Positions 1 to 64,000 of a DNA stretch of 64,000 bases are shown one piece after another. The notes beneath the pieces were generated by a model. The model was not told the DNA's origin. It searched no databases and was given only the letters and a program-made list of their open reading frames with translations. This stretch comes from Escherichia phage HP3. Positions within the stretch are counted from its first letter, which is position 1, and the number at the start of each line of letters is the position of its first letter. The stretch lies in sequence record NC_041919.1; one strand, given 5' to 3'. Position numbers and translations under genes: made by a program.

Positions 1-54
1 ATTTTTAAAAGCTCGTAAAGCTAAAGTATGTCCTGTTATTGAATATAAGGCTGA

Positions 55-1068
55 ATGATGAAAACAGTAATGAAAAGCTATTTTGGTAGTCATCTTTATG
101 GAACTTCTACCCCAGAATCTGATGTAGATTTTAAAGAAATCTTTGTTCCTCCTGCTCGTGATATTCTTATCGGAAATGTTAAAGAGCACATGAGTAAAAA
201 CACTAACAACACATCATCTAAAAACACTAAAGATGATATTGACCATGAACTATACAGTCTTAAATATTTCTTTAAATTAGCAGCAGATGGTGAAACTGTA
301 GCGTTAGATATGCTTCACACTCCACCTGAACTAGTGGTTAAATCTGATTTGCCTGATGTGTGGAAGTTTATTCAAGACAACCGTTCTCGTTTTTATACGA
401 CTAACATGAAATCCTATTTAGGATATGTCCGTAAGCAAGCTTCTAAATACGGCGTTAAGGGTTCTCGTTTGGCTGCATTACGTGATGTATTGAAAGTAGT
501 TAATCAAATCCCTGAGCAATGGGTTGATTACCAAGAAGATGGTTCTATTAAGCAGCGTCGTACTAAAGTTGAAGATATTAAGCATCGTCTTCCAGAAAAC
601 GAATTCTGTGAATGGGTGTTCCATAATCATGAGAAAACAGGCCCACAGACGTTCTACACAGTGTTGGGTCGTAAATATCAGACAACGCTTTCTCTTATTG
701 AGCTTAAGCAGTCACTGAACAAATTAGATGCTGAATACGGTGAACGTGCTCGTAAGGCCGAAGCCAATGAAGGTATTGACTGGAAAGCTATGAGTCATGC
801 TTGCCGTGGTGGACTCCAACTATTGGAAATTTACAAAACTGGTGACTTGGTTTATCCACTCCAAGATGCTCCATTTATTCTCGACGTGAAGTTGGGTAAA
901 CATCCATTTAAAACGGTTCAAGAGTTTTTGGAAGATGTGGTCGATCAAGTAGAAGCAGCATCTACTGAAGCTTCTAAGAACGGTATGCAGCAAAAAGTAG
1001 ACATGGGTTTTTGGGATGACTTCCTTGAGAGGGTTTATCTTGAAAACCACCGAAGTTATTATAAATGA
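55..1068 (+). CDS. hypothetical protein, nucleotidyltransferase-fold candidate
   Basis: 337-aa ORF; N-terminal GSHLYGTSTPESDVD resembles the G[SG]..D.D minimal nucleotidyltransferase motif; AAGG RBS 6-9 nt upstream; hairpin terminator after stop. Confidence 0.6.
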   Translation: MMKTVMKSYFGSHLYGTSTPESDVDFKEIFVPPARDILIGNVKEHMSKNTNNTSSKNTKDDIDHELYSLKYFFKLAADGETVALDMLHTPPELVVKSDLPDVWKFIQDNRSRFYTTNMKSYLGYVRKQASKYGVKGSRLAALRDVLKVVNQIPEQWVDYQEDGSIKQRRTKVEDIKHRLPENEFCEWVFHNHEKTGPQTFYTVLGRKYQTTLSLIELKQSLNKLDAEYGERARKAEANEGIDWKAMSHACRGGLQLLEIYKTGDLVYPLQDAPFILDVKLGKHPFKTVQEFLEDVVDQVEAASTEASKNGMQQKVDMGFWDDFLERVYLENHRSYYK

Positions 1069-1070
1069 TA

Positions 1071-1098
1071 GGGAGCCTTCGGGCTCCCTTTTTTTATT
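1071..1098 (+). terminator. rho-independent terminator (GGGAGCC-TTCG-GGCTCCC + T8)
   Basis: 7-bp GC stem with UUCG tetraloop followed by T-run, directly after stop at 1068. Confidence 0.75.
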
Positions 1099-1119
1099 TC
1101 AAAAATTTTTCACAAAATT

Positions 1120-1149
1120 GTTTACAAGCATAAAGCTTTATGGTACTAT
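1120..1149 (+). promoter_or_regulatory. T4-type early (sigma70) promoter
   Basis: GTTTAC -35 at 1120-1125, 18-nt spacer, TGGTACTAT -10 at 1144-1149, A/T-rich upstream tract. Confidence 0.7.
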
Positions 1150-1186
1150 ACAACTATCAACTGATACGGATTTGGAGAATAAAATG
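1142..1186 (+). repeat. 45-nt conserved leader cassette (copy 1 of 3)
   Basis: GGTACTATACAACTATCAACTGATACGGATTTGGAGAATAAAATG; near-identical at 28211-28258 and 56072-56116. Confidence 0.85.
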
Positions 1187-2152
1187 AAAACTGTAACTAT
1201 CAATAAGGGTATCTACTTCGGTAAAGAAATCTCTGGAACTTTTGAGCTCTTAGGTGAATGGTTCCCAGATAATGCTCCGGTAGATGCACAAGGAGATGGT
1301 AAAGTTTTTGTTGAAATTGACGGTAAGCGTCGCGGTGTTTGGGTTTACAAATCAGACATTTCATATGATGGTGTAAAAGTTGAAGAAGTTAAAGAATCGT
1401 ATGAAGATATGAAAACCCGCATTAATAAAAGATTTAATGTTATGGGAATGATGACGAATGGTATTATTAACGGAAACATTCGTTCATTAATTATCTCTGG
1501 TGCGGCGGGTATTGGTAAAACGTATTCTTTAGATAAAGCTTTAAATAAAGCAAATGATATTGGATACATTGAATATAAAAGCATTAATGGTAAAATCTCT
1601 GGTATTGGTCTTTATGAGCAGCTTTGGAATAATCGTGAAGAGAATTCTGTACTTTTGATTGATGATGTGGATGTTTTCTCTGATATGGACATTCTTAATC
1701 TTCTGAAAGCTGCTCTGGACACCGGAGAGACCCGCAAAGTCTGCTGGAGCACTGCATCTTCTTACTTAGAAGAAAAAGGCATTGAGCGTGAGTTTGAATT
1801 TAAAGGAACGATTGTTTTTATCACAAACGTTGACATTGACCGCGAATTAGACCGTGGTACTAAACTTGCTCCACATTTACAAGCATTAGTTTCCCGCTCG
1901 GTTTATTTAGATTTGGGTGTTCACACTAATGAAGAAATTATGGTCAGGGTTGAAGATGTTATTCTTTCAACTGACATGATGCAAAAACGCGGTCTTTCTG
2001 ATGAAGAAACTTATAAAGCATTATCATGGATGAAAGTCAATGTTAATCGTTTACGCAATGTTTCACTGCGTACTGCACTTTATCTTGCTGACTTTATTAT
2101 GACCGACAAAAACGGTTGGGAAGAAATCGCTGAGGTTACTCTTCTGAAATAA
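1184..2152 (+). CDS. P-loop NTPase (AAA-like), hypothetical
   Basis: ATG at 1184 with GGAG RBS (track ORF 1016 is an upstream extension through the promoter); Walker A GAAGIGKT and Walker B LLIDDVD. Confidence 0.7.
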   Translation: MKTVTINKGIYFGKEISGTFELLGEWFPDNAPVDAQGDGKVFVEIDGKRRGVWVYKSDISYDGVKVEEVKESYEDMKTRINKRFNVMGMMTNGIINGNIRSLIISGAAGIGKTYSLDKALNKANDIGYIEYKSINGKISGIGLYEQLWNNREENSVLLIDDVDVFSDMDILNLLKAALDTGETRKVCWSTASSYLEEKGIEREFEFKGTIVFITNVDIDRELDRGTKLAPHLQALVSRSVYLDLGVHTNEEIMVRVEDVILSTDMMQKRGLSDEETYKALSWMKVNVNRLRNVSLRTALYLADFIMTDKNGWEEIAEVTLLK

Positions 2153-2253
2153 TTCATAAGAGGCCTTCTATGACAAAAAGGCAGTTCAGAAATAGATTAT
2201 ATGGACTGCCATCAAAAAGATGATTAGAATTAAACTGGTAAATGGAGGTAGTG

Positions 2254-2556
2254 ATGTTATACTCAAAGGCTCGTGAAATTTACGAAACTAAAATTAAAGA
2301 CGCGGTTCATCAGTTCGCAACGACAATGCGTTGGACAAATGACTGGGAATACTCCAAGAATCATAAGAAGCCCTTGGTGACAAGAAAGGCTCATATGTTA
2401 GTGTTAATAGACCGTGAGCAGATTAAAGCCCGAGAAGCCCTCCAGAATCATAAAAAGGCTGCCTTTGAATGGTTTATGGATAACACTGCTCCTGAGACTA
2501 AGAAAGCGGTAAGCGCATGGTTCAGTGGAAAAAATTGTGAAAGAAGTTTCTTTTAG
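2254..2556 (+). CDS. hypothetical protein (100 aa)
   Basis: second ATG of track ORF 2242, preceded by GGAGGT RBS. Confidence 0.5.
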   Translation: MLYSKAREIYETKIKDAVHQFATTMRWTNDWEYSKNHKKPLVTRKAHMLVLIDREQIKAREALQNHKKAAFEWFMDNTAPETKKAVSAWFSGKNCERSFF

Positions 2557-2558
2557 TG

Positions 2559-2588
2559 GTTTACAAGACTGTTCCTCTGTGGTACTAT
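2559..2588 (+). promoter_or_regulatory. T4-type early promoter within stem-loop cassette
   Basis: GTTTAC 2559-2564, TACTAT 2583-2588; inverted repeat TGTTCCTC (2570-2577) / GAGGAACA (2605-2612) brackets the -10. Confidence 0.65.
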
Positions 2589-2616
2589 ACAACTATCAAC
2601 TACGGAGGAACACAAA

Positions 2617-3144
2617 ATGAACGCTAAAGATATTTTCAACCTGGTAAATTACAACGATGGTAAATTTAAATCTGAAGCACAAAGCAAGTTCTTTAATGAC
2701 ATCTCAATCGGAGGTGAAATCACGGTTGACGGAGGACAAATTTACAAATCTCGTTGGAATTGGATCGTTATTATCGATGAGATTGGTATTGTAGAAATTT
2801 ACAAGAATACGAATAAAAATCGTACATTACACTGGTCTCGTGATACTAACGAACAGTACAAAAAGGATAAAGCATCTAAATTATCTCGTGTAACTCAAGA
2901 AGATATTGAGTTCATCAAGAAAGATATTTTGATGTATGATAACTTAATTGCTGAAGAGCAAGCTGTTATTGATAAATTTGATGAGATTAAAGCTTCTCGT
3001 GAAATTCCTGATTTTATGAAAGAATCAGTAAATGAACGATACACTCTCATTTCAGAGCGTATTGAAACTTACAAAAAGCAAAGAGCTGAACGCCAAAATA
3101 CTCTTCGGAAGTTTGAAGAACGGTTAAAGACGGTACTCGCATAA
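2617..3144 (+). CDS. hypothetical protein (175 aa)
   Basis: ORF with GGAGGAAC RBS upstream. Confidence 0.6.
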   Translation: MNAKDIFNLVNYNDGKFKSEAQSKFFNDISIGGEITVDGGQIYKSRWNWIVIIDEIGIVEIYKNTNKNRTLHWSRDTNEQYKKDKASKLSRVTQEDIEFIKKDILMYDNLIAEEQAVIDKFDEIKASREIPDFMKESVNERYTLISERIETYKKQRAERQNTLRKFEERLKTVLA

Positions 3145-3199
3145 CCGCTTTATACCAAGGATGGTATAATGGTTCTAAGCCCTTTTAATTGAGATTATT

Positions 3200-3607
3200 A
3201 TGAAACAGTTGATAATTAAAAGATTGAATTTATTGATATGTTGTTTATGTGTAGTAGTTGCATATGGTTATTACGCAATTAATGATTATATGCATTATAA
3301 AGATTATGATGTTACTGTAGTTAATACCTTTACAGGAACTCAAGGAAAGGGGTCTAGTTTATCGTTTATTGCTGTATATGAACTCAAAGACGGTTATAGA
3401 TTTAGCGAATATATTTCACCAGAGATGTATTCATCAATAGAAAAAGGCGATAATATTACTGTAAGTTTACGTCCTTTCGACGTAAAACAGACATTGTTTG
3501 ATAATATTGTTTGGTTCTTTGGAATGGTATTAGTTCAATCTGTGTGTGGTGCTTATATAGTCTGTTCCATCTTATTCTGTATATTTAGTAAAATTGAAAT
3601 TGAGTGA
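3200..3607 (+). CDS. hypothetical membrane protein (135 aa)
   Basis: ORF with hydrophobic N- and C-terminal segments. Confidence 0.5.
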   Translation: MKQLIIKRLNLLICCLCVVVAYGYYAINDYMHYKDYDVTVVNTFTGTQGKGSSLSFIAVYELKDGYRFSEYISPEMYSSIEKGDNITVSLRPFDVKQTLFDNIVWFFGMVLVQSVCGAYIVCSILFCIFSKIEIE

Positions 3608-3614
3608 GGAAAAT

Positions 3615-4502
3615 ATGTCAGTAGTAATTAATAATGTCAATGCAGTAATTAAATCTTTAGTTAATAAAAAATTGAATGAATGGACTGTACTTCGTCGTGG
3701 AGAGCCAGATAAATTTTTTCATAGATTTAACCCAACTTTGGATTTGAATGTTATTGACAGAGATGTTCATGCTGAAATTTTAGATAAATTTAAAGTTGAT
3801 ATTGGGTTTGGATTAGATAAACATTTACAACGAACAAACGGGTCTGGAATGGGTTTATCTAATCGCATCATGAAAGCCCTTAATAAAATTGGAGCGTTGT
3901 CTCGTATTAATGCGAGTGAAATCCTTCGCAATTATAATAAAGGATATGACCTTTATGGTCGATTAATGCCGAAATTATCATTTGACCAAATGATCGCAGA
4001 TTTGTGGGAAAATCAACGACGATTATTAGCATTAGGCGCTCGATTAGCTAAAGGTCTAGATAAACAAATGATTTTTAAGACCAATAATACAGAAGACCTT
4101 AAATGCTTTAAATTTAGTATTCGTGGCGATGATTATTATATCAGAGCTCACTCTACAGATTATGTTAATATGGGGCATCATCTCTGTTTAGCTTTTGAAG
4201 TTTTAAAAGAAGCCGGAACATTAGAATATTCATCTGGTGCAAAATGCCCTATTGGTTCAAGTTGTATTTTAATTTATCGCCCGGATGAATCCAGTTCAAC
4301 TAAATTGCCTACAAAACCTGTACCAGTTCGTAGTAATGAAAAACATTCTGAGCAAATTGATTATTTTAATAAGCAAATTGAAGAGCTGAATATTTCTATT
4401 CAACAATATGATGATGAAATTTTCAGACTATCTGGACTGAGTAGTAAAGCTAAATCTGAGCGTGAAAAGTTAATTAAAATTATCGATTTACTTAAATCTT
4501 AA
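3615..4502 (+). CDS. hypothetical protein, coiled-coil C-terminus (paralog family member)
   Basis: ATG 3615 after GAGGAAAATATG; track ORF 3594 starts at an upstream TTG. Confidence 0.6.
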   Translation: MSVVINNVNAVIKSLVNKKLNEWTVLRRGEPDKFFHRFNPTLDLNVIDRDVHAEILDKFKVDIGFGLDKHLQRTNGSGMGLSNRIMKALNKIGALSRINASEILRNYNKGYDLYGRLMPKLSFDQMIADLWENQRRLLALGARLAKGLDKQMIFKTNNTEDLKCFKFSIRGDDYYIRAHSTDYVNMGHHLCLAFEVLKEAGTLEYSSGAKCPIGSSCILIYRPDESSSTKLPTKPVPVRSNEKHSEQIDYFNKQIEELNISIQQYDDEIFRLSGLSSKAKSEREKLIKIIDLLKS

Positions 4503-4510
4503 GGAACACC

Positions 4511-5533
4511 ATGAAAACTCGTTCTCAAATTGAAGATATGGTTCGTAATGCCAGCTATACTCGTGATGCTATGACATTTTTGTGCGAAAATAATTTAGAC
4601 CTTGGTAAAGTTAATTGTTCCATTCACGCCTTTAAACATCTGAACAGCAGTGAATGGGTGCGTAATTTTAATGAAGCTGGGTATATTACTCAAATGACTG
4701 CTCGTGAACAGCTCACCGATTTCTGTAAAACTATTGATTATAAAAATCCTCTATTTGTTCAAGGTGTTGGTCAGAGTAAGGTCGATTTATCATCTGGATT
4801 TTTCAATCCAAATCATTATCGTATTGAATGGAGATTTATTGCTCTATTCCGTAAACAATTAAAGCAAATTTTGTCTACTGCTAGTCGATTAAAAGGTTCT
4901 GATATTAACTTAAAGAATCTGAAATTTGATGGTTATACTCTTCAGATGGAAGTAAGACCATTAAAAGAAAATAACAGAACTGCACGAATTAGCTTTAAAC
5001 CTAATACAAAAAATTCTCTTTCAATTTGTGAATGCCTTAAATCACAGTTGACAGAAGCATTTAAGTATATGGATGTAGTTGCCGCGGTTCAGTCTAAGAT
5101 TTTACCTCATTTTGAGCGAAATTGGGAACATACAACAACGTATGAACTTGATATGATCGTTTCATTTAAATACGATTTTTTGAGAAAGGACGAAGTCCCG
5201 CAAGAGAAAAAGCAGGAAGTGCAAGATATCTTAAATTTATCCAATTACTCATCAAACGATCCTAAATTTTGGATGTATAGTTCAGGTAATAAAGATACAT
5301 GGAAATTCAATAAAGTGAATTTTCTTCCTGTTGAAAATCCGAGTCTTAAACCTGTTGAAAAATGGCACGCGGATGCGATTGAGAAGTCTATCAAGGCAGT
5401 AGATGATGAACTCGTTAAAGCAACTAATGAAGTGTTAGAAGCTGAAAAGATGCTAGAAAAAGCTCAAGAAAAAGTCAAAAATCTTACGAAGCAACGTTCT
5501 AAACTGAACAACGCACTAAATGCACTAAACTAG
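4511..5533 (+). CDS. hypothetical protein, paralog family (340 aa)
   Basis: shares WRFIALFRKQLKQILSTASRL-type motif with the next ORF; coiled-coil C-terminus. Confidence 0.6.
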   Translation: MKTRSQIEDMVRNASYTRDAMTFLCENNLDLGKVNCSIHAFKHLNSSEWVRNFNEAGYITQMTAREQLTDFCKTIDYKNPLFVQGVGQSKVDLSSGFFNPNHYRIEWRFIALFRKQLKQILSTASRLKGSDINLKNLKFDGYTLQMEVRPLKENNRTARISFKPNTKNSLSICECLKSQLTEAFKYMDVVAAVQSKILPHFERNWEHTTTYELDMIVSFKYDFLRKDEVPQEKKQEVQDILNLSNYSSNDPKFWMYSSGNKDTWKFNKVNFLPVENPSLKPVEKWHADAIEKSIKAVDDELVKATNEVLEAEKMLEKAQEKVKNLTKQRSKLNNALNALN

Positions 5534-5562
5534 TTTACTTTGCCACAAGGATGTGGTATAAT
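5533..5562 (+). promoter_or_regulatory. T4-type early promoter
   Basis: GTTTAC 5533-5538, TATAAT 5557-5562; CCACA..TGTGG inverted repeat in spacer; near-identical to promoter at 51770. Confidence 0.65.
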
Positions 5563-5590
5563 GTTCTTACTTTCTACTGAGGAGATTAAT

Positions 5591-6592
5591 ATGACTCGTA
5601 ACGAATATATCAAATCATTCAATAGCGTTATTGATGATAAAGTTAAACCTGTGTTTAGTCAGAATAGTGTTATTTCCATTATCAATCAATGGCTCAATAA
5701 TATTGATGCAAGTATTGTTTCTTCAAGCAAATTTATTCATGAAGTTCATAAAATTTCTAGTCGCGAATATAAAGATGATATTAAGGAAACTTTTAAAGGT
5801 TCTCGTCTTCTTTCATATTTAGTTAATCAAGATATTCTTGGTAAATTTGGGAAAGAAATTAAACGAACTAAAGATGTAGTAGGATACAGTTGGTTCGGTG
5901 ATGTTAATTCTTATCATCTTAATAATAAAGAAGACCCTGAGAATATTTTTACTCGTCGTTGGATTAGTAATTTTAGACTTTTCAAGAAGCAAATTCTAAA
6001 ATCAGCTTCTAAATTATGCTATGGTGATTATCGTCAAATCCATCCTTGGGCTTCTGATATGATTATCATAAAAGAATATGAGCTTGATAAAAATAAAGCA
6101 GCTATTTTTGTGAATTATGAATTTTTTACACCAGAAGCTAATCAAAAGAACATTAATAAATTTTTCTCAATTGCTAGCGATATAACTCGTCAGTTAGAGA
6201 CCGCATTACTTTGTATGGAAACAGTAGAAAATATTCATACTTATCCTTTTAAGAATATATGCGGTTGGGAAGGATATAAAATTGTAGTTAGTCTCCGTGA
6301 AGTAAAGTGTGCGTACTCACCGACTGATAAAGAAATTTACCAACAAAAATGTGATGAAATTGTGAATACTCCTAAAGAAGAAACTACCCTTGAGGAACTA
6401 ATGGAATGTCTTGACGATTCGCCTGAACCAGTAGAAATTCGTCCAGAAGTTATTGCACTAGAAAAAGCTTATAAAGAAGTTCTAGAAATTTCTAATAAAG
6501 CGCAGAAAGAATATGAGCAGGCTAAAAAGATTTGGGAAGAATCCGTTAATCGTCTTGATCGTCTTGAACAAGCTTTACAGTTAATTAAGTAA
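5591..6592 (+). CDS. hypothetical protein, paralog family (333 aa)
   Basis: ATG 5591 after GAGGAGATTAAT; track ORF 5540 start lies inside the promoter. Confidence 0.6.
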   Translation: MTRNEYIKSFNSVIDDKVKPVFSQNSVISIINQWLNNIDASIVSSSKFIHEVHKISSREYKDDIKETFKGSRLLSYLVNQDILGKFGKEIKRTKDVVGYSWFGDVNSYHLNNKEDPENIFTRRWISNFRLFKKQILKSASKLCYGDYRQIHPWASDMIIIKEYELDKNKAAIFVNYEFFTPEANQKNINKFFSIASDITRQLETALLCMETVENIHTYPFKNICGWEGYKIVVSLREVKCAYSPTDKEIYQQKCDEIVNTPKEETTLEELMECLDDSPEPVEIRPEVIALEKAYKEVLEISNKAQKEYEQAKKIWEESVNRLDRLEQALQLIK

Positions 6593-6644
6593 TTTAAAGC
6601 CAAGGATGGCTCGGAGTATAAACCATTAACCAAGTGAGAAGAAT

Positions 6645-7574
6645 ATGAAAACTCGTAAACATTATATTGATTATTTTGACAGTCTTATTACTAAACACCG
6701 TAATTATCAGATCGGGCACAGAGCAGTAATCAATAATATTCTTCGTGATTTCCTTCAATATGTTGGTCAGGAAAATCATATCTGTAAAGATACTCAAAAC
6801 GCTTATTCTCATTCGTTAGGCAATTTGCTTGAATGGTTTAAACGTTCTCGTATGTTATCTTCTACTGTAGCTCATGAGAACATTAAAAACTTTATGAAGC
6901 CGAGCTTCATTAAATCTGAGACATCTATAACCGATTTGGTTGAATTTACTATTGTTAATGATGTTAAAAAGACTCATTTGGCTGATTGGTTTTCTACCAT
7001 TCCTGAAACTAAATTTGCTGATAAATTTGCTTGTCAATTCAATGACCAAGTGAATATGCTTTTTAAGCATGCTCGCAAACTATTTACCGCGGGCGATGAC
7101 CGTACAAATACAGTTCATGTTAAGGACTGGGTTATTGCTGATGAAGTAACACACAAGCCAGGTGGTTCATCAGTATTAATTAATATCCAGGTTCCTTATT
7201 ATTACTCACGTAATCTTGGCACCATGACAGCTAAAGAAATTAATAAGCACAACAAAACTATTCGTTCGTTGTCTTATAAACTCCGCATGATGTTAAAAAT
7301 TATGGACGTAGTGGAAATGTATGACGAAACCGAAGATAATGGTTCAATGTTATACAGTTCACGCATTCTAATTAAACTGAAGAACCCTAATACATATAAG
7401 ACAGTTGTAAAAGAGCCTAAAGTAGAAAAGGTTGATAATCTGAGTGAAGAACGTGAATATCTCAATGCCCGTTTGATTGAAGTTGAAGCCCAAATTGCAG
7501 AACACACCAAATTGTTAAAAGCTCTTAATGCAAAAGCAAATGGTTTACGTAATGCTATTGAGGTATTGAAATGA
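6645..7574 (+). CDS. hypothetical protein, coiled-coil C-terminus (309 aa)
   Basis: ORF, similar architecture to the three upstream ORFs. Confidence 0.6.
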   Translation: MKTRKHYIDYFDSLITKHRNYQIGHRAVINNILRDFLQYVGQENHICKDTQNAYSHSLGNLLEWFKRSRMLSSTVAHENIKNFMKPSFIKSETSITDLVEFTIVNDVKKTHLADWFSTIPETKFADKFACQFNDQVNMLFKHARKLFTAGDDRTNTVHVKDWVIADEVTHKPGGSSVLINIQVPYYYSRNLGTMTAKEINKHNKTIRSLSYKLRMMLKIMDVVEMYDETEDNGSMLYSSRILIKLKNPNTYKTVVKEPKVEKVDNLSEEREYLNARLIEVEAQIAEHTKLLKALNAKANGLRNAIEVLK

Positions 7575-7960
7575 AAAAGCGTTTATTAGAAGACATTGCA
7601 GCTTCAAGTAATTCCAGTTTAATTAAAATTATTATGGCTGGTGAGGAAGATGATATGGAAATGCGTGGAAAGATTCACGGCTGCGACGATTTAGATTTTA
7701 AACCTCCAGCATGGGATGCTATTATGGCTATGGTTGAACGACGTGAAAGAGCTTCTAAAAACGTTCCTAATTGCCCTGAATGCGGTACTGAACAAGTTCA
7801 GTTGATTAACTGGCGTAAACCAGAGCTTGAATATAAATGCCGTCAATGTAAACATAAATTCAGTAAGCATGCTCCGGAAATGGTTAAATTGCCTGACTCT
7901 ACTGAGTTCTTTAAAGAACTTGTGAGTGTTCAACCAATGCCTAATAATATTTTGGATTAA
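7571..7960 (+). CDS. hypothetical zinc-ribbon protein (129 aa)
   Basis: CPECG...CRQCKH Cys pairs; ATGA overlap with upstream stop. Confidence 0.55.
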
Positions 7961-7962
7961 AA

Positions 7963-8205
7963 ATGACCAAGCGTAAAGAATATATGGAGGCTGCTGAAAA
8001 GGCAGTCCGTGAATTAGCAATAGCTTATTATAATGAACACGGTAAATTTCCTGATAGATACAGCGTGCTTAAATCTGCTTTAACTCGTTCATATAAAAAT
8101 ATGCTATCAGAAGTAAGTGATATTATATACAAACATAAAGAACAAACGGGCCAAAGTCTTGATTACGACGAGACTTTTAAACAAGTACTAGGAATTAAGG
8201 AATAA
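7963..8205 (+). CDS. hypothetical protein (80 aa)
   Basis: ORF tightly packed between neighbours. Confidence 0.5.
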
Positions 8206-8206
8206 T

Positions 8207-8470
8207 ATGTTTAAAGTATATGGTTATGATAGCAACATTCATAAATGCGTGTATTGCGATAATGCAAAACGTCTTTTGACTGTGAAGAAACAGCCGTTTG
8301 AATTTATCAACATTATGCCGGAAAAAGGTGTTTTTGATGATGAGAAAATCGCTGAGCTTCTGACTAAACTAGGTCGTGATACTCAAATCGGCTTGACAAT
8401 GCCTCAGGTATTTGCTCCTGATGGAAGTCATATTGGTGGATTTGACCAACTGCGAGAATATTTTAAATGA
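8207..8470 (+). CDS. nrdC: phage thioredoxin/glutaredoxin NrdC
   Basis: 87 aa, MFKVYGYDSNIHKCVYCDNAKRLL with CxxC; matches remembered T4 NrdC sequence and length. Confidence 0.9.
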   Translation: MFKVYGYDSNIHKCVYCDNAKRLLTVKKQPFEFINIMPEKGVFDDEKIAELLTKLGRDTQIGLTMPQVFAPDGSHIGGFDQLREYFK

Positions 8471-8682
8471 TGCTCGAAGGAACTGACTATATTCATGATT
8501 ACCGCGGAAGCGCGGTATATGTAGGTGATGAAGTTGCAGTTTATTATGGGTATGGAACTTTGATGACAGCCAAGGTTATTCAAATTAAAAATAATCGTGC
8601 TAAACTCGAAGTTTATTATTCTAATGGCGAAAAGTCTATTTCTAAGTGGAAATACGGCGATTGCATGGTCAAACTGGGGTAA
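8467..8682 (+). CDS. hypothetical protein (71 aa)
   Basis: ORF with ATGA overlap with nrdC stop. Confidence 0.5.
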   Translation: MMLEGTDYIHDYRGSAVYVGDEVAVYYGYGTLMTAKVIQIKNNRAKLEVYYSNGEKSISKWKYGDCMVKLG

Positions 8683-8684
8683 AT

Positions 8685-8855
8685 ATGATTTACGATATTA
8701 ATGTATCACGAGCTCCGTCAATGGTTACTATTCCAGCCGAAGAACTAGATCGTCTTCAGAAAATTGAAGAACTTCTTTGGGAAATTGAATGTGACCTGCC
8801 ATCAGGACTAGAATCTTGGATTGATTATGAAGAACTTAATAAGCTTCGGGGTTAA
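8685..8855 (+). CDS. hypothetical protein (56 aa)
   Basis: ATG 8685 (internal Met of track ORF 8646) after GGGGTAAAT. Confidence 0.4.
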   Translation: MIYDINVSRAPSMVTIPAEELDRLQKIEELLWEIECDLPSGLESWIDYEELNKLRG

Positions 8856-8977
8856 ACCTTGGTGGGCGGCTAGATGGGAAACTGTAGAGCCAGAGCCGGA
8901 AGAACCGGTTTACACTGATGAAGAAACAATATATAATGAACCAACGATAAATGACTTAATTGATATGGAGATGGGAC

Positions 8978-9463
8978 ATGATTACAGTAGATAAGTGGTT
9001 TAGAATTAATCGTGCTGATACAGGGCTGTGTAATTACTGGCCGGAACTTAGTGCAGGTACTGTCTTTAAAGTTCGTGAACTTGCAAAAGAATGTGAAGAT
9101 GATATAGAGCCTGATACTGGAATTATTGAAATTGAACTTTCCGACGGAAAGATTATTAACATCTACGATAAGCCAATTACGTATTGGTGCTTGTGGAATA
9201 CTGAATCCATTGAAAATGGCGAAATTGAAGAAGTTGTAGAGCGAACTAATCAAGTTGTTCAGAAGCCTAAAGCCGATTTTCAAGGTGAACGTATTTCATA
9301 CGCATTAGCTAAATTAGCTGCACAAGAAAATAACGATGGCTATGAAGGAAATTTGATGCAAGCTGCGGCAGAATATATTGAATGGCTTGAAACCCAAATT
9401 TCTTTTTCTGACCAAAAGATTCGGCAATATAAGCGATTGAATCAAATGTTTTACAATACTTGA
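8978..9463 (+). CDS. pin: protease-inhibitor Pin-like protein (161 aa)
   Basis: ATG 8978 after GGAG; length and position between nrdC and gene 49 fit T4 pin; identity by synteny only. Confidence 0.5.
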   Translation: MITVDKWFRINRADTGLCNYWPELSAGTVFKVRELAKECEDDIEPDTGIIEIELSDGKIINIYDKPITYWCLWNTESIENGEIEEVVERTNQVVQKPKADFQGERISYALAKLAAQENNDGYEGNLMQAAAEYIEWLETQISFSDQKIRQYKRLNQMFYNT

Positions 9464-9466
9464 AAA

Positions 9467-9504
9467 TAATAAATACCCTTATCTATTTAAGGTAAGGGTT
9501 TATT
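9467..9504 (+). promoter_or_regulatory. hairpin over gene 49 translation-initiation region
   Basis: ACCCTTA (9475-9481) pairs with TAAGGGT (9493-9499), extendable with a bulge; encloses the AAGG RBS just before ATG 9505. Confidence 0.5.
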
Positions 9505-9978
9505 ATGTTATTGACTGGCAAATTATACAAAGAAGAAAAACAGAAATTTTATAATGCACAAAACGGTAAATGCTTAATTTGCCAACGAGAACTAAATCCT
9601 GATGTTCAAGCTAATCACCTTGACCATGATCATGAATTAAATGGACCAAAAGCAGGAAAGGTACGTGGATTGCTTTGTAATCTCTGCAATGCCGCAGAAG
9701 GTCAAATGAAGCATAAATTTAATCGTTCTGGCTTAAAGGGACAAGGTGTTGATTATCTTGAATGGTTAGAAAATTTACTTACTTATTTAAAATCCGATTA
9801 CACCCAAAATAATATTCACCCTAACTTTATTGGAGATAAATCAAAGGAATTTTCTCGTTTAGGAAAAGAGGAAATGATGGCTGAGATGCTTCAAAGAGGA
9901 TTTGAATATAATGAATCTGACACTAAAACACAGTTAATAGCTTCATTTAAGAAGCAGCTTAGAAAGAGTTTAAAATGA
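9505..9978 (+). CDS. 49: endonuclease VII (Holliday-junction resolvase)
   Basis: 157 aa, CLICQ..HLDHDHE..CNLCN zinc/His motifs; size and sequence fit T4 gp49. Confidence 0.85.
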   Translation: MLLTGKLYKEEKQKFYNAQNGKCLICQRELNPDVQANHLDHDHELNGPKAGKVRGLLCNLCNAAEGQMKHKFNRSGLKGQGVDYLEWLENLLTYLKSDYTQNNIHPNFIGDKSKEFSRLGKEEMMAEMLQRGFEYNESDTKTQLIASFKKQLRKSLK

Positions 9979-11792
9979 CAATTGAAAAAGAAATTGAAGG
10001 ATTGATTCATAAAACTAATAAAGACCTTTTGAACGAGAATGCTAATAAAGATTCTCGTGTTTTTCCAACTCAACGGGACCTTATGGCTGGTATTGTGTCT
10101 AAACACATTGCCAAAAATATGGTCCCGTCTTTTATTATGAAAGCGCATGAAAGCGGAATTATTCATTTCCATGATATTGATTATTCCCCTGCTCTTCCAT
10201 TTACTAATTGTTGTTTAGTAGATTTAAAAGGAATGCTTGAGAACGGATTTAAGCTTGGTAATGCGCAGATTGAAACTCCTAAATCAATCGGTGTTGCTAC
10301 TGCAATTATGGCACAAATTACTGCACAGGTTGCTTCCCATCAATATGGCGGAACGACTTTTGCGAATGTAGATAAAGTACTTTCTCCTTATGTTAAACGC
10401 ACATATGCAAAACATATTGAGGATGCAGAAAAATGGCAAATCGCTGATGCGTTGAATTATGCTCAATCTAAAACAGAAAAAGACGTATACGATGCATTCC
10501 AAGCTTATGAATATGAAGTAAATACTCTCTTTAGTTCAAACGGACAAACACCTTTTGTAACAATTACATTTGGTACGGGAACTGACTGGACTGAACGAAT
10601 GATTCAGAAAGCAATTCTGAAAAATCGTATTAAAGGTCTTGGTCGTGATGGGATAACTCCTATTTTCCCTAAGCTTGTTATGTTTGTTGAAGAAGGTGTT
10701 AATCTTTATAAAGACGATCCGAACTATGATATTAAGCAGCTTGCTCTAGAGTGTGCAAGCAAAAGGATGTATCCTGATATTATTTCAGCTAAGAACAATA
10801 AAGCTATCACTGGTTCATCTGTTCCTGTTTCTCCAATGGGTTGCCGTAGTTTCTTGAGCGTATGGAAAGATTCGACTGGTAATGAAATTCTTGATGGACG
10901 TAATAATCTTGGTGTTGTAACACTGAATCTTCCTCGTATTGCGTTGGATTCTTATATTGGAACACAGTTCAATGAACAGAAATTTGTTAAATTATTCAAT
11001 GAGCGAATGGATTTATGTTTTGAAGCTTTGATGTGTAGAATTAGTTCCTTAAAAGGAGTTAAAGCGACTGTTGCTCCTATTCTTTACCAAGAAGGTGCAT
11101 TCGGGGTTCGTCTTAAACCTGATGACGATATAATTGAGTTATTTAAAAATGGTAGAAGTTCAGTGTCTTTAGGATACATTGGTATTCACGAATTGAATAT
11201 TCTTGTCGGTCGTGATATTGGACAGGAAATTTTAACTAAAATGAATGCTCGTCTTAAACAGTGGACTGAAAGAACTGGGTTTGCTTTTAGCTTGTATTCT
11301 ACTCCTGCTGAAAACCTTTGCTATCGCTTCTGTAAACTTGATACAGAAAAATATGGAAGTGTAAAGGATGTTACTGATAAAGGCTGGTACACTAACAGTT
11401 TCCATGTTTCAGTAGAAGAAAATATTACTCCGTTTGAAAAGATTTCTCGCGAAGCCCCGTATCATTTCATTGCAACAGGTGGTCACATTTCTTATGTTGA
11501 ACTTCCTGATATGAAAAATAACTTAAAAGGTCTTGAGGCTGTATGGGATTATGCTGCACAACATTTAGATTATTTTGGTGTTAATATGCCAGTAGATAAA
11601 TGTTTTACGTGTGGAAGTACCCATGAAATGACTCCTACTGAAAACGGGTTTGTTTGTTCTATTTGTGGAGAAACTGATCCTAAAAAGATGAACACAATAA
11701 GAAGAACATGCGGTTATTTGGGAAACCCGAACGAACGCGGATTTAATCTCGGTAAAAATAAAGAAATCATGCATAGGGTTAAACACCAATGA
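9975..11792 (+). CDS. nrdD: anaerobic ribonucleoside-triphosphate reductase NrdD
   Basis: 605 aa, C-terminal glycyl-radical motif RRTCGYLG and Cys cluster CFTCGS..CSICG; uninterrupted frame. Confidence 0.95.
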   Translation: MTIEKEIEGLIHKTNKDLLNENANKDSRVFPTQRDLMAGIVSKHIAKNMVPSFIMKAHESGIIHFHDIDYSPALPFTNCCLVDLKGMLENGFKLGNAQIETPKSIGVATAIMAQITAQVASHQYGGTTFANVDKVLSPYVKRTYAKHIEDAEKWQIADALNYAQSKTEKDVYDAFQAYEYEVNTLFSSNGQTPFVTITFGTGTDWTERMIQKAILKNRIKGLGRDGITPIFPKLVMFVEEGVNLYKDDPNYDIKQLALECASKRMYPDIISAKNNKAITGSSVPVSPMGCRSFLSVWKDSTGNEILDGRNNLGVVTLNLPRIALDSYIGTQFNEQKFVKLFNERMDLCFEALMCRISSLKGVKATVAPILYQEGAFGVRLKPDDDIIELFKNGRSSVSLGYIGIHELNILVGRDIGQEILTKMNARLKQWTERTGFAFSLYSTPAENLCYRFCKLDTEKYGSVKDVTDKGWYTNSFHVSVEENITPFEKISREAPYHFIATGGHISYVELPDMKNNLKGLEAVWDYAAQHLDYFGVNMPVDKCFTCGSTHEMTPTENGFVCSICGETDPKKMNTIRRTCGYLGNPNERGFNLGKNKEIMHRVKHQ

Positions 11793-12421
11793 ATTATGAC
11801 AGAATCTATTCAAATCTAGTTAATTCTGCTGAACACCCATCTAAGCCCCGTCAAACTAAAGCCGGGTATGAACTTCATCATATAATTCCAAGAAGTATGG
11901 GTGGTTCAGATGATTTAGACAACTTAGTATTTTTAACTTATAAGGCCCACTATACTGCTCACCATTTATTGGCTAAAATATATGGTGGAAAGATGTATGA
12001 TGCATATTGGATAATGAGTAATAGTAAGCATAGAAAAGTTACTTCTTCACAATACGCGTATGCAAAAGCTAAGAAATTTGAAAATCAGCGTGGCGCAAAA
12101 AGAAGCGATAAAACTAAGAAGCTAATGAGCATAGCTAGGTCTAAAGTAACTCTTCCTGATGATTTTGGAAAAAGGATATCTGATGGGCTAACAGGAAGAA
12201 CTTTGTCTACTAGTCATAAAGAGCATATCAAAAATAGTTCTAGAAATCGCTTTAACACCAAAACGGTTATTGGCTATTCACCAGACGGAAATACAATAGA
12301 ACTAACTGGAGCAACTGAAATAAGAAATGCAGGATTTTTTCATTCTGCTGTTTATAAATGTTGCAAAGGAATTCAATCTATTCATAAGGGATATACTTGG
12401 AAATATAAAGATGAATTATGA
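11789..12421 (+). CDS. mobC: HNH homing-endonuclease-like protein (mobC-like)
   Basis: 210 aa with HHIIPRSMGGSDDLDNLVFL..HYTAHH HNH motif; sits between nrdD and nrdG; starts with the same seven residues as nrdG. Confidence 0.8.
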   Translation: MNYDRIYSNLVNSAEHPSKPRQTKAGYELHHIIPRSMGGSDDLDNLVFLTYKAHYTAHHLLAKIYGGKMYDAYWIMSNSKHRKVTSSQYAYAKAKKFENQRGAKRSDKTKKLMSIARSKVTLPDDFGKRISDGLTGRTLSTSHKEHIKNSSRNRFNTKTVIGYSPDGNTIELTGATEIRNAGFFHSAVYKCCKGIQSIHKGYTWKYKDEL

Positions 12422-12433
12422 TAGAATTTATCC
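11789..12433 (+). mobile_element. HNH endonuclease insertion flanked by 23-nt near-duplicate of the nrdG 5' end
   Basis: ATGAATTATGACAGAATCTATTC (11789-11811) vs ATGAATTATGATAGAATTTATCC (12411-12433), 20/23 identical. Confidence 0.6.
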
Positions 12434-12881
12434 ATGCGATTTCGTTAACGGCCCTGGATGTAGGGTCGTTCTCTTCGTCACTGGATGTTTGCATAAATGC
12501 GAAGGTTGTTATAATCGTAGTACTTGGAATGCTCGTAACGGACAGTTATTCACTATGAATACCGTTAAAGAACTTGCGTCCCATTTAAGCAAATCGTATA
12601 TCCAAGGCCTTACCTTAACCGGTGGTGACCCACTTTATCCACAGAACCGAGAAGAGATTTCAAATTTAGTTTCTTGGGTTAAAGCAAGATTTCCTGAGAA
12701 AGACATTTGGTTGTGGACAGGATATAAGTTTGAAGATATTAAACAACTAGAAATGCTTAAATATGTTGATGTTATTATTGATGGGAAGTATGAGAAAAAT
12801 CTTCCGACCAAAAAGCTGTGGCGAGGATCAGATAATCAGCGACTTTGGTCAAATACCGATGGGGTGTGGACACATGATTAA
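12411..12881 (+). CDS. nrdG: anaerobic RNR activating protein NrdG (radical SAM)
   Basis: 156 aa from ATG 12411; CxxxCxxC cluster (CLHKCEGC); overlaps mobC stop. Confidence 0.9.
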   Translation: MNYDRIYPCDFVNGPGCRVVLFVTGCLHKCEGCYNRSTWNARNGQLFTMNTVKELASHLSKSYIQGLTLTGGDPLYPQNREEISNLVSWVKARFPEKDIWLWTGYKFEDIKQLEMLKYVDVIIDGKYEKNLPTKKLWRGSDNQRLWSNTDGVWTHD

Positions 12882-12996
12882 ATTGAATTACATTATGGAT
12901 ACTATAAATGATATGATTTTTCATTTTGGTCCAGAATTTTATTCGCAGTATAGTTTAGTGCTTATCAATGCTTGGTTAATCAATTAAGGGTAAAAT

Positions 12997-13212
12997 ATGT
13001 ATAAATTTCGTAAAGGTTTAGCTGATTTTCTTACAACTGTAACGTTCTTTCTGTTTATGGCAGTTGGAGCTATTTTCCTTATTCCTTTTATTGCTATATT
13101 TTTCGTGATTAGTTTGATTTCTCCAGAAAAGAGTTTATCTTCTAGCGAGTTCAATGAGCGTCTGGATAAAATTACTAACAAGCTGAATTCTGTTCTTGAT
13201 AAAAAGGCTTAA
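12997..13212 (+). CDS. hypothetical membrane protein (71 aa)
   Basis: ORF with central hydrophobic segment. Confidence 0.45.
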   Translation: MYKFRKGLADFLTTVTFFLFMAVGAIFLIPFIAIFFVISLISPEKSLSSSEFNERLDKITNKLNSVLDKKA

Positions 13213-13214
13213 TT

Positions 13215-13526
13215 ATGATTAGTTTTGAGCGGTATGTGGTAGAGAGTTGGAAGGGTTTTGATATGTTCGGTAATGACTATTATTTTTACGAATGTAGTCT
13301 AAATCCTAGTTTTTGGGCTGGACGTGAACGAGATCTCGAAGAAATTAATGCTCGTGCCGAATTGTTAGGTGAACTGCCTACGGTTTATTTTACCTTTGAT
13401 GCATCTGGATTTGTTATCCAGGTTTATTTTCCTGAAGAAAACTCTGGTGAGGATTCTGTTAACCCGCCATACTGGGCTTATCAAGGAATTATTTCTCGTG
13501 GAACAAAACTCGAACTTAAAGAATAA
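13215..13526 (+). CDS. hypothetical protein (103 aa)
   Basis: ORF; stop TAA abuts the glutaredoxin-like frame. Confidence 0.5.
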   Translation: MISFERYVVESWKGFDMFGNDYYFYECSLNPSFWAGRERDLEEINARAELLGELPTVYFTFDASGFVIQVYFPEENSGEDSVNPPYWAYQGIISRGTKLELKE

Positions 13527-13527
13527 G

Positions 13528-13821
13528 ATTGAAATCTATGGCATCCCCGAAGAAGTAGGTCGTTGTCCTGGATGTCAATCAGTTACAAAACTTCTAAAGG
13601 AGCTCAATGCTCCTTTTACTTTCTATAAAGTTCTTACAAATAATGGTAAGATTGAGTATGATCGTCCACTGATTGTATCTCTTGCTAAACGTGCTGGATT
13701 CACATCTCTTAACATTCGTTATCCAGTCATTTTCATTAATGATTCTAGACAAAAGAACATTAAACACTTCAAAGAAACTCTCATTTCACTTGGATATGAT
13801 AGAGATATCATAGAAGATTAA
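13528..13821 (+). CDS. nrdH: glutaredoxin-like protein (NrdH-like), start codon unresolved
   Basis: about 98 codons encoding KIEIYGIPEEVGRCPGCQ...; CPGC redox motif; no ATG/GTG/TTG in frame between 13369 and the end, so 13528 (ATT) is a placeholder start. Confidence 0.45.
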   Translation: MEIYGIPEEVGRCPGCQSVTKLLKELNAPFTFYKVLTNNGKIEYDRPLIVSLAKRAGFTSLNIRYPVIFINDSRQKNIKHFKETLISLGYDRDIIED

Positions 13822-13824
13822 GAC

Positions 13825-13848
13825 GGGCCCTCTGGGCCTTTCTTTCTC
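13825..13848 (+). terminator. rho-independent terminator
   Basis: GGCCC-TCT-GGGCC hairpin followed by TTTCTTTCTC. Confidence 0.55.
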
Positions 13849-13919
13849 ACATTCTGTATATTACCATTCTAAGTTATCGTTCCCTTCTTATCATTCCCTA
13901 AAATATTTTTCACAAAGTT

Positions 13920-13949
13920 GTTTACAACAAGTTCAAACCGTGGTATTAT
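13920..13949 (+). promoter_or_regulatory. T4-type early promoter
   Basis: GTTTAC 13920-13925, TGGTATTAT -10 at 13944-13949, A/T-rich upstream tract. Confidence 0.65.
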
Positions 13950-13979
13950 TAACATATGAATTGCCTTTGAGGAATTGAT

Positions 13980-14156
13980 ATGGTTGATAAAGAGATTAAA
14001 AGAGATCAGTATTATCGTGTTAATGGACATATCGTTATTGTTACAGCAGTAGATGATTTTGAGGTTCACTATACTTTACTTAAATGGAATAAACGCTTGA
14101 TTTGCGATCGTGCTGCATTTAGTTCAGTTGCTAAGGAAATTAAACTCCATGGGTAA
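13980..14156 (+). CDS. hypothetical protein (58 aa)
   Basis: ATG 13980 after GAGGAATTGAT; below the 60-aa ORF-track cutoff. Confidence 0.4.
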   Translation: MVDKEIKRDQYYRVNGHIVIVTAVDDFEVHYTLLKWNKRLICDRAAFSSVAKEIKLHG

Positions 14157-14442
14157 AACGTATCGTCGTAAAGACTTGAAAGTTCGTGATTATGACTATT
14201 TCGGAAAGCGTAAAGCTCCTGATGGTGTAAGTCATAAAGATATGGTTGAAAACATTTTTCGCTCAGATAAATGGCGTAGAATGAAAGGTATTGATTCAGA
14301 AGTTAAAGATGAGTTAAATCGTCAATTACGCGGTGAAGTAAGAAAGTTGAAAAAATCAGTTTACATTGACGATGATTTTGATTATAATACTTCTCAACGA
14401 GTTGCTAAACGTAAATCAAACGAGTGTTATCGTTATAGCTGA
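14149..14442 (+). CDS. hypothetical basic protein (97 aa)
   Basis: ATG 14149 (internal Met of track ORF 14110); Lys/Arg-rich. Confidence 0.5.
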   Translation: MGKTYRRKDLKVRDYDYFGKRKAPDGVSHKDMVENIFRSDKWRRMKGIDSEVKDELNRQLRGEVRKLKKSVYIDDDFDYNTSQRVAKRKSNECYRYS

Positions 14443-14449
14443 GGAAAAT

Positions 14450-14581
14450 ATGAATATCAAACGAATGCTTTTTAAGCAGGGGTTATATACTTTAAATGTT
14501 ACTCCAAAAGGCGATACAACTAAGTGGTCAGTAAATGACTGGATTAAATTTATTGATGAAAATGGCAATTGGGAAATTTAA
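14450..14581 (+). CDS. hypothetical small protein (43 aa)
   Basis: ATG 14450 after GAGGAAAATATG. Confidence 0.35.
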   Translation: MNIKRMLFKQGLYTLNVTPKGDTTKWSVNDWIKFIDENGNWEI

Positions 14582-14782
14582 ATGAATCCTGAATCTAAAT
14601 TATCGCAGCGAATTGCTGAAGAACGCGCCAAATTTTTCCAGAACATGAAACACAATGGTATTGAGGATGAAGTTTTTCTAAATTGGTTCTGGAATAATAA
14701 GTACACAGCATGTGAAGGAGCTTTGTCATTGTCAGTCGCAATGATGTACGAAGGCTGGAAGGGTGCCAAAAAGTTTAGCTAA
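14582..14782 (+). CDS. hypothetical protein (66 aa)
   Basis: ORF with TAAATG stop-start junction; terminator follows. Confidence 0.45.
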   Translation: MNPESKLSQRIAEERAKFFQNMKHNGIEDEVFLNWFWNNKYTACEGALSLSVAMMYEGWKGAKKFS

Positions 14783-14800
14783 GGGCTTCGGCCCTTTTTT
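14781..14800 (+). terminator. rho-independent terminator (GGGC-TTCG-GCCC + T6)
   Basis: UUCG hairpin followed by TTTTTT. Confidence 0.7.
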
Positions 14801-14835
14801 GGATAATAAAATTTTAACGTAATTGAGGATAATGT

Positions 14836-15162
14836 ATGACTATTCAAATTAAAAACGCCATCAATTCTTACGCATATGATAAAGTAGTTTCTTTGCTAGA
14901 AAAAGGCGATATTGTAACTCCTCAAATTTTGGATAAATGGGAAAAAGAGCTTCATCAGACGATGAAACAGAATGATCAGAAGATTGGACGCAATACTGTC
15001 CGTGAATTGTTGGTTCAATATATCTTGTCAGAATTTGATGTTAAAGCTTTTGGTGTAGAATCTAAAGCTTATCAAAAGCATGAAATTTCCGATAAAACTA
15101 TTCGTCGCATGAAAAATCAACGCAAGAAAAAATTTGCTGACCTGAAAATTACTAAGGCATAA
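14836..15162 (+). CDS. hypothetical protein (108 aa)
   Basis: ORF with GAGGATAATGTATG RBS. Confidence 0.55.
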   Translation: MTIQIKNAINSYAYDKVVSLLEKGDIVTPQILDKWEKELHQTMKQNDQKIGRNTVRELLVQYILSEFDVKAFGVESKAYQKHEISDKTIRRMKNQRKKKFADLKITKA

Positions 15163-15164
15163 TT

Positions 15165-15380
15165 ATGAATGAAGCTCTTATTAACGATTTACGTCTTGCT
15201 GGGTATGAAGTAAATACAAACGGCAGTGGTTTAACTCAAATTGAAGGAAATGGATTCATTCTTGAGTATGAATTTAGCCAATGGTGGTTATATGCCAATT
15301 ACGGCGAATTGATTGAATATGTTGACCAATTTGATTCACTAGATGCAGCTCTTGAAGCGGCTAAGTTGATGAATGTATGA
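15165..15380 (+). CDS. hypothetical protein (71 aa)
   Basis: ORF. Confidence 0.5.
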   Translation: MNEALINDLRLAGYEVNTNGSGLTQIEGNGFILEYEFSQWWLYANYGELIEYVDQFDSLDAALEAAKLMNV

Positions 15381-15646
15381 AATTTATTAATATTTCTATT
15401 ACTATTGAAAATTATGGCATTTTCTATGTTGACCAATACATGAAAATTTCATTTTTCCCAAATAAGACTGGTGTTGGATATTGGGAAAGCCATGTTTCTG
15501 AATTAAATGAAAGTGAATATGTTAGTACACATGAAAAGTTTTTAGACTTTTTATATCATGCTGATCTAACTAGTCATTATATAGATATTCATGAATTTAA
15601 AAAGATGATGGAGAAAGTATTCCAAGCATACTGCTTACTTAGATAA
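15377..15646 (+). CDS. hypothetical protein (89 aa)
   Basis: ORF with ATGA overlap. Confidence 0.5.
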   Translation: MKFINISITIENYGIFYVDQYMKISFFPNKTGVGYWESHVSELNESEYVSTHEKFLDFLYHADLTSHYIDIHEFKKMMEKVFQAYCLLR

Positions 15647-15724
15647 CTGATATCCTCTATGCTTTAAGATAGATCTTCAAATATTATGATATAATAGATC
15701 TATGAATTGAGCTAAGAGGTGAAA

Positions 15725-16282
15725 ATGTCAGAAACTAAGCCTAAATATAATTACGTAAACAATAAAGAGCTTTTACAAGCTATTATTGATTGGAAAACAG
15801 AATTAGCAAATAATAAAGACCCAAATAAAGTAGTTCGTCAGAATGATACTATCGGATTAGCCATTATGCTTATTGCAGAAGGCTTATCTAAACGTTTCAA
15901 CTTTTCAGGATACACCCAGTCTTGGAAACAAGAAATGATTGCAGATGGTATAGAAGCTTCTATTAAGGGGCTTCACAATTTTGATGAAACGAAATATAAA
16001 AACCCGCATGCATATATAACTCAAGCTTGTTTTAATGCATTCGTCCAACGTATTAAAAAAGAACGTAAGGAAGTTGCAAAGAAATACAGTTACTTCGTTC
16101 ACAATGTCTATGACAGTCGTGACGACGATATGGTTGCGTTAGTAGATGAAACTTTTATTCAAGACATCTACGATAAAATGACGCATTACGAAGAATCAAC
16201 CTATAGAACACCGGGGGCTGAAAAGAAAAGTGTTGTAGACGATTCTCCTAGTTTGGATTTTTTATATGAGGCTAACGATTAA
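15725..16282 (+). CDS. 55: late-transcription sigma factor gp55
   Basis: 185 aa from ATG 15725 ([24 protein letters not shown]); matches remembered T4 gp55 N-terminus and length; track ORF begins at GTG 15719. Confidence 0.9.
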
Positions 16283-16484
16283 CCTCTCCGGATTCTTGGA
16301 AGAAATACCTGAAGTTGAAGCTATTCCCTATTTACTTAAAATGTATCTCAGGGAAGTTTTAGCTCTTGACATTGATATTGATCCAGAAAATCCGTATGAT
16401 ACCGCTTTTAAATCTAATGGTGTAGAATTAAACTATCGGTATCATTTAACAGATGATGATTTTTATTTTATATTAGAGAAATAA
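16266..16484 (+). CDS. hypothetical protein (72 aa)
   Basis: ORF overlapping gene 55 end. Confidence 0.5.
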
Positions 16485-16485
16485 T

Positions 16486-16803
16486 ATGACTGATAAACCC
16501 GAAATTAATGATGAAGTGAAAAAGCTTATTTCTTCTATTGAAGAAAAGAACCGTCTTGAAGCAGAAAGAAAAGCAAATAAGTTATTGTCTAAAAATAAAC
16601 GCGAACTGAATCGTCTTTATAAGCACGCTCAGATCGCAGCTGAAAATAATAATTTTGCTCAATACGAATATGCTATCAAGAAAAGTCGGGATATTCTAAA
16701 ACAGCCATATAACGATGAACTCATCAGTATTCTTTGGAAGACTACTAGATCGCAGATTGAGGATATGATTGATGCTTACACACGTAAAATTCAAGCGTCT
16801 TAA
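16486..16803 (+). CDS. hypothetical protein (105 aa)
   Basis: ORF. Confidence 0.5.
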   Translation: MTDKPEINDEVKKLISSIEEKNRLEAERKANKLLSKNKRELNRLYKHAQIAAENNNFAQYEYAIKKSRDILKQPYNDELISILWKTTRSQIEDMIDAYTRKIQAS

Positions 16804-16975
16804 AATTAATGCAGGATTTACTGAATCTTTGAATGGTCATCTTTGTGTGAAAATTTCTGAAAAAGAATACCATGATAGTTCAATTAAAGAAGTTAATCCT
16901 CCTATTGTAAGAGCAGACCCTAATATGAAAGTGTGGGTTGATTCTTATCAAGTCAAAAAATGGTGGCAGTTATGA
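16772..16975 (+). CDS. hypothetical protein (67 aa)
   Basis: ATG 16772 after GAGGAT; overlaps previous ORF. Confidence 0.4.
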   Translation: MLTHVKFKRLKINAGFTESLNGHLCVKISEKEYHDSSIKEVNPPIVRADPNMKVWVDSYQVKKWWQL

Positions 16976-17151
16976 AAGATGAACACCCAGACTTCTGAAA
17001 TAGATTATAATAAAATTCGTTCCTCTAAAGTAGAAATGATGAGACGCTTTAAAGAGTCTTACGATAAAGCTAAAGCAGAAGGAACTATAACATATAGGCG
17101 CAGAAAATTTAGAAGCTCTAATGAGCCTTTGTATGGCGTATTATGTGGATA

Positions 17152-17165
17152 GGAGCTTCGGCTCC
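17152..17165 (+). other. UUCG-tetraloop hairpin without T-run
   Basis: GGAGC-TTCG-GCTCC. Confidence 0.5.
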
Positions 17166-17168
17166 TAT

Positions 17169-17194
17169 ATTGCTTTATAAATTTTTGGTAAAAT
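17169..17194 (+). promoter_or_regulatory. MotA-dependent middle promoter candidate (alpha-gt)
   Basis: MotA box TTGCTTTA (17170-17177), 11-nt spacer, TAAAAT -10 (17189-17194). Confidence 0.55.
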
Positions 17195-17218
17195 AAACCA
17201 AAACAAAGAGGATATTAA

Positions 17219-18421
17219 ATGAAAGTATGTATTTTTATGGCTCGAGGTCTTGAAGGTTGTGGTGTAACAAAATTCTCACTCGAGCAACGTGATTGGTTTA
17301 TTAAGAATGGTCATGAAGTAACTTTGGTTTATGCTAAAGATAAATCATTTACTCGTACAAGTTCTCATGACCACAAATCATTTTCAATTCCAGTTATTTT
17401 AGCTAAAGAATACGATAAAGCACTTAAGCTGGTAAATGATTGTGATATTCTAATTATTAATTCTGTTCCTGCTACTTCCGTTCAAGAAGCCACGATTAAT
17501 AACTATAAAAAACTTTTAGATAATATTAAACCTTCTATTCGTGTTGTAGTTTATCAGCATGATCATTCTGTTCTTTCTTTGCGTCGAAATTTGGGATTAG
17601 AAGAAACTGTTCGTCGAGCTGATGTTATTTTTAGTCATTCTGATAATGGCGATTTTAATAAAGTTCTGATGAAAGAATGGTATCCAGAAACTGTTTCTCT
17701 GTTTGATGATATTGAAGAAGCACCAACAGTATATAATTTTCAGCCTCCTATGGATATTGCGAAAGTTCGATCAACCTACTGGAAAGATGTTTCTGAAATT
17801 AACATGAATATCAATCGTTGGATTGGTCGTACGACTACATGGAAAGGTTTTTACCAGATGTTTGATTTTCACGAAAAATTCTTAAAACCTGCTGGTAAAT
17901 CCACTGTAATGGAAGGTCTTGAACGTTCCCCTGCTTTTATTGCAATTAAGGAAAAAGGTATTCCGTATGAATATTACGGTAATCGTGAGATCGATAAAAT
18001 GAATCTCACGCCGAATCAACCGGCACAAATCCTAGATTGTTATATTAATAGTGAAATGCTTGAACGAATGAGTAAATCTGGCTTTGGATATCAGTTGAGT
18101 AAACTTAACCAGAAATACTTACAACGCTCACTAGAATATACTCATCTTGAATTAGGTGCTTGCGGTACAATTCCTGTTTTCTGGAAATCTACTGGCGAAA
18201 ATTTAAAATTCCGTGTTGATAATACTCCTTTGACCTCGCATGATAGCGGTATCATTTGGTTTGATGAAAATGACATGGAATCAACATTCGAGCGTATTAA
18301 AGAACTGTCATCTGACCGAGCTCTTTATGACCGTGAGCGAGAAAAAGCATATGAATTTTTGTATCAGCATCAAGATTCAAGCTTCTGCTTTAAAGAACAG
18401 TTTGACATTATTACAAAATAA
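17219..18421 (+). CDS. agt: DNA alpha-glucosyltransferase
   Basis: 400 aa; sequence (MKVCIFMARGLEGCGVTKFSLEQRDWFIKNGHEVTLVY...) matches remembered T4 alpha-gt. Confidence 0.9.
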   Translation: MKVCIFMARGLEGCGVTKFSLEQRDWFIKNGHEVTLVYAKDKSFTRTSSHDHKSFSIPVILAKEYDKALKLVNDCDILIINSVPATSVQEATINNYKKLLDNIKPSIRVVVYQHDHSVLSLRRNLGLEETVRRADVIFSHSDNGDFNKVLMKEWYPETVSLFDDIEEAPTVYNFQPPMDIAKVRSTYWKDVSEINMNINRWIGRTTTWKGFYQMFDFHEKFLKPAGKSTVMEGLERSPAFIAIKEKGIPYEYYGNREIDKMNLTPNQPAQILDCYINSEMLERMSKSGFGYQLSKLNQKYLQRSLEYTHLELGACGTIPVFWKSTGENLKFRVDNTPLTSHDSGIIWFDENDMESTFERIKELSSDRALYDREREKAYEFLYQHQDSSFCFKEQFDIITK

Positions 18422-18422
18422 A

Positions 18423-18462
18423 GGGCTTCGGCCCTTTAGCTTTATACGGAGTTTGATATAAT
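18423..18462 (+). promoter_or_regulatory. UUCG hairpin fused to MotA-box middle promoter
   Basis: GGGC-TTCG-GCCC then TTTAGCTTTA (18435-18444), 12-nt spacer, TATAAT (18457-18462); same module at 49885-49925. Confidence 0.55.
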
Positions 18463-18601
18463 GATATTTCTTGGATATGTGATACTTTTTCTCGCGTTTT
18501 ATCTATTCACTAGAGCATGTTGGATTGGGTTCTTTAGCACTCCAGATGGATTTATTTCAATAATTTTATTTTGCATTTCAATGACGGTTCTTGATATATG
18601 A
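18461..18601 (+). CDS. hypothetical small membrane protein (46 aa)
   Basis: ATG 18461, hydrophobic; stop overlaps gene 47 start (ATGA); the -10 above overlaps its start, so expression is uncertain. Confidence 0.35.
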   Translation: MIFLGYVILFLAFYLFTRACWIGFFSTPDGFISIILFCISMTVLDI

Positions 18602-19617
18602 AAATTTTAAATTTAGGTGATTGGCATTTAGGTGTTAAAGCTGATGATGAATGGATTCGCGGTATTCAAATTGATGGAATTAAGCAAGCGATAGAATATT
18701 CTAAGAAAAATGGAATTACTGTATGGATTCAATACGGTGATATTTTTGATGTACGAAAAGCGATCACGCATAAAACTATGGAGTTTGCCCGTGAAATAGT
18801 TCAAATGCTTGATGACGCTGGAATCACATTACATACTATTGTAGGAAATCACGATCTCCACTACAAAAATGTAATGCATCCAAATGCCTCTACTGAGCTT
18901 TTGGCTAAATATCCTAATGTTAAAGTATATGATAAGCCTACTACAGTAGATTTTGACGGATGTTTAATTGATTTAATTCCTTGGATGTGTGAAGAAAATA
19001 CTGGTGAAATTCTTGAGCACATCAAAACTTCATCTGCTTCTTTTTGTGTTGGTCACTGGGAACTGAATGGATTTTATTTTTATAAAGGAATGAAATCTCA
19101 TGGTCTTGAACCTGATTTCCTTAAGACTTATAAAGAAGTGTGGTCTGGTCACTTCCATACTATCTCTGAGGCTGCTAACGTCAGATATATTGGGACACCA
19201 TGGACACTAACTGCAGGTGACGAGAATGACCCTCGCGGGTTCTGGATGTTTGATACAGAAACAGAACGAATGGAATTTATTCCAAACAATACTACCTGGC
19301 ATCGTAGAATTCATTATCCATTTAAAGGAAAAATTGACTATAAAGATTTTACAAATCTATCAGTACGTGTTATAGTAACTGAAGTAGACAAAAATCTAAC
19401 GAAGTTCGAATCTGAACTAGAAAAAGTTGTGCATTCATTACGAGTTGTGTCAAAGATTGATAACTCTGTCGAGTCAGATGACAGTGAAGAAGTTGAAGTC
19501 CAATCGCTTCAGACATTAATGGAAGAGTATATTAATGCAATTCCAGACATCACTGATTCTGACCGTGAAGCACTTATTCAATATGCAAATCAGCTATATG
19601 TAGAGGCAACACAATGA
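18598..19617 (+). CDS. 47: recombination endonuclease subunit gp47 (Mre11-like)
   Basis: 339 aa; phosphoesterase motifs GDWH, GDIFD, GNHD, GHFH. Confidence 0.9.
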   Translation: MKILNLGDWHLGVKADDEWIRGIQIDGIKQAIEYSKKNGITVWIQYGDIFDVRKAITHKTMEFAREIVQMLDDAGITLHTIVGNHDLHYKNVMHPNASTELLAKYPNVKVYDKPTTVDFDGCLIDLIPWMCEENTGEILEHIKTSSASFCVGHWELNGFYFYKGMKSHGLEPDFLKTYKEVWSGHFHTISEAANVRYIGTPWTLTAGDENDPRGFWMFDTETERMEFIPNNTTWHRRIHYPFKGKIDYKDFTNLSVRVIVTEVDKNLTKFESELEKVVHSLRVVSKIDNSVESDDSEEVEVQSLQTLMEEYINAIPDITDSDREALIQYANQLYVEATQ

Positions 19618-19877
19618 CTTTTGATGAATTTAAAAATGTTATGATGAGTCAGCATTTTGAATGCGAAGTAAAAGATGATATTGGGCATAAAGAAATTATT
19701 GAATATTGGTTTGAACCGTTAGAGGTTGAAGATAATTGTATTAAAAAGGTTACAGTCTGCACTGACTGGGCTGTATCTTTTAACTTCAACATTTTAGATA
19801 ATGACACACCTAAATCATTACGAGATATGGCCGTATCTTGTATTAAGGATGCATACTGTGAAGTTTTCGACATTTGA
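19614..19877 (+). CDS. hypothetical protein (87 aa)
   Basis: ORF with ATGA overlap with gene 47. Confidence 0.5.
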   Translation: MTFDEFKNVMMSQHFECEVKDDIGHKEIIEYWFEPLEVEDNCIKKVTVCTDWAVSFNFNILDNDTPKSLRDMAVSCIKDAYCEVFDI

Positions 19878-20064
19878 CATTAATGATGAATTCATAGCAA
19901 ACATTGATTATACCGAAGAAGATTCTAGATATGTTGGAATAATTTATATTACATCGAAAACAGCACAAGGCGTTGTTTGCATGGCTGAATTTGATGAATA
20001 CTTTTTAGATTATGATGATATGATAGAATGGTCTAAAAGATACATTAAAAGGAATCTTTTGTGA
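19849..20064 (+). CDS. hypothetical protein (about 71 aa), start uncertain
   Basis: in-frame ATG 19849 or GTG 19858 inside track ORF 19801; AAGGA RBS. Confidence 0.4.
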   Translation: MHTVKFSTFDINDEFIANIDYTEEDSRYVGIIYITSKTAQGVVCMAEFDEYFLDYDDMIEWSKRYIKRNLL

Positions 20065-21743
20065 AGAATTTTAAACTAAACCGAGTTAGGTATCAAAATA
20101 TAATGTCAGTAGGTGGAAATCCTATTGACATTCAACTAGATAAGGTTCAAAAAACTCTTATTACTGGACGAAATGGCGGTGGTAAGTCTACTATGTTAGA
20201 AGCCATCACATTTGGGCTTTTTGGCAAGCCATTTCGTGATGTAAAGAAAGGTCAATTAATAAACAGCACAAATAAGAAAGAACTTTTAGTTGAACTGTGG
20301 ATGGAATATGATGAGAAAAAGTACTATATCAAAAGAGGACAAAAACCAAACGTTTTCGAAATCACCGTTAACGGTACACGTCTTAATGAATCTGCCAGCA
20401 GTAAAGATTTCCAAGCAGAATTTGAACAGCTTATCGGAATGTCATATGCCAGTTTCAAGCAGATTGTTGTCCTTGGTACAGCAGGGTATACCCCTTTCAT
20501 GGGTTTGTCGACCCCTGCGCGAAGAAAGCTTGTGGAAGACCTGCTTGAGGTAGGAACATTAGCTGAAATGGATAAGCTTAATAAAGCACTAATACGTGAA
20601 TTAAATTCACAAAACCAAGTGCTTGATGTTAAAAAAGATAGTATTATCCAACAAATTAAAATATATAATGATAACGTTGAACGCCAGAAAAAATTAACGG
20701 GTGACAACCTTACTCGTCTACAAAATATGTATGATGATTTGGCAAAAGAAGCTAGAACGCTAAAATCGGAAATAGAAGAAGCTAATGAAAGATTAGTTAA
20801 TATTGTTTTAGATGAAGACCCGACTGATGCATTTAATAAAATCGGTCAAGAAGCAGTTTTAATTAAATCAAAAATTGACTCGTATAATAAAGTCATTAAT
20901 ATGTATCACGAAGGTGGATTATGTCCAACCTGTTTGTCACAATTAAGTTCCGGTGATAAAGTTGTTTCTAAAATTAAAGATAAAGTTTCTGAATGTACGC
21001 ATTCGTTTGAACAGCTTTCAACGCACCGTGATAATTTAAAAGTTCTTGTTGATGAATACCGAGATAATATTAAAACCCAGCAGTCGTTGGCAAATGATAT
21101 TCGCAATAAAAAGCAATCTCTAATCACGACAGTAGATAAAGCTAAAAAAGTTAAAGCAGCTATAGAAAAAGCATCATCCGAGTTTATTGACCATGCTGAT
21201 GAAATAGCACTGCTTCAAGAAGAACTTGATAAAATTGTTAAGACAAAAACTAATTTAGTAATGGAAAAATACCACCGAGGAATTTTGACTGATATGCTCA
21301 AAGATTCTGGTATTAAAGGTGCTATTATTAAAAAGTACATTCCATTATTTAATAAGCAGATTAACCATTATCTTAAAATAATGGAAGCGGATTATGTGTT
21401 TACATTAGATGAAGAATTTAATGAGACAATTAAATCCCGTGGTCGTGAAGATTTTAGTTATGCTTCATTTAGTGAAGGTGAAAAGGCACGAATTGATATT
21501 GCTCTTTTATTTACTTGGCGTGATATTGCTTCTATCGTATCTGGTGTTAGTATTAGTACATTAATTCTTGATGAAGTGTTTGATGGGTCATTTGATGCCG
21601 AAGGTATTAAAGGTGTAGCTAATATTATAAATTCAATGAAAAACACTAATGTTTTTATAATTTCGCATAAAGACCATGACCCGCAAGAATATGGTCAGCA
21701 TCTTCAAATGAAGAAAGTTGGTCGATTTACTGTAATGGTTTAA
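20061..21743 (+). CDS. 46: recombination endonuclease subunit gp46 (Rad50-like ATPase)
   Basis: 560 aa; Walker A GRNGGGKST; coiled-coil middle with CPTC zinc hook; GTG start overlapping upstream stop. Confidence 0.9.
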   Translation: MKNFKLNRVRYQNIMSVGGNPIDIQLDKVQKTLITGRNGGGKSTMLEAITFGLFGKPFRDVKKGQLINSTNKKELLVELWMEYDEKKYYIKRGQKPNVFEITVNGTRLNESASSKDFQAEFEQLIGMSYASFKQIVVLGTAGYTPFMGLSTPARRKLVEDLLEVGTLAEMDKLNKALIRELNSQNQVLDVKKDSIIQQIKIYNDNVERQKKLTGDNLTRLQNMYDDLAKEARTLKSEIEEANERLVNIVLDEDPTDAFNKIGQEAVLIKSKIDSYNKVINMYHEGGLCPTCLSQLSSGDKVVSKIKDKVSECTHSFEQLSTHRDNLKVLVDEYRDNIKTQQSLANDIRNKKQSLITTVDKAKKVKAAIEKASSEFIDHADEIALLQEELDKIVKTKTNLVMEKYHRGILTDMLKDSGIKGAIIKKYIPLFNKQINHYLKIMEADYVFTLDEEFNETIKSRGREDFSYASFSEGEKARIDIALLFTWRDIASIVSGVSISTLILDEVFDGSFDAEGIKGVANIINSMKNTNVFIISHKDHDPQEYGQHLQMKKVGRFTVMV

Positions 21744-21798
21744 TTTATAAGAGATTATGCTTTAATTTATTAGAGTATAATCTCTATGGAGGAAAAAC

Positions 21799-21987
21799 AT
21801 GGAATATTCAACTGGACAGCATTTATTAACTTTTCCTGAAATAAAACGATATATTCTGAGAAATAATTTTTCTAATGAAGAGCATATAGTTACTGAATCT
21901 ATGCTTAGGAATGCATTTAAAGCAGAATATACAAAAATAATGTCCAATAGAAATGAAGCTTGGACTGTTACTGATTATTATGACTAA
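21799..21987 (+). CDS. hypothetical protein (62 aa)
   Basis: ORF with GGAGGAAAAAC RBS. Confidence 0.45.
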   Translation: MEYSTGQHLLTFPEIKRYILRNNFSNEEHIVTESMLRNAFKAEYTKIMSNRNEAWTVTDYYD

Positions 21988-21996
21988 AGGTGTATT

Positions 21997-22386
21997 ATGA
22001 CTAAAATTACTGTGAATTATACTGTTGATGTAAAAGATATTCAGCCAAAACACGTGCGTTCTGAATCAAATCCACAAAACCAAAATAAAATTCGTCGAGC
22101 ATGGGTTTTGTCTCTTTCTGATAACGCAATGGAAGTTATTCAGAACAAAATTAAATCTGCACCTGCTCGTCATGCGTATTATGAAGCTATCGATCGTGAA
22201 GTAAGTAATAAATGGATTGAACTAATGCGCAAACATACTACAGAATCCCTAAACGCCGGTGCTAAATTTATTATGACTTCATGTGGTGAACGCCTTGAAG
22301 ATGATTATTGTGGTAATGCAGATGAACGTCTGATTGTTGCTGCACAAATTGTTGCCGAAACAATCGCAACTGATTTTAATCGTTAA
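21997..22386 (+). CDS. rpbA: RNA polymerase binding protein RpbA-like
   Basis: 129 aa; size and position between 46 and 45 fit T4 rpbA; identity by synteny. Confidence 0.65.
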
Positions 22387-22412
22387 TTGCTTTATTAAAT
22401 TAGTTATAAAAT
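22386..22412 (+). promoter_or_regulatory. MotA-dependent middle promoter (gene 45)
   Basis: MotA box TTGCTTTA (22387-22394), 12-nt spacer, TAAAAT (22407-22412). Confidence 0.65.
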
Positions 22413-22441
22413 TAAATCTCATTTGAATTGAAGGAAATTAC

Positions 22442-23128
22442 ATGAAACTGTCTAAAGATACACTGAATATTTTGAAAAATTTCGCTACTATTAACTCTGG
22501 CATTATGCTTAAATCCGGTCAATTTATTATGACTCGCGCAGTTAATGGTACAACTTACGCGGAAGCAAATATTTCTGACGTTATTGATTTTGATGTAGCA
22601 ATTTACGATTTGAACGGTTTTCTCGGTATTCTGTCGCTAGTTAATGATGATGCAGAAATTTCCCAGTCAGAAGATGGAAATATTAAAATTGCTGATGCTC
22701 GTTCAACAATTTTTTGGCCAGCAGCCGATCCGAGTACAGTAGTTGCTCCTAATAAACCAATTCCATTTCCGGTAGCATCTGTTGTTACTGAAATTAAAGC
22801 TGAAGACCTTCAACAACTGTTGCGTGTATCTCGTGGTCTGCAAATTGATACAATTGCTATCACGGTAAAAGAAGGTAAAATCGTAATTAACGGTTTTAAT
22901 AAAGTAGAAGATTCTGCTCTGACCCGTGTTAAATATTCTTTGACTCTTGGTGATTATGATGGTGAAAATACATTTAATTTCATTATCAATATGGCAAATA
23001 TGAAAATGCAACCAGGAAATTATAAACTTCTGCTCTGGGCAAAAGGTAAACAAGGTGCTGCTAAATTTGAAGGTGAACACGCGAATTATGTGGTAGCTCT
23101 TGAAGCTGATTCTACCCACGATTTTTAA
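22442..23128 (+). CDS. 45: sliding clamp gp45
   Basis: 228 aa; sequence matches remembered T4 gp45. Confidence 0.95.
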   Translation: MKLSKDTLNILKNFATINSGIMLKSGQFIMTRAVNGTTYAEANISDVIDFDVAIYDLNGFLGILSLVNDDAEISQSEDGNIKIADARSTIFWPAADPSTVVAPNKPIPFPVASVVTEIKAEDLQQLLRVSRGLQIDTIAITVKEGKIVINGFNKVEDSALTRVKYSLTLGDYDGENTFNFIINMANMKMQPGNYKLLLWAKGKQGAAKFEGEHANYVVALEADSTHDF

Positions 23129-23131
23129 TAA

Positions 23132-23146
23132 AGGGCTTCGGCCCTT
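23132..23146 (+). terminator. UUCG hairpin (GGGC-TTCG-GCCC) with short T tract
   Basis: immediately after gene 45 stop. Confidence 0.5.
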
Positions 23147-23179
23147 TATAATTTACACTAAAACTTGAATGAGGAAATT

Positions 23180-24139
23180 ATGATTACCGTAAATGAAAAA
23201 GAACACATTCTTGAACAGAAATATCGTCCATCTACTATCGATGAATGTATTCTTCCCGCCTTTGATAAAGAAACCTTTAAATCTATTACAAGTAAAGGTA
23301 AGATTCCACATATTATTCTTCATTCTCCTTCTCCAGGAACAGGTAAAACAACTGTAGCAAAAGCATTGTGTCATGATGTAAATGCTGATATGATGTTTGT
23401 GAATGGATCAGATTGTAAAATTGATTTCGTTCGCGGTCCTTTGACTAATTTTGCCAGCGCCGCTTCATTTGATGGTCGTCAAAAAGTAATCGTTATTGAT
23501 GAATTTGACCGCTCAGGATTAGCAGAGTCTCAGCGACATCTTCGTTCCTTTATGGAAGCTTATAGTTCAAACTGTAGTATTATTATTACTGCTAACAATA
23601 TTGATGGTATTATTAAACCACTTCAGTCACGCTGCCGAGTTATTACGTTCGGTCAACCGACCGATGAAGATAAAATTGAAATGATGAAGCAGATGATTCG
23701 TCGATTGACTGAAATCTGTAAGCATGAAGGAATTGCTATAGCTGATATGAAAGTTGTAGCAGCTTTGGTTAAAAAGAATTTTCCTGATTTTCGTAAAACT
23801 ATTGGCGAGCTCGATAGTTATTCATCTAAAGGTGTTTTGGATGCTGGTATTTTATCACTGGTTACTAACGATCGTGGTGCTATTGATGATGTTCTTGAGT
23901 CTCTCAAAAATAAAGATGTTAAACAACTCAGAGCTTTAGCACCAAAATATGCAGCTGATTATTCGTGGTTCGTAGGTAAACTTGCCGAAGAAATCTATTC
24001 ACGTGTAACTCCGCAGAGTATTATTCGTATGTACGAAATTGTCGGCGAAAATAATCAGTATCATGGTATTGCAGCTAATACTGAATTGCATTTAGCTTAT
24101 CTTTTCATTCAGTTAGCATGTGAAATGCAGTGGAAGTGA
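23180..24139 (+). CDS. 44: clamp-loader large subunit gp44 (AAA+)
   Basis: 319 aa from ATG 23180 ([17 protein letters not shown]); Walker [10 protein letters not shown]; GAGGAAA RBS. Confidence 0.95.
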
Positions 24140-24140
24140 T

Positions 24141-24704
24141 ATGAGCTTATTTGAAGATGATATTCAATTAAACGAGCATCAAGTTGCTTGGTATTCAAAA
24201 GATTGGACAGCTGTCCAATCCGCTGCTGATTCTTTTAAAGAAAAAGCTGAAAATGAGTTTTTTGAAATAATTGGAGCTATTAATAATAAAACTAAATGCT
24301 CTATTGCTCAAAAAGATTATTCAAAATACATGGTTGAGAATGCATTATCACAATTTCCAGAGTGCATGCCAGCTGTATATGCTATGAATTTAATCGGTTC
24401 TGGATTAAGTGATGAAGCTCATTTTAATTATCTGATGGCTGCTGTTCCTCGGGGTAAAAGATATGGTAAATGGGCAAAACTGGTTGAAGATTCCACCGAA
24501 GTATTGATTATTAAGTTACTTGCTAAGCGGTATCAAGTTAATACAAATGATGCAATTAACTATAAATCAATTCTTACTAAAAATGGAAAACTATCTTTAG
24601 TATTAAAAGAACTAAAAGGTTTAGTCACGGATGATTTTTTGAAAGAAGTGACTAAGAACGTAAAAGAACAGAAACAACTCAAAAAACTAGCATTGGAATG
24701 GTAA
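24141..24704 (+). CDS. 62: clamp-loader small subunit gp62
   Basis: 187 aa from ATG 24141; adjacent to gene 44 stop. Confidence 0.9.
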
Positions 24705-24705
24705 A

Positions 24706-25074
24706 ATGATTGAAATTACTCTTAAAAAACCTGAAGATTTTCTGAAAGTAAAAGAAACTTTGACTCGTATGGGAATTGCTAATAATAAAGATAAAGTTCT
24801 GTATCAGTCCTGTCATATTCTTCAGAAAAAAGGACTATACTATATCGTTCATTTTAAAGAAATGCTTCGTATGGATGGTCGCCAAGTTGAAATGACAGAA
24901 GAAGATGAAGTTCGTCGTGATTCGATTGCATGGCTGTTAGAAGATTGGGGACTGATTGAAATCGTTCCTGGTCAAAGAACTTTTATGAAAGATTTAACTA
25001 ATAATTTCCGAGTTATTTCTTTTAAACAAAAACATGAATGGAAACTCGTTCCTAAATATACGATTGGTAATTAA
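24706..25074 (+). CDS. regA: translational repressor RegA
   Basis: 122 aa; sequence matches remembered T4 RegA. Confidence 0.9.
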   Translation: MIEITLKKPEDFLKVKETLTRMGIANNKDKVLYQSCHILQKKGLYYIVHFKEMLRMDGRQVEMTEEDEVRRDSIAWLLEDWGLIEIVPGQRTFMKDLTNNFRVISFKQKHEWKLVPKYTIGN

Positions 25075-25075
25075 T

Positions 25076-25297
25076 ATGACTGCTATAACTCCGCAAGAAT
25101 ACATGGCGTCTCTTAAAGAAAAATATAATCTTTCTGCAACAGAAACACTTTTCGATTTACCAGAAAACCTTCAACTAAAATTTCAGGTAGAATTTCAAAA
25201 ATTAATTCACCCAGAACAAAAACACTTTACTGCAGTCGTTAAGTCAATTAATGCAGATGGAATGACAATTTTTCACCGACAAATAGTACTAATTTAA
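25076..25297 (+). CDS. hypothetical protein (73 aa)
   Basis: ATG 25076 (internal Met of track ORF 25034), TAATATG junction with regA. Confidence 0.45.
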   Translation: MTAITPQEYMASLKEKYNLSATETLFDLPENLQLKFQVEFQKLIHPEQKHFTAVVKSINADGMTIFHRQIVLI

Positions 25298-25301
25298 GCA
25301 A

Positions 25302-25320
25302 GGGGCTTCGGCCCCTTATT
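25302..25320 (+). terminator. UUCG hairpin (GGGGC-TTCG-GCCCC) with TTATTT
   Basis: follows ORF end at 25297. Confidence 0.55.
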
Positions 25321-25339
25321 TGGAGTATAATATATCAAG

Positions 25340-25375
25340 AGCCTAATAACTCGGGCTATAAACTAAGGAATATCT
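25340..25375 (+). promoter_or_regulatory. candidate gene 43 translational operator
   Basis: short hairpin AGCC..GGCT (25340-25357) then AAGGAA RBS before ATG 25376; T4 gp43 autoregulates via a hairpin at this position. Confidence 0.4.
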
Positions 25376-28072
25376 ATGAAAGAATTTTATATCTCTATTG
25401 AAACAGTCGGAAATAACATTGTTGAACGTTATATTGATGAAAACGGAAAGGAACGTACTCGTGAAGTAGAATATCTTCCGACTATGTTTAGGCATTGTAA
25501 GGAAGAGTCAAAATACAAAGACATCTATGGTAAAAACTGCGCTCCTCAAAAATTTCCATCAATGAAAGATGCTCGAGATTGGATGAAACGAATGGAAGAC
25601 ATCGGTCTCGAAGCTCTCGGTATGAACGATTTTAAACTCGCTTATATCAGTGATACATATGGTTCAGAAATTGTTTATGACCGAAAATTTGTTCGTGTAG
25701 CTAACTGTGACATTGAGGTTACTGGTGATAAATTTCCTGACCCAATGAAAGCAGAATATGAAATTGATGCTATTACTCATTATGATTCAATTGATGATCG
25801 TTTTTATGTTTTCGACCTTTTGAATTCAATGTACGGTTCAGTATCAAAATGGGATGCAAAGTTAGCTGCTAAGCTTGACTGTGAAGGTGGTGATGAAGTT
25901 CCTCAAGAAATTCTTGACCGAGTAATTTATATGCCATTCGATAATGAGCGTGATATGCTCATGGAATATATCAATCTCTGGGAACAGAAACGACCTGCTA
26001 TTTTTACTGGTTGGAATATTGAGGGATTTGACGTTCCGTATATCATGAATCGTGTTAAAATGGTTCTCGGTGAACGTAGTATGAAACGCTTCTCTCCAAT
26101 CGGTCGAGTAAAATCTAAACTAATTCAAAATATGTACGGTAGCAAAGAAATTTATTCTATTGATGGCGTATCTATTCTTGATTATTTAGATTTGTACAAG
26201 AAATTCGCTTTTACTAATTTGCCGTCATTCTCTTTGGAATCAGTTGCTCAACATGAAACCAAAAAAGGTAAATTACCGTATGATGGTCCTATTAATAAAC
26301 TTCGTGAGACTAATCATCAACGATACATTAGTTATAACATCATTGACGTAGAATCAGTTCAAGCAATTGATAAAATTCGCGGGTTTATCGATCTAGTTTT
26401 AAGTATGTCTTATTATGCTAAAATGCCTTTTTCTGGTGTAATGAGTCCTATTAAAACTTGGGATGCTATTATTTTTAACTCATTGAAAGGTGAACATAAG
26501 GTTATTCCTCAACAAGGTTCGCATGTTAAACAGAGTTTTCCGGGTGCATTTGTGTTTGAACCTAAACCAATTGCTCGTCGATATATTATGAGTTTTGACT
26601 TGACGTCTCTGTATCCGAGCATTATTCGTCAGGTTAACATTAGTCCTGAGACTATTCGTGGACAATTTAAAGTTCATCCAATTCATGAATATATCGCAGG
26701 AACAGCTCCTAAGCCAAGTGAAGAATATTCTTGTTCTCCGAATGGATGGATGTATGATAAGCATCAAGAAGGTATCATTCCAAAGGAAATCGCTAAAGTA
26801 TTTTTCCAGCGTAAAGACTGGAAAAAGAAAATGTTCGCTGAAGAAATGAATGCCGAAGCTATTAAAAAGATTATTATGAAAGGCGCAGGGTCTTGTTCAA
26901 CTAAACCAGAAGTTGAACGATATGTTAAGTTCAGTGATGATTTCTTAAATGAACTGTCGAATTATACTGAATCTGTTCTCAATAGTTTGATTGAAGAATG
27001 TGAAAAAGCTGCTACACTTGCTAACACAAATCAGCTGAACCGTAAAATTCTCATTAACAGTCTTTATGGTGCTCTTGGTAATATTCATTTCCGTTACTAT
27101 GATTTGCGAAATGCTACTGCTATCACAATTTTTGGCCAAGTTGGTATTCAGTGGATTGCTCGTAAAATTAATGAATATCTGAATAAAGTATGCGGAACTA
27201 ATGGCGAAGATTTCATTGCAGCAGGTGATACTGATTCGGTATATGTTTGTGTAGATAAAGTTATTGAAAAAGTTGGTCTTGACCGATTCAAAGAGCAGAA
27301 CGATTTGGTTGAATTTATGAATCAGTTCGGTAAGAAAAAGATGGAACCTATGATTGATGTTGCATATCGTGAGTTATGTGATTATATGAATAACCGCGAG
27401 CATCTGATGCATATGGACCGTGAAGCTATTTCTTGCCCTCCACTTGGTTCAAAGGGTATTGGTGGATTTTGGAAAGCGAAAAAGCGTTATGCTCTGAACG
27501 TTTATGATATGGAAGATAAACGATTTGCTGAACCGCATCTAAAAATCATGGGTATGGAAACTCAGCAGAGTTCAACACCAAAAGCAGTACAAGAAGCTCT
27601 CGAAGAAAGTATTCGTCGTATTCTTCAGGAAGGTGAAGAGTCTGTCCAAGAATATTACAAGAACTTCGAGAAAGAATATCGTCAACTCGACTATAAAGTT
27701 ATTGCTGAAGTAAAAACTGCGAACGATATAGCGAAATATGATGATAAAGGTTGGCCAGGATTTAAATGTCCGTTCCATATTCGTGGTGTGCTAACTTATC
27801 GTCGAGCTGTTAGCGGTTTAGGTGTAGCTCCAATTTTGGATGGAAATAAAGTAATGGTTCTTCCATTGCGTGAAGGAAATCCATTTGGTGACAAATGCAT
27901 TGCTTGGCCGTCGGGTACAGAACTTCCAAAAGAAATTCGTTCTGACGTACTGTCTTGGATTGACTACTCAACTTTGTTCCAAAAATCGTTTGTTAAACCG
28001 CTTGCGGGCATGTGTGAATCGGCTGGTATGGACTATGAAGAAAAAGCTTCGTTAGACTTCCTGTTTGGCTGA
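25376..28072 (+). CDS. 43: DNA polymerase gp43 (family B)
   Basis: 898 aa; exonuclease and polymerase motifs (DIE, YGDTDS). Confidence 0.97.
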   Translation: MKEFYISIETVGNNIVERYIDENGKERTREVEYLPTMFRHCKEESKYKDIYGKNCAPQKFPSMKDARDWMKRMEDIGLEALGMNDFKLAYISDTYGSEIVYDRKFVRVANCDIEVTGDKFPDPMKAEYEIDAITHYDSIDDRFYVFDLLNSMYGSVSKWDAKLAAKLDCEGGDEVPQEILDRVIYMPFDNERDMLMEYINLWEQKRPAIFTGWNIEGFDVPYIMNRVKMVLGERSMKRFSPIGRVKSKLIQNMYGSKEIYSIDGVSILDYLDLYKKFAFTNLPSFSLESVAQHETKKGKLPYDGPINKLRETNHQRYISYNIIDVESVQAIDKIRGFIDLVLSMSYYAKMPFSGVMSPIKTWDAIIFNSLKGEHKVIPQQGSHVKQSFPGAFVFEPKPIARRYIMSFDLTSLYPSIIRQVNISPETIRGQFKVHPIHEYIAGTAPKPSEEYSCSPNGWMYDKHQEGIIPKEIAKVFFQRKDWKKKMFAEEMNAEAIKKIIMKGAGSCSTKPEVERYVKFSDDFLNELSNYTESVLNSLIEECEKAATLANTNQLNRKILINSLYGALGNIHFRYYDLRNATAITIFGQVGIQWIARKINEYLNKVCGTNGEDFIAAGDTDSVYVCVDKVIEKVGLDRFKEQNDLVEFMNQFGKKKMEPMIDVAYRELCDYMNNREHLMHMDREAISCPPLGSKGIGGFWKAKKRYALNVYDMEDKRFAEPHLKIMGMETQQSSTPKAVQEALEESIRRILQEGEESVQEYYKNFEKEYRQLDYKVIAEVKTANDIAKYDDKGWPGFKCPFHIRGVLTYRRAVSGLGVAPILDGNKVMVLPLREGNPFGDKCIAWPSGTELPKEIRSDVLSWIDYSTLFQKSFVKPLAGMCESAGMDYEEKASLDFLFG

Positions 28073-28085
28073 TAGAATAAATCTA

Positions 28086-28106
28086 GGGACCTCCGGGTCC
28101 CTTTTT
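28086..28106 (+). terminator. rho-independent terminator (GGGACC-TCCG-GGTCCC + T5)
   Basis: hairpin plus T-run after gene 43. Confidence 0.7.
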
Positions 28107-28188
28107 CATACAAGTAATATAAATCTATACTTATGAAAAACAGATGATTCTGGACATTTAGAATTCCCTAAAAAATTTTCACAAAACT

Positions 28189-28218
28189 GTTTACATCTCT
28201 GTTCTTCCATGGTACTAT
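28189..28218 (+). promoter_or_regulatory. T4-type early promoter
   Basis: GTTTAC 28189-28194, TACTAT 28213-28218, A/T-rich upstream tract. Confidence 0.7.
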
Positions 28219-28258
28219 ACAACTATCAACTACTGATACGGATTTGGAGAATAAAATG
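28211..28258 (+). repeat. conserved leader cassette (copy 2 of 3)
   Basis: same as 1142-1186 with a 3-nt insertion; ends in ATG of the downstream ORF. Confidence 0.85.
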
Positions 28259-28492
28259 AAAATTGTTATGGGTTGCTTAGCAGTTTGTTTAGTTGCATTA
28301 GCAGCAGTTCCATTTGTTAGTGTTGAAAATGATACTCAACCTGTGATTGAATCTAGCACTGTTATTCACACTAATGGTAAAATATCAGTTAAAATTGATG
28401 ATAATCTTCATGTGAATACAAATGGATCTTTAGGTGTGCAAATGGGTAATACCTGCATAAGCACTACTGGAGTAATTACTACTTGTATTTGA
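28256..28492 (+). CDS. hypothetical secreted/membrane protein (78 aa)
   Basis: ATG 28256; N-terminal signal-like segment MKIVMGCLAVCLVALAAVPF. Confidence 0.5.
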   Translation: MKIVMGCLAVCLVALAAVPFVSVENDTQPVIESSTVIHTNGKISVKIDDNLHVNTNGSLGVQMGNTCISTTGVITTCI

Positions 28493-28502
28493 GGAAATTA
28501 TT

Positions 28503-28883
28503 ATGAAAATCGCTATTTTGGTTATTGCATTAGGTCTTACTGGTTGTGTAGCTCAAGGACCGGTAGTAAATCAGTCTGATGTAGGAAAAATTGTAAACTG
28601 TTCAAGCAAATTTTATAATCCTAATGTCAAGTGTTATAAAGAAGCTCCAAAACAGACAGTAGAACAAATGCAGGCGAATTTTGACGAGGCTATTCGTCCA
28701 GATGAATCTGCTCAAGCATATCGTAATTCGGATGTAATTACACGCGAAGAAAAAATTGAAAACTACTGCGCCGAGCTTTGGGCTAATTGGGCCAATAATT
28801 ACCAATGGCGTACTGGTAAAAATGCTCCGATGGAGTATGTAGTGAATTCTTATAATTCATGTGTAAAAAATTTGACTAAGTGA
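28503..28883 (+). CDS. putative lipoprotein (126 aa)
   Basis: signal peptide with lipobox LTGC; Cys-containing mature part. Confidence 0.55.
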   Translation: MKIAILVIALGLTGCVAQGPVVNQSDVGKIVNCSSKFYNPNVKCYKEAPKQTVEQMQANFDEAIRPDESAQAYRNSDVITREEKIENYCAELWANWANNYQWRTGKNAPMEYVVNSYNSCVKNLTK

Positions 28884-28890
28884 GGAAAAT

Positions 28891-29142
28891 ATGGAAACTT
28901 TAGTAACAGGTTCAATTTTTATGGTTTTAGTTTCAGGTGTGTTGGCTATTATTATATACATGCTTCCATGGTTTATCGCCTTGATGCGTGGGTCAAAATC
29001 GACAGTAGGAATCTTTTTCACATCTTTACTGTTTAACTGGTCAATTATTGGTTGGTTTATTACATTTATTTGGTCAATTGCGGGTGAAACTAAAAAGTCT
29101 GCACAGCCAAATCAAGTAATTATCATCAGAGAGAAGGAATGA
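28891..29142 (+). CDS. imm: immunity to superinfection membrane protein
   Basis: 83 aa, two hydrophobic segments; size and position between 43 and 42 fit T4 imm. Confidence 0.65.
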   Translation: METLVTGSIFMVLVSGVLAIIIYMLPWFIALMRGSKSTVGIFFTSLLFNWSIIGWFITFIWSIAGETKKSAQPNQVIIIREKE

Positions 29143-29288
29143 AAAGCAAAATTATAGCAGTGTTGCTTTTAATCTTGATGATTATAATAAGTATATACTA
29201 TAGTGTAACGGTTCCTCTTATGATTCCAACTATTATTTTAGGTTGGAGTTTATTACTGTTACAAGTTAAATATGAATGTATCAATTGA
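29139..29288 (+). CDS. hypothetical small membrane protein (49 aa)
   Basis: ATG 29139 overlapping imm stop (ATGA); strongly hydrophobic. Confidence 0.3.
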   Translation: MKSKIIAVLLLILMIIISIYYSVTVPLMIPTIILGWSLLLLQVKYECIN

Positions 29289-29295
29289 GGTTTAA

Positions 29296-30036
29296 ATGAT
29301 TAGTGACTCTATGACAGTTGAAGAAATCCGTCTTCATTTGGGGCTTGCATTAAAAGAAAAAGATTTCGTAGTTGATAAAACTGGTGTTAAAACTATTGAA
29401 ATTATTGGCGCATCATTTGTAGCAGATGAACCGTTTATTTTTGGCGCTCTTAATGATGAATACATTCAGCGTGAACTTGAATGGTATAAATCTAAGAGTT
29501 TGTTTGTTAAAGATATTCCAGGTGAAACACCAAAGATTTGGCAGCAGGTAGCATCTTCTAAAGGCGAAATTAACTCGAATTATGGTTGGGCTATTTGGTC
29601 AGAAGATAACTATGCCCAGTATGATATGTGTTTAGCTGAACTTGGTCAAAATCCTGATTCTCGACGTGGTATCATGATTTATACTCGTCCATCTATGCAG
29701 TTTGACTACAATAAAGATGGTATGTCAGATTTCATGTGTACTAATACAGTACAGTACTTGATTCGTGATAAGAAAGTCAATGCGGTAGTAAGCATGCGCT
29801 CAAATGACGTGGTCTTCGGATTCCGTAATGATTATGCATGGCAAAAATACGTATTAGATAAATTAGTATCTGATTTGAATGCAGGCGATTCAACTCGTCA
29901 GTATAAAGCAGGTTCTATTATATGGAATGTTGGAAGTCTTCATGTATATTCTCGTCATTTTTATTTGGTTGATCATTGGTGGAATACTGGCGAAACTCAT
30001 ATTGTGAAAAAAGACTATAAAGGTGAGTGGAAATGA
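29296..30036 (+). CDS. 42: dCMP hydroxymethylase gp42
   Basis: 246 aa; thymidylate-synthase-like fold sequence matching remembered T4 gp42. Confidence 0.95.
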   Translation: MISDSMTVEEIRLHLGLALKEKDFVVDKTGVKTIEIIGASFVADEPFIFGALNDEYIQRELEWYKSKSLFVKDIPGETPKIWQQVASSKGEINSNYGWAIWSEDNYAQYDMCLAELGQNPDSRRGIMIYTRPSMQFDYNKDGMSDFMCTNTVQYLIRDKKVNAVVSMRSNDVVFGFRNDYAWQKYVLDKLVSDLNAGDSTRQYKAGSIIWNVGSLHVYSRHFYLVDHWWNTGETHIVKKDYKGEWK

Positions 30037-30875
30037 TTCAATTCGTAATTCCAAGTTATCAACGTGTCGGGGCAGTTTCTGCCCTTAATATGTTTCCGAC
30101 TGATTATGAACCCCATATTGTGGTGCGTGAACACGAAGAAAAAGCTTATTATGATGCTTATGGGTCTAGAGCTAAAATTGTAACTATTCCTGATGATGTT
30201 AATGGAATTGCCGGTACTCGTAAAGCAATTACTGATATGTATGCAGGTCAACGAATCTGGATGATTGATGATGATACTACTATTCGTATGAGTTCAATAC
30301 GAAAGAGAGACGATAAACGGCGTGTAGATAAAATTAATCAATTAACTCGTGAACAGTTCTATGAATTAATTCAATACGTTGAAGATGCCATGGATTGCGG
30401 GTATTATCACGGTCATGCTCGTCTACCAATTTTTAAAATTACTTCATCTTGGGGCAATTATCGTGAAAACTCATATGGATTCACGAATACATGGTATGAC
30501 CTCGGAAAACTTACGACAGAACAAATTGGGTATGGAAAAATTGATTTATGCGAAGATATGTATGCATTTCTCAATTTAATTAATCAAGGTTATCCGCATT
30601 TGGCCTTGTTCAAATATCTAGTTGTATCTGGAAAATCACACGCTCCCGGTGGGTGTAGTTCAATTCGTAGTAATTCTAAACATAATAGAGCGCTTGAGCA
30701 AATCAATAGAGAGTTTCCAGAGCAAGCTCGTTGGAAAACATCGAATATTGAAAAACGAAAATCGTTGGGTGAAGAAGACGAGCCATTAAAGGTTCTTCGC
30801 ATGTGTGTTTCGCGTAAAGAAAAATCAGAAGCATTTCATAAGTTTAATGCTATTCATCCAATAGCAGTTGATTAA
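30033..30875 (+). CDS. glycosyltransferase at the beta-gt locus (candidate beta-glucosyl-HMC-alpha-glucosyltransferase)
   Basis: 280 aa from ATG 30033 (ATGA overlap with gene 42); DxD-like WMIDDDTT motif; unrelated to remembered T4 beta-gt sequence (351 aa). Confidence 0.65.
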   Translation: MIQFVIPSYQRVGAVSALNMFPTDYEPHIVVREHEEKAYYDAYGSRAKIVTIPDDVNGIAGTRKAITDMYAGQRIWMIDDDTTIRMSSIRKRDDKRRVDKINQLTREQFYELIQYVEDAMDCGYYHGHARLPIFKITSSWGNYRENSYGFTNTWYDLGKLTTEQIGYGKIDLCEDMYAFLNLINQGYPHLALFKYLVVSGKSHAPGGCSSIRSNSKHNRALEQINREFPEQARWKTSNIEKRKSLGEEDEPLKVLRMCVSRKEKSEAFHKFNAIHPIAVD

Positions 30876-30899
30876 TGCCTAAATTTATTGTGTTATAAT
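30874..30899 (+). promoter_or_regulatory. possible middle promoter upstream of uvsX
   Basis: imperfect MotA box ATGCCTAAA (30875-30883), 10-nt spacer, TATAAT (30894-30899). Confidence 0.3.
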
Positions 30900-30952
30900 T
30901 ACTATATCTTTAACCAGTGAGGAAAATATAATGATGCCTATGGAAAAAATGA

Positions 30953-32134
30953 ATGTCTATTGCAGATTTAAAATCCCGTTTGATTAAAGCTTCCACTTCT
31001 AAAATGACTGCTGAACTGACTACATCTAAATTCTTTAATGAAAAGGATGTAATTCGTACAAAAATTCCAATGCTTAATATCGCTATTTCTGGTGCGATTG
31101 ATGGCGGTATGCAGTCTGGTTTAACTATTTTTGCAGGGCCTTCTAAACACTTTAAATCAAATATGTCTTTGACTATGGTTGCGGCATATTTGAACAAATA
31201 TCCTGACGCGGTTTGTCTATTCTATGATAGCGAATTTGGTATTACTCCAGCTTATTTGCGATCCATGGGAGTTGACCCGGAACGTGTAATTCATACGCCA
31301 ATTCAATCAGTTGAACAGCTGAAAATTGATATGGTGAATCAGCTTGAAGCTATTGAGCGTGGTGAAAAAGTTATTGTATTCATCGATTCAATTGGTAATA
31401 TGGCTTCTAAGAAAGAAACTGAAGATGCCTTGAATGAAAAATCTGTGGCAGATATGACTCGTGCTAAATCACTGAAGTCATTATTCCGTATCGTTACTCC
31501 TTATTTTAGCATTAAAAATATTCCATGCGTTGCGGTTAACCATACAATTGAAACAATTGAAATGTTTAGTAAAACCGTGATGACAGGTGGTACAGGCGTA
31601 ATGTATTCGGCTGATACCGTATTCATTATCGGTAAGCGTCAGATTAAAGATGGTTCTGATCTTCAGGGGTATCAATTTGTTCTAAATGTAGAAAAATCTC
31701 GTACCGTTAAAGAAAAAAGTAAATTCTTTATTGATGTTAAATTTGACGGTGGTATCGATCCTTATTCTGGATTGTTAGATATGGCTCTAGAATTAGGATT
31801 TGTAGTAAAACCTAAGAATGGTTGGTATGCTCGTGAATTTCTTGACGAAGAAACCGGCGAGATGATTCGCGAAGAAAAATCTTGGCGTGCAAAAGATACT
31901 AACTGCACTACATTCTGGGGTCCTTTATTTAAGCATCAACCATTCCGAGATGCTATTAAACGTGCTTATCAGTTAGGTGCTATTGATAGTAATGAAATTG
32001 TTGAAGCTGAAGTTGATGAATTGATTAACTCAAAGGTTGAAAAATTTAAATCTCCAGAAAGTAAAAGTAAATCAGCTGCTGATTTAGAAACTGACCTCGA
32101 ACAGTTAAGTGATATGGAAGAATTTAATGAATAA
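30953..32134 (+). CDS. uvsX: recombinase UvsX (RecA-like)
   Basis: 393 aa; Walker A GPSKHFKS; matches remembered T4 UvsX. Confidence 0.95.
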   Translation: MSIADLKSRLIKASTSKMTAELTTSKFFNEKDVIRTKIPMLNIAISGAIDGGMQSGLTIFAGPSKHFKSNMSLTMVAAYLNKYPDAVCLFYDSEFGITPAYLRSMGVDPERVIHTPIQSVEQLKIDMVNQLEAIERGEKVIVFIDSIGNMASKKETEDALNEKSVADMTRAKSLKSLFRIVTPYFSIKNIPCVAVNHTIETIEMFSKTVMTGGTGVMYSADTVFIIGKRQIKDGSDLQGYQFVLNVEKSRTVKEKSKFFIDVKFDGGIDPYSGLLDMALELGFVVKPKNGWYAREFLDEETGEMIREEKSWRAKDTNCTTFWGPLFKHQPFRDAIKRAYQLGAIDSNEIVEAEVDELINSKVEKFKSPESKSKSAADLETDLEQLSDMEEFNE

Positions 32135-32471
32135 AGATGATTTAGACTTAGATCTAGAAATTATCGATGAATCCCCCTCTTCGGAGGGGGAAGAAGAAAG
32201 AAAAGAACGTCTTTTTAATGAGTCTCTTAAGATAATTAAATCCGCTATGGAAAATGTTATCCAGGAGATTGTCATTAAACTAGAAGATGGTTCTACACAC
32301 ATTGTGTATGTGACAAAATTAGATTGGGTTGATGGAAAAGTCGTAATGGACTTTGCTGTTCTTGACCAAGAAAGAAAAGCTGAGTTAGCTCCTCATGTAG
32401 AAAAATGTATTACAATGCAACTACAAGATGCATTTAATAAAAGGTCAAAGAAAAAGTTTAAATTCTTTTAA
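32127..32471 (+). CDS. 40: head vertex assembly chaperone gp40-like
   Basis: 114 aa from ATG 32127, overlapping uvsX stop; position between uvsX and 41. Confidence 0.65.
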   Translation: MNKDDLDLDLEIIDESPSSEGEEERKERLFNESLKIIKSAMENVIQEIVIKLEDGSTHIVYVTKLDWVDGKVVMDFAVLDQERKAELAPHVEKCITMQLQDAFNKRSKKKFKFF

Positions 32472-32480
32472 GGAGTAAGT

Positions 32481-33908
32481 GTGGTAGAAATTATTCTTTC
32501 TCATCTCATATTTGATCAAGCTTATTTTTCAAAAGTTTGGCCATATATGGATTCAGAATATTTTGAAAGTGGTCCAGCTAAAAATACATTCAAATTAATT
32601 AAATCTCATGTCAATGAGTATCATAGCGTTCCATCTATTAATGCGTTAAATGTTGCATTAGAAAATAGTTCATTTACTGAAACAGAATATTCTGGTGTAA
32701 AAACACTTATTTCAAAACTGGCTGATTCTCCGGAAGACCACAGCTGGTTAGTAAAAGAAACAGAAAAATATGTTCAGCAAAGGGCGATGTTTAATGCTAC
32801 GTCTAAAATAATCGAAATTCAAACTAATGCTGAGCTTCCTCCGGAAAAACGAAATAAGAAAATGCCAGATGTAGGTGCTATTCCTGACATCATGCGCCAA
32901 GCATTATCAATTTCATTTGATAGCTACGTTGGTCATGATTGGATGGATGACTATGAAGCGCGTTGGCTATCTTATATGAATAAAGCTCGTAAGGTTCCAT
33001 TTAAACTCAGAATTCTAAACAAAATTACTAAAGGCGGAGCTGAAACTGGAACACTGAACGTTTTAATGGCTGGTGTTAACGTTGGTAAGTCATTAGGACT
33101 TTGTTCATTAGCAGCAGATTATTTGCAGCTTGGTCATAACGTTCTTTATATCTCCATGGAAATGGCAGAAGAAGTCTGTGCTAAACGTATTGATGCTAAT
33201 ATGCTTGATGTTTCTCTTGATGACATTGATGACGGGCATATTTCTTACGCTGAGTATAAAGGAAAAATGGAAAAATGGCGCGAGAAATCTACTCTCGGTC
33301 GTTTAATCGTTAAACAGTATCCTACTGGTGGAGCAGACGCTAATACATTTCGATCACTTTTAAACGAATTGAAGCTCAAGAAGAATTTTGTTCCAACAAT
33401 CATTATTGTCGACTATCTAGGTATTTGTAAATCTTGTCGCATCCGAGTTTATTCAGAAAATAGTTACACAACTGTTAAAGCTATTGCAGAGGAATTGCGT
33501 GCTCTGGCTGTTGAAACCGAAACTGTTCTTTGGACTGCAGCACAGGTTGGTAAACAAGCTTGGGATTCTTCTGATGTTAACATGAGTGATATCGCAGAAT
33601 CTGCCGGTCTTCCAGCAACAGCTGATTTTATGCTTGCGGTCATTGAAACCGAGGAGTTAGCAGCTGCTGAACAACAACTTATTAAGCAAATCAAATCACG
33701 ATATGGTGATAAGAATAAATGGAATAAGTTTTTGATGGGTGTTCAAAAAGGAAATCAGAAATGGGTAGAAATTGAACAAGATTCTACTCCAACTGAAGTG
33801 AGTGAGGTAGCAGGTTCACAACAGATACAAGCTGAGCAGAATCGCTATCAAAGAAACGAATCGACTCGAGCTCAGTTAGATGCTTTGGCAAATGAATTAA
33901 AATTTTAG
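32481..33908 (+). CDS. 41: replicative DNA helicase gp41 (DnaB-like)
   Basis: 475 aa; Walker A GVNVGKS; GTG start after AAGGAG RBS. Confidence 0.95.
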   Translation: MVEIILSHLIFDQAYFSKVWPYMDSEYFESGPAKNTFKLIKSHVNEYHSVPSINALNVALENSSFTETEYSGVKTLISKLADSPEDHSWLVKETEKYVQQRAMFNATSKIIEIQTNAELPPEKRNKKMPDVGAIPDIMRQALSISFDSYVGHDWMDDYEARWLSYMNKARKVPFKLRILNKITKGGAETGTLNVLMAGVNVGKSLGLCSLAADYLQLGHNVLYISMEMAEEVCAKRIDANMLDVSLDDIDDGHISYAEYKGKMEKWREKSTLGRLIVKQYPTGGADANTFRSLLNELKLKKNFVPTIIIVDYLGICKSCRIRVYSENSYTTVKAIAEELRALAVETETVLWTAAQVGKQAWDSSDVNMSDIAESAGLPATADFMLAVIETEELAAAEQQLIKQIKSRYGDKNKWNKFLMGVQKGNQKWVEIEQDSTPTEVSEVAGSQQIQAEQNRYQRNESTRAQLDALANELKF

Positions 33909-33944
33909 TTTACAAGCTGACAAGACTATGGTATAGTAGTCTTG
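33908..33944 (+). promoter_or_regulatory. T4-type early promoter with inverted repeat around -10
   Basis: GTTTAC 33908-33913 (overlaps gene 41 stop), TATAGT 33932-33937; CAAGACTA (33921-33928) / TAGTCTTG (33937-33944). Confidence 0.65.
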
Positions 33945-33966
33945 TTGGTTAAATGAGGAGATTGTT

Positions 33967-34149
33967 ATGGAATTGGTAAAGGTAGTTTTTATGGGGTGGT
34001 TTAAGAATGAAAGCATGTTTACTAAAGAGATCACAATGATGAAAGATGACGTTCAATGGGCTACTACTCAATATGCTGAAGTTAATAAAGCACTAGTTAA
34101 AGCTTTCATTGATGACAAGAAGGTATGTGAAGTGGATTGCCGAGGATAA
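33967..34149 (+). CDS. dmd: Dmd-like protein (antitoxin against host RnlA/LsoA in T4)
   Basis: 60 aa, immediately downstream of gene 41 as in T4. Confidence 0.6.
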   Translation: MELVKVVFMGWFKNESMFTKEITMMKDDVQWATTQYAEVNKALVKAFIDDKKVCEVDCRG

Positions 34150-34150
34150 T

Positions 34151-34408
34151 ATGCATATCGTTTTATTTAAACCTACTCCGTATAATGTCAGGAAAAATAC
34201 TCAATTCAAAGCACTTATTGCAGATACGTGGGAATTAGTATTAGATATTCCGGCAGAAGAAAGCCCTCCATTTGGTCGAGTGGAATTTATTAAGTTTGCT
34301 GTGCGCCCTACAAAGCGACAGATTCGTCAATGCAAAAGATACTTTCGTAAAATCGCCAAGTTAGAGAAACAGTTTGTAACATGTGATTACGCAAAAGTTT
34401 TAAAATAA
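34151..34408 (+). CDS. hypothetical protein (85 aa)
   Basis: ATG 34151 after GAGGA; track ORF 34109 is an upstream extension. Confidence 0.45.
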   Translation: MHIVLFKPTPYNVRKNTQFKALIADTWELVLDIPAEESPPFGRVEFIKFAVRPTKRQIRQCKRYFRKIAKLEKQFVTCDYAKVLK

Positions 34409-34410
34409 CT

Positions 34411-34440
34411 GTTTACTTTTATTGGAAATTGAGATACTAT
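34411..34440 (+). promoter_or_regulatory. T4-type early promoter
   Basis: GTTTAC 34411-34416, TACTAT 34435-34440. Confidence 0.6.
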
Positions 34441-34468
34441 ATAAACATAAACTACTGAGGAGATTATC

Positions 34469-34762
34469 ATGAAAAAATTTATCTTTGCTGCAATTTTTGC
34501 TTTATCTTCTTGCGCTGCTCAGCCTGCTATGGCGGGTTATGACAAAGATTTGTGCGAATGGTCTATGACTGCGGATCAGACTGAAGTTGAAACTCAAATT
34601 GAAGCAGATATTATGAATATCGTTGAACGTGATCGTCCTGAAATGAAAGCTGAAGTGCAAAAACAGCTTAAGTCTGGTGGTGTAATGCAGTATAATTATG
34701 TTCTGTATTGCGATAAAAACTTTAATAATAAAAATATCATCGCTGAAGTGGTAGGTGAATAA
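34469..34762 (+). CDS. sp: spackle-like periplasmic protein
   Basis: 97 aa with signal peptide MKKFIFAAIFALSSCAAQPAMA; size and position fit T4 sp. Confidence 0.65.
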   Translation: MKKFIFAAIFALSSCAAQPAMAGYDKDLCEWSMTADQTEVETQIEADIMNIVERDRPEMKAEVQKQLKSGGVMQYNYVLYCDKNFNNKNIIAEVVGE

Positions 34763-35388
34763 TGCTTTATCAAATGCACAAGTGTAAAGACACGTACAAA
34801 TATAAAGGTGCCCAGTGTTATATCATTAATCGTGAAAACGCAGGTCCAGGCCATTCGCATCAATCACGGTTTGTATTCGTTAAAAATAATGAAATTATAG
34901 CAGTTGCTAATTATATGCTTGTGACCAATGATGTTAATCCGGTGCCTTTCACATATGACAATCTAATGGACTTGGCATATGATTATAATTGGTTTAATCA
35001 TGACAATTTAGTTCATATTGAAGGCGTAGGATTTGACATCTCTTATTCTAGTTATTCGTTGTGCCCTATGAGCCGAGCTCATAAAGAGCCTGAATATTTT
35101 TCATTTCGTCGGCGTGTAGACTTTAAACGCAGTACAGAGTATGTCGGTGGAATCTTTGTTAAAGATAATCGAATTACTCGCATTATTTATCCTTTGGGCT
35201 TTGGTCAAAAAGATATTGATGTTGATTTAGACTTTACTGAAAGCAGCATTAATCATATTGCTTCTGTGTATTTTGATATTGATCACAAAATTGTAATATG
35301 TGGATATGAATTACCATCCGAAAAACAGTCTAAAGTAAATGTTTCTATTGATGACCAAATTTTTAATGCTTTTATGAATAGAGGTTAA
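34762..35388 (+). CDS. hypothetical protein (208 aa)
   Basis: ORF with TAATG junction. Confidence 0.55.
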   Translation: MLYQMHKCKDTYKYKGAQCYIINRENAGPGHSHQSRFVFVKNNEIIAVANYMLVTNDVNPVPFTYDNLMDLAYDYNWFNHDNLVHIEGVGFDISYSSYSLCPMSRAHKEPEYFSFRRRVDFKRSTEYVGGIFVKDNRITRIIYPLGFGQKDIDVDLDFTESSINHIASVYFDIDHKIVICGYELPSEKQSKVNVSIDDQIFNAFMNRG

Positions 35389-35389
35389 T

Positions 35390-35554
35390 ATGAAAACATT
35401 TAAAGAATTTATTAAAGAAGATATGGTCGCTGGAGATTCAGGTGGTAATCCTGAAAATATCTCTACTGGAACAACATCAGGCGCTGTAGTAAATAAAGGT
35501 CCTGAACAGATTCCTAAAAAGAAAAAAGAGGAATCTAAAGAAAAAGAAGAGTAA
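35390..35554 (+). CDS. hypothetical small protein (54 aa)
   Basis: ATG 35390 after AGAGG; Lys/Glu-rich tail. Confidence 0.4.
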   Translation: MKTFKEFIKEDMVAGDSGGNPENISTGTTSGAVVNKGPEQIPKKKKEESKEKEE

Positions 35555-35556
35555 AA

Positions 35557-36585
35557 ATGTCATCAATACCTTGGATTGATAATGAGTTTGCGTATCGTGC
35601 ATTAGCTCATTTACCTAAATTCACACAAGTAAATAATAGTTCAACTTTTAAATTACGGTTTAGATGCCCAGTGTGTGGAGATTCAAAAACCGACCAAAAT
35701 AAAGCCCGTGGATGGTATTATGGTGATAATAATGAAGGAAATATTCATTGTTATAACTGTAACTATCATGCACCAATCGGAATATATTTAAAGGAGTTTG
35801 AACCTGATTTATATCGTGAGTATATCTTTGAAATAAGAAAAGAAAAAGGTAAAAGTCGTCCAGTAGAAAAACCTAAAGAACTTCCTAAACAACCTGAGAA
35901 GAAAATAATTAAATCTCTTCCGTCATGCGTTAGATTAGATAAACTGGCGGAAGACCATCCAATTATAAAATATGTAAAAGCTCGTTGTATTCCAAATGAT
36001 AAATGGAAATATCTTTGGTTTACAACCGAATGGCCTAAATTAGTTAATAGCATAGCACCAGGAACATACAAAAAGGAAATTTCTGAGCCTCGTCTTGTTA
36101 TTCCAATTTATAATGCTAATGGAAAAGCTGAGTCTTTTCAAGGACGTGCATTAAAGAAAGATGCTCCTCAAAAATATATCACCATTAAAGCTTATCCTGA
36201 GGCAACAAAAATATATGGAGTCGAACGAGTTAAAGATGGTGATGTATATGTTCTAGAAGGACCTATAGATTCACTTTTTATTGAAAATGGTATAGCTATT
36301 ACGGGTGGTCAATTAGACCTAGAAGTTGTTCCATTTAAAGATAGACGAGTGTGGGTTTTAGATAATGAACCTCGTCACCCTGACACTATCAAACGAATGA
36401 CTAAATTAGTTGATGCAGGAGAAAGAGTTATGTTTTGGGATAAATCTCCCTGGAAATCAAAAGATGTTAATGATATGATTAGAAAGGAAGGTGCAACCCC
36501 TGAACAAATTATGGAATATATGAAAAATAATATTGCCCAAGGGTTGATGGCTAAAATGCGGTTATCTAAATATGCCAAGATTTAA
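35557..36585 (+). CDS. 61: DNA primase gp61
   Basis: 342 aa; zinc ribbon CPVCGDS..CYNC; matches remembered T4 gp61 N-terminus. Confidence 0.95.
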   Translation: MSSIPWIDNEFAYRALAHLPKFTQVNNSSTFKLRFRCPVCGDSKTDQNKARGWYYGDNNEGNIHCYNCNYHAPIGIYLKEFEPDLYREYIFEIRKEKGKSRPVEKPKELPKQPEKKIIKSLPSCVRLDKLAEDHPIIKYVKARCIPNDKWKYLWFTTEWPKLVNSIAPGTYKKEISEPRLVIPIYNANGKAESFQGRALKKDAPQKYITIKAYPEATKIYGVERVKDGDVYVLEGPIDSLFIENGIAITGGQLDLEVVPFKDRRVWVLDNEPRHPDTIKRMTKLVDAGERVMFWDKSPWKSKDVNDMIRKEGATPEQIMEYMKNNIAQGLMAKMRLSKYAKI

Positions 36586-36782
36586 ATTAACCCAACTAAA
36601 GCAAATGCTAGATCTACGAATGTATCAAGAGTAATTACTGGAATATTAACACCATGAGCAATAGCAATTGGTGATAAAACAAAATTCCAGAGTAAAATTC
36701 CTACCATAGCAGAAATAGTAAAAGCTATACGTTTTTTATTACCTTTTATGGCATTAACAAGTGCCATTAATTTTTGTGCCAT
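36582..36782 (-). CDS. hypothetical small membrane protein (66 aa), convergent with gene 61
   Basis: ATG with strong AGGAGG RBS on - strand; two hydrophobic segments; no competing + strand ORF. Confidence 0.4.
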   Translation of the reverse strand: MAQKLMALVNAIKGNKKRIAFTISAMVGILLWNFVLSPIAIAHGVNIPVITLDTFVDLAFALVGLI

Positions 36783-36809
36783 ATGTCCTCCTTTAAATTA
36801 ATATTTATC

Positions 36810-36828
36810 ACAAATTTCATAAATTTGT
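36810..36828. repeat. perfect palindrome ACAAATTT-CAT-AAATTTGT
   Basis: 8-bp inverted repeat with 3-nt centre, abutting the -35 of the promoter at 36827. Confidence 0.9.
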
Positions 36829-36856
36829 TTACTTTCTCAGCTTGTTATGGTATTAT
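36827..36856 (+). promoter_or_regulatory. T4-type early promoter
   Basis: GTTTAC 36827-36832, TGGTATTAT -10 at 36851-36856. Confidence 0.65.
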
Positions 36857-36881
36857 AAAATAAATTGCTGAGGATGATATA

Positions 36882-38221
<1,340 letters not shown>

Positions 38222-38281
38222 TTGCTTACATACTCAAATGATATAATTATTTAACTTATTAATGAATTGAAAGGAAAAATA

Positions 38282-38800
38282 ATGGCTTACTTTAACGAAT
38301 GTAGTCAACTGATCGAAGGCGCTGATAAAGCTCAAAATGAATACTGGGATATTCTCGGTGATGAAAAAGACCCGCTGCAAGTTATGCTTGATATGCAGAA
38401 ATCTTTGCAGGTTCGTTTAGCTAAAGATAAACCTGAATATAACCGTCATCCTGATGATTTGGCTACTGCAGGCGAAGTTGTCGATTGGCTGCGTAATCAG
38501 AAAGATTACATTGATGATGAATTCCGCGAACTATTGACTTCTCTTGGTGGTATGAGCAATGGTGAAAAAGATGCATCTGCTGTATGGAAGCCTTGGAAGT
38601 CGCAGCATGGTGAACGTCGTGAAACTCTAATTACTGATTTGTCACCACAAGACCAATTGGAAATTAAATTCGAAATGATTGATATTCTTCATTTCGTTCT
38701 GAACATGTTCCAAGGTCTCGGTCTTACGGCTGAAGAAATCTTTAAACTTTATTATCTGAAAAATGCTGAAAACTTCGCTCGTCAAGACCGAGGTTATTAA
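38282..38800 (+). CDS. 56: dCTPase/dUTPase gp56 (MazG-like)
   Basis: 172 aa from ATG 38282; position next to dam. Confidence 0.8.
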   Translation: MAYFNECSQLIEGADKAQNEYWDILGDEKDPLQVMLDMQKSLQVRLAKDKPEYNRHPDDLATAGEVVDWLRNQKDYIDDEFRELLTSLGGMSNGEKDASAVWKPWKSQHGERRETLITDLSPQDQLEIKFEMIDILHFVLNMFQGLGLTAEEIFKLYYLKNAENFARQDRGY

Positions 38801-39000
38801 TGGCTCGTTTAAATAAACGCCAGCTTAAGAAAGCCCACAAGAAACGTATTGACCAGCTATTTAAAAATTATGACAAGGAGCTCACATACGAGCTCCTATC
38901 TAATCAGCTCCACAAAGCTTACACAATTAAAACTGGACATATACAATTAGGTAAGGTGCATGAAGAAGCCTTAAAATTAATTATAGAGCATTCAAAATGA
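38800..39000 (+). CDS. hypothetical basic protein (66 aa)
   Basis: ORF with TAATG overlap with gene 56. Confidence 0.5.
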   Translation: MARLNKRQLKKAHKKRIDQLFKNYDKELTYELLSNQLHKAYTIKTGHIQLGKVHEEALKLIIEHSK

Positions 39001-39020
39001 AATTTGATTTTTATGCATGG

Positions 39021-39046
39021 CAAAAAGCCGGGAGACCGGCTTTTTG
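39021..39046 (+). terminator. rho-independent terminator
   Basis: AAAAAGCCGG-GAGA-CCGGCTTTTT, symmetric A/T flanks. Confidence 0.6.
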
Positions 39047-39184
39047 AGCATTTGGTTCTGATGGATATAATATTAGAGCTCATTGGAAGTTTAATGCTCC
39101 AGCCGATTATTCTCCGGTAATTATTAACGGTGATGTTGTTATATTAACTAAAATTGGGTATTTTAACGTTCCGCAAGAATTTAT

Positions 39185-39192
39185 TATAAATA
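39185..39192 (+). promoter_or_regulatory. late promoter (TATAAATA) for soc
   Basis: exact TATAAATA about 30 nt upstream of soc ATG. Confidence 0.7.
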
Positions 39193-39221
39193 GTCATGTA
39201 ATTTAAATAAAGGAGAATTAC

Positions 39222-39467
39222 ATGACTAGTACTCGCGGTTATGTTAATATTAAAACATTTGAGCAAAAATTAGATGGAAATAAGAAAATTGAAGGAAAGG
39301 AAATTTCTGTAGCTTTCCCTCTTTATTCTGACGTTCACAAAATTTCTGGCGCTCATTATCAGATATTCCCTTCAGAAAAAGCAGCATATTCTACAGTATA
39401 TGAAGAAAATCAACGTACTGAATGGATTACTGCAAACGAAGATTTGTGGAAAGTAACTGGTGAATAA
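39222..39467 (+). CDS. soc: small outer capsid protein Soc
   Basis: 81 aa; MTSTRGYVNIKTFEQKLDGNKKIEG matches remembered T4 Soc. Confidence 0.9.
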   Translation: MTSTRGYVNIKTFEQKLDGNKKIEGKEISVAFPLYSDVHKISGAHYQIFPSEKAAYSTVYEENQRTEWITANEDLWKVTGE

Positions 39468-39473
39468 ATTCAA

Positions 39474-39497
39474 GGACTCCTTCGGGAGTCCTTTTTT
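39474..39497 (+). terminator. rho-independent terminator (GGACTCC-TTCG-GGAGTCC + T6)
   Basis: 7-bp stem, UUCG loop, T-run. Confidence 0.75.
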
Positions 39498-39507
39498 CAT
39501 TTTACCG

Positions 39508-39538
39508 GTTTACTTTCCAAAATGAGTATGGTATAATA
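39508..39538 (+). promoter_or_regulatory. T4-type early promoter
   Basis: GTTTAC 39508-39513, TGGTATAAT -10 at 39533-39538. Confidence 0.65.
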
Positions 39539-39563
39539 AAATTATCTTATAGAGGAGAGCACT

Positions 39564-39776
39564 ATGTTAAATCGCTGGATTAAACCAAATGAAGACCTCC
39601 AGAAGGTTCTTGATAAAGCTATCTCTGATAAATGGGGTATGAAAAGCTGGGATTGTGATATCGTCACGCATTCATTCATGATGCATGCAGATGGTTCAGT
39701 CGAGTTCAATGCTGAAATGCGATACACTGATTGGGGTGGATTTCAAAGAGTCGAATTTCAAAGAGGCTTTTTGTAA
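39564..39776 (+). CDS. hypothetical protein (70 aa)
   Basis: ORF with GAGGAGAG RBS. Confidence 0.5.
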   Translation: MLNRWIKPNEDLQKVLDKAISDKWGMKSWDCDIVTHSFMMHADGSVEFNAEMRYTDWGGFQRVEFQRGFL

Positions 39777-40114
39777 TGTTTATCTTTAATTGGTTTAAAA
39801 GTTTCTTTACGGATTTTTTCTCTACAACTCCCGGAGAAGGTGTAGTTCCTATTTCAAATGACTACCTTCCTTTAACTGTAGTTGAATATGTTTATATGGG
39901 AGATGGAACAGTAGAAGCGGTTACTATGACTTATGAAGAAGCCCAGGAATATTATAAAAATCCTTGGCGTTGGTCAACACCTACATCATCTAATACGCAG
40001 AATACACAGTCTAGTTCTGATTCATATGATACTAATGTTCCTGTTCATGTGTGGACGGGCGATTCATGTGGAAGTTCTTGTGATTCTAGTTGTTCATCTA
40101 CATCTTGTGATTGA
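39776..40114 (+). CDS. hypothetical protein with Cys/Ser-rich C-terminal tail (112 aa)
   Basis: ATG 39776 (TAATG junction); tail [18 protein letters not shown]. Confidence 0.5.
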
Positions 40115-40122
40115 GGAAAATT

Positions 40123-40608
40123 ATGGAAGCGATTTTGTTTGAAATGTATATTAGCAGTAATAGTTTGTCATTTGCTAAAGATGTTCCAATTACTGTAGCA
40201 GTAATGATTGATAAGGGTTATTGTGACCCAATGTATCTCGTAGAAAATTTCGTTTCAATGCCAGTTCCAGAAGATGCTGAAATAAAACTTAAAAAGATTG
40301 GTATTATTGAAACTGTACCAAATATTCCATTTAGAGCAATTGAAGCATTTACTAAATCCGAATACATTAATGTTAGCGCAGAACAATATAATGATAAGCC
40401 TTTATCTTTTTATTCGTACGATTCACTATATAGTTGGAAAATAGATAAAGGAAATAAATTTATAATTGCAAGTGAAGATGCGTTATCATACTTTATTTCT
40501 TCTGTATGGAATAGTTTACATCCAAATTTGCTAAAAATTCATGAATTTGATGATGCTCCTACTGTTGTTTTAGGTAAAACAAATGAAAGTTCTGAAGAAA
40601 ATGTTTGA
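40123..40608 (+). CDS. hypothetical protein (161 aa)
   Basis: ATG 40123 after GAGGAAAATT. Confidence 0.5.
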
Positions 40609-40786
40609 ATGGTTCAATAGACCAAACTCAATGTATATTGATGATGGCTGGGTTGAACAAGCAAATAAAGAAATGCAGAACGAATCGGAAGAATGGATGA
40701 AATCAATGATTAGTGCTGAGAAAGAAAAGAAATTAGAACGCTCAGCGCTTAAATTGATGAGAGACATCTATGGTGATAAATCATGA
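40583..40786 (+). CDS. hypothetical protein (67 aa), start uncertain
   Basis: ORF overlapping previous gene end. Confidence 0.35.
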
Positions 40787-40947
40787 ACAAAGATATGACG
40801 TTAGAAGAGGCCAAGGCTAAAGCAAATGAAGCACTGGATTTGCTTCTTAAAATTGGCAGTAAAATGATGGAAGAAAATGAGAAATATATCCAGGAAAACA
40901 AAATTCCTGACGGCCCATTAGTAGGCAAAAGGAAATCACATGATTGA
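40783..40947 (+). CDS. hypothetical small protein (54 aa)
   Basis: ATG 40783 overlapping upstream stop (ATGA); below track cutoff. Confidence 0.3.
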
Positions 40948-41422
40948 AGTAGCAAAACATTATTCAATAGAATTTATGTCTAAAGAAGGTAAATCAGTAA
41001 ATGCACTTGATAAAAAATGCTCATTAATTATTCCTTTAGCAGAAAATCCGGATCTTTTAATTAAAGATATAAAAGAAAGAAAATATCCAGAAAATGTTAT
41101 TCTAATTATAAAGCATACTGAAGATATTTTACAGAATACTGATTCACCGTTTTCTTCTTCTGAAGCTTTAACTATTAAAGGCTATAAAAGAGCTCATGAA
41201 TATGGTCTTTTTGCCCTGTTTGAAGACGATAAAGTTAAATTAGCACTTAATTTAGCAGGTCAACCTTCTAAAAGTAAAACATTCATTATTGAAGATATTA
41301 AAGATATAAATGCATTTGTTAAGATGGTCTGGGCTCATTTTGATGTTGGACTACGCTGGAGAATGTCCGAAGAAGAAAGAAAGATTATTGAAGCTAATCG
41401 TCATTTTGGTTTTTATCGCTAG
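40940..41422 (+). CDS. hypothetical protein (160 aa)
   Basis: ORF. Confidence 0.55.
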
Positions 41423-41430
41423 GAATTAAT

Positions 41431-41613
41431 ATGGATTTATTTGAGATGTTAGAAGATAATCATTCTACGAATAACCAGAATGATTCTAGTGATTATAAGA
41501 AAGAGTACCGTATAGTATTACAGAATTATGGAATTGAAGCCCCAGATGCTCTTCTAGAAGAACTAGCTTCATACCATCTTGACCCTCCGCCCTGGGCTCC
41601 CTGGGCAAAATAA
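41431..41613 (+). CDS. hypothetical protein (60 aa)
   Basis: ORF. Confidence 0.4.
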   Translation: MDLFEMLEDNHSTNNQNDSSDYKKEYRIVLQNYGIEAPDALLEELASYHLDPPPWAPWAK

Positions 41614-41624
41614 TTCAAAAAGTT

Positions 41625-41654
41625 GTTTACTTTCCTTTCTAACGATGATATGAT
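41625..41654 (+). promoter_or_regulatory. T4-type early promoter
   Basis: GTTTAC 41625-41630, TATGAT 41649-41654. Confidence 0.6.
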
Positions 41655-41681
41655 AGCTTCTGAAGTATACGGGAGGCTATC

Positions 41682-42305
41682 ATGATTATTAATCTCGCAG
41701 ATGTTGAACAGTTATCTATAAAAGCTGAAAGCGTTGATTTTCAATATGATATGTATAAAAAGGTCTGTGAAAAATTTACTGACTTTGAACAGTCAATTCT
41801 TTGGCAATGTATGGAAGCCAAAAAGAATGAAGCTCTTCATAGGCAGTTGAATAAAATCGTTAAAAAGCATTTAACTAAATCGCCTTATCAGCTATATCGT
41901 GGTATATCAAAATCGACAAAAGAACTCATTAAAGATTTACAAGTCGGAGAAGTGTTTTCAACGAACAGAGTAGATTCATTTACTACTAGTTTGCACACAG
42001 CATGTGGTTTTTCTTATGTTGAGTATTTCACTGAAATAATATTTCGCTTAAAAACTGATAAAGCTTTTAATTATTCTGACCATATCAGCGATATTATACT
42101 TTCTTCTCCTAATACTGAATTTAAGTATACATATGAAGATACTGATGGATTAGATTCAGAGCGTACTGATAACTTAATGATGATTGTGCGTGAACAAGAA
42201 TGGATGATTCCAATTGGAAAGTATAGAATAACTTCTATTTCAAAAGAAAAATTACACGATTCATTTGGAACATTTAAAGTTTATGATATTGAGGTAGTTG
42301 AATGA
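41682..42305 (+). CDS. modB: ADP-ribosyltransferase ModB
   Basis: 207 aa; R (YRG), STN and QEW (REQEW) ADP-ribosyltransferase triad. Confidence 0.75.
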   Translation: MIINLADVEQLSIKAESVDFQYDMYKKVCEKFTDFEQSILWQCMEAKKNEALHRQLNKIVKKHLTKSPYQLYRGISKSTKELIKDLQVGEVFSTNRVDSFTTSLHTACGFSYVEYFTEIIFRLKTDKAFNYSDHISDIILSSPNTEFKYTYEDTDGLDSERTDNLMMIVREQEWMIPIGKYRITSISKEKLHDSFGTFKVYDIEVVE

Positions 42306-42904
42306 AATATTCAGCAATGCAATTAAAAGATTTTAAAATCAAATCAATGGATGCATCTGTGCGTGCTTCTATTCGTGAAGAATTACTTTCTGAAGGATTT
42401 AATTTATCTGAAATTGAACTTTTAATTCATTGTATTACTAATAAACCAGACGATCATTCTTGGTTAAATGAAATAGTCAAATCTCGTTTGGAACCAAACG
42501 ATAAACCTCTTTGGAGAGGTGTTCCAGCTGAGACTAAGCAGGTGTTAAATCAAGGAATTGATATTATTACATTTGATAAAGTCGTATCAGCTTCATATGA
42601 TAAAAATATAGCTCTACATTTTGCTTCTGGATTAGAATACAACACACAAGTTATTTTTGAATTCAAAGCTCCTATGGTGTTTAATTTCCAGGAGTATGCT
42701 ATAAAAGCTTTACGTTGTAAAGAATATAGTCCGAGTTTTAAGTTTCCGGATAGCCATCGCTATCGTAATATGGAATTAGTTTCAGATGAACAAGAAGTAA
42801 TGATACCAGCTGGAAGTGTATTTAGAATTGCGGATAGATACGAGTATAAAAAGTATTCAACATACACTATCTATACTCTTGATTTTGAAGGATTTAATCT
42901 ATAA
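42302..42904 (+). CDS. modA: ADP-ribosyltransferase ModA
   Basis: 200 aa paralog of the preceding ORF (LWRGV, SASYD, EQEVMIP). Confidence 0.75.
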   Translation: MKYSAMQLKDFKIKSMDASVRASIREELLSEGFNLSEIELLIHCITNKPDDHSWLNEIVKSRLEPNDKPLWRGVPAETKQVLNQGIDIITFDKVVSASYDKNIALHFASGLEYNTQVIFEFKAPMVFNFQEYAIKALRCKEYSPSFKFPDSHRYRNMELVSDEQEVMIPAGSVFRIADRYEYKKYSTYTIYTLDFEGFNL

Positions 42905-42960
42905 TGGAAGGACTTAGATTCATTATACCATGAAAGTTTTAAAGCATTTTTCATAAAGTT

Positions 42961-42990
42961 GTTTACAAGCTGAAGTAAAAATGTTATAGT
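42961..42990 (+). promoter_or_regulatory. T4-type early promoter
   Basis: GTTTAC 42961-42966, TATAGT 42985-42990. Confidence 0.65.
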
Positions 42991-43020
42991 ATAAGTAGTT
43001 AACCCGTCCGTGAGAAAAAT

Positions 43021-43767
43021 ATGAAACTGTCTAAAAATCAAATTCGTAAAATTACACGTCGTCTAGAGCATACTCAGGCATCTGCTAAAAGACGTTCTAA
43101 AGATTTTAACTTAGACTTCAATTACATTAAGAACATTTTAGATCAGAAAGTTTGCGCTTACTCAGGAGAACCTTTTGATAATCGTATTGAAGGAGAGAAA
43201 TTATCATTAGAACGTTTTGATAATAACGTTGGATACATTAAAGGGAATGTTATTGCAGTAAAGAAAAAGTACAATACATTTCGTTCTGATTATACTTTAG
43301 AAGAGTTGATTGAAAAGCGTGATTTATTTGCTTTGCGAATTGGTCGTTCATCTGCGAAAAAAGTTCATAAACTAAATTTAGATGAAAAGAAATGGGCTAA
43401 AATCAAAAAGACTTATAATCAAATTAAAGCTATACAGAAAAAACGTGAAAACCGAATTGAACACATTTCTCAGCTTTCTAAATCAAAACAGACCTCTGAC
43501 ATTAAGCTAAGGATTATAGCACTTAAAGCACGTATTGATGGTTCTCGCATAGCAGAAGGCGCTGAAGTTGTTAAATTGAACGTTCTTCTTAAAGGCTCGG
43601 ATTGGAAAATTGTGAAAAAGCTGTCAGAAGCAGAAATGCAATATGATATGTGTGATAAAATTATTCAAGGTGTAGAGCGGTATCAAAATTTGTCTTTTAT
43701 TGATAAACTTAAACTGAAAAGAGGATACCCGCTAAATTGTTCAATTTTTAAACTTATCCGAGGATAA
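43021..43767 (+). CDS. hypothetical protein (248 aa); position corresponds to T4 srd
   Basis: ORF between modA and dda.1/dda; identity by synteny only. Confidence 0.45.
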   Translation: MKLSKNQIRKITRRLEHTQASAKRRSKDFNLDFNYIKNILDQKVCAYSGEPFDNRIEGEKLSLERFDNNVGYIKGNVIAVKKKYNTFRSDYTLEELIEKRDLFALRIGRSSAKKVHKLNLDEKKWAKIKKTYNQIKAIQKKRENRIEHISQLSKSKQTSDIKLRIIALKARIDGSRIAEGAEVVKLNVLLKGSDWKIVKKLSEAEMQYDMCDKIIQGVERYQNLSFIDKLKLKRGYPLNCSIFKLIRG

Positions 43768-43768
43768 T

Positions 43769-44080
43769 ATGGTTTATGTATATGCGATAGTTTACCGAGA
43801 CAAAGACGGATTTACGGCGCCAGTTCCACTTGATGAACATCGTCCTGCTGTATTTTTTGAAAGGGAGATTGCTGATAAAGTATTTACTACTCTTAAAGAG
43901 CAGTATCGACTAGCTTTAGGTAAAGGAATTCCAAGATTAGTTGAGACTCCACGTAAATTTTGGTTTAATAAAATAGAAGTTAAACATGTTAAGCCTGATG
44001 TAGATACACAAAGATTATATCAACGAATTCTAGATACTGGGCGTATTGTTAGTATTCCAATTGCAGGGACTTTCCGATGA
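43769..44080 (+). CDS. hypothetical protein (103 aa)
   Basis: ORF immediately upstream of dda. Confidence 0.5.
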   Translation: MVYVYAIVYRDKDGFTAPVPLDEHRPAVFFEREIADKVFTTLKEQYRLALGKGIPRLVETPRKFWFNKIEVKHVKPDVDTQRLYQRILDTGRIVSIPIAGTFR

Positions 44081-45396
44081 CATTTGATGATTTGACAGAA
44101 GGCCAGAAAAATGCCTTTAACATCGTTATGAGGGCTATTAAAGAAAAGAAACATCATGTAACTATTAATGGACCTGCTGGTACCGGTAAGACTACTCTTA
44201 CTAAGTTCATCATTGAAGCTTTAATATCTACGGGTGAAACTGGTATTATTTTAGCAGCTCCTACTCATGCAGCTAAAAAGATTCTTTCAAAACTATCAGG
44301 GAAAGAAGCAAGTACTATTCATAGCATTCTTAAAATTAACCCAGTAACATATGAAGAAAACGTTCTTTTTGAACAAAAAGAAGTACCGGATTTAGCTAAA
44401 TGCAGAGTATTAATCTGCGACGAAGTGTCAATGTATGATAGAAAGCTATTTAAAATTCTGCTTTCAACTATCCCGCCGTGGTGTACTATAATTGGAATAG
44501 GTGATAATAAGCAGATTAGACCTGTTGACCCAGGAGAAAACACTGCTTATATCAGTCCATTCTTTACACACAAAGATTTTTATCAGTGTGAACTTACTGA
44601 AGTTAAACGCAGTAATGCTCCTATTATTGATGTAGCTACTGACGTTCGTAACGGTAAGTGGATTTATGATAAAATTGTTGACGGGCATGGAGTACGTGGA
44701 TTTACAGGTGATACCGCTTTACGCGATTTTATGGTAAATTATTTTTCAATCGTAAAATCACTAGATGATTTGTTTGAAAATCGCGTAATGGCATTTACGA
44801 ATAAATCTGTTGACAAGTTAAATAGCATTATTCGTAAAAAGATTTTTGAAACTGATAAAGATTTTATTGTCGGTGAAATTATTGTAATGCAGGAACCATT
44901 AATTAAAACATATAAAATTGATGGAAAGCCTGTGCCAGAAATTATTTTTAATAACGGACAATTAGTTCGTATTATAGAAGCAGAGTATACATCGACGTTT
45001 GTTAAAGCTCGTGGTGTTCCTGGAGAATACTTAATTCGTCATTGGGATTTAACAGTAGAAACTTATGGCGATGATGAATATTATCGTGAAAAGATTAAAA
45101 TAATTTCATCTGATGAAGAACTGTATAAGTTTAACCTATTTTTAGGTAAAACGGCAGAAACTTATAAAAATTGGAACAAAGGCGGAAAAGCTCCATGGAG
45201 TGATTTTTGGGATGCTAAATCACAGTTTAGTAAAGTGAAAGCACTTCCTGCATCAACATTCCATAAAGCACAGGGCATGTCTGTAGACCGTGCTTTCATT
45301 TATACGCCTTGTATTCATTATGCAGATGCTGAATTGGCTCAACAACTTCTTTATGTTGGTGTTACCCGTGGTCGTTATGATGTGTTTTATGTATGA
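44077..45396 (+). CDS. dda: DNA helicase Dda (SF1B)
   Basis: 439 aa; Walker A GPAGTGKTT; matches remembered T4 Dda N-terminus. Confidence 0.95.
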   Translation: MTFDDLTEGQKNAFNIVMRAIKEKKHHVTINGPAGTGKTTLTKFIIEALISTGETGIILAAPTHAAKKILSKLSGKEASTIHSILKINPVTYEENVLFEQKEVPDLAKCRVLICDEVSMYDRKLFKILLSTIPPWCTIIGIGDNKQIRPVDPGENTAYISPFFTHKDFYQCELTEVKRSNAPIIDVATDVRNGKWIYDKIVDGHGVRGFTGDTALRDFMVNYFSIVKSLDDLFENRVMAFTNKSVDKLNSIIRKKIFETDKDFIVGEIIVMQEPLIKTYKIDGKPVPEIIFNNGQLVRIIEAEYTSTFVKARGVPGEYLIRHWDLTVETYGDDEYYREKIKIISSDEELYKFNLFLGKTAETYKNWNKGGKAPWSDFWDAKSQFSKVKALPASTFHKAQGMSVDRAFIYTPCIHYADAELAQQLLYVGVTRGRYDVFYV

Positions 45397-45417
45397 TTAA
45401 ATTTGAGGAAGCTATTC

Positions 45418-45663
45418 GTGGAAATAACTAAAGATCAGTTTTATCTTCTTCAAGATAAAGTAAGCGAAATTTATGAAATTGCTTATAGCAAAAATCGTGA
45501 AACTGTAAAAATAGAATCTAGTAAGTTGATGCTTCAATTAGAAGAAATTGAACGAGATTTAATTGCGTTAGAATTCTTTTGTGGTGAAGTGAAAACTGTT
45601 ACAATCAATGATTATATTTTAGGCGAAATTAGCTATCTTTATAAGGCGATTATTAATGATTGA
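45418..45663 (+). CDS. hypothetical protein (81 aa)
   Basis: probable GTG start 45418 after GAGGAAG. Confidence 0.45.
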   Translation: MEITKDQFYLLQDKVSEIYEIAYSKNRETVKIESSKLMLQLEEIERDLIALEFFCGEVKTVTINDYILGEISYLYKAIIND

Positions 45664-45898
45664 ATTGAGTTGGTACCAGTTTAAATCTCTTATGACAAAT
45701 GTTAAAACTGTCATTGAAGAAAATCAGGGTCCTGAAAATATTACTATTCGCGAAAAAGCTTTAAAGATAGTATACAGTCTTGAAGAAATACAAAAAGATA
45801 TTGAATCTATGGCAAAATTTATTGATGAACCTATTAATAAAGTTTATATTCAAGATTATACTGTAGGTCAAATTCGCGATTTAGCAAGGAAAATTTAA
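45656..45898 (+). CDS. hypothetical protein (80 aa), paralog of preceding ORF
   Basis: shared E(I/L)..(I/L)E.D(I/L)..(M/L)..F pattern with 45418 ORF. Confidence 0.5.
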   Translation: MIELSWYQFKSLMTNVKTVIEENQGPENITIREKALKIVYSLEEIQKDIESMAKFIDEPINKVYIQDYTVGQIRDLARKI

Positions 45899-46581
45899 TG
45901 TTTGATTTTATTATAGATTTTGAAACAATGGGAAGTGGTGAAAAAGCAGCTGTTATTGATTTAGCTGTAATTGCTTTTGACCCTAATCCAGAAGTAGTTG
46001 AAACATTTGATGAATTAGTTTCACGCGGCATTAAAATCAAGTTTGATTTAAAAAGCCAAAAAGGACATCGTCTTTTTACTAAAAGCACTATCGAATGGTG
46101 GAAGAATCAATCTCCTGAAGCTCGAAAAAATATTGCACCATCAGATGAAGATGTAAGCACTATCGATGGTATTGCAAAATTTAATGATTACATCAATGCA
46201 CATAATATCGATCCTTGGAAATCTCAAGGCTGGTGCCGTGGAATGTCGTTTGATTTTCCAATTTTAGTCGATCTTATTCGTGATATTCAACGTTTTAATG
46301 GTGTTTCTGAGAATGAGCTTGACACATTTAAGTTAGAACCATGTAAATTCTGGAATCAGCGTGATATTCGTACCAGAATTGAAGCACTTCTGCTTGTTCG
46401 TGATATGACCACGTGTCCTCTTCCAAAAGGAACTTTAGATGGATTCGTTGCGCATGATTCTATTCATGACTGTGCGAAAGACATCCTGATGATGAAGTAC
46501 GCTTTGCGATATGCTATGGGTCTTGAAGATGCTCCATCAGAGGAAGATTGCGATCCTCTATCTCTTCCAACAAAACGATAA
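45898..46581 (+). CDS. dexA: exonuclease A (DEDD 3'-5' exonuclease)
   Basis: 227 aa; N-terminal DFETMG exonuclease motif; position after dda. Confidence 0.85.
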   Translation: MFDFIIDFETMGSGEKAAVIDLAVIAFDPNPEVVETFDELVSRGIKIKFDLKSQKGHRLFTKSTIEWWKNQSPEARKNIAPSDEDVSTIDGIAKFNDYINAHNIDPWKSQGWCRGMSFDFPILVDLIRDIQRFNGVSENELDTFKLEPCKFWNQRDIRTRIEALLLVRDMTTCPLPKGTLDGFVAHDSIHDCAKDILMMKYALRYAMGLEDAPSEEDCDPLSLPTKR

Positions 46582-46587
46582 AAAGTT

Positions 46588-46617
46588 GTTTACTTCCTCG
46601 GTTAGTTGTGGTATTAT
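46588..46617 (+). promoter_or_regulatory. T4-type early promoter
   Basis: GTTTAC 46588-46593, TGGTATTAT -10 at 46612-46617. Confidence 0.65.
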
Positions 46618-46644
46618 AACACCATAGCTACTGAGGATAATAAA

Positions 46645-47145
46645 ATGAAAATTTATCGTGTTGAATCATCGTTTAGTATTCTTGATTATGAAGATGCTAT
46701 AACAATACGTCGAAATCTTTGTGTTCAAATAACGCCGTACAGGAGTATAATAGATTCATGGAGCGAAGAGTGGCTATTACACGTAGGTTATGACAGACCT
46801 AATTTTATGCATCATAGCGATAATAATAAAAGAATTCCTTTACCACACGAAGATAAACTATTAGTTAAAAACGCTAATATAGTAATTAATACTAAGTTCA
46901 AGAAAGATTATGTTGGAGTAGAATATCATATTCCAGGATGGTTTATAGGTCTTTATCATTTTGCTTTCGCTAGTGAATATGATATGATGAGATGGTTCAC
47001 ACGAGAAGAGCGTGAAGAATTAGCTTCGAAAGGATTTTATCTTGCTGTATACGAAGTACCAGATGACCAAGTTATCATTGGCGGGCATCAAGTAATGTTC
47101 CGTAAATCCCATGCTGAACTTGTAGATTTTATTGAAATGAGATAA
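46645..47145 (+). CDS. hypothetical protein (166 aa)
   Basis: ATG 46645 after GAGGATAAT. Confidence 0.5.
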   Translation: MKIYRVESSFSILDYEDAITIRRNLCVQITPYRSIIDSWSEEWLLHVGYDRPNFMHHSDNNKRIPLPHEDKLLVKNANIVINTKFKKDYVGVEYHIPGWFIGLYHFAFASEYDMMRWFTREEREELASKGFYLAVYEVPDDQVIIGGHQVMFRKSHAELVDFIEMR

Positions 47146-47147
47146 TT

Positions 47148-47693
47148 ATGAAATTTAATTATAATCCTGAATACACACCGAATCCGGCAGCTAAACTGAT
47201 TGATTTTGACGTTGTAAGTACTTATGTATGCCCTGTTAAACCACTGGAAATTAAGGAACCTACTATGACTACCGCTATTGAAATCGGCAAAACCTACAAA
47301 CTGGTTGAACCTAAAATTAAAACTAATGCCTTGATTTCTGGTCATAAAACTCTGACTGATGTTTTTGGCGAAGGCGAATTTATTGTTGAAGAATTTGCCA
47401 AAAGTGAGTGGTTTGACAAATCTTACGTCATCCACGGTCGCCGGTTAGATAATAACAAAATAAAGAAAAACCTGGTTTATGAAGATGAGTTCATCCTGTT
47501 CCAAGAAGTTGAAGAACAAGACCCTACAGACCTGTTGTGTGCTGCTGTGTCTATCCGTCGTCCTTTTGATAATCCTATCTGTGGTTGGGTAACAGACCAG
47601 TGGATTGAAGATGGTGTTGAGCTTCTGAACGTTGTCCATGCAGGAGATTTTAGTGTAGTACCTCGTAGTGCGGTGGTAGCTATTTTGAATTAA
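47148..47693 (+). CDS. hypothetical protein (181 aa), tandem paralog A
   Basis: C-terminal TDQWIEDGVEL shared with next ORF. Confidence 0.55.
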   Translation: MKFNYNPEYTPNPAAKLIDFDVVSTYVCPVKPLEIKEPTMTTAIEIGKTYKLVEPKIKTNALISGHKTLTDVFGEGEFIVEEFAKSEWFDKSYVIHGRRLDNNKIKKNLVYEDEFILFQEVEEQDPTDLLCAAVSIRRPFDNPICGWVTDQWIEDGVELLNVVHAGDFSVVPRSAVVAILN

Positions 47694-47695
47694 TA

Positions 47696-47730
47696 GTTTA
47701 CAAACTCTTGGGACCAGAGTATAATGGTCC
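47696..47730 (+). promoter_or_regulatory. T4-type early promoter with inverted repeat around -10
   Basis: GTTTAC 47696-47701, TATAAT 47720-47725; GGACCA (47711-47716) / TGGTCC (47725-47730). Confidence 0.65.
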
Positions 47731-47769
47731 TGTGGAGTATAAAATCTTTTTAACAAGTGAGAGATAACT

Positions 47770-48261
47770 ATGATTATTAATATTGGTGAAATTGCTCGTG
47801 TATCTGATAAATCCCGTTCTAAAGCAGCAGGAAAATTGGTCGAAATTGTAAGCATTCAGCTTAAACACGGCGTTAAAGATGAAGATTCTGAAGTAAAAGT
47901 GCGTATCATTCCTAAAGATGGAAAGTCTAAACCTCAGTTTGGTTATGTTCGCGCGAAATTTCTTGAATCTGCGTTTTTGAAAGCTGTTCCCGCTAAAGGA
48001 ATTGAAACGATTGATACTTCGCATGTAGGTGTAGACTTTAAGTGGAAACTCGGTCAAGCTATTAAGTTCATTGCTCCTTATGAGTTTGAATTTATCGAAG
48101 GTGGACAACCACTTCCTCGGCGTACTCGCGCTATGTGCGCATACATTACTGATCAATGGGTAGAAGATGGCGTTAAGTTATACAACGCGGTATTTTTAGG
48201 AACATACAAAGTCATTCCTGAAAGTTGGATTAAACACTACAGCAAAGCTCGCTATGCATAA
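47770..48261 (+). CDS. hypothetical protein (163 aa), tandem paralog B
   Basis: C-terminal TDQWVEDGVKL. Confidence 0.55.
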   Translation: MIINIGEIARVSDKSRSKAAGKLVEIVSIQLKHGVKDEDSEVKVRIIPKDGKSKPQFGYVRAKFLESAFLKAVPAKGIETIDTSHVGVDFKWKLGQAIKFIAPYEFEFIEGGQPLPRRTRAMCAYITDQWVEDGVKLYNAVFLGTYKVIPESWIKHYSKARYA

Positions 48262-48291
48262 AGTTTAAAATTTTTTCATAAAACTATATAC

Positions 48292-48334
48292 ATCAGTAGT
48301 TGATTATGGTACTATATCAATATCAACTACTGAT
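48292..48334. repeat. perfect 13-bp inverted repeat enclosing a -10-like element
   Basis: ATCAGTAGTTGAT (48292-48304), 17-nt loop TATGGTACTATATCAAT, ATCAACTACTGAT (48322-48334). Confidence 0.9.
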
Positions 48335-48432
48335 ACAGAAAACAACTTGGAGAATAAAATGGATAATTCGTTAAAGGTGCGCTGATACTCTTCTGAAACG
48401 CATCGCTCCAATGTTCAATTAATGAGGAAATT

Positions 48433-48651
48433 ATGATGAAACGTAAAATTATTCAGAATTGCACTAATGATGAATTTGAAGATGTGTTATTCGATCCAGA
48501 TTTGGTAGTAGTTCAAAAGGAACACACTGCTAAGTTTACTCACTTGACTTCGGTTTATGTGTATGAAAAGGTTGGGGATAAACAACCAATTTACGGTGTA
48601 TTTCGTGAAATCACTGAAGATGGTACAACTTACTGGAAGGAAATTTATTAA
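48433..48651 (+). CDS. hypothetical protein (72 aa)
   Basis: ORF after GAGGAAATT. Confidence 0.5.
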
Positions 48652-49064
48652 TGGCTATTAAATTTGAAGTTAATAAATGGTATCAATTTAAAAATAAACA
48701 AGCTCAAGAAAATTTTATTAAAGACCATACTGATAACGGAATCTATGCACGCCGTTTAGGTATGCATCCTTTTAAAATTTTAGATGTGGATGCTCTTGGG
48801 CGTCCTATTAAAATTATGTCATTTGCTGGAAATTTAGTACTATCTTCTGGTAAAGATATTTTGGATGAAGATTTTATTTGGCTTTCATCGAATGAAGCTG
48901 AATTCTTTAATGAAGTTGAAAATCCATACCAGGCAGCTGAAGAGCAGGAAGAATCTGCACCGATAATTGATCAATCTAAATTCCCTGTAATGAAAGTTAC
49001 TATTGAAAATGATGAACAGGCATGGTCCTTGTATCAGATGTTGAAAGCTCACTTTAAGGAATAA
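48651..49064 (+). CDS. hypothetical acidic protein (137 aa)
   Basis: ORF with TAATG junction. Confidence 0.55.
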
Positions 49065-49066
49065 TT

Positions 49067-49243
49067 ATGCCGCTTTATGATTATAAATGTCAATCAAAAG
49101 ACTGCGCAAAAGAATACGAAAAAATCAAGAAAATTTCTGAAAGAGATACTGATGTATGTCCTGATTGTCATCGGATTGCTGTTCGGTTAGTTTCCGCTCC
49201 TAGACATGTGAATGGTGGTTTTTACGACTTGCTTAAAGGGTGA
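49067..49243 (+). CDS. small zinc-ribbon protein (58 aa)
   Basis: CQSKDC...CPDC Cys pairs; below track cutoff. Confidence 0.45.
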   Translation: MPLYDYKCQSKDCAKEYEKIKKISERDTDVCPDCHRIAVRLVSAPRHVNGGFYDLLKG

Positions 49244-49245
49244 TT

Positions 49246-49617
49246 ATGTTTAAAATCGGTAAGAAATATCGCATTCGCGAAGGTGAAGAAAAGAAATATC
49301 TATTTTCTGCTATTTATAGGAATGGTTCTATTAGTAATGTAATATCTACAAGCGAATTTATCGTTGAAGATATGAAAGGTAATAACGTTACAATGATTAG
49401 TACAGCATCTGGAAATGACGGAAAAATTCTTCACAGTTTTCAGAGTAATGTTCTAATATATGATGAAGAATTTAATCTATTCGAAGAAGTTCCCGAAGAT
49501 TTTGATTTTGAATGCACTATCACTATGAAATCTGGTGACCCTCTTTCTTTTACAGTTAAAGATGAAAGAAGCCGCTTGAGAGTTATTAGTCTTCTTCAAG
49601 CCATTAAATTTAAGTGA
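49246..49617 (+). CDS. hypothetical protein (123 aa)
   Basis: ATG 49246 inside track ORF 49240. Confidence 0.5.
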   Translation: MFKIGKKYRIREGEEKKYLFSAIYRNGSISNVISTSEFIVEDMKGNNVTMISTASGNDGKILHSFQSNVLIYDEEFNLFEEVPEDFDFECTITMKSGDPLSFTVKDERSRLRVISLLQAIKFK

Positions 49618-49622
49618 AAATT

Positions 49623-49883
49623 ATGAAATATATTAATCGTTCTATCGCAGCATTAGTATTAGCAGTGTCTTTAATAGGATGTACTGATGCTGATAATGCA
49701 ACCAAAGTTTTGTCTTCAAGTGGTTTTACTAATATTGAAATCACTGGATATAATTGGTTCGGTTGCTCTGAAAATGATTTCCAGCATACTGGATTTCGTG
49801 CTATTGGACCTACTGGGCAGAAAGTAGAAGGAACAGTATGTTCTGGACTATTCTTCAAGGATTCGACTATTCGTTTTAAATAA
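49623..49883 (+). CDS. putative lipoprotein (86 aa)
   Basis: ATG 49623; signal peptide with lipobox LIGC. Confidence 0.5.
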   Translation: MKYINRSIAALVLAVSLIGCTDADNATKVLSSSGFTNIEITGYNWFGCSENDFQHTGFRAIGPTGQKVEGTVCSGLFFKDSTIRFK

Positions 49884-49884
49884 A

Positions 49885-49925
49885 AGGCCTTCGGGCCTTT
49901 AGCTTTATGATTACCGGAGTATAAT
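49885..49925 (+). promoter_or_regulatory. UUCG hairpin fused to MotA-box middle promoter (gene 39)
   Basis: AGGCC-TTCG-GGCCT then TTTAGCTTTA (49898-49907), 12-nt spacer, TATAAT (49920-49925). Confidence 0.55.
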
Positions 49926-49952
49926 ATTCCCGAAACCAAACGAGGATAAGTG

Positions 49953-51770
49953 ATGATTAAGAATGAAATTAAAATTCTGAGCGATATTGAACATATCAAA
50001 AAGCGTAGCGGCATGTATATTGGCTCTTCTGCTAATGAAATGCATGAGCGCTTTCTGTTTGGTAAATGGGAAAGTGTTCAGTATGTACCTGGTCTTGTTA
50101 AGCTTATTGATGAAATTATCGATAACTCAGTAGATGAAGGTATTCGTACTAAGTTTAAATTCGCAAATAAAATTAATGTTACTATTAAAAACAATCAAGT
50201 AACAGTTGAAGATAACGGTCGCGGTATTCCACAAGCGATGGTCAAAACACCTACCGGTGAAGAAATTCCTGGTCCTGTTGCTGCATGGACTATTCCAAAA
50301 GCAGGTGGTAACTTTGGTGATGATAAAGAACGTGTCACCGGTGGTATGAATGGTGTTGGTTCTAGTTTGACAAACATTTTTTCTGTGATGTTTGTCGGTG
50401 AAACTGGTGATGGTCAAAATAATATTGTAGTTCGTTGTTCAAATGGCATGGAAAATAAATCATGGGAAGATATTCCTGGAAAATGGAAAGGAACTCGTGT
50501 TACTTTCATTCCTGATTTTATGTCATTTGAAACTAATGAGCTGTCTCAGGTTTATCTTGACATTACACTGGACCGTCTCCAGACACTCGCAGTAGTTTAT
50601 CCTGATATTCAATTTACCTTTAATGGTAAAAAGGTTCAGGGCAATTTTAAGAAATATGCACGCCAATATGATGAGCATGCTATTGTTCAAGAACAAGAAA
50701 ATTGTTCTATTGCGGTTGGTCGTTCACCGGATGGTTTTCGTCAATTAACATACGTTAATAACATTCATACTAAGAATGGTGGCCATCACATTGACTGTGT
50801 TATGGATGATATTTGTGAAGACCTTATTCCACAAATCAAACGTAAGTTCAAAATTGATGTGACTAAAGCACGCGTTAAAGAATGTTTGACTATCGTTATG
50901 TTTGTCCGTGATATGAAAAACATGCGATTTGATTCTCAAACTAAAGAGCGTTTGACTTCTCCATTTGGTGAAATCCGTAGTCATATTCAACTTGATGCTA
51001 AAAAGATTTCACGTGCTATTCTAAATAATGAAGCAATTCTAATGCCGATTATTGAAGCTGCTTTGGCTCGTAAATTGGCGGCAGAAAAAGCAGCAGAAAC
51101 TAAAGCAGCTAAAAAGGCTTCTAAAGCTAAGGTTCATAAACATATCAAAGCGAATCTTTGTGGTAAAGATGCTGACACTACTCTTTTCTTGACTGAGGGT
51201 GATTCGGCTATCGGATATCTTATTGATGTTCGTGATAAAGAACTTCATGGTGGTTATCCATTGCGCGGTAAAGTTCTCAACAGTTGGGGTATGTCATATG
51301 CTGATATGCTTAAAAACAAAGAATTGTTTGATATTTGCGCAATCACTGGATTAGTTCTCGGTGAAAAAGCTGAAAACTTGAATTATCATAATATCGCTAT
51401 TATGACTGATGCTGACCATGATGGTCTAGGAAGCATTTATCCTTCTCTGCTCGGGTTTTTTAGTAATTGGCCAGAACTGTTTGAGCAAGGAAGAATTCGT
51501 TTTGTCAAAACTCCTGTAATCATCGCTCAGGTCGGTAAAAAACAAGAATGGTTTTATACAGTCGCTGAATATGAGAGTGCTAAAGATGCTCTACCTAAAC
51601 ATAGCATCCGTTATATTAAAGGACTTGGCTCTTTGGAAAAATCTGAATATCGTGAGATGATTCAAAATCCAGTATATGATGTTGTTAAACTTCCTGAGAA
51701 CTGGAAAGAGCTTTTTGAAATGCTCATGGGAGATAATGCTGACCTTCGTAAAGAATGGATGAGCCAGTAG
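49953..51770 (+). CDS. 39: DNA topoisomerase II large subunit gp39 (GyrB-like), unsplit
   Basis: 605 aa from ATG 49953; GHKL ATPase and Toprim (EGDSA) motifs in one frame. Confidence 0.95.
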   Translation: MIKNEIKILSDIEHIKKRSGMYIGSSANEMHERFLFGKWESVQYVPGLVKLIDEIIDNSVDEGIRTKFKFANKINVTIKNNQVTVEDNGRGIPQAMVKTPTGEEIPGPVAAWTIPKAGGNFGDDKERVTGGMNGVGSSLTNIFSVMFVGETGDGQNNIVVRCSNGMENKSWEDIPGKWKGTRVTFIPDFMSFETNELSQVYLDITLDRLQTLAVVYPDIQFTFNGKKVQGNFKKYARQYDEHAIVQEQENCSIAVGRSPDGFRQLTYVNNIHTKNGGHHIDCVMDDICEDLIPQIKRKFKIDVTKARVKECLTIVMFVRDMKNMRFDSQTKERLTSPFGEIRSHIQLDAKKISRAILNNEAILMPIIEAALARKLAAEKAAETKAAKKASKAKVHKHIKANLCGKDADTTLFLTEGDSAIGYLIDVRDKELHGGYPLRGKVLNSWGMSYADMLKNKELFDICAITGLVLGEKAENLNYHNIAIMTDADHDGLGSIYPSLLGFFSNWPELFEQGRIRFVKTPVIIAQVGKKQEWFYTVAEYESAKDALPKHSIRYIKGLGSLEKSEYREMIQNPVYDVVKLPENWKELFEMLMGDNADLRKEWMSQ

Positions 51771-51799
51771 TTTACTTTACCACAAGGATGTGGTATAAT
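51770..51799 (+). promoter_or_regulatory. T4-type early promoter
   Basis: GTTTAC 51770-51775 (overlaps gene 39 stop), TATAAT 51794-51799; 31/33 identical to promoter at 5533. Confidence 0.65.
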
Positions 51800-51824
51800 T
51801 AATTGGGCAAATGAGGATATTGAA

Positions 51825-52028
51825 ATGAAATCATATAAAGTAAATTTAGAACTTTTTGATAAAGCAGTTCATCGAGAATATAGAATCATTCAACGCTTTT
51901 TCGATATGGGAGAAGCCGAAGAATTTAAAAACCGCTTTAAAGATATTAGAGATAAAATTCAATCCGACACTGCAACTAAAGATGAATTACTAGAAGTTGC
52001 TGAAGTTATTAAGCGTAATATGAATTAA
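51825..52028 (+). CDS. hypothetical protein (67 aa)
   Basis: ORF between gene 39 and rIIA. Confidence 0.5.
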
Positions 52029-52038
52029 TGAGGAAATT

Positions 52039-54216
52039 ATGATTATCACCACTGAAAAAGAAACAATTCTTGGCAATGGTTCTAAATCAAAAGCATTTAG
52101 CATCACAGCATCTCCTAAAGTATTTAAAATTCTGTCATCTGATTTGTATACAAACAAGATTCGTGCAGTAGTCCGTGAATTAATTACTAATATGATTGAT
52201 GCCCATGCACTTAATGGAAATCCTGAAAAATTTATCATACAAGTTCCAGGACGATTAGATCCGCGATTTGTTTGTCGAGATTTTGGTCCGGGTATGAGTG
52301 ATTTTGATATTCAGGGTGATGATAATTCTCCTGGGTTATATAATTCATACTTCAGTTCATCTAAGGCTGAATCTAATGACTTTATTGGCGGGTTTGGTTT
52401 AGGTTCTAAATCTCCGTTTAGTTATACTGATACATTTAGTATTACTTCGTATCATAAAGGTGAAATTCGTGGTTATGTAGCTTACATGGATGGTGATGGT
52501 CCACAGATTAAACCTACATTCGTAAAAGAAATGGGTCCAGATGATAAAACTGGTATTGAAATCGTAGTTCCAGTTGAAGAAAAAGACTTTAGAAACTTTG
52601 CTTATGAAGTTTCTTATATCATGCGACCATTCAAAGATTTGGCTATCATTAATGGTCTTGACCGCGAAATTGATTATTTTCCGGATTTTGATGACTATTA
52701 CGGTGTAAATCCAGAAAGATACTGGCCTGATCGTGGTGGATTATATGCTATCTATGGCGGTATTGTTTATCCTATCGATGGTGTTATTAGAGACCGTAAC
52801 TGGCTAAGCATTCGCAATGAAGTGAATTACATTAAGTTTCCAATGGGTTCACTTGATATTGCTCCATCTCGCGAGGCTCTTTCACTGGATGATCGTACTC
52901 GTAAAAATATTATTGAACGAGTTAAAGAACTCAGTGAGAAAGCATTTAATGAAGATGTAAAACGATTTAAAGAATCCACATCTCCCCGTCATACATATCG
53001 TGAATTGATGAAGATGGGATATTCTGCTCGAGATTATATGATTAGTAATTCAGTCAAATTTACGACTAAAAATCTGTCATATAAGAAGATGCAAAGCATG
53101 TTTGAACCTGATAGTAAGTTATGCAATGCAGGAGTTGTGTATGAAGTAAATCTTGACCCTCGACTGAAGCGCATTAAGCAAAGTCATGAAACTTCAGCCG
53201 TTGCATCAAGTTATCGTCTGTTTGGTATTAATGCAACAAAAATTAATATCGTTATTGATAATATTAAAAATCGTGTTAATATTGTCCGTGGATTAGCACA
53301 TGCGTTAGATGATAGTGAATTTAATAACACTTTGAATATTCATCACAACGAACGCCTTCTGTTTATTAATCCAGAAGTAGAATCGCAGATTGATTTGCTT
53401 CCTGATATTATGGCGATGTTTGAAAGTGATGAAGTTAACATTCATTATTTGTCAGAAATCGAAGCTTTAGTTAAAAGCTATATTCCAAAGGTAGTTAAAA
53501 GTAAAGCTCCTCGTCCTAAAGCTGCTACAGCATTTAAGTTTGAAATTAAAGACGGGCGCTGGGAAAAAGAGGAATTATTTACGCTCACATCAGAAGCAGA
53601 TGAAATTACTGGGTATGTAGCGTATATGCATCGTTCTGATATTTTCTCTATGGATGGTACTACATCTCTTTGTCATCCATCTATGAATATTTTGATTCGT
53701 ATGGCTAATCTTATTGGCATTAATGAGTTTTATGTTATTCGTCCGCTTTTGCAGAAAAAGGTAAAAGAACTCGGTCAGTGCCAATGTATTTTTGAAACTC
53801 TGCGTGATTTATATGTAGATGCTTTTGATGATGTAGATTATGATAAGTACGTAGGTTATTCAAGTTCAGCTCAACGATATATTGATAAAATTATCAAGTA
53901 TCCTGAACTAGATTTTATGATGAAGTACTTCAGTACAGATGAAGTTTCTGAAGAATATACACGACTCGCTAATATAGTTAGTTCATTGCGCGGTGTATAT
54001 TTTAATGGTGGAAAAGATACCATCGGTCATGACATCTGGACAGTAACTAATCTCTTTGATGAATTATCACGTAATGCTTCAAAAAATAGTGATAAAATGG
54101 TTGCTGAGTTTACCAAGAAATTCCGTATTGTTTCCGACTTCATCGGTTATCGTAACTCTTTGAGTGATGATGAAGTTTCCCAAATCGCTAAAACTATGAA
54201 GGCCCTTGCGGCCTAA
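52039..54216 (+). CDS. rIIA: rIIA protein
   Basis: 725 aa; GHKL-like ATPase N-terminus; size and position fit T4 rIIA. Confidence 0.95.
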
Positions 54217-54227
54217 TAAGGAAAATT

Positions 54228-55166
54228 ATGTACAATATTAAATGCCTGACCAAAAACGAACAAGCTGAAATTGTTAAGCTGTATTCAAGTGGTAATTACA
54301 CCCAACAGGAATTGGCTGATTGGCAAGGTGTATCGGTTGACACAATCCGTCGTGTTTTGAAAAATGCTGAAGAAGCTAAACGCTCTAAAGTTACTATTAG
54401 CGGTGATATTACAGTTAAAGTTAATAGCGATGTAGCTATTGCTCCAGTTGCTAAATCTGACATTATTTGGAATGCATCTAAAAAATTCATTTCAATTACT
54501 GTTGACGGTGTAACTTATAACGCAACTCCTAATACTCATTCAAACTTCCAGGAAATTCTTAATCTGCTTGTAGCGGATAAGTTGGAAGAAGCGGCACAAA
54601 AAATTAATGTTCGTCGCGCTGTTGAAAAATATATTTCTGGTGATGTTCGAATTGAAGGCGGAAGCTTGTTCTATCAAAATATCGAATTACGGTCTGGTCT
54701 GGTTGATCGTATTCTCGATTCGATGGAAAAAGGTGAAAACTTTGAATTTTATTTTCCGTTCTTGGAAAATCTGCTGGAAAACCCAAGCCAAAAAGCGGTA
54801 TCTCGACTCTTTGATTTCTTGGTAGCAAATGATATTGAAATTACAGAAGATGGTTACTTCTATGCTTGGAAAGTAGTTCGTGACAACTACTTTGACTGTC
54901 ACTCAAACACCTTTGATAACAGTCCGGGTAAAGTAGTTAAAATGCCACGTACTCGTGTGAATGACGATGATACACAAACTTGTTCTCGTGGTCTGCATGT
55001 GTGTTCTAAATCTTATATTCGTCACTTTGGCAGTTCAACTAGTCGAGTTGTAAAAGTTAAAGTACATCCGCGTGATGTAGTATCAATTCCGATTGATTAC
55101 AACGATGCTAAAATGCGTACCTGCCAATACGAAGTAGTTGAAGACGTTACTGAACAATTTAAATAA
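54228..55166 (+). CDS. rIIB: rIIB protein
   Basis: 312 aa immediately downstream of rIIA. Confidence 0.95.
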   Translation: MYNIKCLTKNEQAEIVKLYSSGNYTQQELADWQGVSVDTIRRVLKNAEEAKRSKVTISGDITVKVNSDVAIAPVAKSDIIWNASKKFISITVDGVTYNATPNTHSNFQEILNLLVADKLEEAAQKINVRRAVEKYISGDVRIEGGSLFYQNIELRSGLVDRILDSMEKGENFEFYFPFLENLLENPSQKAVSRLFDFLVANDIEITEDGYFYAWKVVRDNYFDCHSNTFDNSPGKVVKMPRTRVNDDDTQTCSRGLHVCSKSYIRHFGSSTSRVVKVKVHPRDVVSIPIDYNDAKMRTCQYEVVEDVTEQFK

Positions 55167-55178
55167 GGGCTTCGGCCC
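55167..55178 (+). other. UUCG hairpin (GGGC-TTCG-GCCC) without T-run
   Basis: immediately after rIIB stop. Confidence 0.5.
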
Positions 55179-55194
55179 TTAACTAAGGAAAATT

Positions 55195-55389
55195 ATGTTA
55201 GGTTATCAAGCACGAGTAAAAGAAGAATACGATCAATTAATGCTCAAAATTAATGCACTGAGCAAATTTTTAGAAAGCGCAAAGTTTCTAACAGTTAATG
55301 CAGTTGAGCAAGAACTGTTACTTTCGCAGTTTATCTCAATGAAATCTTATGCTGAATGTCTAGAGAAAAGAATTGCACAATTCAAATAA
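55195..55389 (+). CDS. hypothetical protein (64 aa)
   Basis: ORF after AAGGAAAATT. Confidence 0.5.
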   Translation: MLGYQARVKEEYDQLMLKINALSKFLESAKFLTVNAVEQELLLSQFISMKSYAECLEKRIAQFK

Positions 55390-55394
55390 AATAA

Positions 55395-55415
55395 GGGCTT
55401 CGGCCCTTTTGTTTT
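55395..55415 (+). terminator. rho-independent terminator (GGGC-TTCG-GCCC + TTTTGTTTT)
   Basis: hairpin plus U-run. Confidence 0.7.
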
Positions 55416-55475
55416 AAGAGAAATTATGATTTATTATATGAATACTAGTGATTCAGACATAAAAGGAAAGTTTAA

Positions 55476-56033
55476 ATGCAGAAAACGAATCCGGGGTTAC
55501 AGAGACTATTTCAGATTCCGACATTTACCCTATCGAACAGTGACTTGACTAGTGAAATGAAGGTCAAAATTGTTGATACTGCAAGATACTCTTTAAAACA
55601 AAACCCAAATCAGGATAAGGCAGAAGTTATCGAAAGATGCCGTATCGCTGTGTACGCAGAGTTTTTTGTAGCAGATTGGCTGAGCGGGTATGTTAACAAA
55701 GGTCAAGAAGATGTCGATGATCCGTACACATATGCATGGGATGTATTGGCGCATCCAAGATACTGCGGGCTTCGTGTAGAAGTTAAGACACATCAAACTG
55801 ACTCACGTTGGATTTCGGTGACAACAGGATGCAGTGGAGAGTATCCATATGGTTCTGGAATAAATCTAGGGCCCATTCTAAATCATCAAGTCGCTGACTG
55901 TATAATTATATTCAACACTAAAGAAATTCATCCAGGTGTCATCCAATACACTCCGAAGTTCATCGGTGATAGAGAAGACCTTCGTAAGGTTGTAAGAAAA
56001 AGCAACTACAGCGGATGGTATCTTTCCATTTAA
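55476..56033 (+). CDS. denB: endonuclease IV DenB-like
   Basis: 185 aa; size and position downstream of rIIB fit T4 denB. Confidence 0.7.
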   Translation: MQKTNPGLQRLFQIPTFTLSNSDLTSEMKVKIVDTARYSLKQNPNQDKAEVIERCRIAVYAEFFVADWLSGYVNKGQEDVDDPYTYAWDVLAHPRYCGLRVEVKTHQTDSRWISVTTGCSGEYPYGSGINLGPILNHQVADCIIIFNTKEIHPGVIQYTPKFIGDREDLRKVVRKSNYSGWYLSI

Positions 56034-56049
56034 AAAATTTCACAAAATG

Positions 56050-56079
56050 GTTTACATACCACAAGGACCGTGGTACTAT
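56050..56079 (+). promoter_or_regulatory. T4-type early promoter
   Basis: GTTTAC 56050-56055, TACTAT 56074-56079. Confidence 0.7.
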
Positions 56080-56116
56080 ACAACTATCAACTGATACGGA
56101 TTTGGAGAGTAAAATG
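56072..56116 (+). repeat. conserved leader cassette (copy 3 of 3)
   Basis: 44/45 identical to 1142-1186, including RBS and ATG. Confidence 0.85.
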
Positions 56117-56377
56117 AAATTTAAATTTTATTATGCTAAGCATAAAATAACTGATGAGTTTGTGTCAGTTGAATATTCTAGCGATGATGAAGGCATGATT
56201 TATACTCGCTTAGGATTATCGCATTGGGAGTCCGATCAGCCTTATTTTTCAACTCCTGAAGAAATTACACGCTTAGTTAATGGTCATATGAATGACCACT
56301 GGAATGTAATTCTTTCAGATAGTCTTAAAGAGGCTATTAATAGTAATGAAATGAAAATCGTTGAGATTGAACTATGA
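56114..56377 (+). CDS. hypothetical protein (87 aa)
   Basis: ATG 56114 inside track ORF 56015. Confidence 0.5.
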   Translation: MKFKFYYAKHKITDEFVSVEYSSDDEGMIYTRLGLSHWESDQPYFSTPEEITRLVNGHMNDHWNVILSDSLKEAINSNEMKIVEIEL

Positions 56378-56562
56378 GTTCATTATGGTGGTGTTTTGTT
56401 TGGTTAATTAGTATTCCAGTAATTTGTTTAACATTTACTTTTGTGATGAGGTTATTATGAAAATTTTGAATTCTGTACTTATTGCTTGTGCGTGGTGGGT
56501 TGCACAGGTTTCAGCGGTAGTAGTTGGTATTCACATTTATTACGAATATTTTTAAAAAAGTT

Positions 56563-56592
56563 GTTTACAAGACTGTTCTTCCGTGGTACTAT
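56563..56592 (+). promoter_or_regulatory. T4-type early promoter within stem-loop cassette
   Basis: GTTTAC 56563-56568, TACTAT 56587-56592; TGTTCTTCC (56574-56582) / GGAGGAACA (56608-56616). Confidence 0.65.
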
Positions 56593-56620
56593 TACCCTAT
56601 CAACTACGGAGGAACAGAAA

Positions 56621-56734
56621 ATGAAAAAGATTATTAAAGCTATATGGAATGTAGTTATAATACTAATAGTTTTGAGTATATTCCCAATCGTTTTAATGAT
56701 TGATGTATTAAACGTTTACTTTGGATTTATGTGA
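56621..56734 (+). CDS. hypothetical small membrane peptide (37 aa)
   Basis: ATG 56621 after GGAGGAAC; hydrophobic. Confidence 0.35.
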   Translation: MKKIIKAIWNVVIILIVLSIFPIVLMIDVLNVYFGFM

Positions 56735-56741
56735 GGAAAAT

Positions 56742-56939
56742 ATGAAACGTAAACGCAATGCTTTTACATTTATTGAATGGTTTTTCGATAATATTTTTCC
56801 GGCTTTATTCATTTTCATGCTGATTTTTGCCTTAGGTTCAGTTGTAGTTGGAATCTATTTGATGACAGTAGTCGGAATTGATATTCATCAAAATGGTTTA
56901 AAATCCGTAGTTGAAACAATTTGGAATGGTGTAAAATGA
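56742..56939 (+). CDS. hypothetical membrane protein (65 aa)
   Basis: ATG 56742 after GAGGAAAATATG. Confidence 0.45.
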   Translation: MKRKRNAFTFIEWFFDNIFPALFIFMLIFALGSVVVGIYLMTVVGIDIHQNGLKSVVETIWNGVK

Positions 56940-57054
56940 TGAATTTGCTGAGCGGTTGGTTTTATATTCTCATGTTTTACATTGGTGCAAATTTCCCATA
57001 TTGGATGGGATGGTCAACAACTGCATTCGGATTTTATATTCCTTGAGGTGAATT

Positions 57055-57270
57055 ATGAAAATTTTTAAAGATGTAAAAGTTGGTGAAATTTTTTGTTTAG
57101 ATAACGGTGATCAGTTAATTCGTATTTCACCTCTTAAGAGCACTAGCGAGAAACCGACAGTTAATGCTACTTTAGCAAATAACAGTAATGAACGTTTCTG
57201 TATTGAAAATGATACTGAAACTTATACCGTAGAAGAGTTTTGGGAATTGAGCGTCGACTGCGACGATTAA
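57055..57270 (+). CDS. hypothetical protein (71 aa)
   Basis: ORF after GAGGTGAATT. Confidence 0.45.
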
Positions 57271-57328
57271 TTTAATGGCCGCGTATTCATGCGGCCTTGG
57301 AGTAGAAAATAATTTAGAGGAAATTAAT

Positions 57329-57787
57329 ATGAAATACATGACTGTTACTGATCTGAATAATGCAGGCGCTACTGTTATTGGTACAATCAAGGGTGGTGAG
57401 TGGTTTTTGGGAACTCCGCATAAAGATATTTTATCTAAACCTGGATTTTATTTTTTAGTAAGTAAATTAAATGGTCGTCCATTTAGTAATCCATGTGTGT
57501 CTGCACGATTTTATGTAGGTAATCAGCGTTCTAAGCAAGGATTCAGTGCAGTTCTAAGTCATATTCGTCAACGTCGGTCTCAGCTTGCACGTACTATTGC
57601 AAATAACAATATGGTATACACAGTATTTTATCTGCCTGCTTCTAAGATGAAACCTCTGACGACGGGATTTGGAAAAGGACAGTTAGCTTTAGCGTTTACT
57701 CGTAATCATCATTCTGAGTATCAAACACTTGAAGAAATGAACCGTATGTTGGCTGATAATTTTAAATTCGTTTTGCAGGCATATTAA
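57329..57787 (+). CDS. ndd: nucleoid disruption protein Ndd
   Basis: 152 aa from ATG 57329; matches remembered T4 Ndd. Confidence 0.75.
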
Positions 57788-57846
57788 TGAGTAATTTCCA
57801 CAACGAACACGTGATGCAGTTCTATCGTAATAATCTTAAAACTAAA

Positions 57847-57862
57847 GGCGTCTTCGGACGCC
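57847..57862 (+). other. UUCG hairpin (GGCGTC-TTCG-GACGCC) upstream of an RBS
   Basis: 6-bp GC stem, no T-run. Confidence 0.5.
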
Positions 57863-57874
57863 AGTGAGGAAAAT

Positions 57875-58033
57875 ATGAATATCGCAAAATTATTAGGAGT
57901 TATTTCATTTATTTGTTGGATAGTAGCATGTGTTTTAACTATCTGTATCGATGCTAGCAGTGTGTTTTCACAAGCTTTAGCCCAGGGTATGTGTGCATAT
58001 TTAACATTTGTGTTGTTATCTACTAATGATTAA
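57875..58033 (+). CDS. hypothetical small membrane protein (52 aa)
   Basis: ATG 57875 after GAGGAAAATATG; hydrophobic. Confidence 0.35.
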   Translation: MNIAKLLGVISFICWIVACVLTICIDASSVFSQALAQGMCAYLTFVLLSTND

Positions 58034-58166
58034 GAAAATCTTGGGCTATTCATTAGCCCTTGCTATTTTATTGATAGCATTATATTACGGAATAATGTTC
58101 GGATTAATTCAAGTCGTGCTTTTCATTTCTGATGTTATTATGGCACTACATTCACTAGTATGGTAA
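58026..58166 (+). CDS. hypothetical small membrane protein (46 aa)
   Basis: ATG 58026 overlapping upstream stop; ends 4 nt before gene 52. Confidence 0.3.
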   Translation: MIKKILGYSLALAILLIALYYGIMFGLIQVVLFISDVIMALHSLVW

Positions 58167-58170
58167 ATTT

Positions 58171-59499
58171 ATGCAACTGAATAATCGTGATTTAAAAAGT
58201 ATCATTGATAATGAAGCATTGGCTTATGCTATGTACACGGTTGAAAATCGTGCCATTCCAAATATGATTGACGGATTTAAGCCAGTTCAACGATTTGTTA
58301 TTGCTCGAGCTCTTGATTTGGCACGAGGAAATAAAGATAAGTTTCACAAACTCGCTTCTATCGCAGGCGGTGTAGCGGACCTTGGATATCATCATGGTGA
58401 AAACTCTGCGCAAGACGCAGGTGCTTTGATGGCTAACACTTGGAATAATAACTTTCCTCTGTTAGACGGTCAAGGAAACTTCGGTTCTCGTACTGTCCAA
58501 AAGGCAGCAGCAAGTCGTTATATTTTTGCTCGTGTAAGTAAAAATTTCTATAACGTATATAAAGATACTGAATATGCTCCGGTACATCAAGATAAAGAAC
58601 ACATTCCGCCTGCTTTCTATTTGCCTGTTATTCCTACTGTTCTTCTTAATGGCGTTTCCGGTATTGCAACTGGTTATGCAACTTACATTCTTCCTCATAG
58701 TGTTTCTTCTGTCAAGAAAGCTGTACTGCAAGCTCTTCAAGGAAAGAAAGTAACTAAACCGAAGGTAGAATTCCCAGAATTTCGTGGTGAAGTCGTTGAA
58801 ATTGATGGGCAATATGAAATTCGTGGAACATATAAGTTTACTTCACGAACTCAAATGCATATCACTGAGATTCCATATAAGTATGATCGTGAAACTTACG
58901 TGAGTAAAATCTTAGACCCACTTGAAGATAAAGGCTTCATTACATGGGATGATGCTTGTGGTGAGCATGGCTTTGGCTTCAAAGTTAAATTCCGAAAAGA
59001 ATACTCTTTGAGCGATAATGAAGAAGAACGCCATGCAAAAATTATGAAAGACTTCGGACTGATTGAGCGTCGTTCTCAGAATATTACAGTCATTAATGAG
59101 AAAGGAAAGCTGCAAGTTTACGATAACGTAGTTGATTTAATCAAAGACTTCGTTGAAGTTCGTAAAACTTATGTCCAAAAACGAATTGATAACAAAATCA
59201 AAGAAACTGAATCAGCATTTCGTTTAGCTTTTGCCAAGGCACATTTCATTAAGAAAGTAATTTCAGGTGAAATTGTTGTACAAGGTAAAACTCGCAAAGA
59301 ACTGACCGAAGAACTTTCTAAAATTGATATGTATTCTTCTTATGTTGATAAACTAGTTGGAATGAACATTTTTCATATGACTTCCGACGAAGCAAAGAAA
59401 CTTGCTGAAGAAGCTAAAGCCAAAAAAGAAGAAAACGAATATTGGAAAACTACTGATGTAGTTACAGAATACACCAAAGATTTAGAGGAAATCAAATGA
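58171..59499 (+). CDS. 52: DNA topoisomerase II medium subunit gp52 (GyrA-like)
   Basis: 442 aa; size and sequence fit T4 gp52. Confidence 0.95.
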   Translation: MQLNNRDLKSIIDNEALAYAMYTVENRAIPNMIDGFKPVQRFVIARALDLARGNKDKFHKLASIAGGVADLGYHHGENSAQDAGALMANTWNNNFPLLDGQGNFGSRTVQKAAASRYIFARVSKNFYNVYKDTEYAPVHQDKEHIPPAFYLPVIPTVLLNGVSGIATGYATYILPHSVSSVKKAVLQALQGKKVTKPKVEFPEFRGEVVEIDGQYEIRGTYKFTSRTQMHITEIPYKYDRETYVSKILDPLEDKGFITWDDACGEHGFGFKVKFRKEYSLSDNEEERHAKIMKDFGLIERRSQNITVINEKGKLQVYDNVVDLIKDFVEVRKTYVQKRIDNKIKETESAFRLAFAKAHFIKKVISGEIVVQGKTRKELTEELSKIDMYSSYVDKLVGMNIFHMTSDEAKKLAEEAKAKKEENEYWKTTDVVTEYTKDLEEIK

Positions 59500-59645
59500 G
59501 TCCATTCATTGGTATCACAAGCGCTGCATTAGTATCTGGTGGCATTTTACTGGCGGGTTTAGGTGTTGTTCCTGCCGTAGCAGGAGGTCTTCTTGCGTTC
59601 GGAATTCAACGTGTTATCATGACAGTTATCACAGTCATGCAGTAA
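59496..59645 (+). CDS. hypothetical small membrane protein (49 aa)
   Basis: ATG 59496 overlapping gene 52 stop (ATGA); Gly/Ala-rich hydrophobic. Confidence 0.35.
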   Translation: MSPFIGITSAALVSGGILLAGLGVVPAVAGGLLAFGIQRVIMTVITVMQ

Positions 59646-59650
59646 TTTTA

Positions 59651-59680
59651 GGGAGAGCCGAGGCTCTCCCTTTTTTATTT
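59651..59680 (+). terminator. rho-independent terminator (GGGAGAGCC-GA-GGCTCTCCC + T6)
   Basis: 9-bp stem plus T-run. Confidence 0.75.
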
Positions 59681-59701
59681 CAAAAATTTTTTCACAAAAC
59701 G

Positions 59702-59731
59702 GTTTACAACCAAAGCATACTGTGGTACTAT
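59702..59731 (+). promoter_or_regulatory. T4-type early promoter
   Basis: GTTTAC 59702-59707, TACTAT 59726-59731. Confidence 0.7.
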
Positions 59732-59780
59732 ACAACTATCAAATAAATGAACTGAAACAAACAACCCGGAGATACAAAAA

Positions 59781-60008
59781 ATGAAATTTAAAATCGAAAA
59801 CGAAATCGTTAAAGCTAAAAATGCTCTGACTGCTAACAAACTGGTTGTAGATGGTATTGAATATGATATCTGTGGAGTTCGTGAAGAAAAACCTGGTGTT
59901 CTGACTTTCTTCACAATGATTTTTAAATTTAAAGGTGACACAGAATTCAAACAGTTTGATTTTGCCCATGAAGACGAAATCGAAGTTCGTAATCTGAACA
60001 TTAAGTAA
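59781..60008 (+). CDS. hypothetical protein (75 aa)
   Basis: ORF after CCGGAGATAC. Confidence 0.5.
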   Translation: MKFKIENEIVKAKNALTANKLVVDGIEYDICGVREEKPGVLTFFTMIFKFKGDTEFKQFDFAHEDEIEVRNLNIK

Positions 60009-60047
60009 GTACTTTATTAGAGCTCTTGAAAAAGAGTGCAAAAAAGT

Positions 60048-60076
60048 GTTTACTTCTGCTTTAAACATGATACTAT
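60048..60076 (+). promoter_or_regulatory. T4-type early promoter (motA)
   Basis: GTTTAC 60048-60053, TACTAT 60071-60076. Confidence 0.65.
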
Positions 60077-60113
60077 AGACCTATCAAATAAATGAACTGA
60101 AACGGAGATTAAA

Positions 60114-60749
60114 ATGTCTAAAGTAACTTACATCATCAAAGCTTCTAACGATGTTCTGAATGAAAAAACTGCTGCGATTTTAATTACCATTGCTAAGAAA
60201 GATTTCATTACAGCCGCAGAAGTTCGTGAGGTGCATCCAGATTTAGGTAATGCAGTAGTTAATAGTAATATTGGGGTATTGATTAAAAAAGGCCTGGTGG
60301 AGAAATCTGGTGATGGATTAATCATTACTGGTGAAGCTCAGGATATTATTTCAAATGCAGCAACTTTATACGCACAGGAAAACGCTCCGGAACTGCTGAA
60401 AAAACGAGCAACTCGTAAAGCTCGTGAGATTACTTCTGATATGGAAGAAGATAAAGACTTCATGTTAAAACTTTTAGATGAAAATGGATTTGTTCTTAAA
60501 AAGGTTGAAACTTACCGCAGTAACTATCTCGCTATTTTAGAAAAACGCACTCACGGAATTCGTAATTTTGAAATTAACAACAATGGAAATATGCGAATTT
60601 TTGGATACAAAATGATGGAACATCATATTCAGAAATTTACTGACATCGGAATGTCATGTAAAATCGCTAAAAACGGTAATGTGTATCTTGACATTAAACG
60701 CTCGGCAGAAAACATTGAAGCTGTAATCACTGTAGCATCTGAACTGTGA
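60114..60749 (+). CDS. motA: middle-transcription activator MotA
   Basis: 211 aa; matches remembered T4 MotA. Confidence 0.9.
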   Translation: MSKVTYIIKASNDVLNEKTAAILITIAKKDFITAAEVREVHPDLGNAVVNSNIGVLIKKGLVEKSGDGLIITGEAQDIISNAATLYAQENAPELLKKRATRKAREITSDMEEDKDFMLKLLDENGFVLKKVETYRSNYLAILEKRTHGIRNFEINNNGNMRIFGYKMMEHHIQKFTDIGMSCKIAKNGNVYLDIKRSAENIEAVITVASEL

Positions 60750-60759
60750 GGAATAAATA

Positions 60760-61089
60760 ATGAACAAGTTAGAAATTGTTAATGAACTTCGTCGTTGTGC
60801 AGAACCTACTCAAGAGGGTTGGGATATTTGGTACCATGGAGCTTATCTTGGAACTATTGTAAAGATTAAGACTGGTAAATACATGATTATTCGTGAAAGT
60901 AAAGATGCTCCAGTAGGTATTCGCAATAATTTTATGGCAGCGATAAGTTCATTTACGGATGCAGCTTACGAAATTTACCTTGCTGATTATAAAGAATTCC
61001 AGGAATCTCAACCAGTTATTCGTTCAATTGGTGTTAACAAAGCTCAACAGAAAACTTTATGGCAACGTATTAAAGGATGGTTTAAATGA
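60760..61089 (+). CDS. hypothetical protein (109 aa)
   Basis: ORF. Confidence 0.5.
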   Translation: MNKLEIVNELRRCAEPTQEGWDIWYHGAYLGTIVKIKTGKYMIIRESKDAPVGIRNNFMAAISSFTDAAYEIYLADYKEFQESQPVIRSIGVNKAQQKTLWQRIKGWFK

Positions 61090-61237
61090 AAACATTTAAA
61101 ATTGTCGTAGAATTTTATAACGGCGAAGGTGTAGTCCATCTTAAAGCGGCCAACCAGTTTGATGCGGTAAGAGTATATTGTCAATGCTTTGAAAGTTCTA
61201 AACAAGCTATAAAAATTAAAAGTGTTGAGGAAACCAA

Positions 61238-61705
61238 ATGAAAACCTTCAAAGAGCGTCTTGAATTATTAGACCTAGCTTTATTACGTGAAACTCCAGAA
61301 AGTCTAGCAGCTAAATTACAGGCCTATGGCGACTACACCGAATATACGGAAGAGGATGTTTTAGAAGAGGTTCCTGAAATCTGTTGGCAAGTAGCTCATT
61401 GGAACAATAATGAAAAATATCAACGTCGAATTGTGTGTGCAGCCAACCGCTTTAAGTTAAAAGATGGTGGGACTCTGGTTATTCCTGGTGCTCGTCATTA
61501 TTCTAAAGATATGGCTGAAGTTCTTGACCAGGTAAGTGATAAACTTGTATCAGACCATGTTTGTGGTGAAGACCAAGGATTTATTGACCAGTATAGCAAT
61601 TACTGGACACGTGAAGAAGCAATGATTATTGCAACTTACGCTGGACAAGTGCGTATTGAACGTGGTGGTAGTGAAAAAGAACTTTACTCTGAGGACCTTT
61701 ACTAA
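61238..61705 (+). CDS. hypothetical protein (155 aa)
   Basis: ORF. Confidence 0.5.
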
Positions 61706-62001
61706 TGAATATTAAAAAGTTTCAAATTGATGGAATTAAGAATCAAATCCAGGCGTTGGAATATGCCAATAAAATGATGTCAACTAATTGGGGAATTTAT
61801 GCCAATGAACCGGCATTTCAGTTCTGTGATATGGAATTCACCAAAAAGCTCGTAGGAAAAGATTATGTATGTCCATTTAGTTCTCCAGTAAATGGAATGT
61901 TAAAACCTGCTTTACGCGATCTTTATATTGCGATGAACGAAGAAATGATAAAAGAACTAAAACGTCAACTGAAGGTGATTCAATTTGGCCAGGGAAATTA
62001 A
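61705..62001 (+). CDS. hypothetical protein (98 aa)
   Basis: ORF with TAATG junction. Confidence 0.5.
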   Translation: MNIKKFQIDGIKNQIQALEYANKMMSTNWGIYANEPAFQFCDMEFTKKLVGKDYVCPFSSPVNGMLKPALRDLYIAMNEEMIKELKRQLKVIQFGQGN

Positions 62002-62203
62002 TTCAAAATCTGATTATTTTAATTCTCTCAATGATAAAGATAAAAATCTAATAAGGCATTTTATTGTTGAGATGGGATATACTGATACACGTGATTTAAG
62101 AGAACATATATTTGAATGTGGTGTAGCTAAAAAGTTTTCATTCACATGCAAATGTTTAAGAGAGGTAATTCAGCACTATGAACAATTTAGTCGCAAAGCA
62201 TAA
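61985..62203 (+). CDS. hypothetical protein (72 aa), start uncertain
   Basis: ORF overlapping previous gene end. Confidence 0.35.
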   Translation: MAREINSKSDYFNSLNDKDKNLIRHFIVEMGYTDTRDLREHIFECGVAKKFSFTCKCLREVIQHYEQFSRKA

Positions 62204-62286
62204 TTTTAATAAAGCTTCTGTTCATAAGGATAAGAAGAAAGCGTTTAAAGAATCTAATCGCAAACAGAAACATAAGGGGAAGGTCT

Positions 62287-62565
62287 ATGATTATTGATTC
62301 TCAGTCTGTGGTTCAATACACAATCAAAATTGATATTCTAGAAAAGCTATATAAGTTTCTACCAAACCTATACCATTCAATTGTCAATGAATTAGTTGAA
62401 GAGTTACATCTTGAGAATAATGATTTCTTGATTGGAACTTATAAAGACCTCTCAAAAGCAGGATATTTTTACGTAATTCCAGCTCCAGGAAAAAGTATTG
62501 ATGATGTATTAAAAACTATAATGATTTATGTCCATGATTACGAAATTGAAGATTATTTCGAATGA
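62287..62565 (+). CDS. arn: Arn-like anti-restriction protein
   Basis: 92 aa acidic protein next to asiA, matching T4 arn in size and position. Confidence 0.55.
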   Translation: MIIDSQSVVQYTIKIDILEKLYKFLPNLYHSIVNELVEELHLENNDFLIGTYKDLSKAGYFYVIPAPGKSIDDVLKTIMIYVHDYEIEDYFE

Positions 62566-62726
62566 GTCATAATCTTGAAATGGTAATCGAGCATAATGTA
62601 GCTCAGGAACGCGAGTCGTTCAAGGAATTCGTAGAAAAAATTTTTGAAGAAAATAACACAGACCAGTTTACAAATCAAGCGTCTGATGATATTATAACAA
62701 AGTCAACTAATTGAGTGGTATAGTTA

Positions 62727-62999
62727 ATGAATAAAAACATTGATACAGTTCGTGAAATTATTACTGTTGCATCTATTTTGATTAAATTTTCCAGAGAAGA
62801 TATTGTTGAGAATCGTGCTAATTTTATTGCATTTCTTAATGAGATTGGAGTAACGCATGAAGGTAGAAAGTTAAATCAGAATTCATTTCGTAAAATTGTT
62901 TCTGAATTAACTCAAGAAGATAAGAAAACCCTCATCGATGAATTCAACGAGGGTTTTGAGGGTGTATATCGATATCTAGAAATGTATACGAACAAATAA
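62727..62999 (+). CDS. asiA: anti-sigma70 factor AsiA
   Basis: 90 aa; MNKNIDTVREIITVASILIKFSREDIVENRANFIAFLNEIG matches remembered T4 AsiA. Confidence 0.9.
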   Translation: MNKNIDTVREIITVASILIKFSREDIVENRANFIAFLNEIGVTHEGRKLNQNSFRKIVSELTQEDKKTLIDEFNEGFEGVYRYLEMYTNK

Positions 63000-63656
63000 T
63001 TATTTAGCCCTTCCTAATATTCTGGCCGCCTGAGCACATATTGATTCAAGGCGGTCATTACTTATATGATCATTTCTATACCAGTACATGGTTATCGTTC
63101 CAGCATAGATATTATCCAAATTAAAATATGGACAACTGTACATGTAGTTTATTTCGGGAGTAGGCTTTTTAGTTGGTAAAAAAGCAAATTTTGAGTCGGA
63201 ATAATAATGACGTCCATTTAAATGAACTGCATATTCATCCATAGTTTTATCAACAGGATATCCTCCAAGTGATTTTTCGCTTATTGTTGAAGGTAATTTT
63301 CCTTCGTATGCTATAATATCAACAAAATAGTTTAAGTTTTTAGGGCGGAAAGAATATACCGCACTAAAGTCTGCCTCAGATGATATATGAACTATCTGGA
63401 GTTGTTCCAGGGCGACAGATTCAAAGCGTGCATTTCTTTCCTTTTCAATAATTTCGCTGTATGTTTCATACTTTGATTGCTTATAGTACTCAAAGAAACT
63501 ATCTCCCCTATACCAAACAATCGCCATCATAAATAAAAGAATTACGACAGCTACCCGGGAAGCAAGAACATTCCCGGTAGCGTTATCTTTGAACAAGCGA
63601 TCTAGAACACCCAACAGAATATCAGAGGGCGAAAATGATATTCTAGGTGCTGCCAT
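63000..63656 (-). CDS. t: holin T
   Basis: 218 aa on - strand, single N-terminal transmembrane segment; size and sequence fit T4 holin; AAGGAGG RBS. Confidence 0.9.
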   Translation of the reverse strand: MAAPRISFSPSDILLGVLDRLFKDNATGNVLASRVAVVILLFMMAIVWYRGDSFFEYYKQSKYETYSEIIEKERNARFESVALEQLQIVHISSEADFSAVYSFRPKNLNYFVDIIAYEGKLPSTISEKSLGGYPVDKTMDEYAVHLNGRHYYSDSKFAFLPTKKPTPEINYMYSCPYFNLDNIYAGTITMYWYRNDHISNDRLESICAQAARILGRAK

Positions 63657-63686
63657 AGACCCTCCTTTTAAGGATATTTATTCAAA

Positions 63687-64000
63687 TTATACTCTTGGAC
63701 CATATATTGCTCCAACGTTTTGCCATGTCGGCGTAGACCCTATGACGGCATAACCGGCAGCTCCGCCATCGTATTCATATCCTTGACCACGAATATTACA
63801 TCTACCTCCCGCTGAACCTACTTCACCGCCGTTTCCACCATTATATATACCATTCACGGATCCTGAGCCAGGTGCAGAAATAGTACCGCCAGTCGCGCCT
63901 GATTGCATATCAATAGATCCGCCTGGCGCACCAAAAGGACGACCGCCACCGCCGCCAAAGGTCAATCTCATTTGTGAAAAAGGAGAATAATATCCGCCGC
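63687..64000 (-). CDS. 38: gene 38 product, 3' portion (adhesin-type, glycine-rich); truncated by window end
   Basis: - strand frame with poly-Gly tracts (GGGGGRPFGAPGG, GGNGGEVGSAGG) upstream of holin t; N-terminus lies beyond 64000. Confidence 0.65.
   Translation of the reverse strand, partial: GGYYSPFSQMRLTFGGGGGRPFGAPGGSIDMQSGATGGTISAPGSGSVNGIYNGGNGGEVGSAGGRCNIRGQGYEYDGGAAGYAVIGSTPTWQNVGAIYGPRV

Follow-up and report, generated by a model that had tools for sequence, protein, structure and literature searches.

Two segments of about 90 nucleotides in the genome of Escherichia phage HP3 (NC_041919.1) look alike, each with a terminator hairpin followed by a promoter. They lie 58 kb apart in the stretch of 64,000 nucleotides analysed here (the window), and an earlier note had read them as one module present in duplicate. 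Are the two segments copies of each other, independent solutions to the same need, or members of a larger set, and what might such a unit do for the phage?

The 8 kb at either end of the window were 100% identical to Escherichia phage HP3.1/HP3.2 and 94-99% identical to hundreds of Tequatrovirus genomes. By BLAST, the window is colinear with T4 (NC_000866) as the reverse complement of the T4 record, and covers the T4 span from nrdC.11 (~56.4 kb) through 55, 43, 41, 39, rIIA and rIIB to 52, motA, asiA and t (~160.2 kb). The T4 early and middle genes are thus encoded on the + strand of the window. No match to Rfam was obtained for the entire window at the gathering threshold.

Both segments were present close to where the earlier note had placed them. 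The module at site A occupies 1070-1160, between nrdC.11 and nrdC.10, and the module at site B occupies 59650-59742, downstream of motA.1 (Table 1). Site B ends at 59742 and not at 59740; it is 2 nt longer than had been noted because its stem is longer. The two modules share one layout, in which a stop codon is followed by a GC hairpin and a T-run, after which come an A/T-rich UP element, GTTTAC (-36 to -31), 15 nt of spacer, TGGTACTAT and the start region with CTATCAA. Both are intergenic, and extend between the stop codon at 1066-1068 and the ATG at 1184 for A, and between the stop codon at 59643-59645 and the ATG at 59781 for B.

Table 1. Features of the two modules, their surroundings and related members of the promoter family in the window
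Feature	Coordinates	Strand	Basis or remark
nrdC.11 homologue, nucleotidyltransferase, 337 aa	55..1068	+	phrog_388, E 7e-137; colinear with T4 nrdC.11
Site A intrinsic terminator, C(UUCG)G tetraloop, 7 T	1070..1095	+	terminator scan, RNA fold
Site A UP-element region ATTTCAAAAATTTTTCACAAAATT, -60 to -37	1096..1119	+	sequence; family consensus aAaaAnntttcAnAaAntn directly 5' of GTTTAC
Site A core promoter: GTTTAC, 15-nt spacer, TGG, TACTAT	1120..1149	+	pattern search, promoter scan, PWM 62.4
Site A start region and leader	1150..1183	+	predicted +1 A1156, conserved CTATCAA, leader module CTGATACGGATTTGGAG (1161-1177)
nrdC.10 homologue, 322 aa	1184..2152	+	phrog_1250, E 1e-166; colinear with T4 nrdC.10
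Member with the 20-mer and leader module of site A	28171..28258	+	terminator-like hairpin 28085-28102, 86 nt upstream
Second composite type: C(UUCG)G hairpin and T-run 14 nt 5' of GTTTAC	39472..39537	+	near-twin at HP3.2 130690
Best partner of site A, UP element to start codon	56032..56119	+	84% over 88 nt, 38-nt exact run
motA.1 homologue, 49 aa	59496..59645	+	phrog_3487; T4 annotation; stop codon 59643-59645
Site B intrinsic terminator, 9-bp stem, CGAG loop, 6 T	59650..59676	+	terminator scan, RNA fold
Site B UP-element region ATTTCAAAAATTTTTTCACAAAACG	59677..59701	+	sequence, alignment, family matrix
Site B core promoter: GTTTAC, 15-nt spacer, TGG, TACTAT	59702..59731	+	pattern search, promoter scan, PWM 61.9
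Left copy of 36-nt direct repeat (TGn/-10, start region, leader)	59723..59758	+	33/36 identical to 60068-60103
75-aa ORF, phrog_10955, function unknown	59781..60008	+	between module B and motA-proximal promoter
Second early promoter: GTTTAC, 14-nt spacer, TGATACTAT; right copy of 36-nt repeat	60048..60103	+	no strong terminator

At site A the hairpin begins 2 nt after the stop codon of the nrdC.11 homologue (1066-1068). It reads AGGGAGCC-UUCG-GGCUCCCU at 1070-1089 and forms 8 bp, 6 of them GC (-17.5 kcal/mol, z -4.3); the T-run at 1089-1095 is followed by ATTTC AAAAATTTTTCACAAAATT. The hairpin of site B, AGGGAGAGC-CGAG-GCUCUCCCU at 59650-59671, forms 9 bp, again with 6 GC (-19.0 kcal/mol, z -5.3), and after its T-run comes ATTTC AAAAATTTTTTCACAAAACG. 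The UUCG-type loop of the earlier note is found at A; the loop at B is CGAG. The distance from the end of the stem to GTTTAC (1120-1125 at A, 59702-59707 at B) is exactly 30 nt at both sites. A 20-mer of site A, TGGTACTATACAACTATCAA (1141-1160), recurs at site B at 59723-59742.

The promoter part at both sites carries GTTTAC at -36 to -31, which together with an A-rich upstream region is a hallmark of T4 early promoters (Nolan et al. 2006, PMC1524935). Since GTTTAC occupies -36 to -31 (PMC1524935), transcription is predicted to start at A1156 and A59738. The extended -10 element TGG TACTAT lies at a spacing of 17 bp from TTTACA at A and B, with the TG flagged at both. Directly 5' of GTTTAC stands AAAAATTTTT(T)CACAAAA, an A/T-rich UP element, at A and B alike. 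The UP regions of the two sites fit 13-14 of the 14 specified positions of the E. coli UP consensus, as reportedly given by Estrem (1998). Both promoters face genes on the early-gene strand, A being ahead of nrdC.10 and B ahead of the 75-aa ORF and motA. GGAG Shine-Dalgarno sequences stand at the end of both leaders. That of site A (1174-1177) is contained in GGAGAATAAAA, which matches the RegB strong-site consensus GGAGRAYARAA (consensus as in PMC3014915) and is a candidate RegB site. The 17-mer of this leader occurs in three exact copies in the window. The leaders, when folded, were no more structured than the background (z +0.6 and +1.6).

Both modules are carried by T4 at the same gene junctions, and orthologues are present in T2, YUEEL01, KAW1E185 and BGP as well. 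The terminator of site A has the same sequence in T4, YUEEL01 and KAW1E185, and its hairpin counterpart is labelled as a terminator in the record NC_054922.1. The stem of site B is the same in T4 and T2, and vB_Eco_BGP differs in the loop only. The core promoter of site B is orthologous to the T4 promoter ahead of motA.

How would such a unit act? A GC stem of at least 5 bp, a short loop and an immediate T-run, which together mark an intrinsic terminator, are found at A (T7) and at B (T6), and, as the minus strand lacks a T-run, they are unidirectional. The proposed course of events draws on the sequence anatomy, on orthology with T4 and on published T4 work. Coming from early promoters upstream, the sigma-70 RNA polymerase of the host would meet the GC hairpin and U-run after the stop codon of nrdC.11 or motA.1 and would mostly terminate there; the hairpin may also shield the 3' end of the upstream mRNA. 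About 60 nt downstream, a new transcript would begin from a very strong promoter, with the predicted +1 at A1156 or A59738, and all four elements would be used, namely UP (by the alpha C-terminal domains), the GTTTAC -35, TGn and the -10 TACTAT. The short leader would end in the GGAG Shine-Dalgarno, a candidate RegB cleavage site, ahead of the next early gene. A review calls the T4 early promoters 'uber' UP/-35/TGn/-10 promoters, which have additional conserved positions and win out over those of the host (Hinton 2010, PMC2988021). We infer terminator efficiency and promoter strength at A and B from their sequence; a literature search for T4 transcript-end mapping returned nothing usable. The proposal that a terminator is followed here by a promoter fits the anatomy, the T4 orthologues and the published T4 early promoters (PMC2988021, PMC1524935). 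A and B are very probably members of the Tequatrovirus early-promoter family fused to a terminator that closes the preceding gene, an arrangement of the promoter-early stem-loop (PeSL) type.

The hairpins could instead be chiefly RNA-stability or processing elements that protect 3' ends, with transcription reading through and the promoters adding to it. C(UUCG)G hairpins that have no T-run are indeed frequent between the genes of the window (AAGGGC-UUCG-GCCCUU, for example, in 5-7 copies), and in T4 much of the expression of downstream genes comes from extended early transcripts (PMC2988021). At A and B, however, an unbroken run of 6-7 T comes right after a stable GC stem, the classical signature of an intrinsic terminator, and in phage phi1 a PeSL stem-loop lowered the expression of a reporter to about the same extent as rrnB T1 (PMC2839356). 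A role mainly in RNA stability is thus unlikely.

The terminator-promoter units of A and B were then placed among the early promoters of the genome. The pattern GTTTAC-N13-19-TGNTANNNT gave 17 matches in the window, all on the + strand, where 0.46 were expected, and a weight matrix built from these 17 strict sites found ~21 sites on the + strand and none on the - strand. The exact 20-mer is present in 5 copies (1141, 2580, 28210, 56071 and 59723), with 0 expected. As these counts far exceed expectation, chance is excluded. The gapped pattern GTTTAC-N15-20-TATACAAC, whose spacing does not fit the family, had no match in the window. Elsewhere in the HP3.2 genome at least 9 more strong members were found, and their direction of transcription is again the same. 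Only a minority of the window promoters, about 5 of the 21, have a terminator-like hairpin within 100 nt. The likeness of A and B is thus real, and the two belong to a family of ~21 in the window rather than forming a two-copy duplication.

A third module of the A/B type lies just 3' of gene 32, outside the window, and has the same 30-nt geometry. Its hairpin GGGGACC-CTAGA-GGTCCCC is followed by TTTTTTATTTCAAAAATTTTTCATAAAACG-GTTTAC and TGGTACTATACAACTATC, and it is 77-78% identical to A and to B alike. These three modules (type I) have perfect stems with three different sequences, a pattern that would be expected if the structure of the hairpin, and not its sequence, matters. A second composite type, in two copies, has CUCC-UUCG-GGAG, then TTTTTTCATTTTACCG, then GTTTAC, in a geometry of 14-15 nt.

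To what extent are A and B alike beyond the promoter consensus? Aligned with MAFFT, they had a mean column identity of 84% over 115 nt, and global alignment from -52 to +41 gave 80-82% identity. Over the whole module the pair was the best of the 136 pairs formed by the 17 strict members of the window (mean 56%, sd 6%). The likeness is therefore above plain consensus similarity, as pairwise alignment should reveal if the two segments were more than independent matches to a consensus. The pair also ranked first of the 136 for the hairpin and T-run part and for the UP part; in the core, spacer and leader it ranked just 10th to 21st. The longest exact run common to A and B is 21 nt. The resemblance is moreover a mosaic. 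Site A is 84% identical to 56032-56119 over 88 nt, including an exact run of 38 nt, and 3' of the -10 element its best partner is not B but 56050 (97% in +30 to +60), and also 28189. The partner of B in this region is the promoter at 60048.

Comparison with other phage records revealed that ORFs come and go at both junctions. At site B, a 345-bp unit with the 75-aa ORF is bounded by the 36-nt direct repeat (59723-59758 and 60068-60103; 33 of 36 positions identical). T4 and T2, whose sequences were read, have no 75-aa ORF and a single promoter directly ahead of motA. In HP3, the promoter at 60048 is the one predicted to drive motA (60114-60749). The 345-bp unit was found in 126 of the 712 phage records that matched; most of the others at this site, T4, T2 and AR1 included, align in two pieces (~463 bp vs 805). 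In vB_Eco_BGP the slot at B holds a different 71-aa ORF, followed by the same motA-proximal promoter. Loss of the 345-bp unit would leave the predicted junction TGGTACTATACAACTATCAAATAAATGAACTGAAACGGAG before motA.

The slot at site A is 'empty' in T4 and HP3. In YUEEL01 module A is separated from a second early promoter by a 480-bp cassette that holds two ORFs (49 aa; one annotated DUF4031) and has a 26-nt repeat at its edges (TGGTACTATACAACTATCAAAACAAA and TGATACTATTACCCTATCAAAACAAA). This cassette was found in 137 of 556 records (YUEEL01 and 136 others). At site A of KAW1E185 and others, a 66-aa ORF has a degenerate promoter after it, in a cassette of ~260 bp. The family of this 66-aa ORF is widespread, with 146 records by tblastn. 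All four combinations of the site A and site B cassettes exist: G3F7 has both, SG1 that of A, HP3 that of B and T4 neither, so that recombination or repeated gain and loss is required. By pairwise comparison, the site B ORF of BGP and the site A ORF of KAW1E185 are distant homologues (34% identity, E 5e-8). These differences between genomes show gain, loss or exchange of ORF cassettes precisely at A and at B, with repeats of the -10, start and leader region at the borders.

Could the two modules have arisen by functional convergence alone, from independent terminators and independently optimised promoters that share no descent and have no linker role? Most of the conserved columns fall on known RNA polymerase contacts (UP, -35, TGn and -10), no two of the three type-I modules have the same stem, and terminators made of CTCCC, a T-run and ATTT occur in many unrelated viral contigs. 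A scan of IMG/VR for CTCCCTTTTTT(N)ATTTYAAAA returned 90 stretches, nearly all of them unrelated terminators, and one T4-like contig, twice. Yet the identity of A and B reaches positions for which no contact is known (ATTTC, the discriminator ACAACT and +1 to +5), whole leaders recur at distant sites (the 38-nt exact run of A and 56050; the 17-mer three times), and promoter and leader repeats bound the cassette indels at both sites. Convergence as the entire explanation is therefore decidedly unlikely.

The earlier note had also suggested that such repeats provide homology for recombination at distant sites. The polymorphic cassettes at A and B, with their borders of promoter and leader repeats, speak for this, though not for exchange between these two copies in cis. 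A crossover of A with B would delete 58.6 kb including genes 43, 41, 44, 45, 62, 39 and 52; because this interval holds essential replication genes the product would not be viable, and exchanges would be local or between co-infecting genomes. We infer that recombination between promoter copies may have caused the cassette indels. A unit of 60-90 nt that recurs before many small early genes would act as a portable linker. The exact homology among the copies is short, 20-38 nt. After TATCAA, the leaders of empty and filled alleles differ (CTGATACGG... vs AACAAATG...), so that the empty alleles are not simple crossover or deletion products of the filled ones, and replacements have also occurred. 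Over the window as a whole, in a crude count, 4 of 17 breaks of colinearity with T4 lay 100 bp or less from an early promoter, against ~2 expected, which is not significant. Indels and promoters are both confined to intergenic DNA. The repeats flanking other breaks relative to T4 are weak, or are Shine-Dalgarno/start-codon rather than promoter repeats.

A more specific proposal is that both junctions are dedicated landing pads at which small ORFs arrive recurrently. The invariant start region (C/T)TATCAA would then be favoured for crossover or processing by a particular pathway of exchange, and would not just be where conservation of the promoter stops; such a pathway may involve, for example, PeSL mini-circles or transcription-linked breaks. 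At least three alleles exist per site, every one diverging right after TATCAA, and a related small-ORF family occupies A in one phage and B in another. This proposal is highly doubtful.

The relation of A to B by descent was addressed by comparing orthologues with paralogues, a comparison for concerted evolution that rests on the four T4/HP3 sequences, used in place of the IMG/VR set. Between the T4 and HP3 orthologues, identity is 95% for A and 99% for B, against 74-79% for the A-B paralogues in every combination of the four. After a recent duplication, paralogues should be at least as identical as orthologues, which is not what A and B display; the comparison gives no sign of recent duplication or of gene conversion between A and B. 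A recent segmental duplication, or continuing gene conversion between both loci, is thus extremely improbable and appears already largely refuted: it would account for the first rank of the pair over the whole module and for the common 30-nt spacing and the ATTTC linker, the latter having no obvious function, but not for these identities, nor for the unlike stems, loops and -35/-10 spacers, an exact run no longer than 21 nt, a post-gene-32 module as near to A as to B, or the different partners beyond +5 (56050 and 28189 for A, 60048 for B). The two modules would then be old paralogues or convergent.

The fused terminator-promoter unit preferred here is a real, above-chance and ordinary component of T4-like phages that has been described before, under the name of PeSL. 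PeSLs were defined in RB49/phi1 (Arbiol et al. 2010, PMC2839356). In phi1, reporters revealed terminator activity of the PeSL211/210 stem-loop and strong promoter activity of PeSL206/205, and recombination between PeSLs was proposed to shuffle ORF cassettes with mini-circles as intermediates (PMC2839356); these activities and the mini-circles pertain to phi1/RB49 elements only (PMC2839356). For the PST/T4 pair, a later paper gives TTTACW-N17-TAYWAT with a stem-loop just 5' of the promoter (Comeau et al. 2014, PMC4122927), which is exactly the arrangement of A and B. The words nrdC and motA are absent from the text of that paper, figures aside (PMC4122927). The view that insulated units punctuate early transcription and supply homology for recombination, as the earlier note had it, is in effect the published PeSL hypothesis (PMC2839356, PMC4122927).

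Further features agree with the PeSL type. A stem-loop terminator and a strong early promoter form a composite, the hairpins of A and B ending 30 nt before GTTTAC. Like PeSLs, the two are intergenic, reaching from the upstream stop codon to the downstream Shine-Dalgarno sequence and ATG. PeSLs have many copies per genome, mostly in plastic regions and ahead of small, non-essential ORFs whose function is unknown, here ~21 in the window and at least 9 elsewhere, and adjoin indels that separate close relatives, here with three alleles each at A and B. The differences touch nothing essential: the stems GGGAGCC and GGGAGAGCC fit only loosely the 'AGNA-loop-TCNT' given for PST/T4, and a nearby terminator-like hairpin accompanies only about 5 of the 21 window promoters. 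With T4 early promoters the units share GTTTAC at -36 to -31, TGn with the -10 element, an A-rich UP element at about -40 to -60, a position 5' of early genes and conserved positions beyond the sigma-70 elements, and A and B are direct orthologues of T4 sequences. The promoter part shows no difference; the terminator lies outside the promoter definition. C(UUCG)G tetraloop hairpins were reportedly described in T4 intercistronic regions by Tuerk and co-workers in 1988. The loop of site A is of this kind, as are many more between the genes of the window, with CGAG at site B, but that hairpin class is silent on an adjoining promoter. Lambdoid morons and integron cassettes are similar in that small accessory ORFs with their own promoter and/or terminator land between resident genes (PMC2839356, PMC1524935). 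Morons differ in that their insertion is thought to occur by illegitimate recombination, often with deviating GC content. Integrons differ in having an integrase and attC sites; at A and B the homology would presumably come from the repeated regulatory unit itself, and a dedicated recombinase is not known. What is mildly new here is descriptive, namely the two subtypes of composite unit, a type-I trio rather than a pair, the modular leaders and the two multi-allelic slots.

For annotation, the units indicate where early transcription units are bounded and where small early genes truly start; the start of nrdC.10, for example, is at 1184, and not at the upstream ATG at 1016. HP3 is a candidate for therapy, and the units would offer natural insulated expression slots for phage engineering, while also being likely hot spots for the gain and loss of cassettes. 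The current understanding of these elements is left unchanged, and two well-documented polymorphic examples are added to the published model.

The terminator-promoter modules at sites A (between nrdC.11 and nrdC.10) and B (after motA.1) have a counterpart outside the window, a third module of this type located immediately after gene 32. Its stem, GGGGACC/GGTCCCC, is unlike those of A and B, and its 30-nt geometry is identical to theirs; overall identity to the two modules is 77-78%. In a second composite subtype, just 14-15 nt separate GTTTAC from a preceding C(UUCG)G hairpin with its T-run (TTTTTTCATTTTACCG-GTTTAC). At site A, a mechanical ORF call (1016-2152) begins at ATG 1016 and reads across the terminator and promoter. 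The true nrdC.10 start is ATG 1184, behind GGAG at 1174-1177.

The stretch from the inserted ORF after site B to the motA-proximal promoter contains a small hairpin, GAGCTCTT-GAAA-AAGAGCTC. In the related phage vB_Eco_BGP this hairpin is perfect; in HP3 it is degraded (AGAGTGC). It may be the terminator remnant of a formerly complete promoter-early stem-loop (PeSL) cassette. Separately, the motA-proximal promoter (window 60043-60088) showed a 46-bp match of 93.6% identity to Salmonella phage SHP1 (KY979109.1), a record of 62.8 kb compared with ~165-170 kb for Tequatrovirus genome records. No annotated feature lies beneath the match in that record.

Coordinates of the repeated elements, insertions and breaks (window positions unless stated)
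Feature	Position	Strand	Remark
Leader module	1161-1177; 28233-28249; 56091-56107		exact repeat
Third A/B-type module	OP978391.1 about 51440-51580 (L097:1440-1580)	(-)	outside window
Second composite subtype	39472-39537; OP978391.1 about 130690 (-)		two near-twin copies in genome
Small hairpin upstream of motA-proximal promoter	L099:540-600; window 60015-60047
Borders of 247-bp ORF insertion	28246-28269; 28493-28516		repeat of SD + ATGAAAAT start region
Breaks with extra or different T4 sequence	10510; 17203-17228; 30018-30965; 38763-39185; 51370-51435		examples
Small window insertions vs T4	13197-13522; 15391-15652; 25074-25294; 36814-37355; 49248-49621; 56119-56345
AAGGGC-UUCG-GCCCUU hairpins	14781-14796; 18419-18438; 23133-23146; 25303-25316; 49886-49899; 55164-55181; 55393-55408
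46-nt repeat	23168-23213; 52027-52072		83% identical

Relative to T4, a 247-bp ORF insertion is present just 3′ of the early promoter at 28189, flanked by the SD/start-region repeat and not by promoter copies. At other breaks the additional or different sequence is that of T4 and comprises, by T4 coordinates, the nrdD intron with I-TevII, mobB, the b-gt/segA region, segF, and mobA with 60.1. Several small insertions of 220-540 bp are present in the window instead.

Two further kinds of repeat were seen. The AAGGGC-UUCG-GCCCUU hairpins between genes of the window constitute repeat families D3 and D4; the majority are without a T-run, and some are readable as minus-strand terminators. They are probably members of a hairpin class, C(UUCG)G, that has been familiar from T4 for a long time. 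Two unrelated genes share the 46-nt repeat, which in each takes in the Shine-Dalgarno sequence, the start codon and about the first 10 codons; their position and N-terminal sequence identify these genes as the homologues of gene 44 and rIIA. A common translational-operator sequence, perhaps a RegA target, is a possible reason for this repeat.

Repetition is also found downstream of the early promoters. The 17-nt leader module CTGATACGGATTTGGAG occurs in three exact copies in the window (0.11 expected), each directly 3′ of the conserved CTATCAA start region of an early promoter, and a variant, CTACTGATACAGAATTACGGAG, is present in the T4 motA leader. Site B and the promoter at 60048 are followed by leaders of a second type, A(T/A)(A/C)AA(T)G..., as are the cassette-flanking promoters of the related phages YUEEL01 and KAW1E185. 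Since two leader types recur behind different early promoters, these sequence comparisons indicate that modularity extends to the leaders and is not confined to the promoters.

Follow-up and report, generated by a model that had tools for sequence, protein, structure and literature searches.

T4-type phages carry promoter-early stem-loop elements (PeSLs), which have been described in RB49 and phi1 (Arbiol et al. 2010, PMC2839356) and in the pairs PST/T4 and nt-1/KVP40 (Comeau et al. 2014, PMC4122927). Sequencing of RB49 mini-circles placed crossovers between the -10 and the SD/ATG (PMC2839356). The PST/T4 elements have the same composition and role, with stem-loops just upstream of a promoter that follows the consensus TTTACW-N17-TAYWAT (PMC4122927). 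Early promoters of T4 have been assigned to an 'uber UP/-35/TGn/-10' class with 'additional regions of consensus' (PMC2988021); on the published numbering, GTTTAC lies at -36 to -31, with T at -12, A at -11, and T at -7 (PMC1524935). In T4, the optimal target of RegB with ribosomal protein S1 is GGAGAAUAAAA, with the consensus GGAGRAYARAA, in which GGA is invariant (Durand et al. 2006, PMC1702504), and the site needs a single-stranded GGAG region (PMC1702504; Uzan and Miller 2010, PMC3014915). RegB cleaves the motA mRNA well and the nrdC.8 mRNA moderately (PMC1702504).

We analyzed a stretch of 64,000 nt, referred to here as the window. Positions 900-3000 match Escherichia phage HP3.1 with 100% identity and hundreds of Tequatrovirus genomes with 97-99%; judged by this similarity, the source of the window is a Tequatrovirus. 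In local BLAST comparisons with T4, the window starts at mobD/nrdC.11 (T4 56.4 kb), continues through genes 43, 41, 39, and rIIA/B, and reaches the end of gene 38 (tail fiber) and holin gene t, just past asiA, at its far end (T4 160.2 kb). The window + strand is the T4 early-gene strand and carries about 18-20 early promoters, eight of which have a TACTAT...CTATCAA core in common.

The eight cassettes built on this core are an ordinary, already known feature and no new kind of element. We put at roughly 0.88 the probability that the published PeSL model accounts for them, as T4-type early promoter-leader cassettes, timed by RegB, that double as joints for gene shuffling. Like PeSLs, they join an AT-rich region, an early promoter, and an SD with a start codon at the 3' end, at some copies together with a terminator hairpin, and they cluster in hyperplastic regions where small ORFs without a known function have been replaced, gained, or lost. 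The copies conform to the PST/T4 consensus, and the stem-loop just upstream of the promoter recurs at cassettes 1, 3, and 6. Mini-circle formation was demonstrated in RB49/phi1 only. T4 has early promoters of near-identical sequence at the orthologous positions (nrdC.10, nrdC.8, imm.1, ndd.6, and motA), with the same UP element, -35 GTTTAC, TGn, -10 TAnnAT, and conserved region around +1, and with no essential difference; HP3.1 departs from T4 just in the small ORF after three cassettes and in an extra promoter before motA.

Early promoter cassettes as a dispersed repeat family

An initial annotation had described a 45-nt block, spanning the -10, leader, RBS, and ATG, that recurs almost exactly at 1142-1186, 28211-28258, and 56072-56116 before unrelated genes, with shorter variants at 2581-2619, 56585-56623, 59723-59783, and 60068-60116. 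All seven sites were present at these positions. The block occurred with 0 mismatches at 1142-1186 and with one (A>G, GGAGAGTAAAATG) at 56072-56116; the copy at 28211-28258 is the block plus a 3-nt insertion (CAACTACTGATAC), and the shorter variants matched their description. Shuffles of the window that preserved dinucleotides gave an expectation of 0 for the 45-mer. A 19-mer, GGTACTATACAACTATCAA, was found exactly at five sites and with three mismatches at 48308 and 60069 (0.03 expected), and the pattern GTTTAC-N14-22-TACTAT-N4-CTATCAA occurred seven times, always on the + strand (0 expected). In an unbiased repeat search within the window, the cassettes made up the largest dispersed repeat family (D1, D2, D5, and D7). 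The family is a real, non-chance feature.

A three-mismatch match to the 19-mer, together with an exact GGAGAATAAAA, located an eighth copy at 48263-48361 that was not among the seven. The 45-nt block recurs as described, but the repeat unit is larger than had been proposed, beginning about 60 nt upstream with a UP element and the -35 GTTTAC. Table 1 lists the features.

Table 1. Predicted cassettes, their parts, and cassette-bounded ORFs in the window
Feature	Position	Strand	Elements and context
Intrinsic terminator of nrdC.11	1070..1096	+	AGGGAGCC-TTCG-GGCTCCCT plus T-run; -17.5 kcal/mol; T4 U76612.1 annotation
Cassette 1, 5' of nrdC.10	1100..1186	+	UP 1100-1119; -35 GTTTAC 1120-1125; TGG+TACTAT 1141-1149; CTATCAA 1154-1160; leader type L1; GGAGAATAAAA 1174-1184; ATG 1184-1186
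Cassette 2, 5' of nrdC.8	2541..2619	+	-35 2559-2564; TGGTACTATACAACTATCAA; leader L2 CTACGGAGGAACACAAA; ATG 2617-2619
Cassette 3	28085..28258	+	terminator 28085-28103 after gene 43; -35 28189-28194; -10 28210-28218; leader L1 with 3-nt insertion; GGAGAATAAAA 28246-28256; ATG 28256-28258
ORF-C	28256..28492	+	78 aa; accessory; between cassette 3 ATG and imm.1 (28503); phrog_4189, function unknown
Cassette 8, motB-cef intergenic	48263..48385	+	degenerate -35 ATATAC 48286-48291; TGGTACTAT 48307-48315; leader CTACTGATACAGAAAACAACTT; GGAGAATAAAA 48349-48359; same GGAGAATAAAATG as other copies; ATG at 48359 opens just an 8-codon ORF (ends 48385); cef start 48433
Cassette 4, directly 3' of denB, 5' of ORF-A	56032..56116	+	-35 56050-56055; leader L1 with one A>G change (GGAGAGTAAAATG); ATG 56114-56116
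ORF-A	56114..56377	+	87 aa; accessory; overlaps ndd.6 start at 56374; phrog_2390
Cassette 5, ndd.4/ndd.5 region, 5' of small membrane ORF	56545..56623	+	-35 56563-56568; TGGTACTAT-TACC-CTATCAA, then leader L2; ATG 56621-56623
Cassette 6	59650..59783	+	terminator 59650-59676; -35 59702-59707; -10 59723-59731; CTATCAA 59736-59742; leader type L3; ATG 59781-59783
ORF-E	59781..60008	+	75 aa; accessory; between cassettes 6 and 7; phrog_10955
Cassette 7, 5' of motA	60020..60116	+	degraded hairpin 60020-60039; -35 60048-60053; TGATACTAT-AGAC-CTATCAA; shortened leader L3; GGAGATTAAAATG; ATG 60114-60116

Anchored alignment of the copies and their orthologues gave the order A/T tract, GTTTAC, spacer, TGG TACTAT, N4, CTATCAA, leader, GGAG, and ATG. 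All copies lie on the + (early) strand, directly 5' of ORFs. The -35 is an exact GTTTAC in seven of the eight copies, with a 14-15-nt spacer to the TGn, and is ATATAC in copy 8; the extended -10 is TGG TACTAT (TGGTACTAT) in seven copies and TGA TACTAT in copy 7. Between the -10 and CTATCAA, the N4 is ACAA, TACC, or AGAC. An A/T-rich UP tract resembling AAAAATTTTTCACAAAA precedes five of the seven originally listed copies and the eighth copy, and is weaker before nrdC.8 and motA. About six A-rich bases separate GGAG from the ATG, and AAA often comes next after the ATG. An A-rich sequence after the start codon is favoured, with which the frequent AAA second codon is consistent.

Judged by these motifs, the cassettes are T4-type early promoters, and the T4 literature and annotation predict that they are active. 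At copy 1, between nrdC.11 and nrdC.10, the T4 record U76612.1 annotates the terminator, the -35, and the -10, with the note 'early promoter 54.4'; -35 and -10 signals are also annotated for the copy before nrdC.8. CTATCAA hardly varies among the copies in the alignment, where TTATCAA occurs once. On the published numbering it would occupy -2 to +5, placing the predicted +1 at its first A (A1156 in cassette 1).

The ORFs downstream of the cassettes are unrelated, as had been claimed: pairwise blastp E-values were all >0.01, and the five ORFs scanned fell into different PHROGs, all of unknown function. The ORF begins with MK after five of the seven listed cassettes, with MN in nrdC.8 and with MS in motA. 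Paralogy of the downstream genes was rejected as the source of the likeness near the ATG, given an all-versus-all blastp without significance and PHROGs that differ among the five ORFs scanned.

We scanned 120 nt 5' of 17 promoters for hairpins, including six of the seven listed cassettes; cassette 8 lay outside the scan. A clear hairpin followed by a T-run was found 21 nt upstream of cassette 1, where the nrdC.11 terminator, 21 nt 5' of the -35, serves as the stem-loop part, and also at cassettes 6 (21 nt) and 3 (85 nt). The hairpin at cassette 7 is degraded, and no convincing terminator was present in the 120 nt upstream of cassettes 2, 4, and 5. The description of the family as stem-loop cassettes therefore holds in part. 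The promoter, SD, and start codon fit the PeSL definition, but a clear upstream terminator accompanies just 3-4 of the 8 copies, in which the family differs from published PeSLs. The hairpin was rejected as a universal cassette part, clear terminators occurring at only some of the 17 promoters scanned. It had also been pointed out that the block extends into the start of the coding sequence; this is correct and agrees with the PeSL definition, under which the element ends with the SD and the start codon of the gene downstream (PMC2839356, PMC4122927).

Leader identity and the predicted RegB/S1 site

The leaders are about 25-45 nt long. The 3' end of the 45-nt block, GGAGAATAAAA, whose last A is the A of the ATG, occurs exactly at 1174, 28246, and 48349 (0.29 expected) and is identical to the T4 RegB/S1 optimum; copy 4 has one mismatch (GGAGAGUAAAA). 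RegB of HP3.1 (HP31_0220), encoded ~6 kb outside the window, is identical to T4 RegB at 152/153 residues. The L2 leader (GGAGGAACAC) has its counterpart in T4 nrdC.8, whose mRNA is moderately cut. The predicted targets in the cassettes resemble the T4 RegB/S1 targets in the 11-nt site, the unstructured translation-initiation region of an early gene, and the presence of an encoded RegB, and differ in the copy 4 mismatch and in the L2 form. The 3' third of the block is predicted to be dual-purpose, acting as ribosome-binding site and, if the T4 literature applies, as a RegB/S1 target.

The identity of leaders before unrelated genes, which the initial annotation had described, is real. Missing from that account was RegB/S1 function, which with the GGAG would explain much of the identity: the leaders are alike in part because of function, as GGAG is the RBS and the 11-nt GGAGAAUAAAA the predicted RegB/S1 site. 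The 5' half of leader L1, CTGATACGGATTT, to which no function has been assigned, is identical between copies as well. Leaders of TATAAT-type early promoters contain a related CTACTGA motif as CTACTGAGGAG.

The recurrence of CTACTGA in other early leaders, and the near identity of a ~27-nt leader before three unrelated genes, could also be expected if the downstream genes were regulated together through a structured cis-regulatory RNA such as a riboswitch, an attenuator, or a protein-binding operator. Yet six leaders folded no better than shuffles (z -0.4 to +1.4; MFE 0 to -3.2 kcal/mol), and an Rfam scan of the whole window at gathering thresholds returned no family match. The leaders are also too short for a riboswitch, and cleavage by RegB/S1 requires an unstructured GGAG region (PMC3014915). 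Based on the folding and the Rfam scan, we rejected a structured leader RNA, which is the least probable of the explanations considered.

Identity is unevenly distributed within the cassettes. In the three near-identical copies, the leader is identical at 25 of 26 positions, and the 15-nt spacers are only ~50% alike. Diverged spacers next to an identical leader fit selection on functional islands as well as recombination. An alternative is that the likeness reflects pure functional convergence on a shared optimal promoter, RBS, RegB site, and A-rich start, with no role in shuffling. Together, the promoter consensus, GGAGAAUAAAA, and ATGAAA make up about two thirds of the 45-nt block. Moreover, in Gelderlandvirus STML-198, which belongs to another genus, the block from -10 to ATG is 95.7% conserved beside an nrdC.10 homologue, where the flanks no longer align. 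Convergence does not account for the 5' half of L1, identical between copies without a known function, and it is further weakened by the comparisons with related phages described below.

Gene insertion, loss, and replacement in related phages

We compared the window with T4, T2, ECML-134, teqdroes, bov9_1, BGP, and one Dhakavirus. Small ORFs of unknown function were inserted, deleted, or replaced, with junctions within cassettes, at CTATCAA, in the leader, or at ATGAAA. Segments flanked by cassettes were not invariant among the aligned relatives, and breakpoints fell in cassettes at nrdC.10, imm.1, ndd.6, and motA.

At nrdC.10, two extra genes are present in ECML-134 and AV119 and a different one in teqdroes, all between the cassette 1 promoter and nrdC.10. 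Compared base by base, ECML-134 loses its identity with the window immediately 3' of CTATCAA (window 1160). The AV119 match ends at the same query position, and teqdroes has diverged already within the promoter. In ECML-134, nrdC.10 is preceded by a second cassette of its own.

At imm.1, T4 has the same cassette directly on the gene, without ORF-C. ORF-C was found in 315 of 517 records and was missing in the sampled remainder; it is absent from T4, RB3, RB32, and ECML-134 and is replaced in T2. In the window, ORF-C has ATGAAAAT at both ends. By eye, the N terminus of ORF-C is hydrophobic, a possible signal sequence. In T2, the imm.1 site contains other ORFs, and its cassette has a 63-nt exact run, spacer included, in common with the nrdC.8 cassette ~25 kb away.

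The ndd.6 site exists in four allelic states: no ORF in T4, ORF-A in the window, ORF-B in T2, and ORF-B followed by ORF-A in bov9_1, with all joints at ...GAG(A/T)nTAAAATG(AAA). In T4, the cassette is followed by an 8-codon mini-ORF, MKIAEIEL, to which the last eight codons of ORF-A, MKIVEIEL, correspond. The end of ORF-B, CGGATTATTGAGTAAAATG, resembles the 3' half of the leader. At the junction of ORF-B and ORF-A in bov9_1, 16 nt (GAGTAAAATGAAATTT) are identical to the variant copy 4 of the window. This suggests that the A>G change in copy 4 may have come from in-register exchange with the GAGTAAAATG junction before ORF-A in bov9_1, with point mutation as a possible alternative. The mini-ORFs after two cassettes (48359 and the T4 ndd.6 site) are probably deletion scars rather than genes.

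A tentative extension, which we consider possible but doubtful, is that promoterless ORFs are captured and lost preferentially, and in register, at the leader-RBS-ATG(AAA) end and not at the promoter or the hairpin. If so, a newly acquired gene would at once obtain strong early expression and RegB-timed shut-off, and losses would leave translated mini-ORF scars such as the 8-codon ORFs at 48359 and the T4 ndd.6 site. On this view, the conserved 5' half of the leader (AUCAACU(AC)UGAUACGGAUUU) would chiefly be retained to supply homology for recombination; alternatively, it may act in promoter escape or mRNA stability.

At motA, T4 has one cassette. In the window, a promoter designated D is joined at CTATCAA to another leader, followed by ORF-E, a degraded hairpin, and a second promoter. 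ORF-E sits between CTATCAA and the motA leader and is flanked by a 23-nt exact direct repeat, CTATCAAATAAATGAACTGAAAC, present in cassettes 6 and 7, which would be a substrate for the excision of mini-circles. The ORF-E module occurs in 126 phage records and is absent from T4 and T2. In Dhakavirus EcWhh-1, an ORF-E that is 94% identical lies between two copies of a promoter designated E, with homology to the window beginning at the -10, which is evidence for a module, apparently bounded by cassettes, that is common to Tequatrovirus and Dhakavirus. Phage BGP has yet another ORF at the motA site. Elsewhere, a 540-nt insert (36815-37354) has ATCACAAA, which belongs to the UP-element motif, at its boundaries.

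Of 17 indels that distinguish the window from T4, four have a boundary in an early-promoter cassette (1.08 expected, P ~0.02), although the P value is only indicative, the random-placement control being lenient since viable indels favour intergenic sites. The other 13 lie away from cassettes, and several of them correspond to homing-endonuclease genes of T4 or to an intron. Some junctions contain just 8-10 nt of microhomology and could be ordinary illegitimate deletions that used the A-rich start region. The combination of spacer type and leader type varies across sites and phages; such reassortment is the expected trace of exchange inside cassettes.

These comparisons bear on the convergence explanation. 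The 63-nt exact run between the T2 imm.1-site cassette and the nrdC.8 cassette includes a non-consensus spacer, the junctions left by indels and replacements at four loci lie precisely inside sub-elements of the cassettes, and promoter halves and leader halves have been reassorted. Furthermore, cassette recombination was shown experimentally in RB49/phi1 (PMC2839356). Pure convergence is therefore unlikely, although selection and recombination both operate on the cassettes.

We also considered a dedicated mobile element, in which an invariant core, CTATCAA or the hairpin, would be the site of a phage site-specific recombinase, in the manner of an integron. Several junctions lie right after the nearly invariant CTATCAA, and the authors of the PeSL work speculated about a helper protein (PMC2839356). 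However, the junctions are scattered over the UP element ATCACAAA, CTATCAA, mid-leader, and ATGAAA, which excludes the single fixed crossover point of site-specific recombination, and they are in register with homology, as general or microhomology recombination predicts. As CTATCAA would span -2 to +5 of the promoter, its promoter position explains its invariance. No recombinase is linked to the cassettes, and we regard a dedicated mobile element as very unlikely.

The PeSL interpretation, including the proposal in the initial annotation that the cassettes are recombination substrates, is supported by the Tequatrovirus identity of the window, the T4 annotation, and the junctions inside cassettes. 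From the junctions between genomes, read in light of the PeSL model, we infer how and in which direction each recombination event took place.

A proposed role of the cassettes as standardized early-gene signals

Each cassette combines a predicted very strong sigma-70 promoter with a standard translation start, the two being separated by a short leader that lacks structure, and the terminator of the preceding gene often lies upstream. In the proposed mode of action, host RNA polymerase would fire the promoters immediately on infection, and the open GGAG start region would give strong translation. Minutes later, RegB and ribosomal protein S1 would cut inside the GGAG of GGAGAAUAAAA and turn off the early mRNA. 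As the same 20-90 nt stand before many unrelated, mostly dispensable genes, they would also act as portable joints for the efficient homologous and microhomology recombination of the phage, as in the published PeSL model of modular shuffling. Small genes could in this way be inserted, deleted, replaced, or given the leader of another cassette, with the expression signals kept.

As a functional analogy only, the cassettes recall those of integrons, where small accessory genes, promoterless or with minimal signals, are exchanged at short joints under a resident expression signal. Here, in contrast, there is no integrase, no folded site resembling attC, and no fixed crossover point. The joint consists of promoter, leader, and start codon, and the exchange appears to proceed by general or microhomology recombination.

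To the published description of PeSLs, this analysis adds an eighth copy in the window, the exact match to the RegB/S1 site, a four-state locus joined at the leader/ATG, the two mini-ORFs that resemble deletion scars, and the evidence for a module common to Tequatrovirus and Dhakavirus. For annotation, the cassettes would mark real early transcription units and flag mini-ORFs that are probable deletion scars. T4-type phages would standardize the signals of their accessory early genes, with one cassette providing transcription, translation, timed mRNA inactivation, and a patch of homology, and the cassettes would explain the small-ORF differences among near-identical therapeutic phages such as HP3.1.

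Cassettes that open short reading frames

In T4 (167019-166993), the cassette before ndd.6, an early promoter with leader, ribosome-binding site and start codon, opens an ORF of eight codons, MKIAEIEL, that overlaps the ndd.6 start. The same codons form the C terminus (56354-56377) of ORF-A, the 87-aa accessory gene that follows the corresponding cassette in the window. The T4 mini-ORF is probably the scar of an in-frame deletion through AAATGAAA microhomology.

Another short ORF lies behind cassette 8 (see the table), where a perfect GGAGAATAAAATG opens only eight codons in the window and 11 codons in the T4 counterpart. The true gene downstream of this cassette is cef, which starts at 48433 and has its own ribosome-binding site. 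Cassette 8 looks like a cassette without a gene, its own having been lost.

Coordinates of cassette 8, the intervals that differ from T4 and the UUCG hairpins
Feature	Window positions	Location or character
Cassette 8	48263-48385	motB-cef intergenic region; degenerate -35, ATATAC
Intervals differing from T4 at mobile-DNA segments	10510-10513, 17203-17228, 30018-30965, 38763-39185, 51370-51435	
UUCG-tetraloop hairpins	14768, 18408, 23118, 25288, 49871, 55152, 55387	

Insertions and missing segments relative to T4

Compared with T4, the window carries a 540-nt insert at 36815-37354, which contains an early promoter at 36827 and an ORF start (ATG near 36881). The insert is bounded by an 8-nt direct repeat, ATCACAAA, that is part of the UP-element motif, and at the same site T4 retains a degenerate promoter remnant, GTATTACTATCAA.

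Three segments that carry mobile DNA in T4 are missing from the window: the interval with the I-TevII gene (nrdD intron), the mobB segment, and the mobA/60.1/gene-60 bypass cassette, whose absence leaves the 39-60 interval far shorter than that of T4. In place of the intervals that in T4 contain segA/beta-gt and segF, the window has shorter, non-matching sequence. The regA-gene 43 boundary (25043-25294) is approximately 220 nt longer in the window, an excess that may be partly an alignment-end artefact, since the two T4 loci used for comparison were divided at this boundary.

The hairpin at 25288 also falls within this region. It belongs to a second dispersed repeat family in the window, consisting of GC-rich hairpins capped by a UUCG tetraloop (AAGGGCTTCGGCCCTT). 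They probably serve, between early and middle genes, as terminators or as stem-loops that stabilise mRNA.

The nrdC.10 cassette and its product

In the Gelderlandvirus Salmonella phage STML-198 (NC_027344.1; 701-750 and 950-1020), a 59-aa ORF is preceded by a 95.7% identical copy of the 47-nt block from the -10 element to the ATG. A second cassette (CGGAGAATAAAATG) follows this ORF and precedes the nrdC.10 homologue; the flanks are too diverged for alignment.

NrdC.10 itself (window 1184-2152) shows weak similarity to AAA/STAND NTPase domains, its AAA_14 match (E = 5.8e-05) scoring 23.5 bits, below the 27-bit cut-off. Many GenBank records label nrdC.x genes "thioredoxin", apparently through carry-over of annotation.

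Follow-up and report, generated by a model that had tools for sequence, protein, structure and literature searches.

T4 is the best-studied lytic phage, and most of its accessory genes are without known function. DSAD1, an early protein of another phage, neutralises a SIR2-domain NADase defence by binding to it directly; the defence inhibited is reportedly DSR2, as is said to have been described by Garb et al. in 2022 and in later structural work. DSAD1 works like the mechanism proposed below for the T4 protein NrdC.5, by analogy only: it belongs to a phage group other than the T4-like phages and is not known to have a coiled-coil tail.

Expressed alone from a plasmid, T4 nrdC.5 lets a deletion mutant form plaques again on E. 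coli carrying Dsr1, a SIR2 defence protein thought to act via NAD+ depletion (Srikant, Guegler & Laub, eLife 2022, PMC9391042). In the parts of that paper dealing with it, nrdC.5 is termed an early gene and stands as a single uncharacterised gene, with no mechanism, structure or paralogs given there. T-even anti-defence clusters, such as the dmd-tifA-adfA 'anti-TA island' and the neighbouring gene product gp49.2, which inhibits the OLD defence (PMC13096335), likewise consist of dispensable early genes in variable regions; they encode unrelated small proteins, whereas nrdC.3 to nrdC.6 form a tandem array of paralogs of ~300 aa with a shared predicted fold. In T4 and T6, gp49.2 sits in the same pin-nrdC block, and no ORF of its size was present in the 64,000-nt stretch of DNA analysed here (the window). 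NrdC.3 is already grouped with NrdC.4 in PF26897 and PHROG 1435, NrdC.5 and NrdC.6 are kept as separate families in Pfam (DUF7235 and PF26899) and in PHROGs 2351 and 2257, and neither the databases nor the papers that were searched contained the links of NrdC.5 to NrdC.4 and NrdC.3 by profile and of NrdC.6 to NrdC.4 by structure.

The window is Tequatrovirus DNA with 100% identity to Escherichia phage HP3.1. The original prediction had placed four consecutive ORFs here, and these were confirmed on the plus strand at the positions and sizes in Table 1. They are annotated genes of HP3.1 and correspond by synteny to the already known T4 genes nrdC.6, nrdC.5, nrdC.4 and nrdC.3 (products abbreviated C6, C5, C4 and C3 where pairs are compared). 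The second ORF is the orthologue of T4 NrdC.5 (UniProt Y05A) in the same position, and matched DUF7235 over its full length at 419.8 bits and E 1e-125, the membership cut-off being the Pfam gathering threshold of 30 bits; the other three ORFs, without a match to this model in the Pfam search, are taken as its distant paralogs. NrdC.4 and NrdC.3 probably belong to PF26897 (Phage_T4_Y04OP), assigned via near-identical or related proteins: proteins 99% identical to NrdC.4 bear this precomputed domain, as does the NrdC.3-derived part of the fusion protein P0120, and both ORFs matched phrog_1435 over its full length (E 2e-166 for NrdC.4, E 8e-116 for NrdC.3). Membership of NrdC.6 in PF26899 (Phage_T4_Y05B) is similarly probable by way of near-identical proteins (96-100%) that bear the domain; its match to phrog_2257 had an E of 5e-153.

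Table 1. Positions of the four genes and their features in the window.
Feature	Position	Strand	Details
nrdC.6 homologue	3615..4502	+	295 aa; most diverged of family; phrog_2257 match
NrdC.6 helix pair and G-x-D turn	3981..4064	+	residues 123-150, ...NQRRLLALGARLAKGLDKQ; nearly invariant; dN/dS 0.00
NrdC.6 heptad tail	4338..4499	+	residues 242-295; two helices predicted
nrdC.5 homologue	4511..5533	+	340 aa; DUF7235 (PF23882); phrog_2351; 91% identity to T4 NrdC.5
NrdC.5 signature motif	4829..4909	+	residues 107-133, WRFIALFRKQLKQILSTASRLKGSD; dN/dS 0.04
NrdC.5 heptad tail	5363..5530	+	~residues 285-340; a/d 94% hydrophobic across 8 heptads
Promoter-like site	5534..5562	+	GTTTACT, 17 nt, TGgTATAAT; consensus match only
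nrdC.4 homologue	5591..6592	+	333 aa; phrog_1435 match
NrdC.4 helix pair	5945..6034	+	residues 119-148, ...RRWISNFRLFKKQILKSASKLCYGDYR; dN/dS 0.03
NrdC.4 C-terminal helix	6443..6589	+	residues 285-333
nrdC.3 homologue	6645..7574	+	309 aa; phrog_1435; extra copy, Tequatrovirus only
NrdC.3 motif version	7023..7103	+	residues 127-153, KFACQFNDQVNMLFKHARKLFTAGDDR
NrdC.3 heptad tail	7428..7571	+	residues 262-309

The preferred reading, which we regard as probable though well short of assured, is that nrdC.6, nrdC.5, nrdC.4 and nrdC.3 arose long ago by tandem duplication and encode early, dispensable proteins of one build, each of which inhibits a host immune protein. One ancestral gene would have been tandemly duplicated, anciently, in the T4-like phages (Straboviridae). 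Each product would comprise an alpha/beta core of ~240 residues (N-terminal helices, then a small beta-meander and a conserved helix pair closing in a G-(x)-D turn, followed by two beta-hairpins with a long helix between them), ~20-40 residues of disordered linker and an amphipathic heptad helix of ~50 residues. Every paralog would act as a stoichiometric inhibitor with its target specificity supplied by the diverged core surface; the target of NrdC.5 would be the SIR2-type NADase Dsr1, and those of NrdC.3, NrdC.4 and NrdC.6 other defences or variants. The coiled-coil tail would form a dimer or higher oligomer, giving avidity or matching an oligomeric target. The family is thus most likely one of anti-defence proteins with a binding core, a linker and an oligomerising coiled coil. 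The earlier guess that the genes encode anti-defence effectors agrees with what has been published on a single member, nrdC.5 of T4 against Dsr1 (PMC9391042, in its parts on that gene), and the window orthologue, 91% identical to the T4 protein, is assumed to share the activity. Since NrdC.5 disarms Dsr1, nrdC.3, nrdC.4 and nrdC.6 are good candidates for anti-defence proteins; we infer direct binding by NrdC.5 and, for the other three, any role of this kind.

K/E/L-rich, heptad-like C-terminal tails had been predicted for all four ORFs and were borne out by composition, heptad statistics and helices. The residues K, E, L, Q, R and A made up 49-67% of the last 49 residues against 33-38% of the remainder of each protein, and 71-94% of the a/d positions in the four tails were hydrophobic. 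The contrast in hydrophobic occupancy between a/d and other heptad positions, measured against 2000 shuffles, gave p <0.0005 for NrdC.6 and NrdC.5, 0.015 for NrdC.4 and 0.0015 for NrdC.3, and p 0.26-0.99 for five neighbouring proteins; the best-scoring 42-residue heptad window of the whole protein was the C-terminus in all four. By this periodicity the four products have coiled-coil C-termini, through which they may oligomerise. In AlphaFold2 models the terminal helix occupied residues 285-332 of NrdC.4, and helices were placed at 242-271 and 277-294 of NrdC.6, preceded in both proteins by a disordered linker. The tails are not mere low complexity, because few parts of each family are better conserved; in the family alignment, conservation peaks in the block formed by residues 321-333 of NrdC.4, its last 13 (mean 0.92), and the tail of this protein combines strong conservation with low dN/dS. 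The nrdC.6 tail is frameshifted off in the T4 reference and in two metagenomic genomes, and this tail is therefore dispensable at least in the laboratory.

Tails of this kind might instead join the four proteins as subunits of one hetero-oligomeric complex with a single function, which we consider unlikely. Such a complex would agree with the signature L-x-x-A-x-x-(L/V)-L-K that closes all four tails, with the tight packing of the genes on one strand and with the order nrdC.6-nrdC.5-nrdC.4, kept across three genera. However, the tails of different paralogs showed no significant similarity at the profile level (hhalign P 0.001-0.08), nrdC.3 is absent from Gaprivervirus and Dhakavirus, in some natural genomes nrdC.4 is missing and nrdC.5 is fused to nrdC.3 (nrdC.5::nrdC.3), and T4 has lost the nrdC.6 tail by frameshift. 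Plasmid-borne nrdC.5 alone also sufficed on Dsr1+ cells (PMC9391042), the status of the mutant's other paralogs not being stated in the relevant part of that paper.

The tandem duplicates of the preferred reading had been proposed originally as a four-member paralog family; this stands by sequence for NrdC.3, NrdC.4 and NrdC.5, and for NrdC.6 by predicted structure only. C3 and C4 were aligned by blastp (E 3e-5, 25% identity across 229 aa) and by hhalign (97.6%, P 4e-12; P 1.8e-12 for tail-less alignments), and C5 was aligned by hhalign with C4 (92.9%, P 3.6e-7; 90.5%, P 1.4e-6 with tails removed) and with merged C4 and C3 (95.2%, P 2.5e-8). The similarity of these three is significant outside the tails and points to homology of their cores. 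When the C4 profile was run in HMMER against every one of the window's 252 ORF segments, C3 came first (E 3e-17) and C5 next (E 0.028), and nothing matched beyond these two. The internal motif noticed earlier in the second and third ORFs is real: hhalign paired WRFIALFRKQLKQILSTASRL in C5 with RRWISNFRLFKKQILKSASKL in C4, and relatives were found in C3 (FACQFNDQVNMLFKHARKLFTAGDD) and C6 (NQRRLLALGARLAKGLDKQ). In the NrdC.4 model the motif helices (119-130 and 132-142) had pLDDT above 90. With paralogs at 11-25% identity and three copies already in Gaprivervirus and Dhakavirus, the expansion is ancient and not recent.

For NrdC.6 no significant sequence or profile similarity to the other three was obtained (best hhalign P 0.015; HMMER E above 1; P 0.019-0.15 in tail-less profile comparison). 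It might be unrelated, leaving nrdC.5, nrdC.4 and nrdC.3 as the only paralogs and the common size, helix-rich composition and coiled-coil end as coincidence, a view to which we give little credence. Predicted structures covered NrdC.4 (pLDDT 82.5, pTM 0.68) and NrdC.6 (pLDDT 77.5, pTM 0.66), and the secondary-structure elements of the two models follow the same order over the whole length. Searched against BFVD with Foldseek, the C4 model matched NrdC.6 of phage JS10 (E 8e-6, probability 1.00, TM 0.43/0.50), and five proteins from Enterobacter, Pectobacterium, Acinetobacter and Klebsiella T4-like phages were matched by both models at probability 1.00. These TM scores are modest, Foldseek scores can be inflated by long helices, and the C6 model gave no direct Foldseek match to NrdC.3 or NrdC.4 entries; against this, the hhalign alignment of C6 is collinear end to end, with the motif helix, long helix, P-x-P-V linker and terminal LLK in register, a regular expression written for the motif after the fact matched C6, C5 and C4 only in the six-frame translation of the window, and the gene adjoins the other copies on the same strand. 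NrdC.6 is probably linked to the family, via predicted structure at a TM of about 0.45-0.5.

Uncharacterised Straboviridae proteins of 300-370 aa (Acj61 p120 and p121, and proteins of Acj9, Mineola, PM2, Cronus and IME523) were matched to the C4 and/or C6 models at Foldseek probability 1.00, at identities of 9-17% that single-sequence hhalign does not detect. The genes for p120 and p121 are adjacent and lie upstream of nrdC; both products have K/E/L-rich helical C-termini, the heptad tail being statistically significant in p120 only. The family is extended by these matches to T4-like phages of Acinetobacter, Klebsiella, Pectobacterium, Erwinia and Enterobacter. A broader reading is put forward tentatively and is rather improbable: NrdC.3 to NrdC.6 and their structural relatives across Straboviridae would be 'coiled-coil-tethered' immune inhibitors that make up a phage-specific, hitherto unrecognised superfamily whose fold lacks a solved relative. 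Each paralog would counter a different defence, NrdC.5 against Dsr1 being the first example, and the tails may build homo- or hetero-oligomers that serve as a multi-specific anti-defence hub.

Inhibition by binding, as preferred here, could be replaced by a metabolic route if the proteins were enzymes or small-molecule binders (of NAD+, ADP-ribose or nucleotides, for example) that counter NAD+-depleting defences. Dsr1 is thought to deplete NAD+ (PMC9391042, in its part on that protein), phages are known to counter such depletion metabolically via NARP pathways, at least in the portions of the literature consulted here, and the motif region is nearly invariant and polar-rich in NrdC.6, with dN/dS of 0.00-0.04 across C6, C5 and C4. 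The invariant polar motif of NrdC.6, NQRRLLALGARLA-G-DKQM-FKTN, could be a ligand or catalytic site instead of a scaffold element. The metabolic route is nevertheless very improbable: no enzyme or ligand-binding family was matched in Pfam, NCBIfam or the PDB, four paralogs at such low identity would be unusual for one metabolic activity, and across the four families conservation falls mostly on the hydrophobic core, besides which one Ser/Thr, two basic positions and a Gly are kept, a pattern that may be read as a scaffold instead of an enzyme. No solved structure resembled the fold (best Foldseek PDB E 0.024; sequence searches likewise), and therefore the mechanism cannot be read from structure. 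A thioredoxin-like or ribonucleotide-reductase accessory identity, favoured by nothing other than database labels on the whole nrdC.x block (GenBank, 'thioredoxin, phage-associated') that evidently derive from the purely map-positional names nrdC.1 to nrdC.11, is almost certainly wrong and was refuted by the missing fold signature (no thioredoxin or glutaredoxin match in Pfam for the four ORFs) and by the absence of CxxC from all four, while the true NrdC at 8207-8470 has CVYC.

Diversifying selection had been suggested for the array and is not supported: dN/dS above 1 was found nowhere, gene-wide or regional. Gene-wide values were 0.13-0.44 against 0.02-0.13 in neighbouring genes, so that constraint on the family is weaker than on its neighbours. 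Copy number varies in an arms-race-like way between genera: Tequatrovirus has four copies, Gaprivervirus and Dhakavirus, which lack nrdC.3, have three, and Acinetobacter phage Acj61 has two at this locus. NrdC.5 is 22-28% identical between genera, compared with 67-84% for NrdC.8 and NrdC.11, and nrdC.3 is polymorphic with at least three discrete allele classes; the weaker constraint, the fast divergence of NrdC.5 and the NrdC.3 allele classes fit an arms race and do not prove one. Natural and laboratory phages that have lost or rearranged the nrdC block remain viable. Among therapeutic Tequatrovirus phages, of which HP3.1 is one, these genes vary by nrdC.3 allele, by frameshift of the nrdC.6 tail and by deletion of nrdC.4, variation that may play a part in how their host ranges differ. 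The orphan genes nrdC.3, nrdC.4 and nrdC.6 are tied to a neighbouring anti-defence gene by a concrete, cheaply testable hypothesis, and the variable core, invariant helix-pair motif, linker and coiled coil provide a domain map for dissecting NrdC.5 against Dsr1.

The gap between nrdC.5 and nrdC.4 is 57 nt and holds the promoter-like site of Table 1 and after it, 6 nt before the nrdC.4 start, a GAGGAG ribosome-binding site; from that start the conserved N-terminus MTRNEYI is read.

The 4.3 kb around the four ORFs matched Escherichia phage HP3.1 at 100% identity and ~650 further phage records at 80–99%, nearly all of these T4-like phages of Escherichia, Shigella and Yersinia. Gene names were assigned by synteny with the T4 reference and from the HP3.1 annotation, making the four ORFs nrdC.6, nrdC.5, nrdC.4 and nrdC.3; their sizes and coordinates were as originally predicted.

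Positions of genes in the nrdC.11–nrdD region of the window
Gene	Coordinates	Strand	Remark
nrdC.11	55-1068	+	nucleotidyltransferase
nrdC.10	ends 2152	+	long ORF 1016-2152
nrdC.9	2242-2556	+	
nrdC.8	2617-3144	+	
nrdC.7	3200-3607	+	membrane protein
nrdC.6	3615-4502	+	
nrdC.5	4511-5533	+	
nrdC.4	5591-6592	+	
nrdC.3	6645-7574	+	
nrdC.2	7571-7960	+	
nrdC.1	7963-8205	+	
nrdC	8207-8470	+	true thioredoxin
49	9505-9978	+	
nrdD	9975-11792	+	

The C-terminal tails of the four proteins were described in the original prediction as coiled-coil-like, and this was borne out. In the last 49 residues of each, the hydrophobic contrast between a/d and other positions was compared to 2000 shuffles of the same residues, and heptad periodicity exceeded that due to composition in NrdC.6 (p < 0.0005), NrdC.5 (p < 0.0005), NrdC.4 (p = 0.015) and NrdC.3 (p = 0.0015). 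The best 42-residue heptad window of each whole protein was located at its C-terminus, hydrophobic residues occupied 71–94% of the a/d positions over 7–8 heptads, and all four shared the terminal pattern L-x-x-A-x-x-(L/V)-L-K. Tails ranked among the best-conserved parts within each ortholog family. Five neighboring proteins gave p values of 0.26–0.99 in the same test; NrdC.8, considered as a further protein with a similar tail, was rejected on its heptad test (p = 0.26) and absence of profile similarity. P0231, a 173-aa protein on contig L018, also has such a tail, which matches the final ~52 residues of the window NrdC.5 exactly; its N-terminal domain is unrelated and has no coding sequence in the window. 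This protein was set aside as evidence, its sole source being an 803-bp metagenome contig, possibly a chimeric assembly.

NrdC.3, NrdC.4 and NrdC.5 are very probably homologous, judging from profile comparisons of their sequences. By plain pairwise blastp the sole link was between NrdC.3 and NrdC.4 (25% identity over 229 aa, E = 3e-5), both of which are placed in phrog_1435 (PHROGs) and under PF26897 'Y04OP' (Pfam); the NrdC.4–NrdC.5 motif was returned at E = 2 only. Ortholog alignments drawn from 14 related viral contigs, T4, database homologs and exhaustive search were then compared by hhalign, which gave 97.6% (P = 4e-12) for NrdC.4–NrdC.3, 92.9% (P = 3.6e-7) for NrdC.5–NrdC.4 and 95.2% (P = 2.5e-8) for NrdC.5 against merged NrdC.4 and NrdC.3. 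The NrdC.5–NrdC.4 score was 46% on shallow alignments, and rose once distant orthologs from related loci and the exhaustive search were added. The predicted internal motif of this pair, a helix pair with a G-(x)-D turn (NrdC.4 residues 119–148), was aligned between the two, and recognizable counterparts are present in NrdC.3 and NrdC.6. Cutting the tails left NrdC.5–NrdC.4 significant (90.5%, P = 1.4e-6, 155 columns), and tails compared alone showed no significant similarity between paralogs; homology is therefore not carried by the tails, and the outcome named in the original prediction as refuting it, pairwise similarity confined to the tails, did not arise. An HMMER search of 252 ORF segments of the 64-kb window with the NrdC.4 profile returned NrdC.3, then NrdC.5 as next best, and no additional paralog. 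Exhaustive phmmer with NrdC.5 against 1.84 billion representatives produced 12 hits, all close family members or fragments, none bridging to the other paralogs.

NrdC.6 probably belongs to the same family on the strength of its predicted fold. By sequence it showed no link to the other paralogs (hhalign best P = 0.015), as would be expected if it were not homologous to them, an unlikely reading given the structural matches. In the AF2 models of NrdC.4 (pLDDT 82.5) and NrdC.6 (pLDDT 77.5) the elements run in one shared order: helices at the N-terminus come first, then short strands, which number three in NrdC.4 and are single-residue bridges in NrdC.6, then the motif-bearing helix pair (NrdC.4 119–142, NrdC.6 123–144). 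After this pair come a beta-hairpin, a long helix and another beta-hairpin, with a disordered linker leading to the terminal helix. Foldseek of the NrdC.4 model in BFVD retrieved NrdC.6 of phage JS10 (E = 8e-6, probability 1.00, TM 0.43/0.50) as well as a 308-aa NrdC.3-sized protein of Yersinia phage fPS-65, and five probability-1.00 hits, from T4-like phages of Enterobacter, Pectobacterium, Acinetobacter and Klebsiella, were common to both models. Relaxed hhalign of NrdC.6 against NrdC.4 plus NrdC.3 was collinear end to end, with the motif helices, long helix, P-x-P-V linker and terminal LLK in register. Profile alignment and structure prediction, the checks proposed with the prediction of paralogy, thus tie together NrdC.3, NrdC.4 and NrdC.5 by the former and NrdC.6 by the latter. 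Foldseek against the PDB found nothing significant (TRAPP Bet3, H-NOX and Rpb11 at E ≥ 0.024, TM ≤ 0.38), and sequence searches of Pfam, NCBIfam and the PDB yielded noise only (designed helical repeats, Xer recombinase N-termini, PHL domain).

Copy number, also suggested for comparison across T-even genomes, was found to vary between four, three and two. Tequatrovirus carries all four copies. In Gaprivervirus (VR25) and Dhakavirus (IME341, JS10-like contigs), nrdC.2 comes immediately after an nrdC.6-nrdC.5-nrdC.4 array, which makes nrdC.3 an additional copy, of the nrdC.4 type, specific to Tequatrovirus. In Acinetobacter phage Acj61 (Lasallevirus), two members, p120 and p121, lie side by side upstream of nrdC and are the Foldseek hits E5E4A1 and E5E4A2; hhalign against the family profiles failed to link these proteins, and Foldseek does link them. 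Within 11229–13938 and 19028–21322, the Acj61 contig also encodes a nicotinamide phosphoribosyltransferase beside a ribose-phosphate pyrophosphokinase, a pair resembling an NAD+ reconstitution pathway, as well as p076 and p077, another pair annotated as tandem duplicates.

Identity between genera was lowest for NrdC.5 (22–28%), the fastest-diverging and a narrow family (12 representatives among 1.84 billion), and reached 40–52% for NrdC.4 and NrdC.6 and 67–84% for NrdC.8 and NrdC.11. At least three allele classes of NrdC.3 were found, sharing ≥94%, 74–78% and ~60% identity with the window copy. When the window was compared with T4, dS was saturated in nrdC.3 and nrdC.2 (~1.05–1.1; 6645–7960) and low in the flanks (0.04–0.23), which indicates allelic replacement, the nrdC.3-nrdC.2 segment apparently being a swapped cassette; amino acid identity was 62% for nrdC.3, 76% for nrdC.2 and 92–100% for flanking genes. 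The start of nrdC.2, which encodes a zinc-ribbon-like CPEC...CRQC motif, overlaps the nrdC.3 stop codon (ATGA). Near the 3' end of nrdC.6 (~window 4390–4502) the T4 reference (NC_000866) has a 1-nt deletion (GCTGAATATT to GCTG-ATATT), and the frameshift removes the last ~38 residues, most of the coiled-coil tail, which can be read intact in another frame. In the metagenomic Tequatrovirus genomes L019 and L020, nrdC.6 is also short (276–277 aa). Both carry P0120 (L019:4570–5900, L020:1931–3261), an in-frame nrdC.5::nrdC.3 fusion of natural Tequatrovirus genomes seen on 4 contigs, joining NrdC.5 ~145–269 to NrdC.3 from ~residue 136, just ahead of the NrdC.3 motif; nrdC.4 has been lost, and an ORF of 115 aa lies just upstream, at the expected nrdC.5 5' end.

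The proposed diversifying selection found no support, as dN/dS was below 1 in every gene and region computed. Gene-wide values from pooled Tequatrovirus pairs were 0.13 (NrdC.6), 0.21 (NrdC.5), 0.19 (NrdC.4) and 0.44 (NrdC.3, inflated by two NrdC.5::NrdC.3 fusion ORFs), and those of neighboring genes were 0.02–0.13. In NrdC.6, NrdC.5 and NrdC.4, values were 0.00–0.04 in the motif region and 0.19–0.38 in the N-terminal helical region. Constraint is relaxed, and variation is polymorphic and modular.

Functional data in the literature searched came solely from Srikant, Guegler & Laub (eLife 2022, PMC9391042), who report a T4 clone with compensatory deletions unable to infect ECOR17 and an anti-Dsr1 role for NrdC.5; they give no mechanism, later papers in the search add nothing, and the deletion boundaries of the 'evo 3' mutant were not found in the text consulted. 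Because the product of a nearby T6 gene, gp49.2, is an inhibitor of OLD defense (PMC13096335), the pin-nrdC block appears rich in counter-defense genes. Most positions conserved across the four families belong to the hydrophobic core; the others are one Ser/Thr, two basic residues and a Gly in the motif. A common scaffold with diverged surfaces fits this pattern more readily than a shared catalytic site does. The likeliest reading is that the four are expressed early and inhibit immune proteins of the host stoichiometrically; the variable core, and above all its N-terminal helices, would then determine target specificity, and the coiled-coil tail would supply oligomerization. That such tails join the four in one hetero-oligomeric complex is improbable; a metabolic or ligand-binding role is more doubtful still, and no enzyme-family match to the four was found in Pfam or NCBIfam.

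The genes were already known, as was the NrdC.3/NrdC.4 relationship in Pfam and PHROGs. No source among the libraries and literature searched was found to group NrdC.5 with these two, and structurally with NrdC.6, to describe the core-linker-coiled-coil build common to all four, or to follow the family through Straboviridae, where it forms tandem arrays at the nrdC locus. Through this tie to NrdC.5, NrdC.3, NrdC.4 and NrdC.6 become new candidate phage counter-defense proteins, with no new kind of system implied.

Directly 3' of nrdC.11, at 1070–1089, is a perfect hairpin rich in G+C (AGGGAGCC-TTCG-GGCTCCCT) that, with the T run behind it, resembles a terminator; since it falls within the long nrdC.10 ORF, a shorter start near 1184 is favored. 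The nrdC–49 interval (8471–9504) is unlike that of T4, containing small ORFs of 71, 69 and 57 aa and pin; the T4 counterpart holds 49.3, 49.2 and 49.1, and the window has no gp49.2-sized ORF. The window nrdD is unsplit (605 aa), that of T4 is interrupted by a group I intron carrying I-TevII, and some related contigs (L003, L010) instead have an additional 273-aa ORF between 49 and nrdD. The annotation 'thioredoxin, phage-associated' was ruled out for the four proteins, which have no thioredoxin-fold match and no CxxC; the label, commonly applied from nrdC.1 to nrdC.11 across GenBank records, is spurious and arises from the gene names. Other labels given to nrdC.5 are 'tail sheath stabilizer and completion protein' in phage T6 (AP018814) and, in one record, 'endonuclease II'.

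Follow-up and report, generated by a model that had tools for sequence, protein, structure and literature searches.

A native Mob-family N-terminus resembling nrdG may form the left recombination junction of mobC between nrdD and nrdG in a T4-like phage

The homing endonuclease gene mobC has been annotated in phage T4 for decades. A member of the same family in T4 is MobE, an HNH enzyme whose gene lies, like mobC, between two ribonucleotide reductase (RNR) genes (nrdA and nrdB), with its start overlapping the upstream stop. MobE nicks the 5' end of nrdB, giving rise to co-conversion, and host polymorphisms shield the donor (PMC2790892). In phages LZ2, RB3 and U5, the nrdD/nrdG junction is instead occupied by segH, which encodes a GIY-YIG nuclease and is a known replacement of mobC. 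For MobC itself, the activity is listed as "not determined" and the target as "unknown"; mob genes are described as having poor ribosome-binding sites, and a promoter for the downstream gene as being embedded in mobC (PMC2988022).

The window analyzed here, a 64-kb stretch of a T4-like phage genome, shows 100% identity with Escherichia phage HP3.1. All features described below lie on its + strand. The nrdD gene (9975..11792) encodes the large subunit of the anaerobic RNR as a 605-aa ORF (PF13597, E=1e-171, plus Gly_radical) and is intron-less, unlike nrdD of T4, which carries the I-TevII intron. The 156-aa anaerobic RNR activase is encoded by nrdG (12411..12881; PF13353, E=2e-50), a gene that appears mosaic in mobC+ phages when alleles are compared. 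Judged by sequence identity, the 210-aa ORF between them (11789..12421) is T4 mobC (ORF 55.10; NP_049689), an already known gene. It is 98.7% identical to the T4 locus at the nucleotide level across 1.5 kb (100% to HP3.1), the flanking genes and both overlaps are arranged identically, and 209/210 amino acids match, residue 143 being S here and N in T4. The sequence-only reading of this DNA had recognized an HNH endonuclease gene at this position, and both the T4 match and a PF01844 score of 26.9 bits against a gathering cut-off of 21.4 confirm it. The flanking nrdD and nrdG genes are each an intact, uninterrupted ORF, so that mobC is free-standing rather than intron- or intein-encoded. There are no further mob paralogues in the 64-kb window.

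The ends of the gene were only partly as first described. On the left, the mobC ATG does share its letters with the nrdD TGA in an ATGA overlap (11789..11792). On the right, the mobC stop had been placed on the nrdG ATG and the end of the ORF at 12433; position 12433 is in fact the end of the repeat discussed below, and the ORF stops at 12421. Its TGA (12419-12421) lies 8 nt past the nrdG ATG (12411-13), within nrdG codons 3-4, so that the last codons of mobC (..D E L stop) and nrdG codons 1-4 overlap by 11 nt (12411..12421).

The HNH catalytic motif of MobC comprises residues 28-58 (ELHHIIPRSMGGSDDLDNLVFLTYKAHYTAH, 11870..11962), as supported by PF01844, the family alignment and matches to HNH proteins in the PDB, with whose HNH domains residues 25-58 align. 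The family alignment shows no variation at H30, H31, N45, H54 and H58. In the predicted structure, residues 3-12 form an N-terminal helix with a pLDDT of 92, and residues 1-12 are confidently modelled as part of the HNH domain. Residues ~155-207 (12251..12409) form a putative C-terminal DNA-binding module with weak likeness to the NUMOD-like helix-turn-helix of I-HmuI; the sequence matches are weak (PF22083, E=0.043; 1u3e, E=0.34) and the model is of low confidence in this region (pLDDT 53-73). I-HmuI of Bacillus phage SPO1 (PDB 1u3e), which unlike MobC is intron-encoded, is the top Foldseek match to the MobC model (E=3e-3, probability 1.00). Just 82 columns are aligned, with a TM score of ~0.22-0.25, so the likeness is modular and does not extend over the full length.

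A 23-nt repeat reported by the sequence-only reading is real: mobC codons 1-7 (11789..11811) agree at 20/23 positions with the true 5' end of nrdG (12411..12433, MNYDRIY P..), and MNYDRIY opens both ORFs. With up to three mismatches allowed, the 23-mer occurs at two sites only in 64 kb, and 0/100 shuffles gave a match. The same N-terminus is a property of the Mob family, defined here by an exhaustive representative search (an earlier homologue search had yielded 12 distant relatives and missed MobC itself). MobC carries the segment MNYx[K/R]IYxxLI that precedes the HNH core of the family. Among the family members of T4, MobD begins with MNYTKVY and MobE, which shares the N-terminal HNH domain, with MNYQKIY. 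The start MNY is found in 85/160 family representatives and 88 fit M[ND]Y..[IVL]Y; Y7 is present in 133/158 members, and D4 is rare (2/158). Owing to the family N-terminus MNYx[K/R]IY, 15-17/23 nt of the nrdG 5' end are already matched by mob genes that lie at unrelated sites (T4 mobD, T4 mobE and two metagenomic homologues). The excess particular to mobC amounts to 3-4 nt in codons 4-5 (GAC AGA). The repeat exceeds chance when compared with random sequence, and much less so against the baseline set by the mob paralogues.

A true insertional duplication would require that the element entered nrdG after codon 7 and doubled nt 1-23, the left copy being derived wholly from nrdG and replacing the original endonuclease start. 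The reality of the repeat and the agreement of D4 and R5 with nrdG, D4 being so rare in the family, speak for such an event, as does HNH-2 (see below), another HNH gene of this junction, which clearly presents a 40-nt case. However, MobC residues 1-12 can be aligned position by position with Mob homologues in contexts without nrdG, they lie in the confidently modelled helix, and the paralogue baseline leaves little for a duplication to explain. HNH nucleases are also not known to make 23-nt staggered cuts. We consider this origin unlikely.

Among 836 related phage records, mobC is sporadic (30/836); most of the records lack the insert and have the nrdD TGA and nrdG ATG contiguous as CACCAATGAATTATGATAGA, in agreement with the junction expected from the earlier reading. 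The same ATGA overlap joins nrdD directly to nrdG in insert-free Sf23, G2540 and TU01. The gene itself is ≥99% identical across phages whose flanks differ by 5-40%, and near-identical copies are found in both Tequatrovirus and Jiaodavirus. Scans for mobC in IMG/VR and JGI metagenome contigs by exact pattern, and in IMG/VR with protein guidance, returned nothing useful. In Klebsiella Jiaodaviruses, mobC opens with the codons of the resident nrdG (MNF...). The mobC start in Boboto and Wolf_ER13 (ATGAATTTCGACAGAATCTA) equals the resident Jiaodavirus nrdG at 20/20 positions and is mobC-specific afterwards, and the flank upstream of mobC is 59/60 identical. These Jiaodavirus copies of mobC directly show a crossover within the stretch that the gene has in common with nrdG. 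Agreement with the resident nrdG is limited to the first ~9-20 nt, which is not the pattern of a target-site duplication. The proposal that the repeat is the footprint of an element that copied its target junction can accordingly be kept only in part: crossovers do fall inside the shared stretch, but the left 23-mer is homologous to a Mob-family N-terminus that occurs with no nrdG nearby.

Could the resemblance be pure coincidence? In that case, mobC would have entered precisely at the nrdD/nrdG boundary with a native MNYDRIY start, and for the T4 lineage the likeness to nrdG would be of neither recombinational nor functional significance. The consensus MNYx[K/R]IY of the family speaks for this; so do a family member located between baseplate genes, far from any nrdG, that also opens with MNYDRIY (P0069), and a distant homologue that does lie upstream of an nrdG (P0013) and shows similarity at baseline only. 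Given this start and an nrdG-specific signal of only 3-4 nt in the T4-type left 23-mer, pure family ancestry is possible for T4. On the other hand, codon 3 of Jiaodavirus mobC has been swapped to the resident nrdG codon by a crossover inside the stretch, and HNH-2 behaves in the same way. Furthermore, nt 10-20 of T4-type mobC (GACAGAATCTA, codons 4-7) match nt 10-20 of Jiaodavirus nrdG exactly over 11 nt, a match that is accompanied by a Jiaodavirus-like nrdG tract beside mobC. Coincidence as the whole explanation is therefore improbable.

This tract forms part of a distinct nrdG allele. Within nt 24-114 of nrdG (12434..12524), the mobC-linked allele has nine private synonymous third-position substitutions, at sites that are invariant in alleles free of homing endonuclease genes in three genera. 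Over nt ~96-296 (12506..12706), it is 93-98% identical to Klebsiella phage KpV477 versus 52-63% to mobC-less Tequatroviruses. The two Tequatroviruses G2540-3 (mobC+) and G2540 (mobC-) are 94-100% identical through nrdD and downstream; their identity drops to 59-69% in nrdG nt ~65-265, adjoining mobC. At ≥95% identity, the Jiaodavirus-like tract is confined to the 27 mobC+ records, and no mobC-less phage carries it at this threshold, whereas precise excision via the repeat would leave such phages. The tract is co-inherited with mobC. The confinement of a diverged nrdG 5' tract to mobC+ phages leads to the prediction that MobC targets the 5' region of nrdG, with nt 24-114 as the predicted target/immunity region. 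Empty sites in close relatives, co-conversion of the flank and transfer between lineages are all found for mobC in these sequence comparisons, as for a homing gene.

We favor, at a probability of about 0.65, the reading that mobC is a Mob-family HNH homing gene whose native N-terminus resembles that of nrdG and constitutes the left recombination junction of a cassette made of mobC and the 5' part of nrdG. By analogy with MobE, MobC would nick or cut the 5' region of nrdG in co-infecting phages that lack mobC. Repair by recombination from the mobC+ genome would then copy the cassette, comprising mobC together with at least ~90 nt from the 5' end of a cleavage-resistant nrdG allele. The family-native MNYx[K/R]IY happens to match the NrdG N-terminus MNYDR[I/F]Y, and because of this match the stretch of ~20 nt may act as a left homology arm. 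A crossover inside it would place mobC in frame with the start codon of the resident nrdG and in ATGA coupling to nrdD, the donor supplying a functional nrdG start on the right-hand side. The outcome would look as if the nrdG 5' end had been directly repeated, the nuclease itself leaving no such footprint. If the N-terminal likeness acts as a left junction, the first codons of mobC would come from whichever nrdG is resident.

Translational coupling on both sides had also been proposed for the insert. The overlap with nrdD is indeed kept in the sequence, and coupling to nrdG is plausible, as this gene starts 8 nt before the mobC stop. However, in phages of the SHFML-11 type, mobC lacks the ATGA overlap and follows nrdD after a 12-nt spacer, so its coupling to nrdD is not obligatory. 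Neither mobC nor nrdG has a well-placed Shine-Dalgarno sequence and both start at stop/start overlaps, which, together with the poor ribosome-binding sites of mob genes, could suggest that the shared 5' sequence has been maintained by selection or gene conversion as an element for translational re-initiation, which mobC would need downstream of nrdD and nrdG downstream of mobC. This is very improbable: the copies have not been homogenized (three differences in T4 and more in Jiaodavirus, TTC vs TAT), the SHFML-11-type phages dispense with the nrdD overlap, and segH has an unrelated start at the same site. RNA structure likewise gave no signal at the nrdD/mobC junction (z = 0.17), the mobC/nrdG junction (0.48) or the insert-free junction (-0.18). 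In the region 11300-13100, sites resembling sigma-70 promoters and terminators are no commoner than in shuffles. A pattern scan identified TATAAAT (12353..12359), matching the T4 late-promoter consensus TATAAATA at 7/8 positions. It lies within mobC and 58 nt ahead of nrdG, and could correspond to the embedded promoter of the literature.

The second HNH gene, HNH-2 (279 aa), occupies the nrdD/nrdG site in 32 records, including TadeuszReichstein, UFV-AREG1 and Roth67. It shares with MobC a homologous HNH core (38% over 60 aa) and a ..WKY(I/K)(N/D)EL C-terminus that overlaps nrdG by 11 nt, and it begins at the resident nrdG ATG. In contrast to mobC, it contains 40 nt (13 codons) that are unmistakably copied from the resident nrdG, followed by a linker of ~12 codons before the family-homologous region. 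In Tequatrovirus Tadeusz the copy agrees with nt 1-40 of that nrdG at 40/40 positions, and in Jiaodavirus Roth67 at 38/40; here a direct repeat of the target is indeed present. These arrangements tentatively suggest a more general "start-codon capture" by the homing genes between nrdD and nrdG. Each would be fused in frame to the first 7-13 codons of the resident nrdG, a stretch that would provide a translation start, with inherited ATGA coupling to nrdD, and also a left homology arm portable enough for the cassette to cross between genera lacking any other homology on the left flank; the private synonymous changes at nrdG nt 24-114 would mark the target of MobC. For mobC, such capture would be workable because the Mob N-terminus mimics that of NrdG.

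If the preferred cassette reading holds, the likely target of MobC is narrowed to the first ~100 nt of nrdG, and the mobile unit would be defined as mobC together with a resistant nrdG 5' allele. The locus also offers natural recombination junctions within a stretch of ~20 nt common to an endonuclease gene and its host gene, and indicates that a selfish gene can reuse the start and a few codons of a host gene when it moves between phage genera.

The mobC locus is no new kind of element; it harbors a known gene with a modestly interesting mechanistic detail. As mobC does, segH occurs together with a non-standard nrdG 5' allele. The segH stop overlaps the nrdG ATG. SegH belongs to another nuclease family, however, and its gene has no nrdG 5' repeat, its ATG lying inside the nrdD tail. 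The segH start ATGCATAGG was considered as a captured nrdD tail and rejected: the segH-linked tail (KEMVKRVKHA-stop) and the T4-type tail (KEIMHRVKHQ-stop) align without gaps, so the 10-nt match most likely reflects chance microhomology. MobE, which shares with MobC the N-terminal domain and a setting between RNR genes, has a different C-terminal domain and does not resemble the beginning of the gene that follows it.

The locus lies in a T4-like phage whose sequence is given here in the reverse orientation to the T4 map. Over 11400-12900 the sequence shares 100% identity with Escherichia phage HP3.1 and 98.7% with T4. Gene 49 (endonuclease VII, 9505-9978) is followed by nrdD (9975-11792), a 210-aa ORF (11789-12421, + strand) and nrdG (12411-12881). 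The sequence-only reading had placed an HNH endonuclease gene between nrdD and nrdG, and this holds: the product has an HNH hit that exceeds the Pfam gathering threshold, and in T4 the same ORF is annotated as mobC, "H-N-H family homing endonuclease". The ORF is T4 mobC itself, and the feature is already known. None of its catalytic residues (H30, H31, N45, H54, H58) varies when the protein is aligned with 12 distant homologues. The AlphaFold model, with pLDDT >80 at residues 1-100 and poor confidence in the C-terminal half, finds its best PDB match in I-HmuI, an HNH homing endonuclease (E=3e-3). In T4, nrdD is split by a group I intron carrying I-TevII (the CDS is joined from two pieces); because nrdD is here a single uninterrupted 605-aa ORF, HP3, unlike T4, has mobC without the nrdD intron.

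The 23 nt at the mobC 5′ end (11789-11811) match the nrdG 5′ end (12411-12433) at 20 positions, and MNYDRIY begins both ORFs, as first described. The window has no third copy of the 23-mer when up to 3 mismatches are allowed, and none of 100 shuffles matched. The mobC ATG does overlap the nrdD TGA (ATGA). The mobC stop had been placed on the nrdG ATG; it actually occupies 12419-12421, 8 nt downstream, and the two ORFs therefore overlap by 11 nt. The original observation is thus essentially correct, apart from the stop position and an overstated significance. Both the sequence and the RefSeq annotation give overlaps of 4 bp with nrdD and 11 bp with nrdG, which differs from the 24-bp overlap with the upstream ORF given in PMC2988022; mobC cannot be longer, since an in-frame TAA stands 9 nt ahead of its ATG. 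The nrdD 3′ end and the nrdG 5′ end, joined into an artificial insert-free query, matched as one piece in hundreds of genomes of Tequatrovirus and Mosigvirus, with the nrdD TGA and nrdG ATG overlapping as ...CACCAATGAATTATGATAGATTTTATCC in Sf23, G2540 and TU01. Since relatives have contiguous junctions, as the sequence-only reading anticipated, mobC is an insertion, carried by only 30 of 836 related records.

Horizontal spread between genera is seen in the Klebsiella Jiaodaviruses, where nrdG starts ATGAATTTCGACAGAATCTACCC (MNFDRIYPS) and a 72-74-aa DUF7415 ORF lies between nrdD and nrdG (KpV477, L008 1701-1919; Boboto, L004 1901-2125). This ORF overlaps the start of nrdG by about 29 nt, in a different reading frame; in the mobC-carrying Boboto it runs into mobC instead. 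Three Jiaodaviruses contain mobC, and the junction was examined in two, Boboto and Wolf_ER13. Their mobC is nearly the same as the T4-type copy, with 48-50 of 50 nt matching in each 50-nt window across 11788-12437. The ORF starts ATGAATTTCGACAGAATCTA|TTCAAATC...; its first 20 nt, and 59 of 60 nt upstream, are resident Jiaodavirus sequence, with mobC thereafter, placing the crossover within the 11-nt identity GACAGAATCTA. Nucleotides 10-20 of T4-type mobC are identical to those of Jiaodavirus nrdG, unlike those of Tequatrovirus nrdG. From these junctions and this identity it follows that the first mobC codons come from the resident nrdG, whichever it is; where other left-flank homology is absent, the shared 5′ stretch takes the role of left homology arm.

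The copied target junction of the sequence-only reading is only partly supported: the repeat is real and recombination occurs inside it, but the MobC N-terminus is native to the Mob family. T4 MobD (MNYTKVYNNLI) and MobE (MNYQKIYNDLI) are encoded between mobD.1 and nrdC.11 and between nrdA and nrdB, respectively. An exhaustive search returned 13,297 family members; a sample of 160 proteins, made up of the 150 best representatives and further homologues, contains 85 that start with MNY. Of the sampled proteins, 158 exceed 100 aa; 133 of these have Y at position 7, 82 have I at position 6, and 59 have K and 47 have R at position 5. Homologues with MNY-type N-termini occur in contexts unrelated to nrdG, for example between baseplate genes or two RNA-polymerase fragments. 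Compared with nrdG 5′ alleles as DNA, mobC matches at 19-20 of 23 nt, but 15-17 are already reached by mobD, mobE and two metagenomic homologues. In the MobC model, residues 3-12 are a helix of the domain predicted with confidence. Family starts, nrdG-free contexts, DNA baseline and helix together establish native ancestry. Most of the resemblance between MobC and NrdG (MNYDR[I/F]YPCDF) is therefore a chance similarity of two protein families that was there beforehand. The NrdG of E. coli also starts MNY. The mobC-specific excess resides in codons 4-5 (GAC AGA); few family members have D at position 4 (2/158), and one of the two, P0069, has the start MNYDRIY although its gene is far from any nrdG. 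In a 124-kb TARA marine contig (L028 1416-3681), the family gene P0036 (MNYQRIY...) lies between two ORFs that both match RNA polymerase Rpb2 domain 6, suggesting a polymerase subunit gene that a homing endonuclease has split. On a metagenomic phage contig (L022 625-1754), the closest distant homologue, P0013, which is 47% identical and shares the C-terminal GYTW(R/K).K, lies directly upstream of nrdG, its TGA overlapping the nrdG ATG, without nrdD upstream. Because P0013 also adjoins nrdG, the association appears old.

The mobile cassette includes part of nrdG. Between G2540-3 (with mobC) and G2540 (without), identity per 100 nt is 93-100% in nrdD and the downstream genes and 59-69% at nrdG nt ~65-265, rising to 82% over the next 100 nt and then to 100%. 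Over nrdG nt ~96-296, all mobC-carrying Tequatroviruses share 93-98% identity with Jiaodavirus KpV477 but just 52-63% with mobC-less Tequatroviruses. Nucleotides 1-90 form a distinct "b" allele that accompanies mobC in Jiaodaviruses too. Nine synonymous third-position substitutions at nt 24-114 are private to this allele, at sites invariant in alleles of Tequatrovirus, Mosigvirus and Jiaodavirus free of homing endonuclease genes. The first 300 nt of HP3 nrdG were found at ≥95% identity only in the 27 mobC-carrying Tequatrovirus-type records.

Two other endonuclease genes occupy this junction. HNH-2, an unnamed 279-aa HNH gene different from mobC, is found in 32 phage records (e.g., Tequatrovirus TadeuszReichstein, L005 1890-2729; Jiaodavirus Roth67, L021 1459-2295); it ends ..WKYINEL and, like mobC, overlaps nrdG by 11 nt. 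In TadeuszReichstein it starts with the first 40 nt of nrdG (40/40 against the insert-free allele), and in Roth67 with the Jiaodavirus allele (38/40; upstream flank 60/60 identical). Endonuclease-specific sequence begins at nt 41 in both; the first 13 codons of HNH-2 copy the resident nrdG 5′ end exactly or nearly so, in two phage genera. HNH-2 unambiguously shows the same principle of recombination inside the nrdG 5′ stretch. In contrast to both genes, segH (GIY-YIG; LZ2, L006 1493-2323; also RB3, L007) lacks the nrdG repeat; its ATG lies inside the last nrdD codons (ACATGCATAG) and its TGA overlaps the nrdG ATG. In the RB3 annotation segH is named "segD" and starts 96 codons too late, and nrdG is truncated too. 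The segH/HNH-2-linked nrdG allele differs at nt 18 and codon 10 (GAT to TGC). The resulting D10C (window 12438-12440; conserved YPxDFVNGPG motif), compared between the window and L005, L007, L021 and L003, is present in all such alleles of both genera and is a possible cleavage-immunity change altering the NrdG protein. In SHFML-11-type phages (8 records; L003 ~1700-1740), mobC follows a segH-type nrdD tail, joined at the 10-nt microhomology CATGCATAGG. Because 12 nt of T4-type nrdD tail remain as a spacer and the ATGA overlap is gone, this variant argues against obligatory nrdD-mobC coupling. Its nrdG has the segH/HNH-2-type allele at nt 18-42 within an otherwise mobC-type tract.

MobC may nick or cut nrdG nt ~20-115 of mobC-less phages, whereupon repair would copy mobC together with the resistant nrdG 5′ allele; nrdG would be translated by re-initiation after mobC. 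PMC2988022 lists the activity of MobC as "ND" and its target as "unknown". A more novel and less likely reading, at a probability of roughly 0.35, is that "start-codon capture" is a reusable device for the integration and expression of free-standing homing endonuclease genes. Neither the explanation of the repeat by a family-native N-terminus plus recombination, nor the cross-genus junctions, the mobC-linked mosaic nrdG and the predicted target region, was found in the searchable literature, which did not cover Sandegren et al. (2005). They refine a known kind of element and do not make a new one; the mobC-linked nrdG pattern matches that documented for the paralogue MobE.
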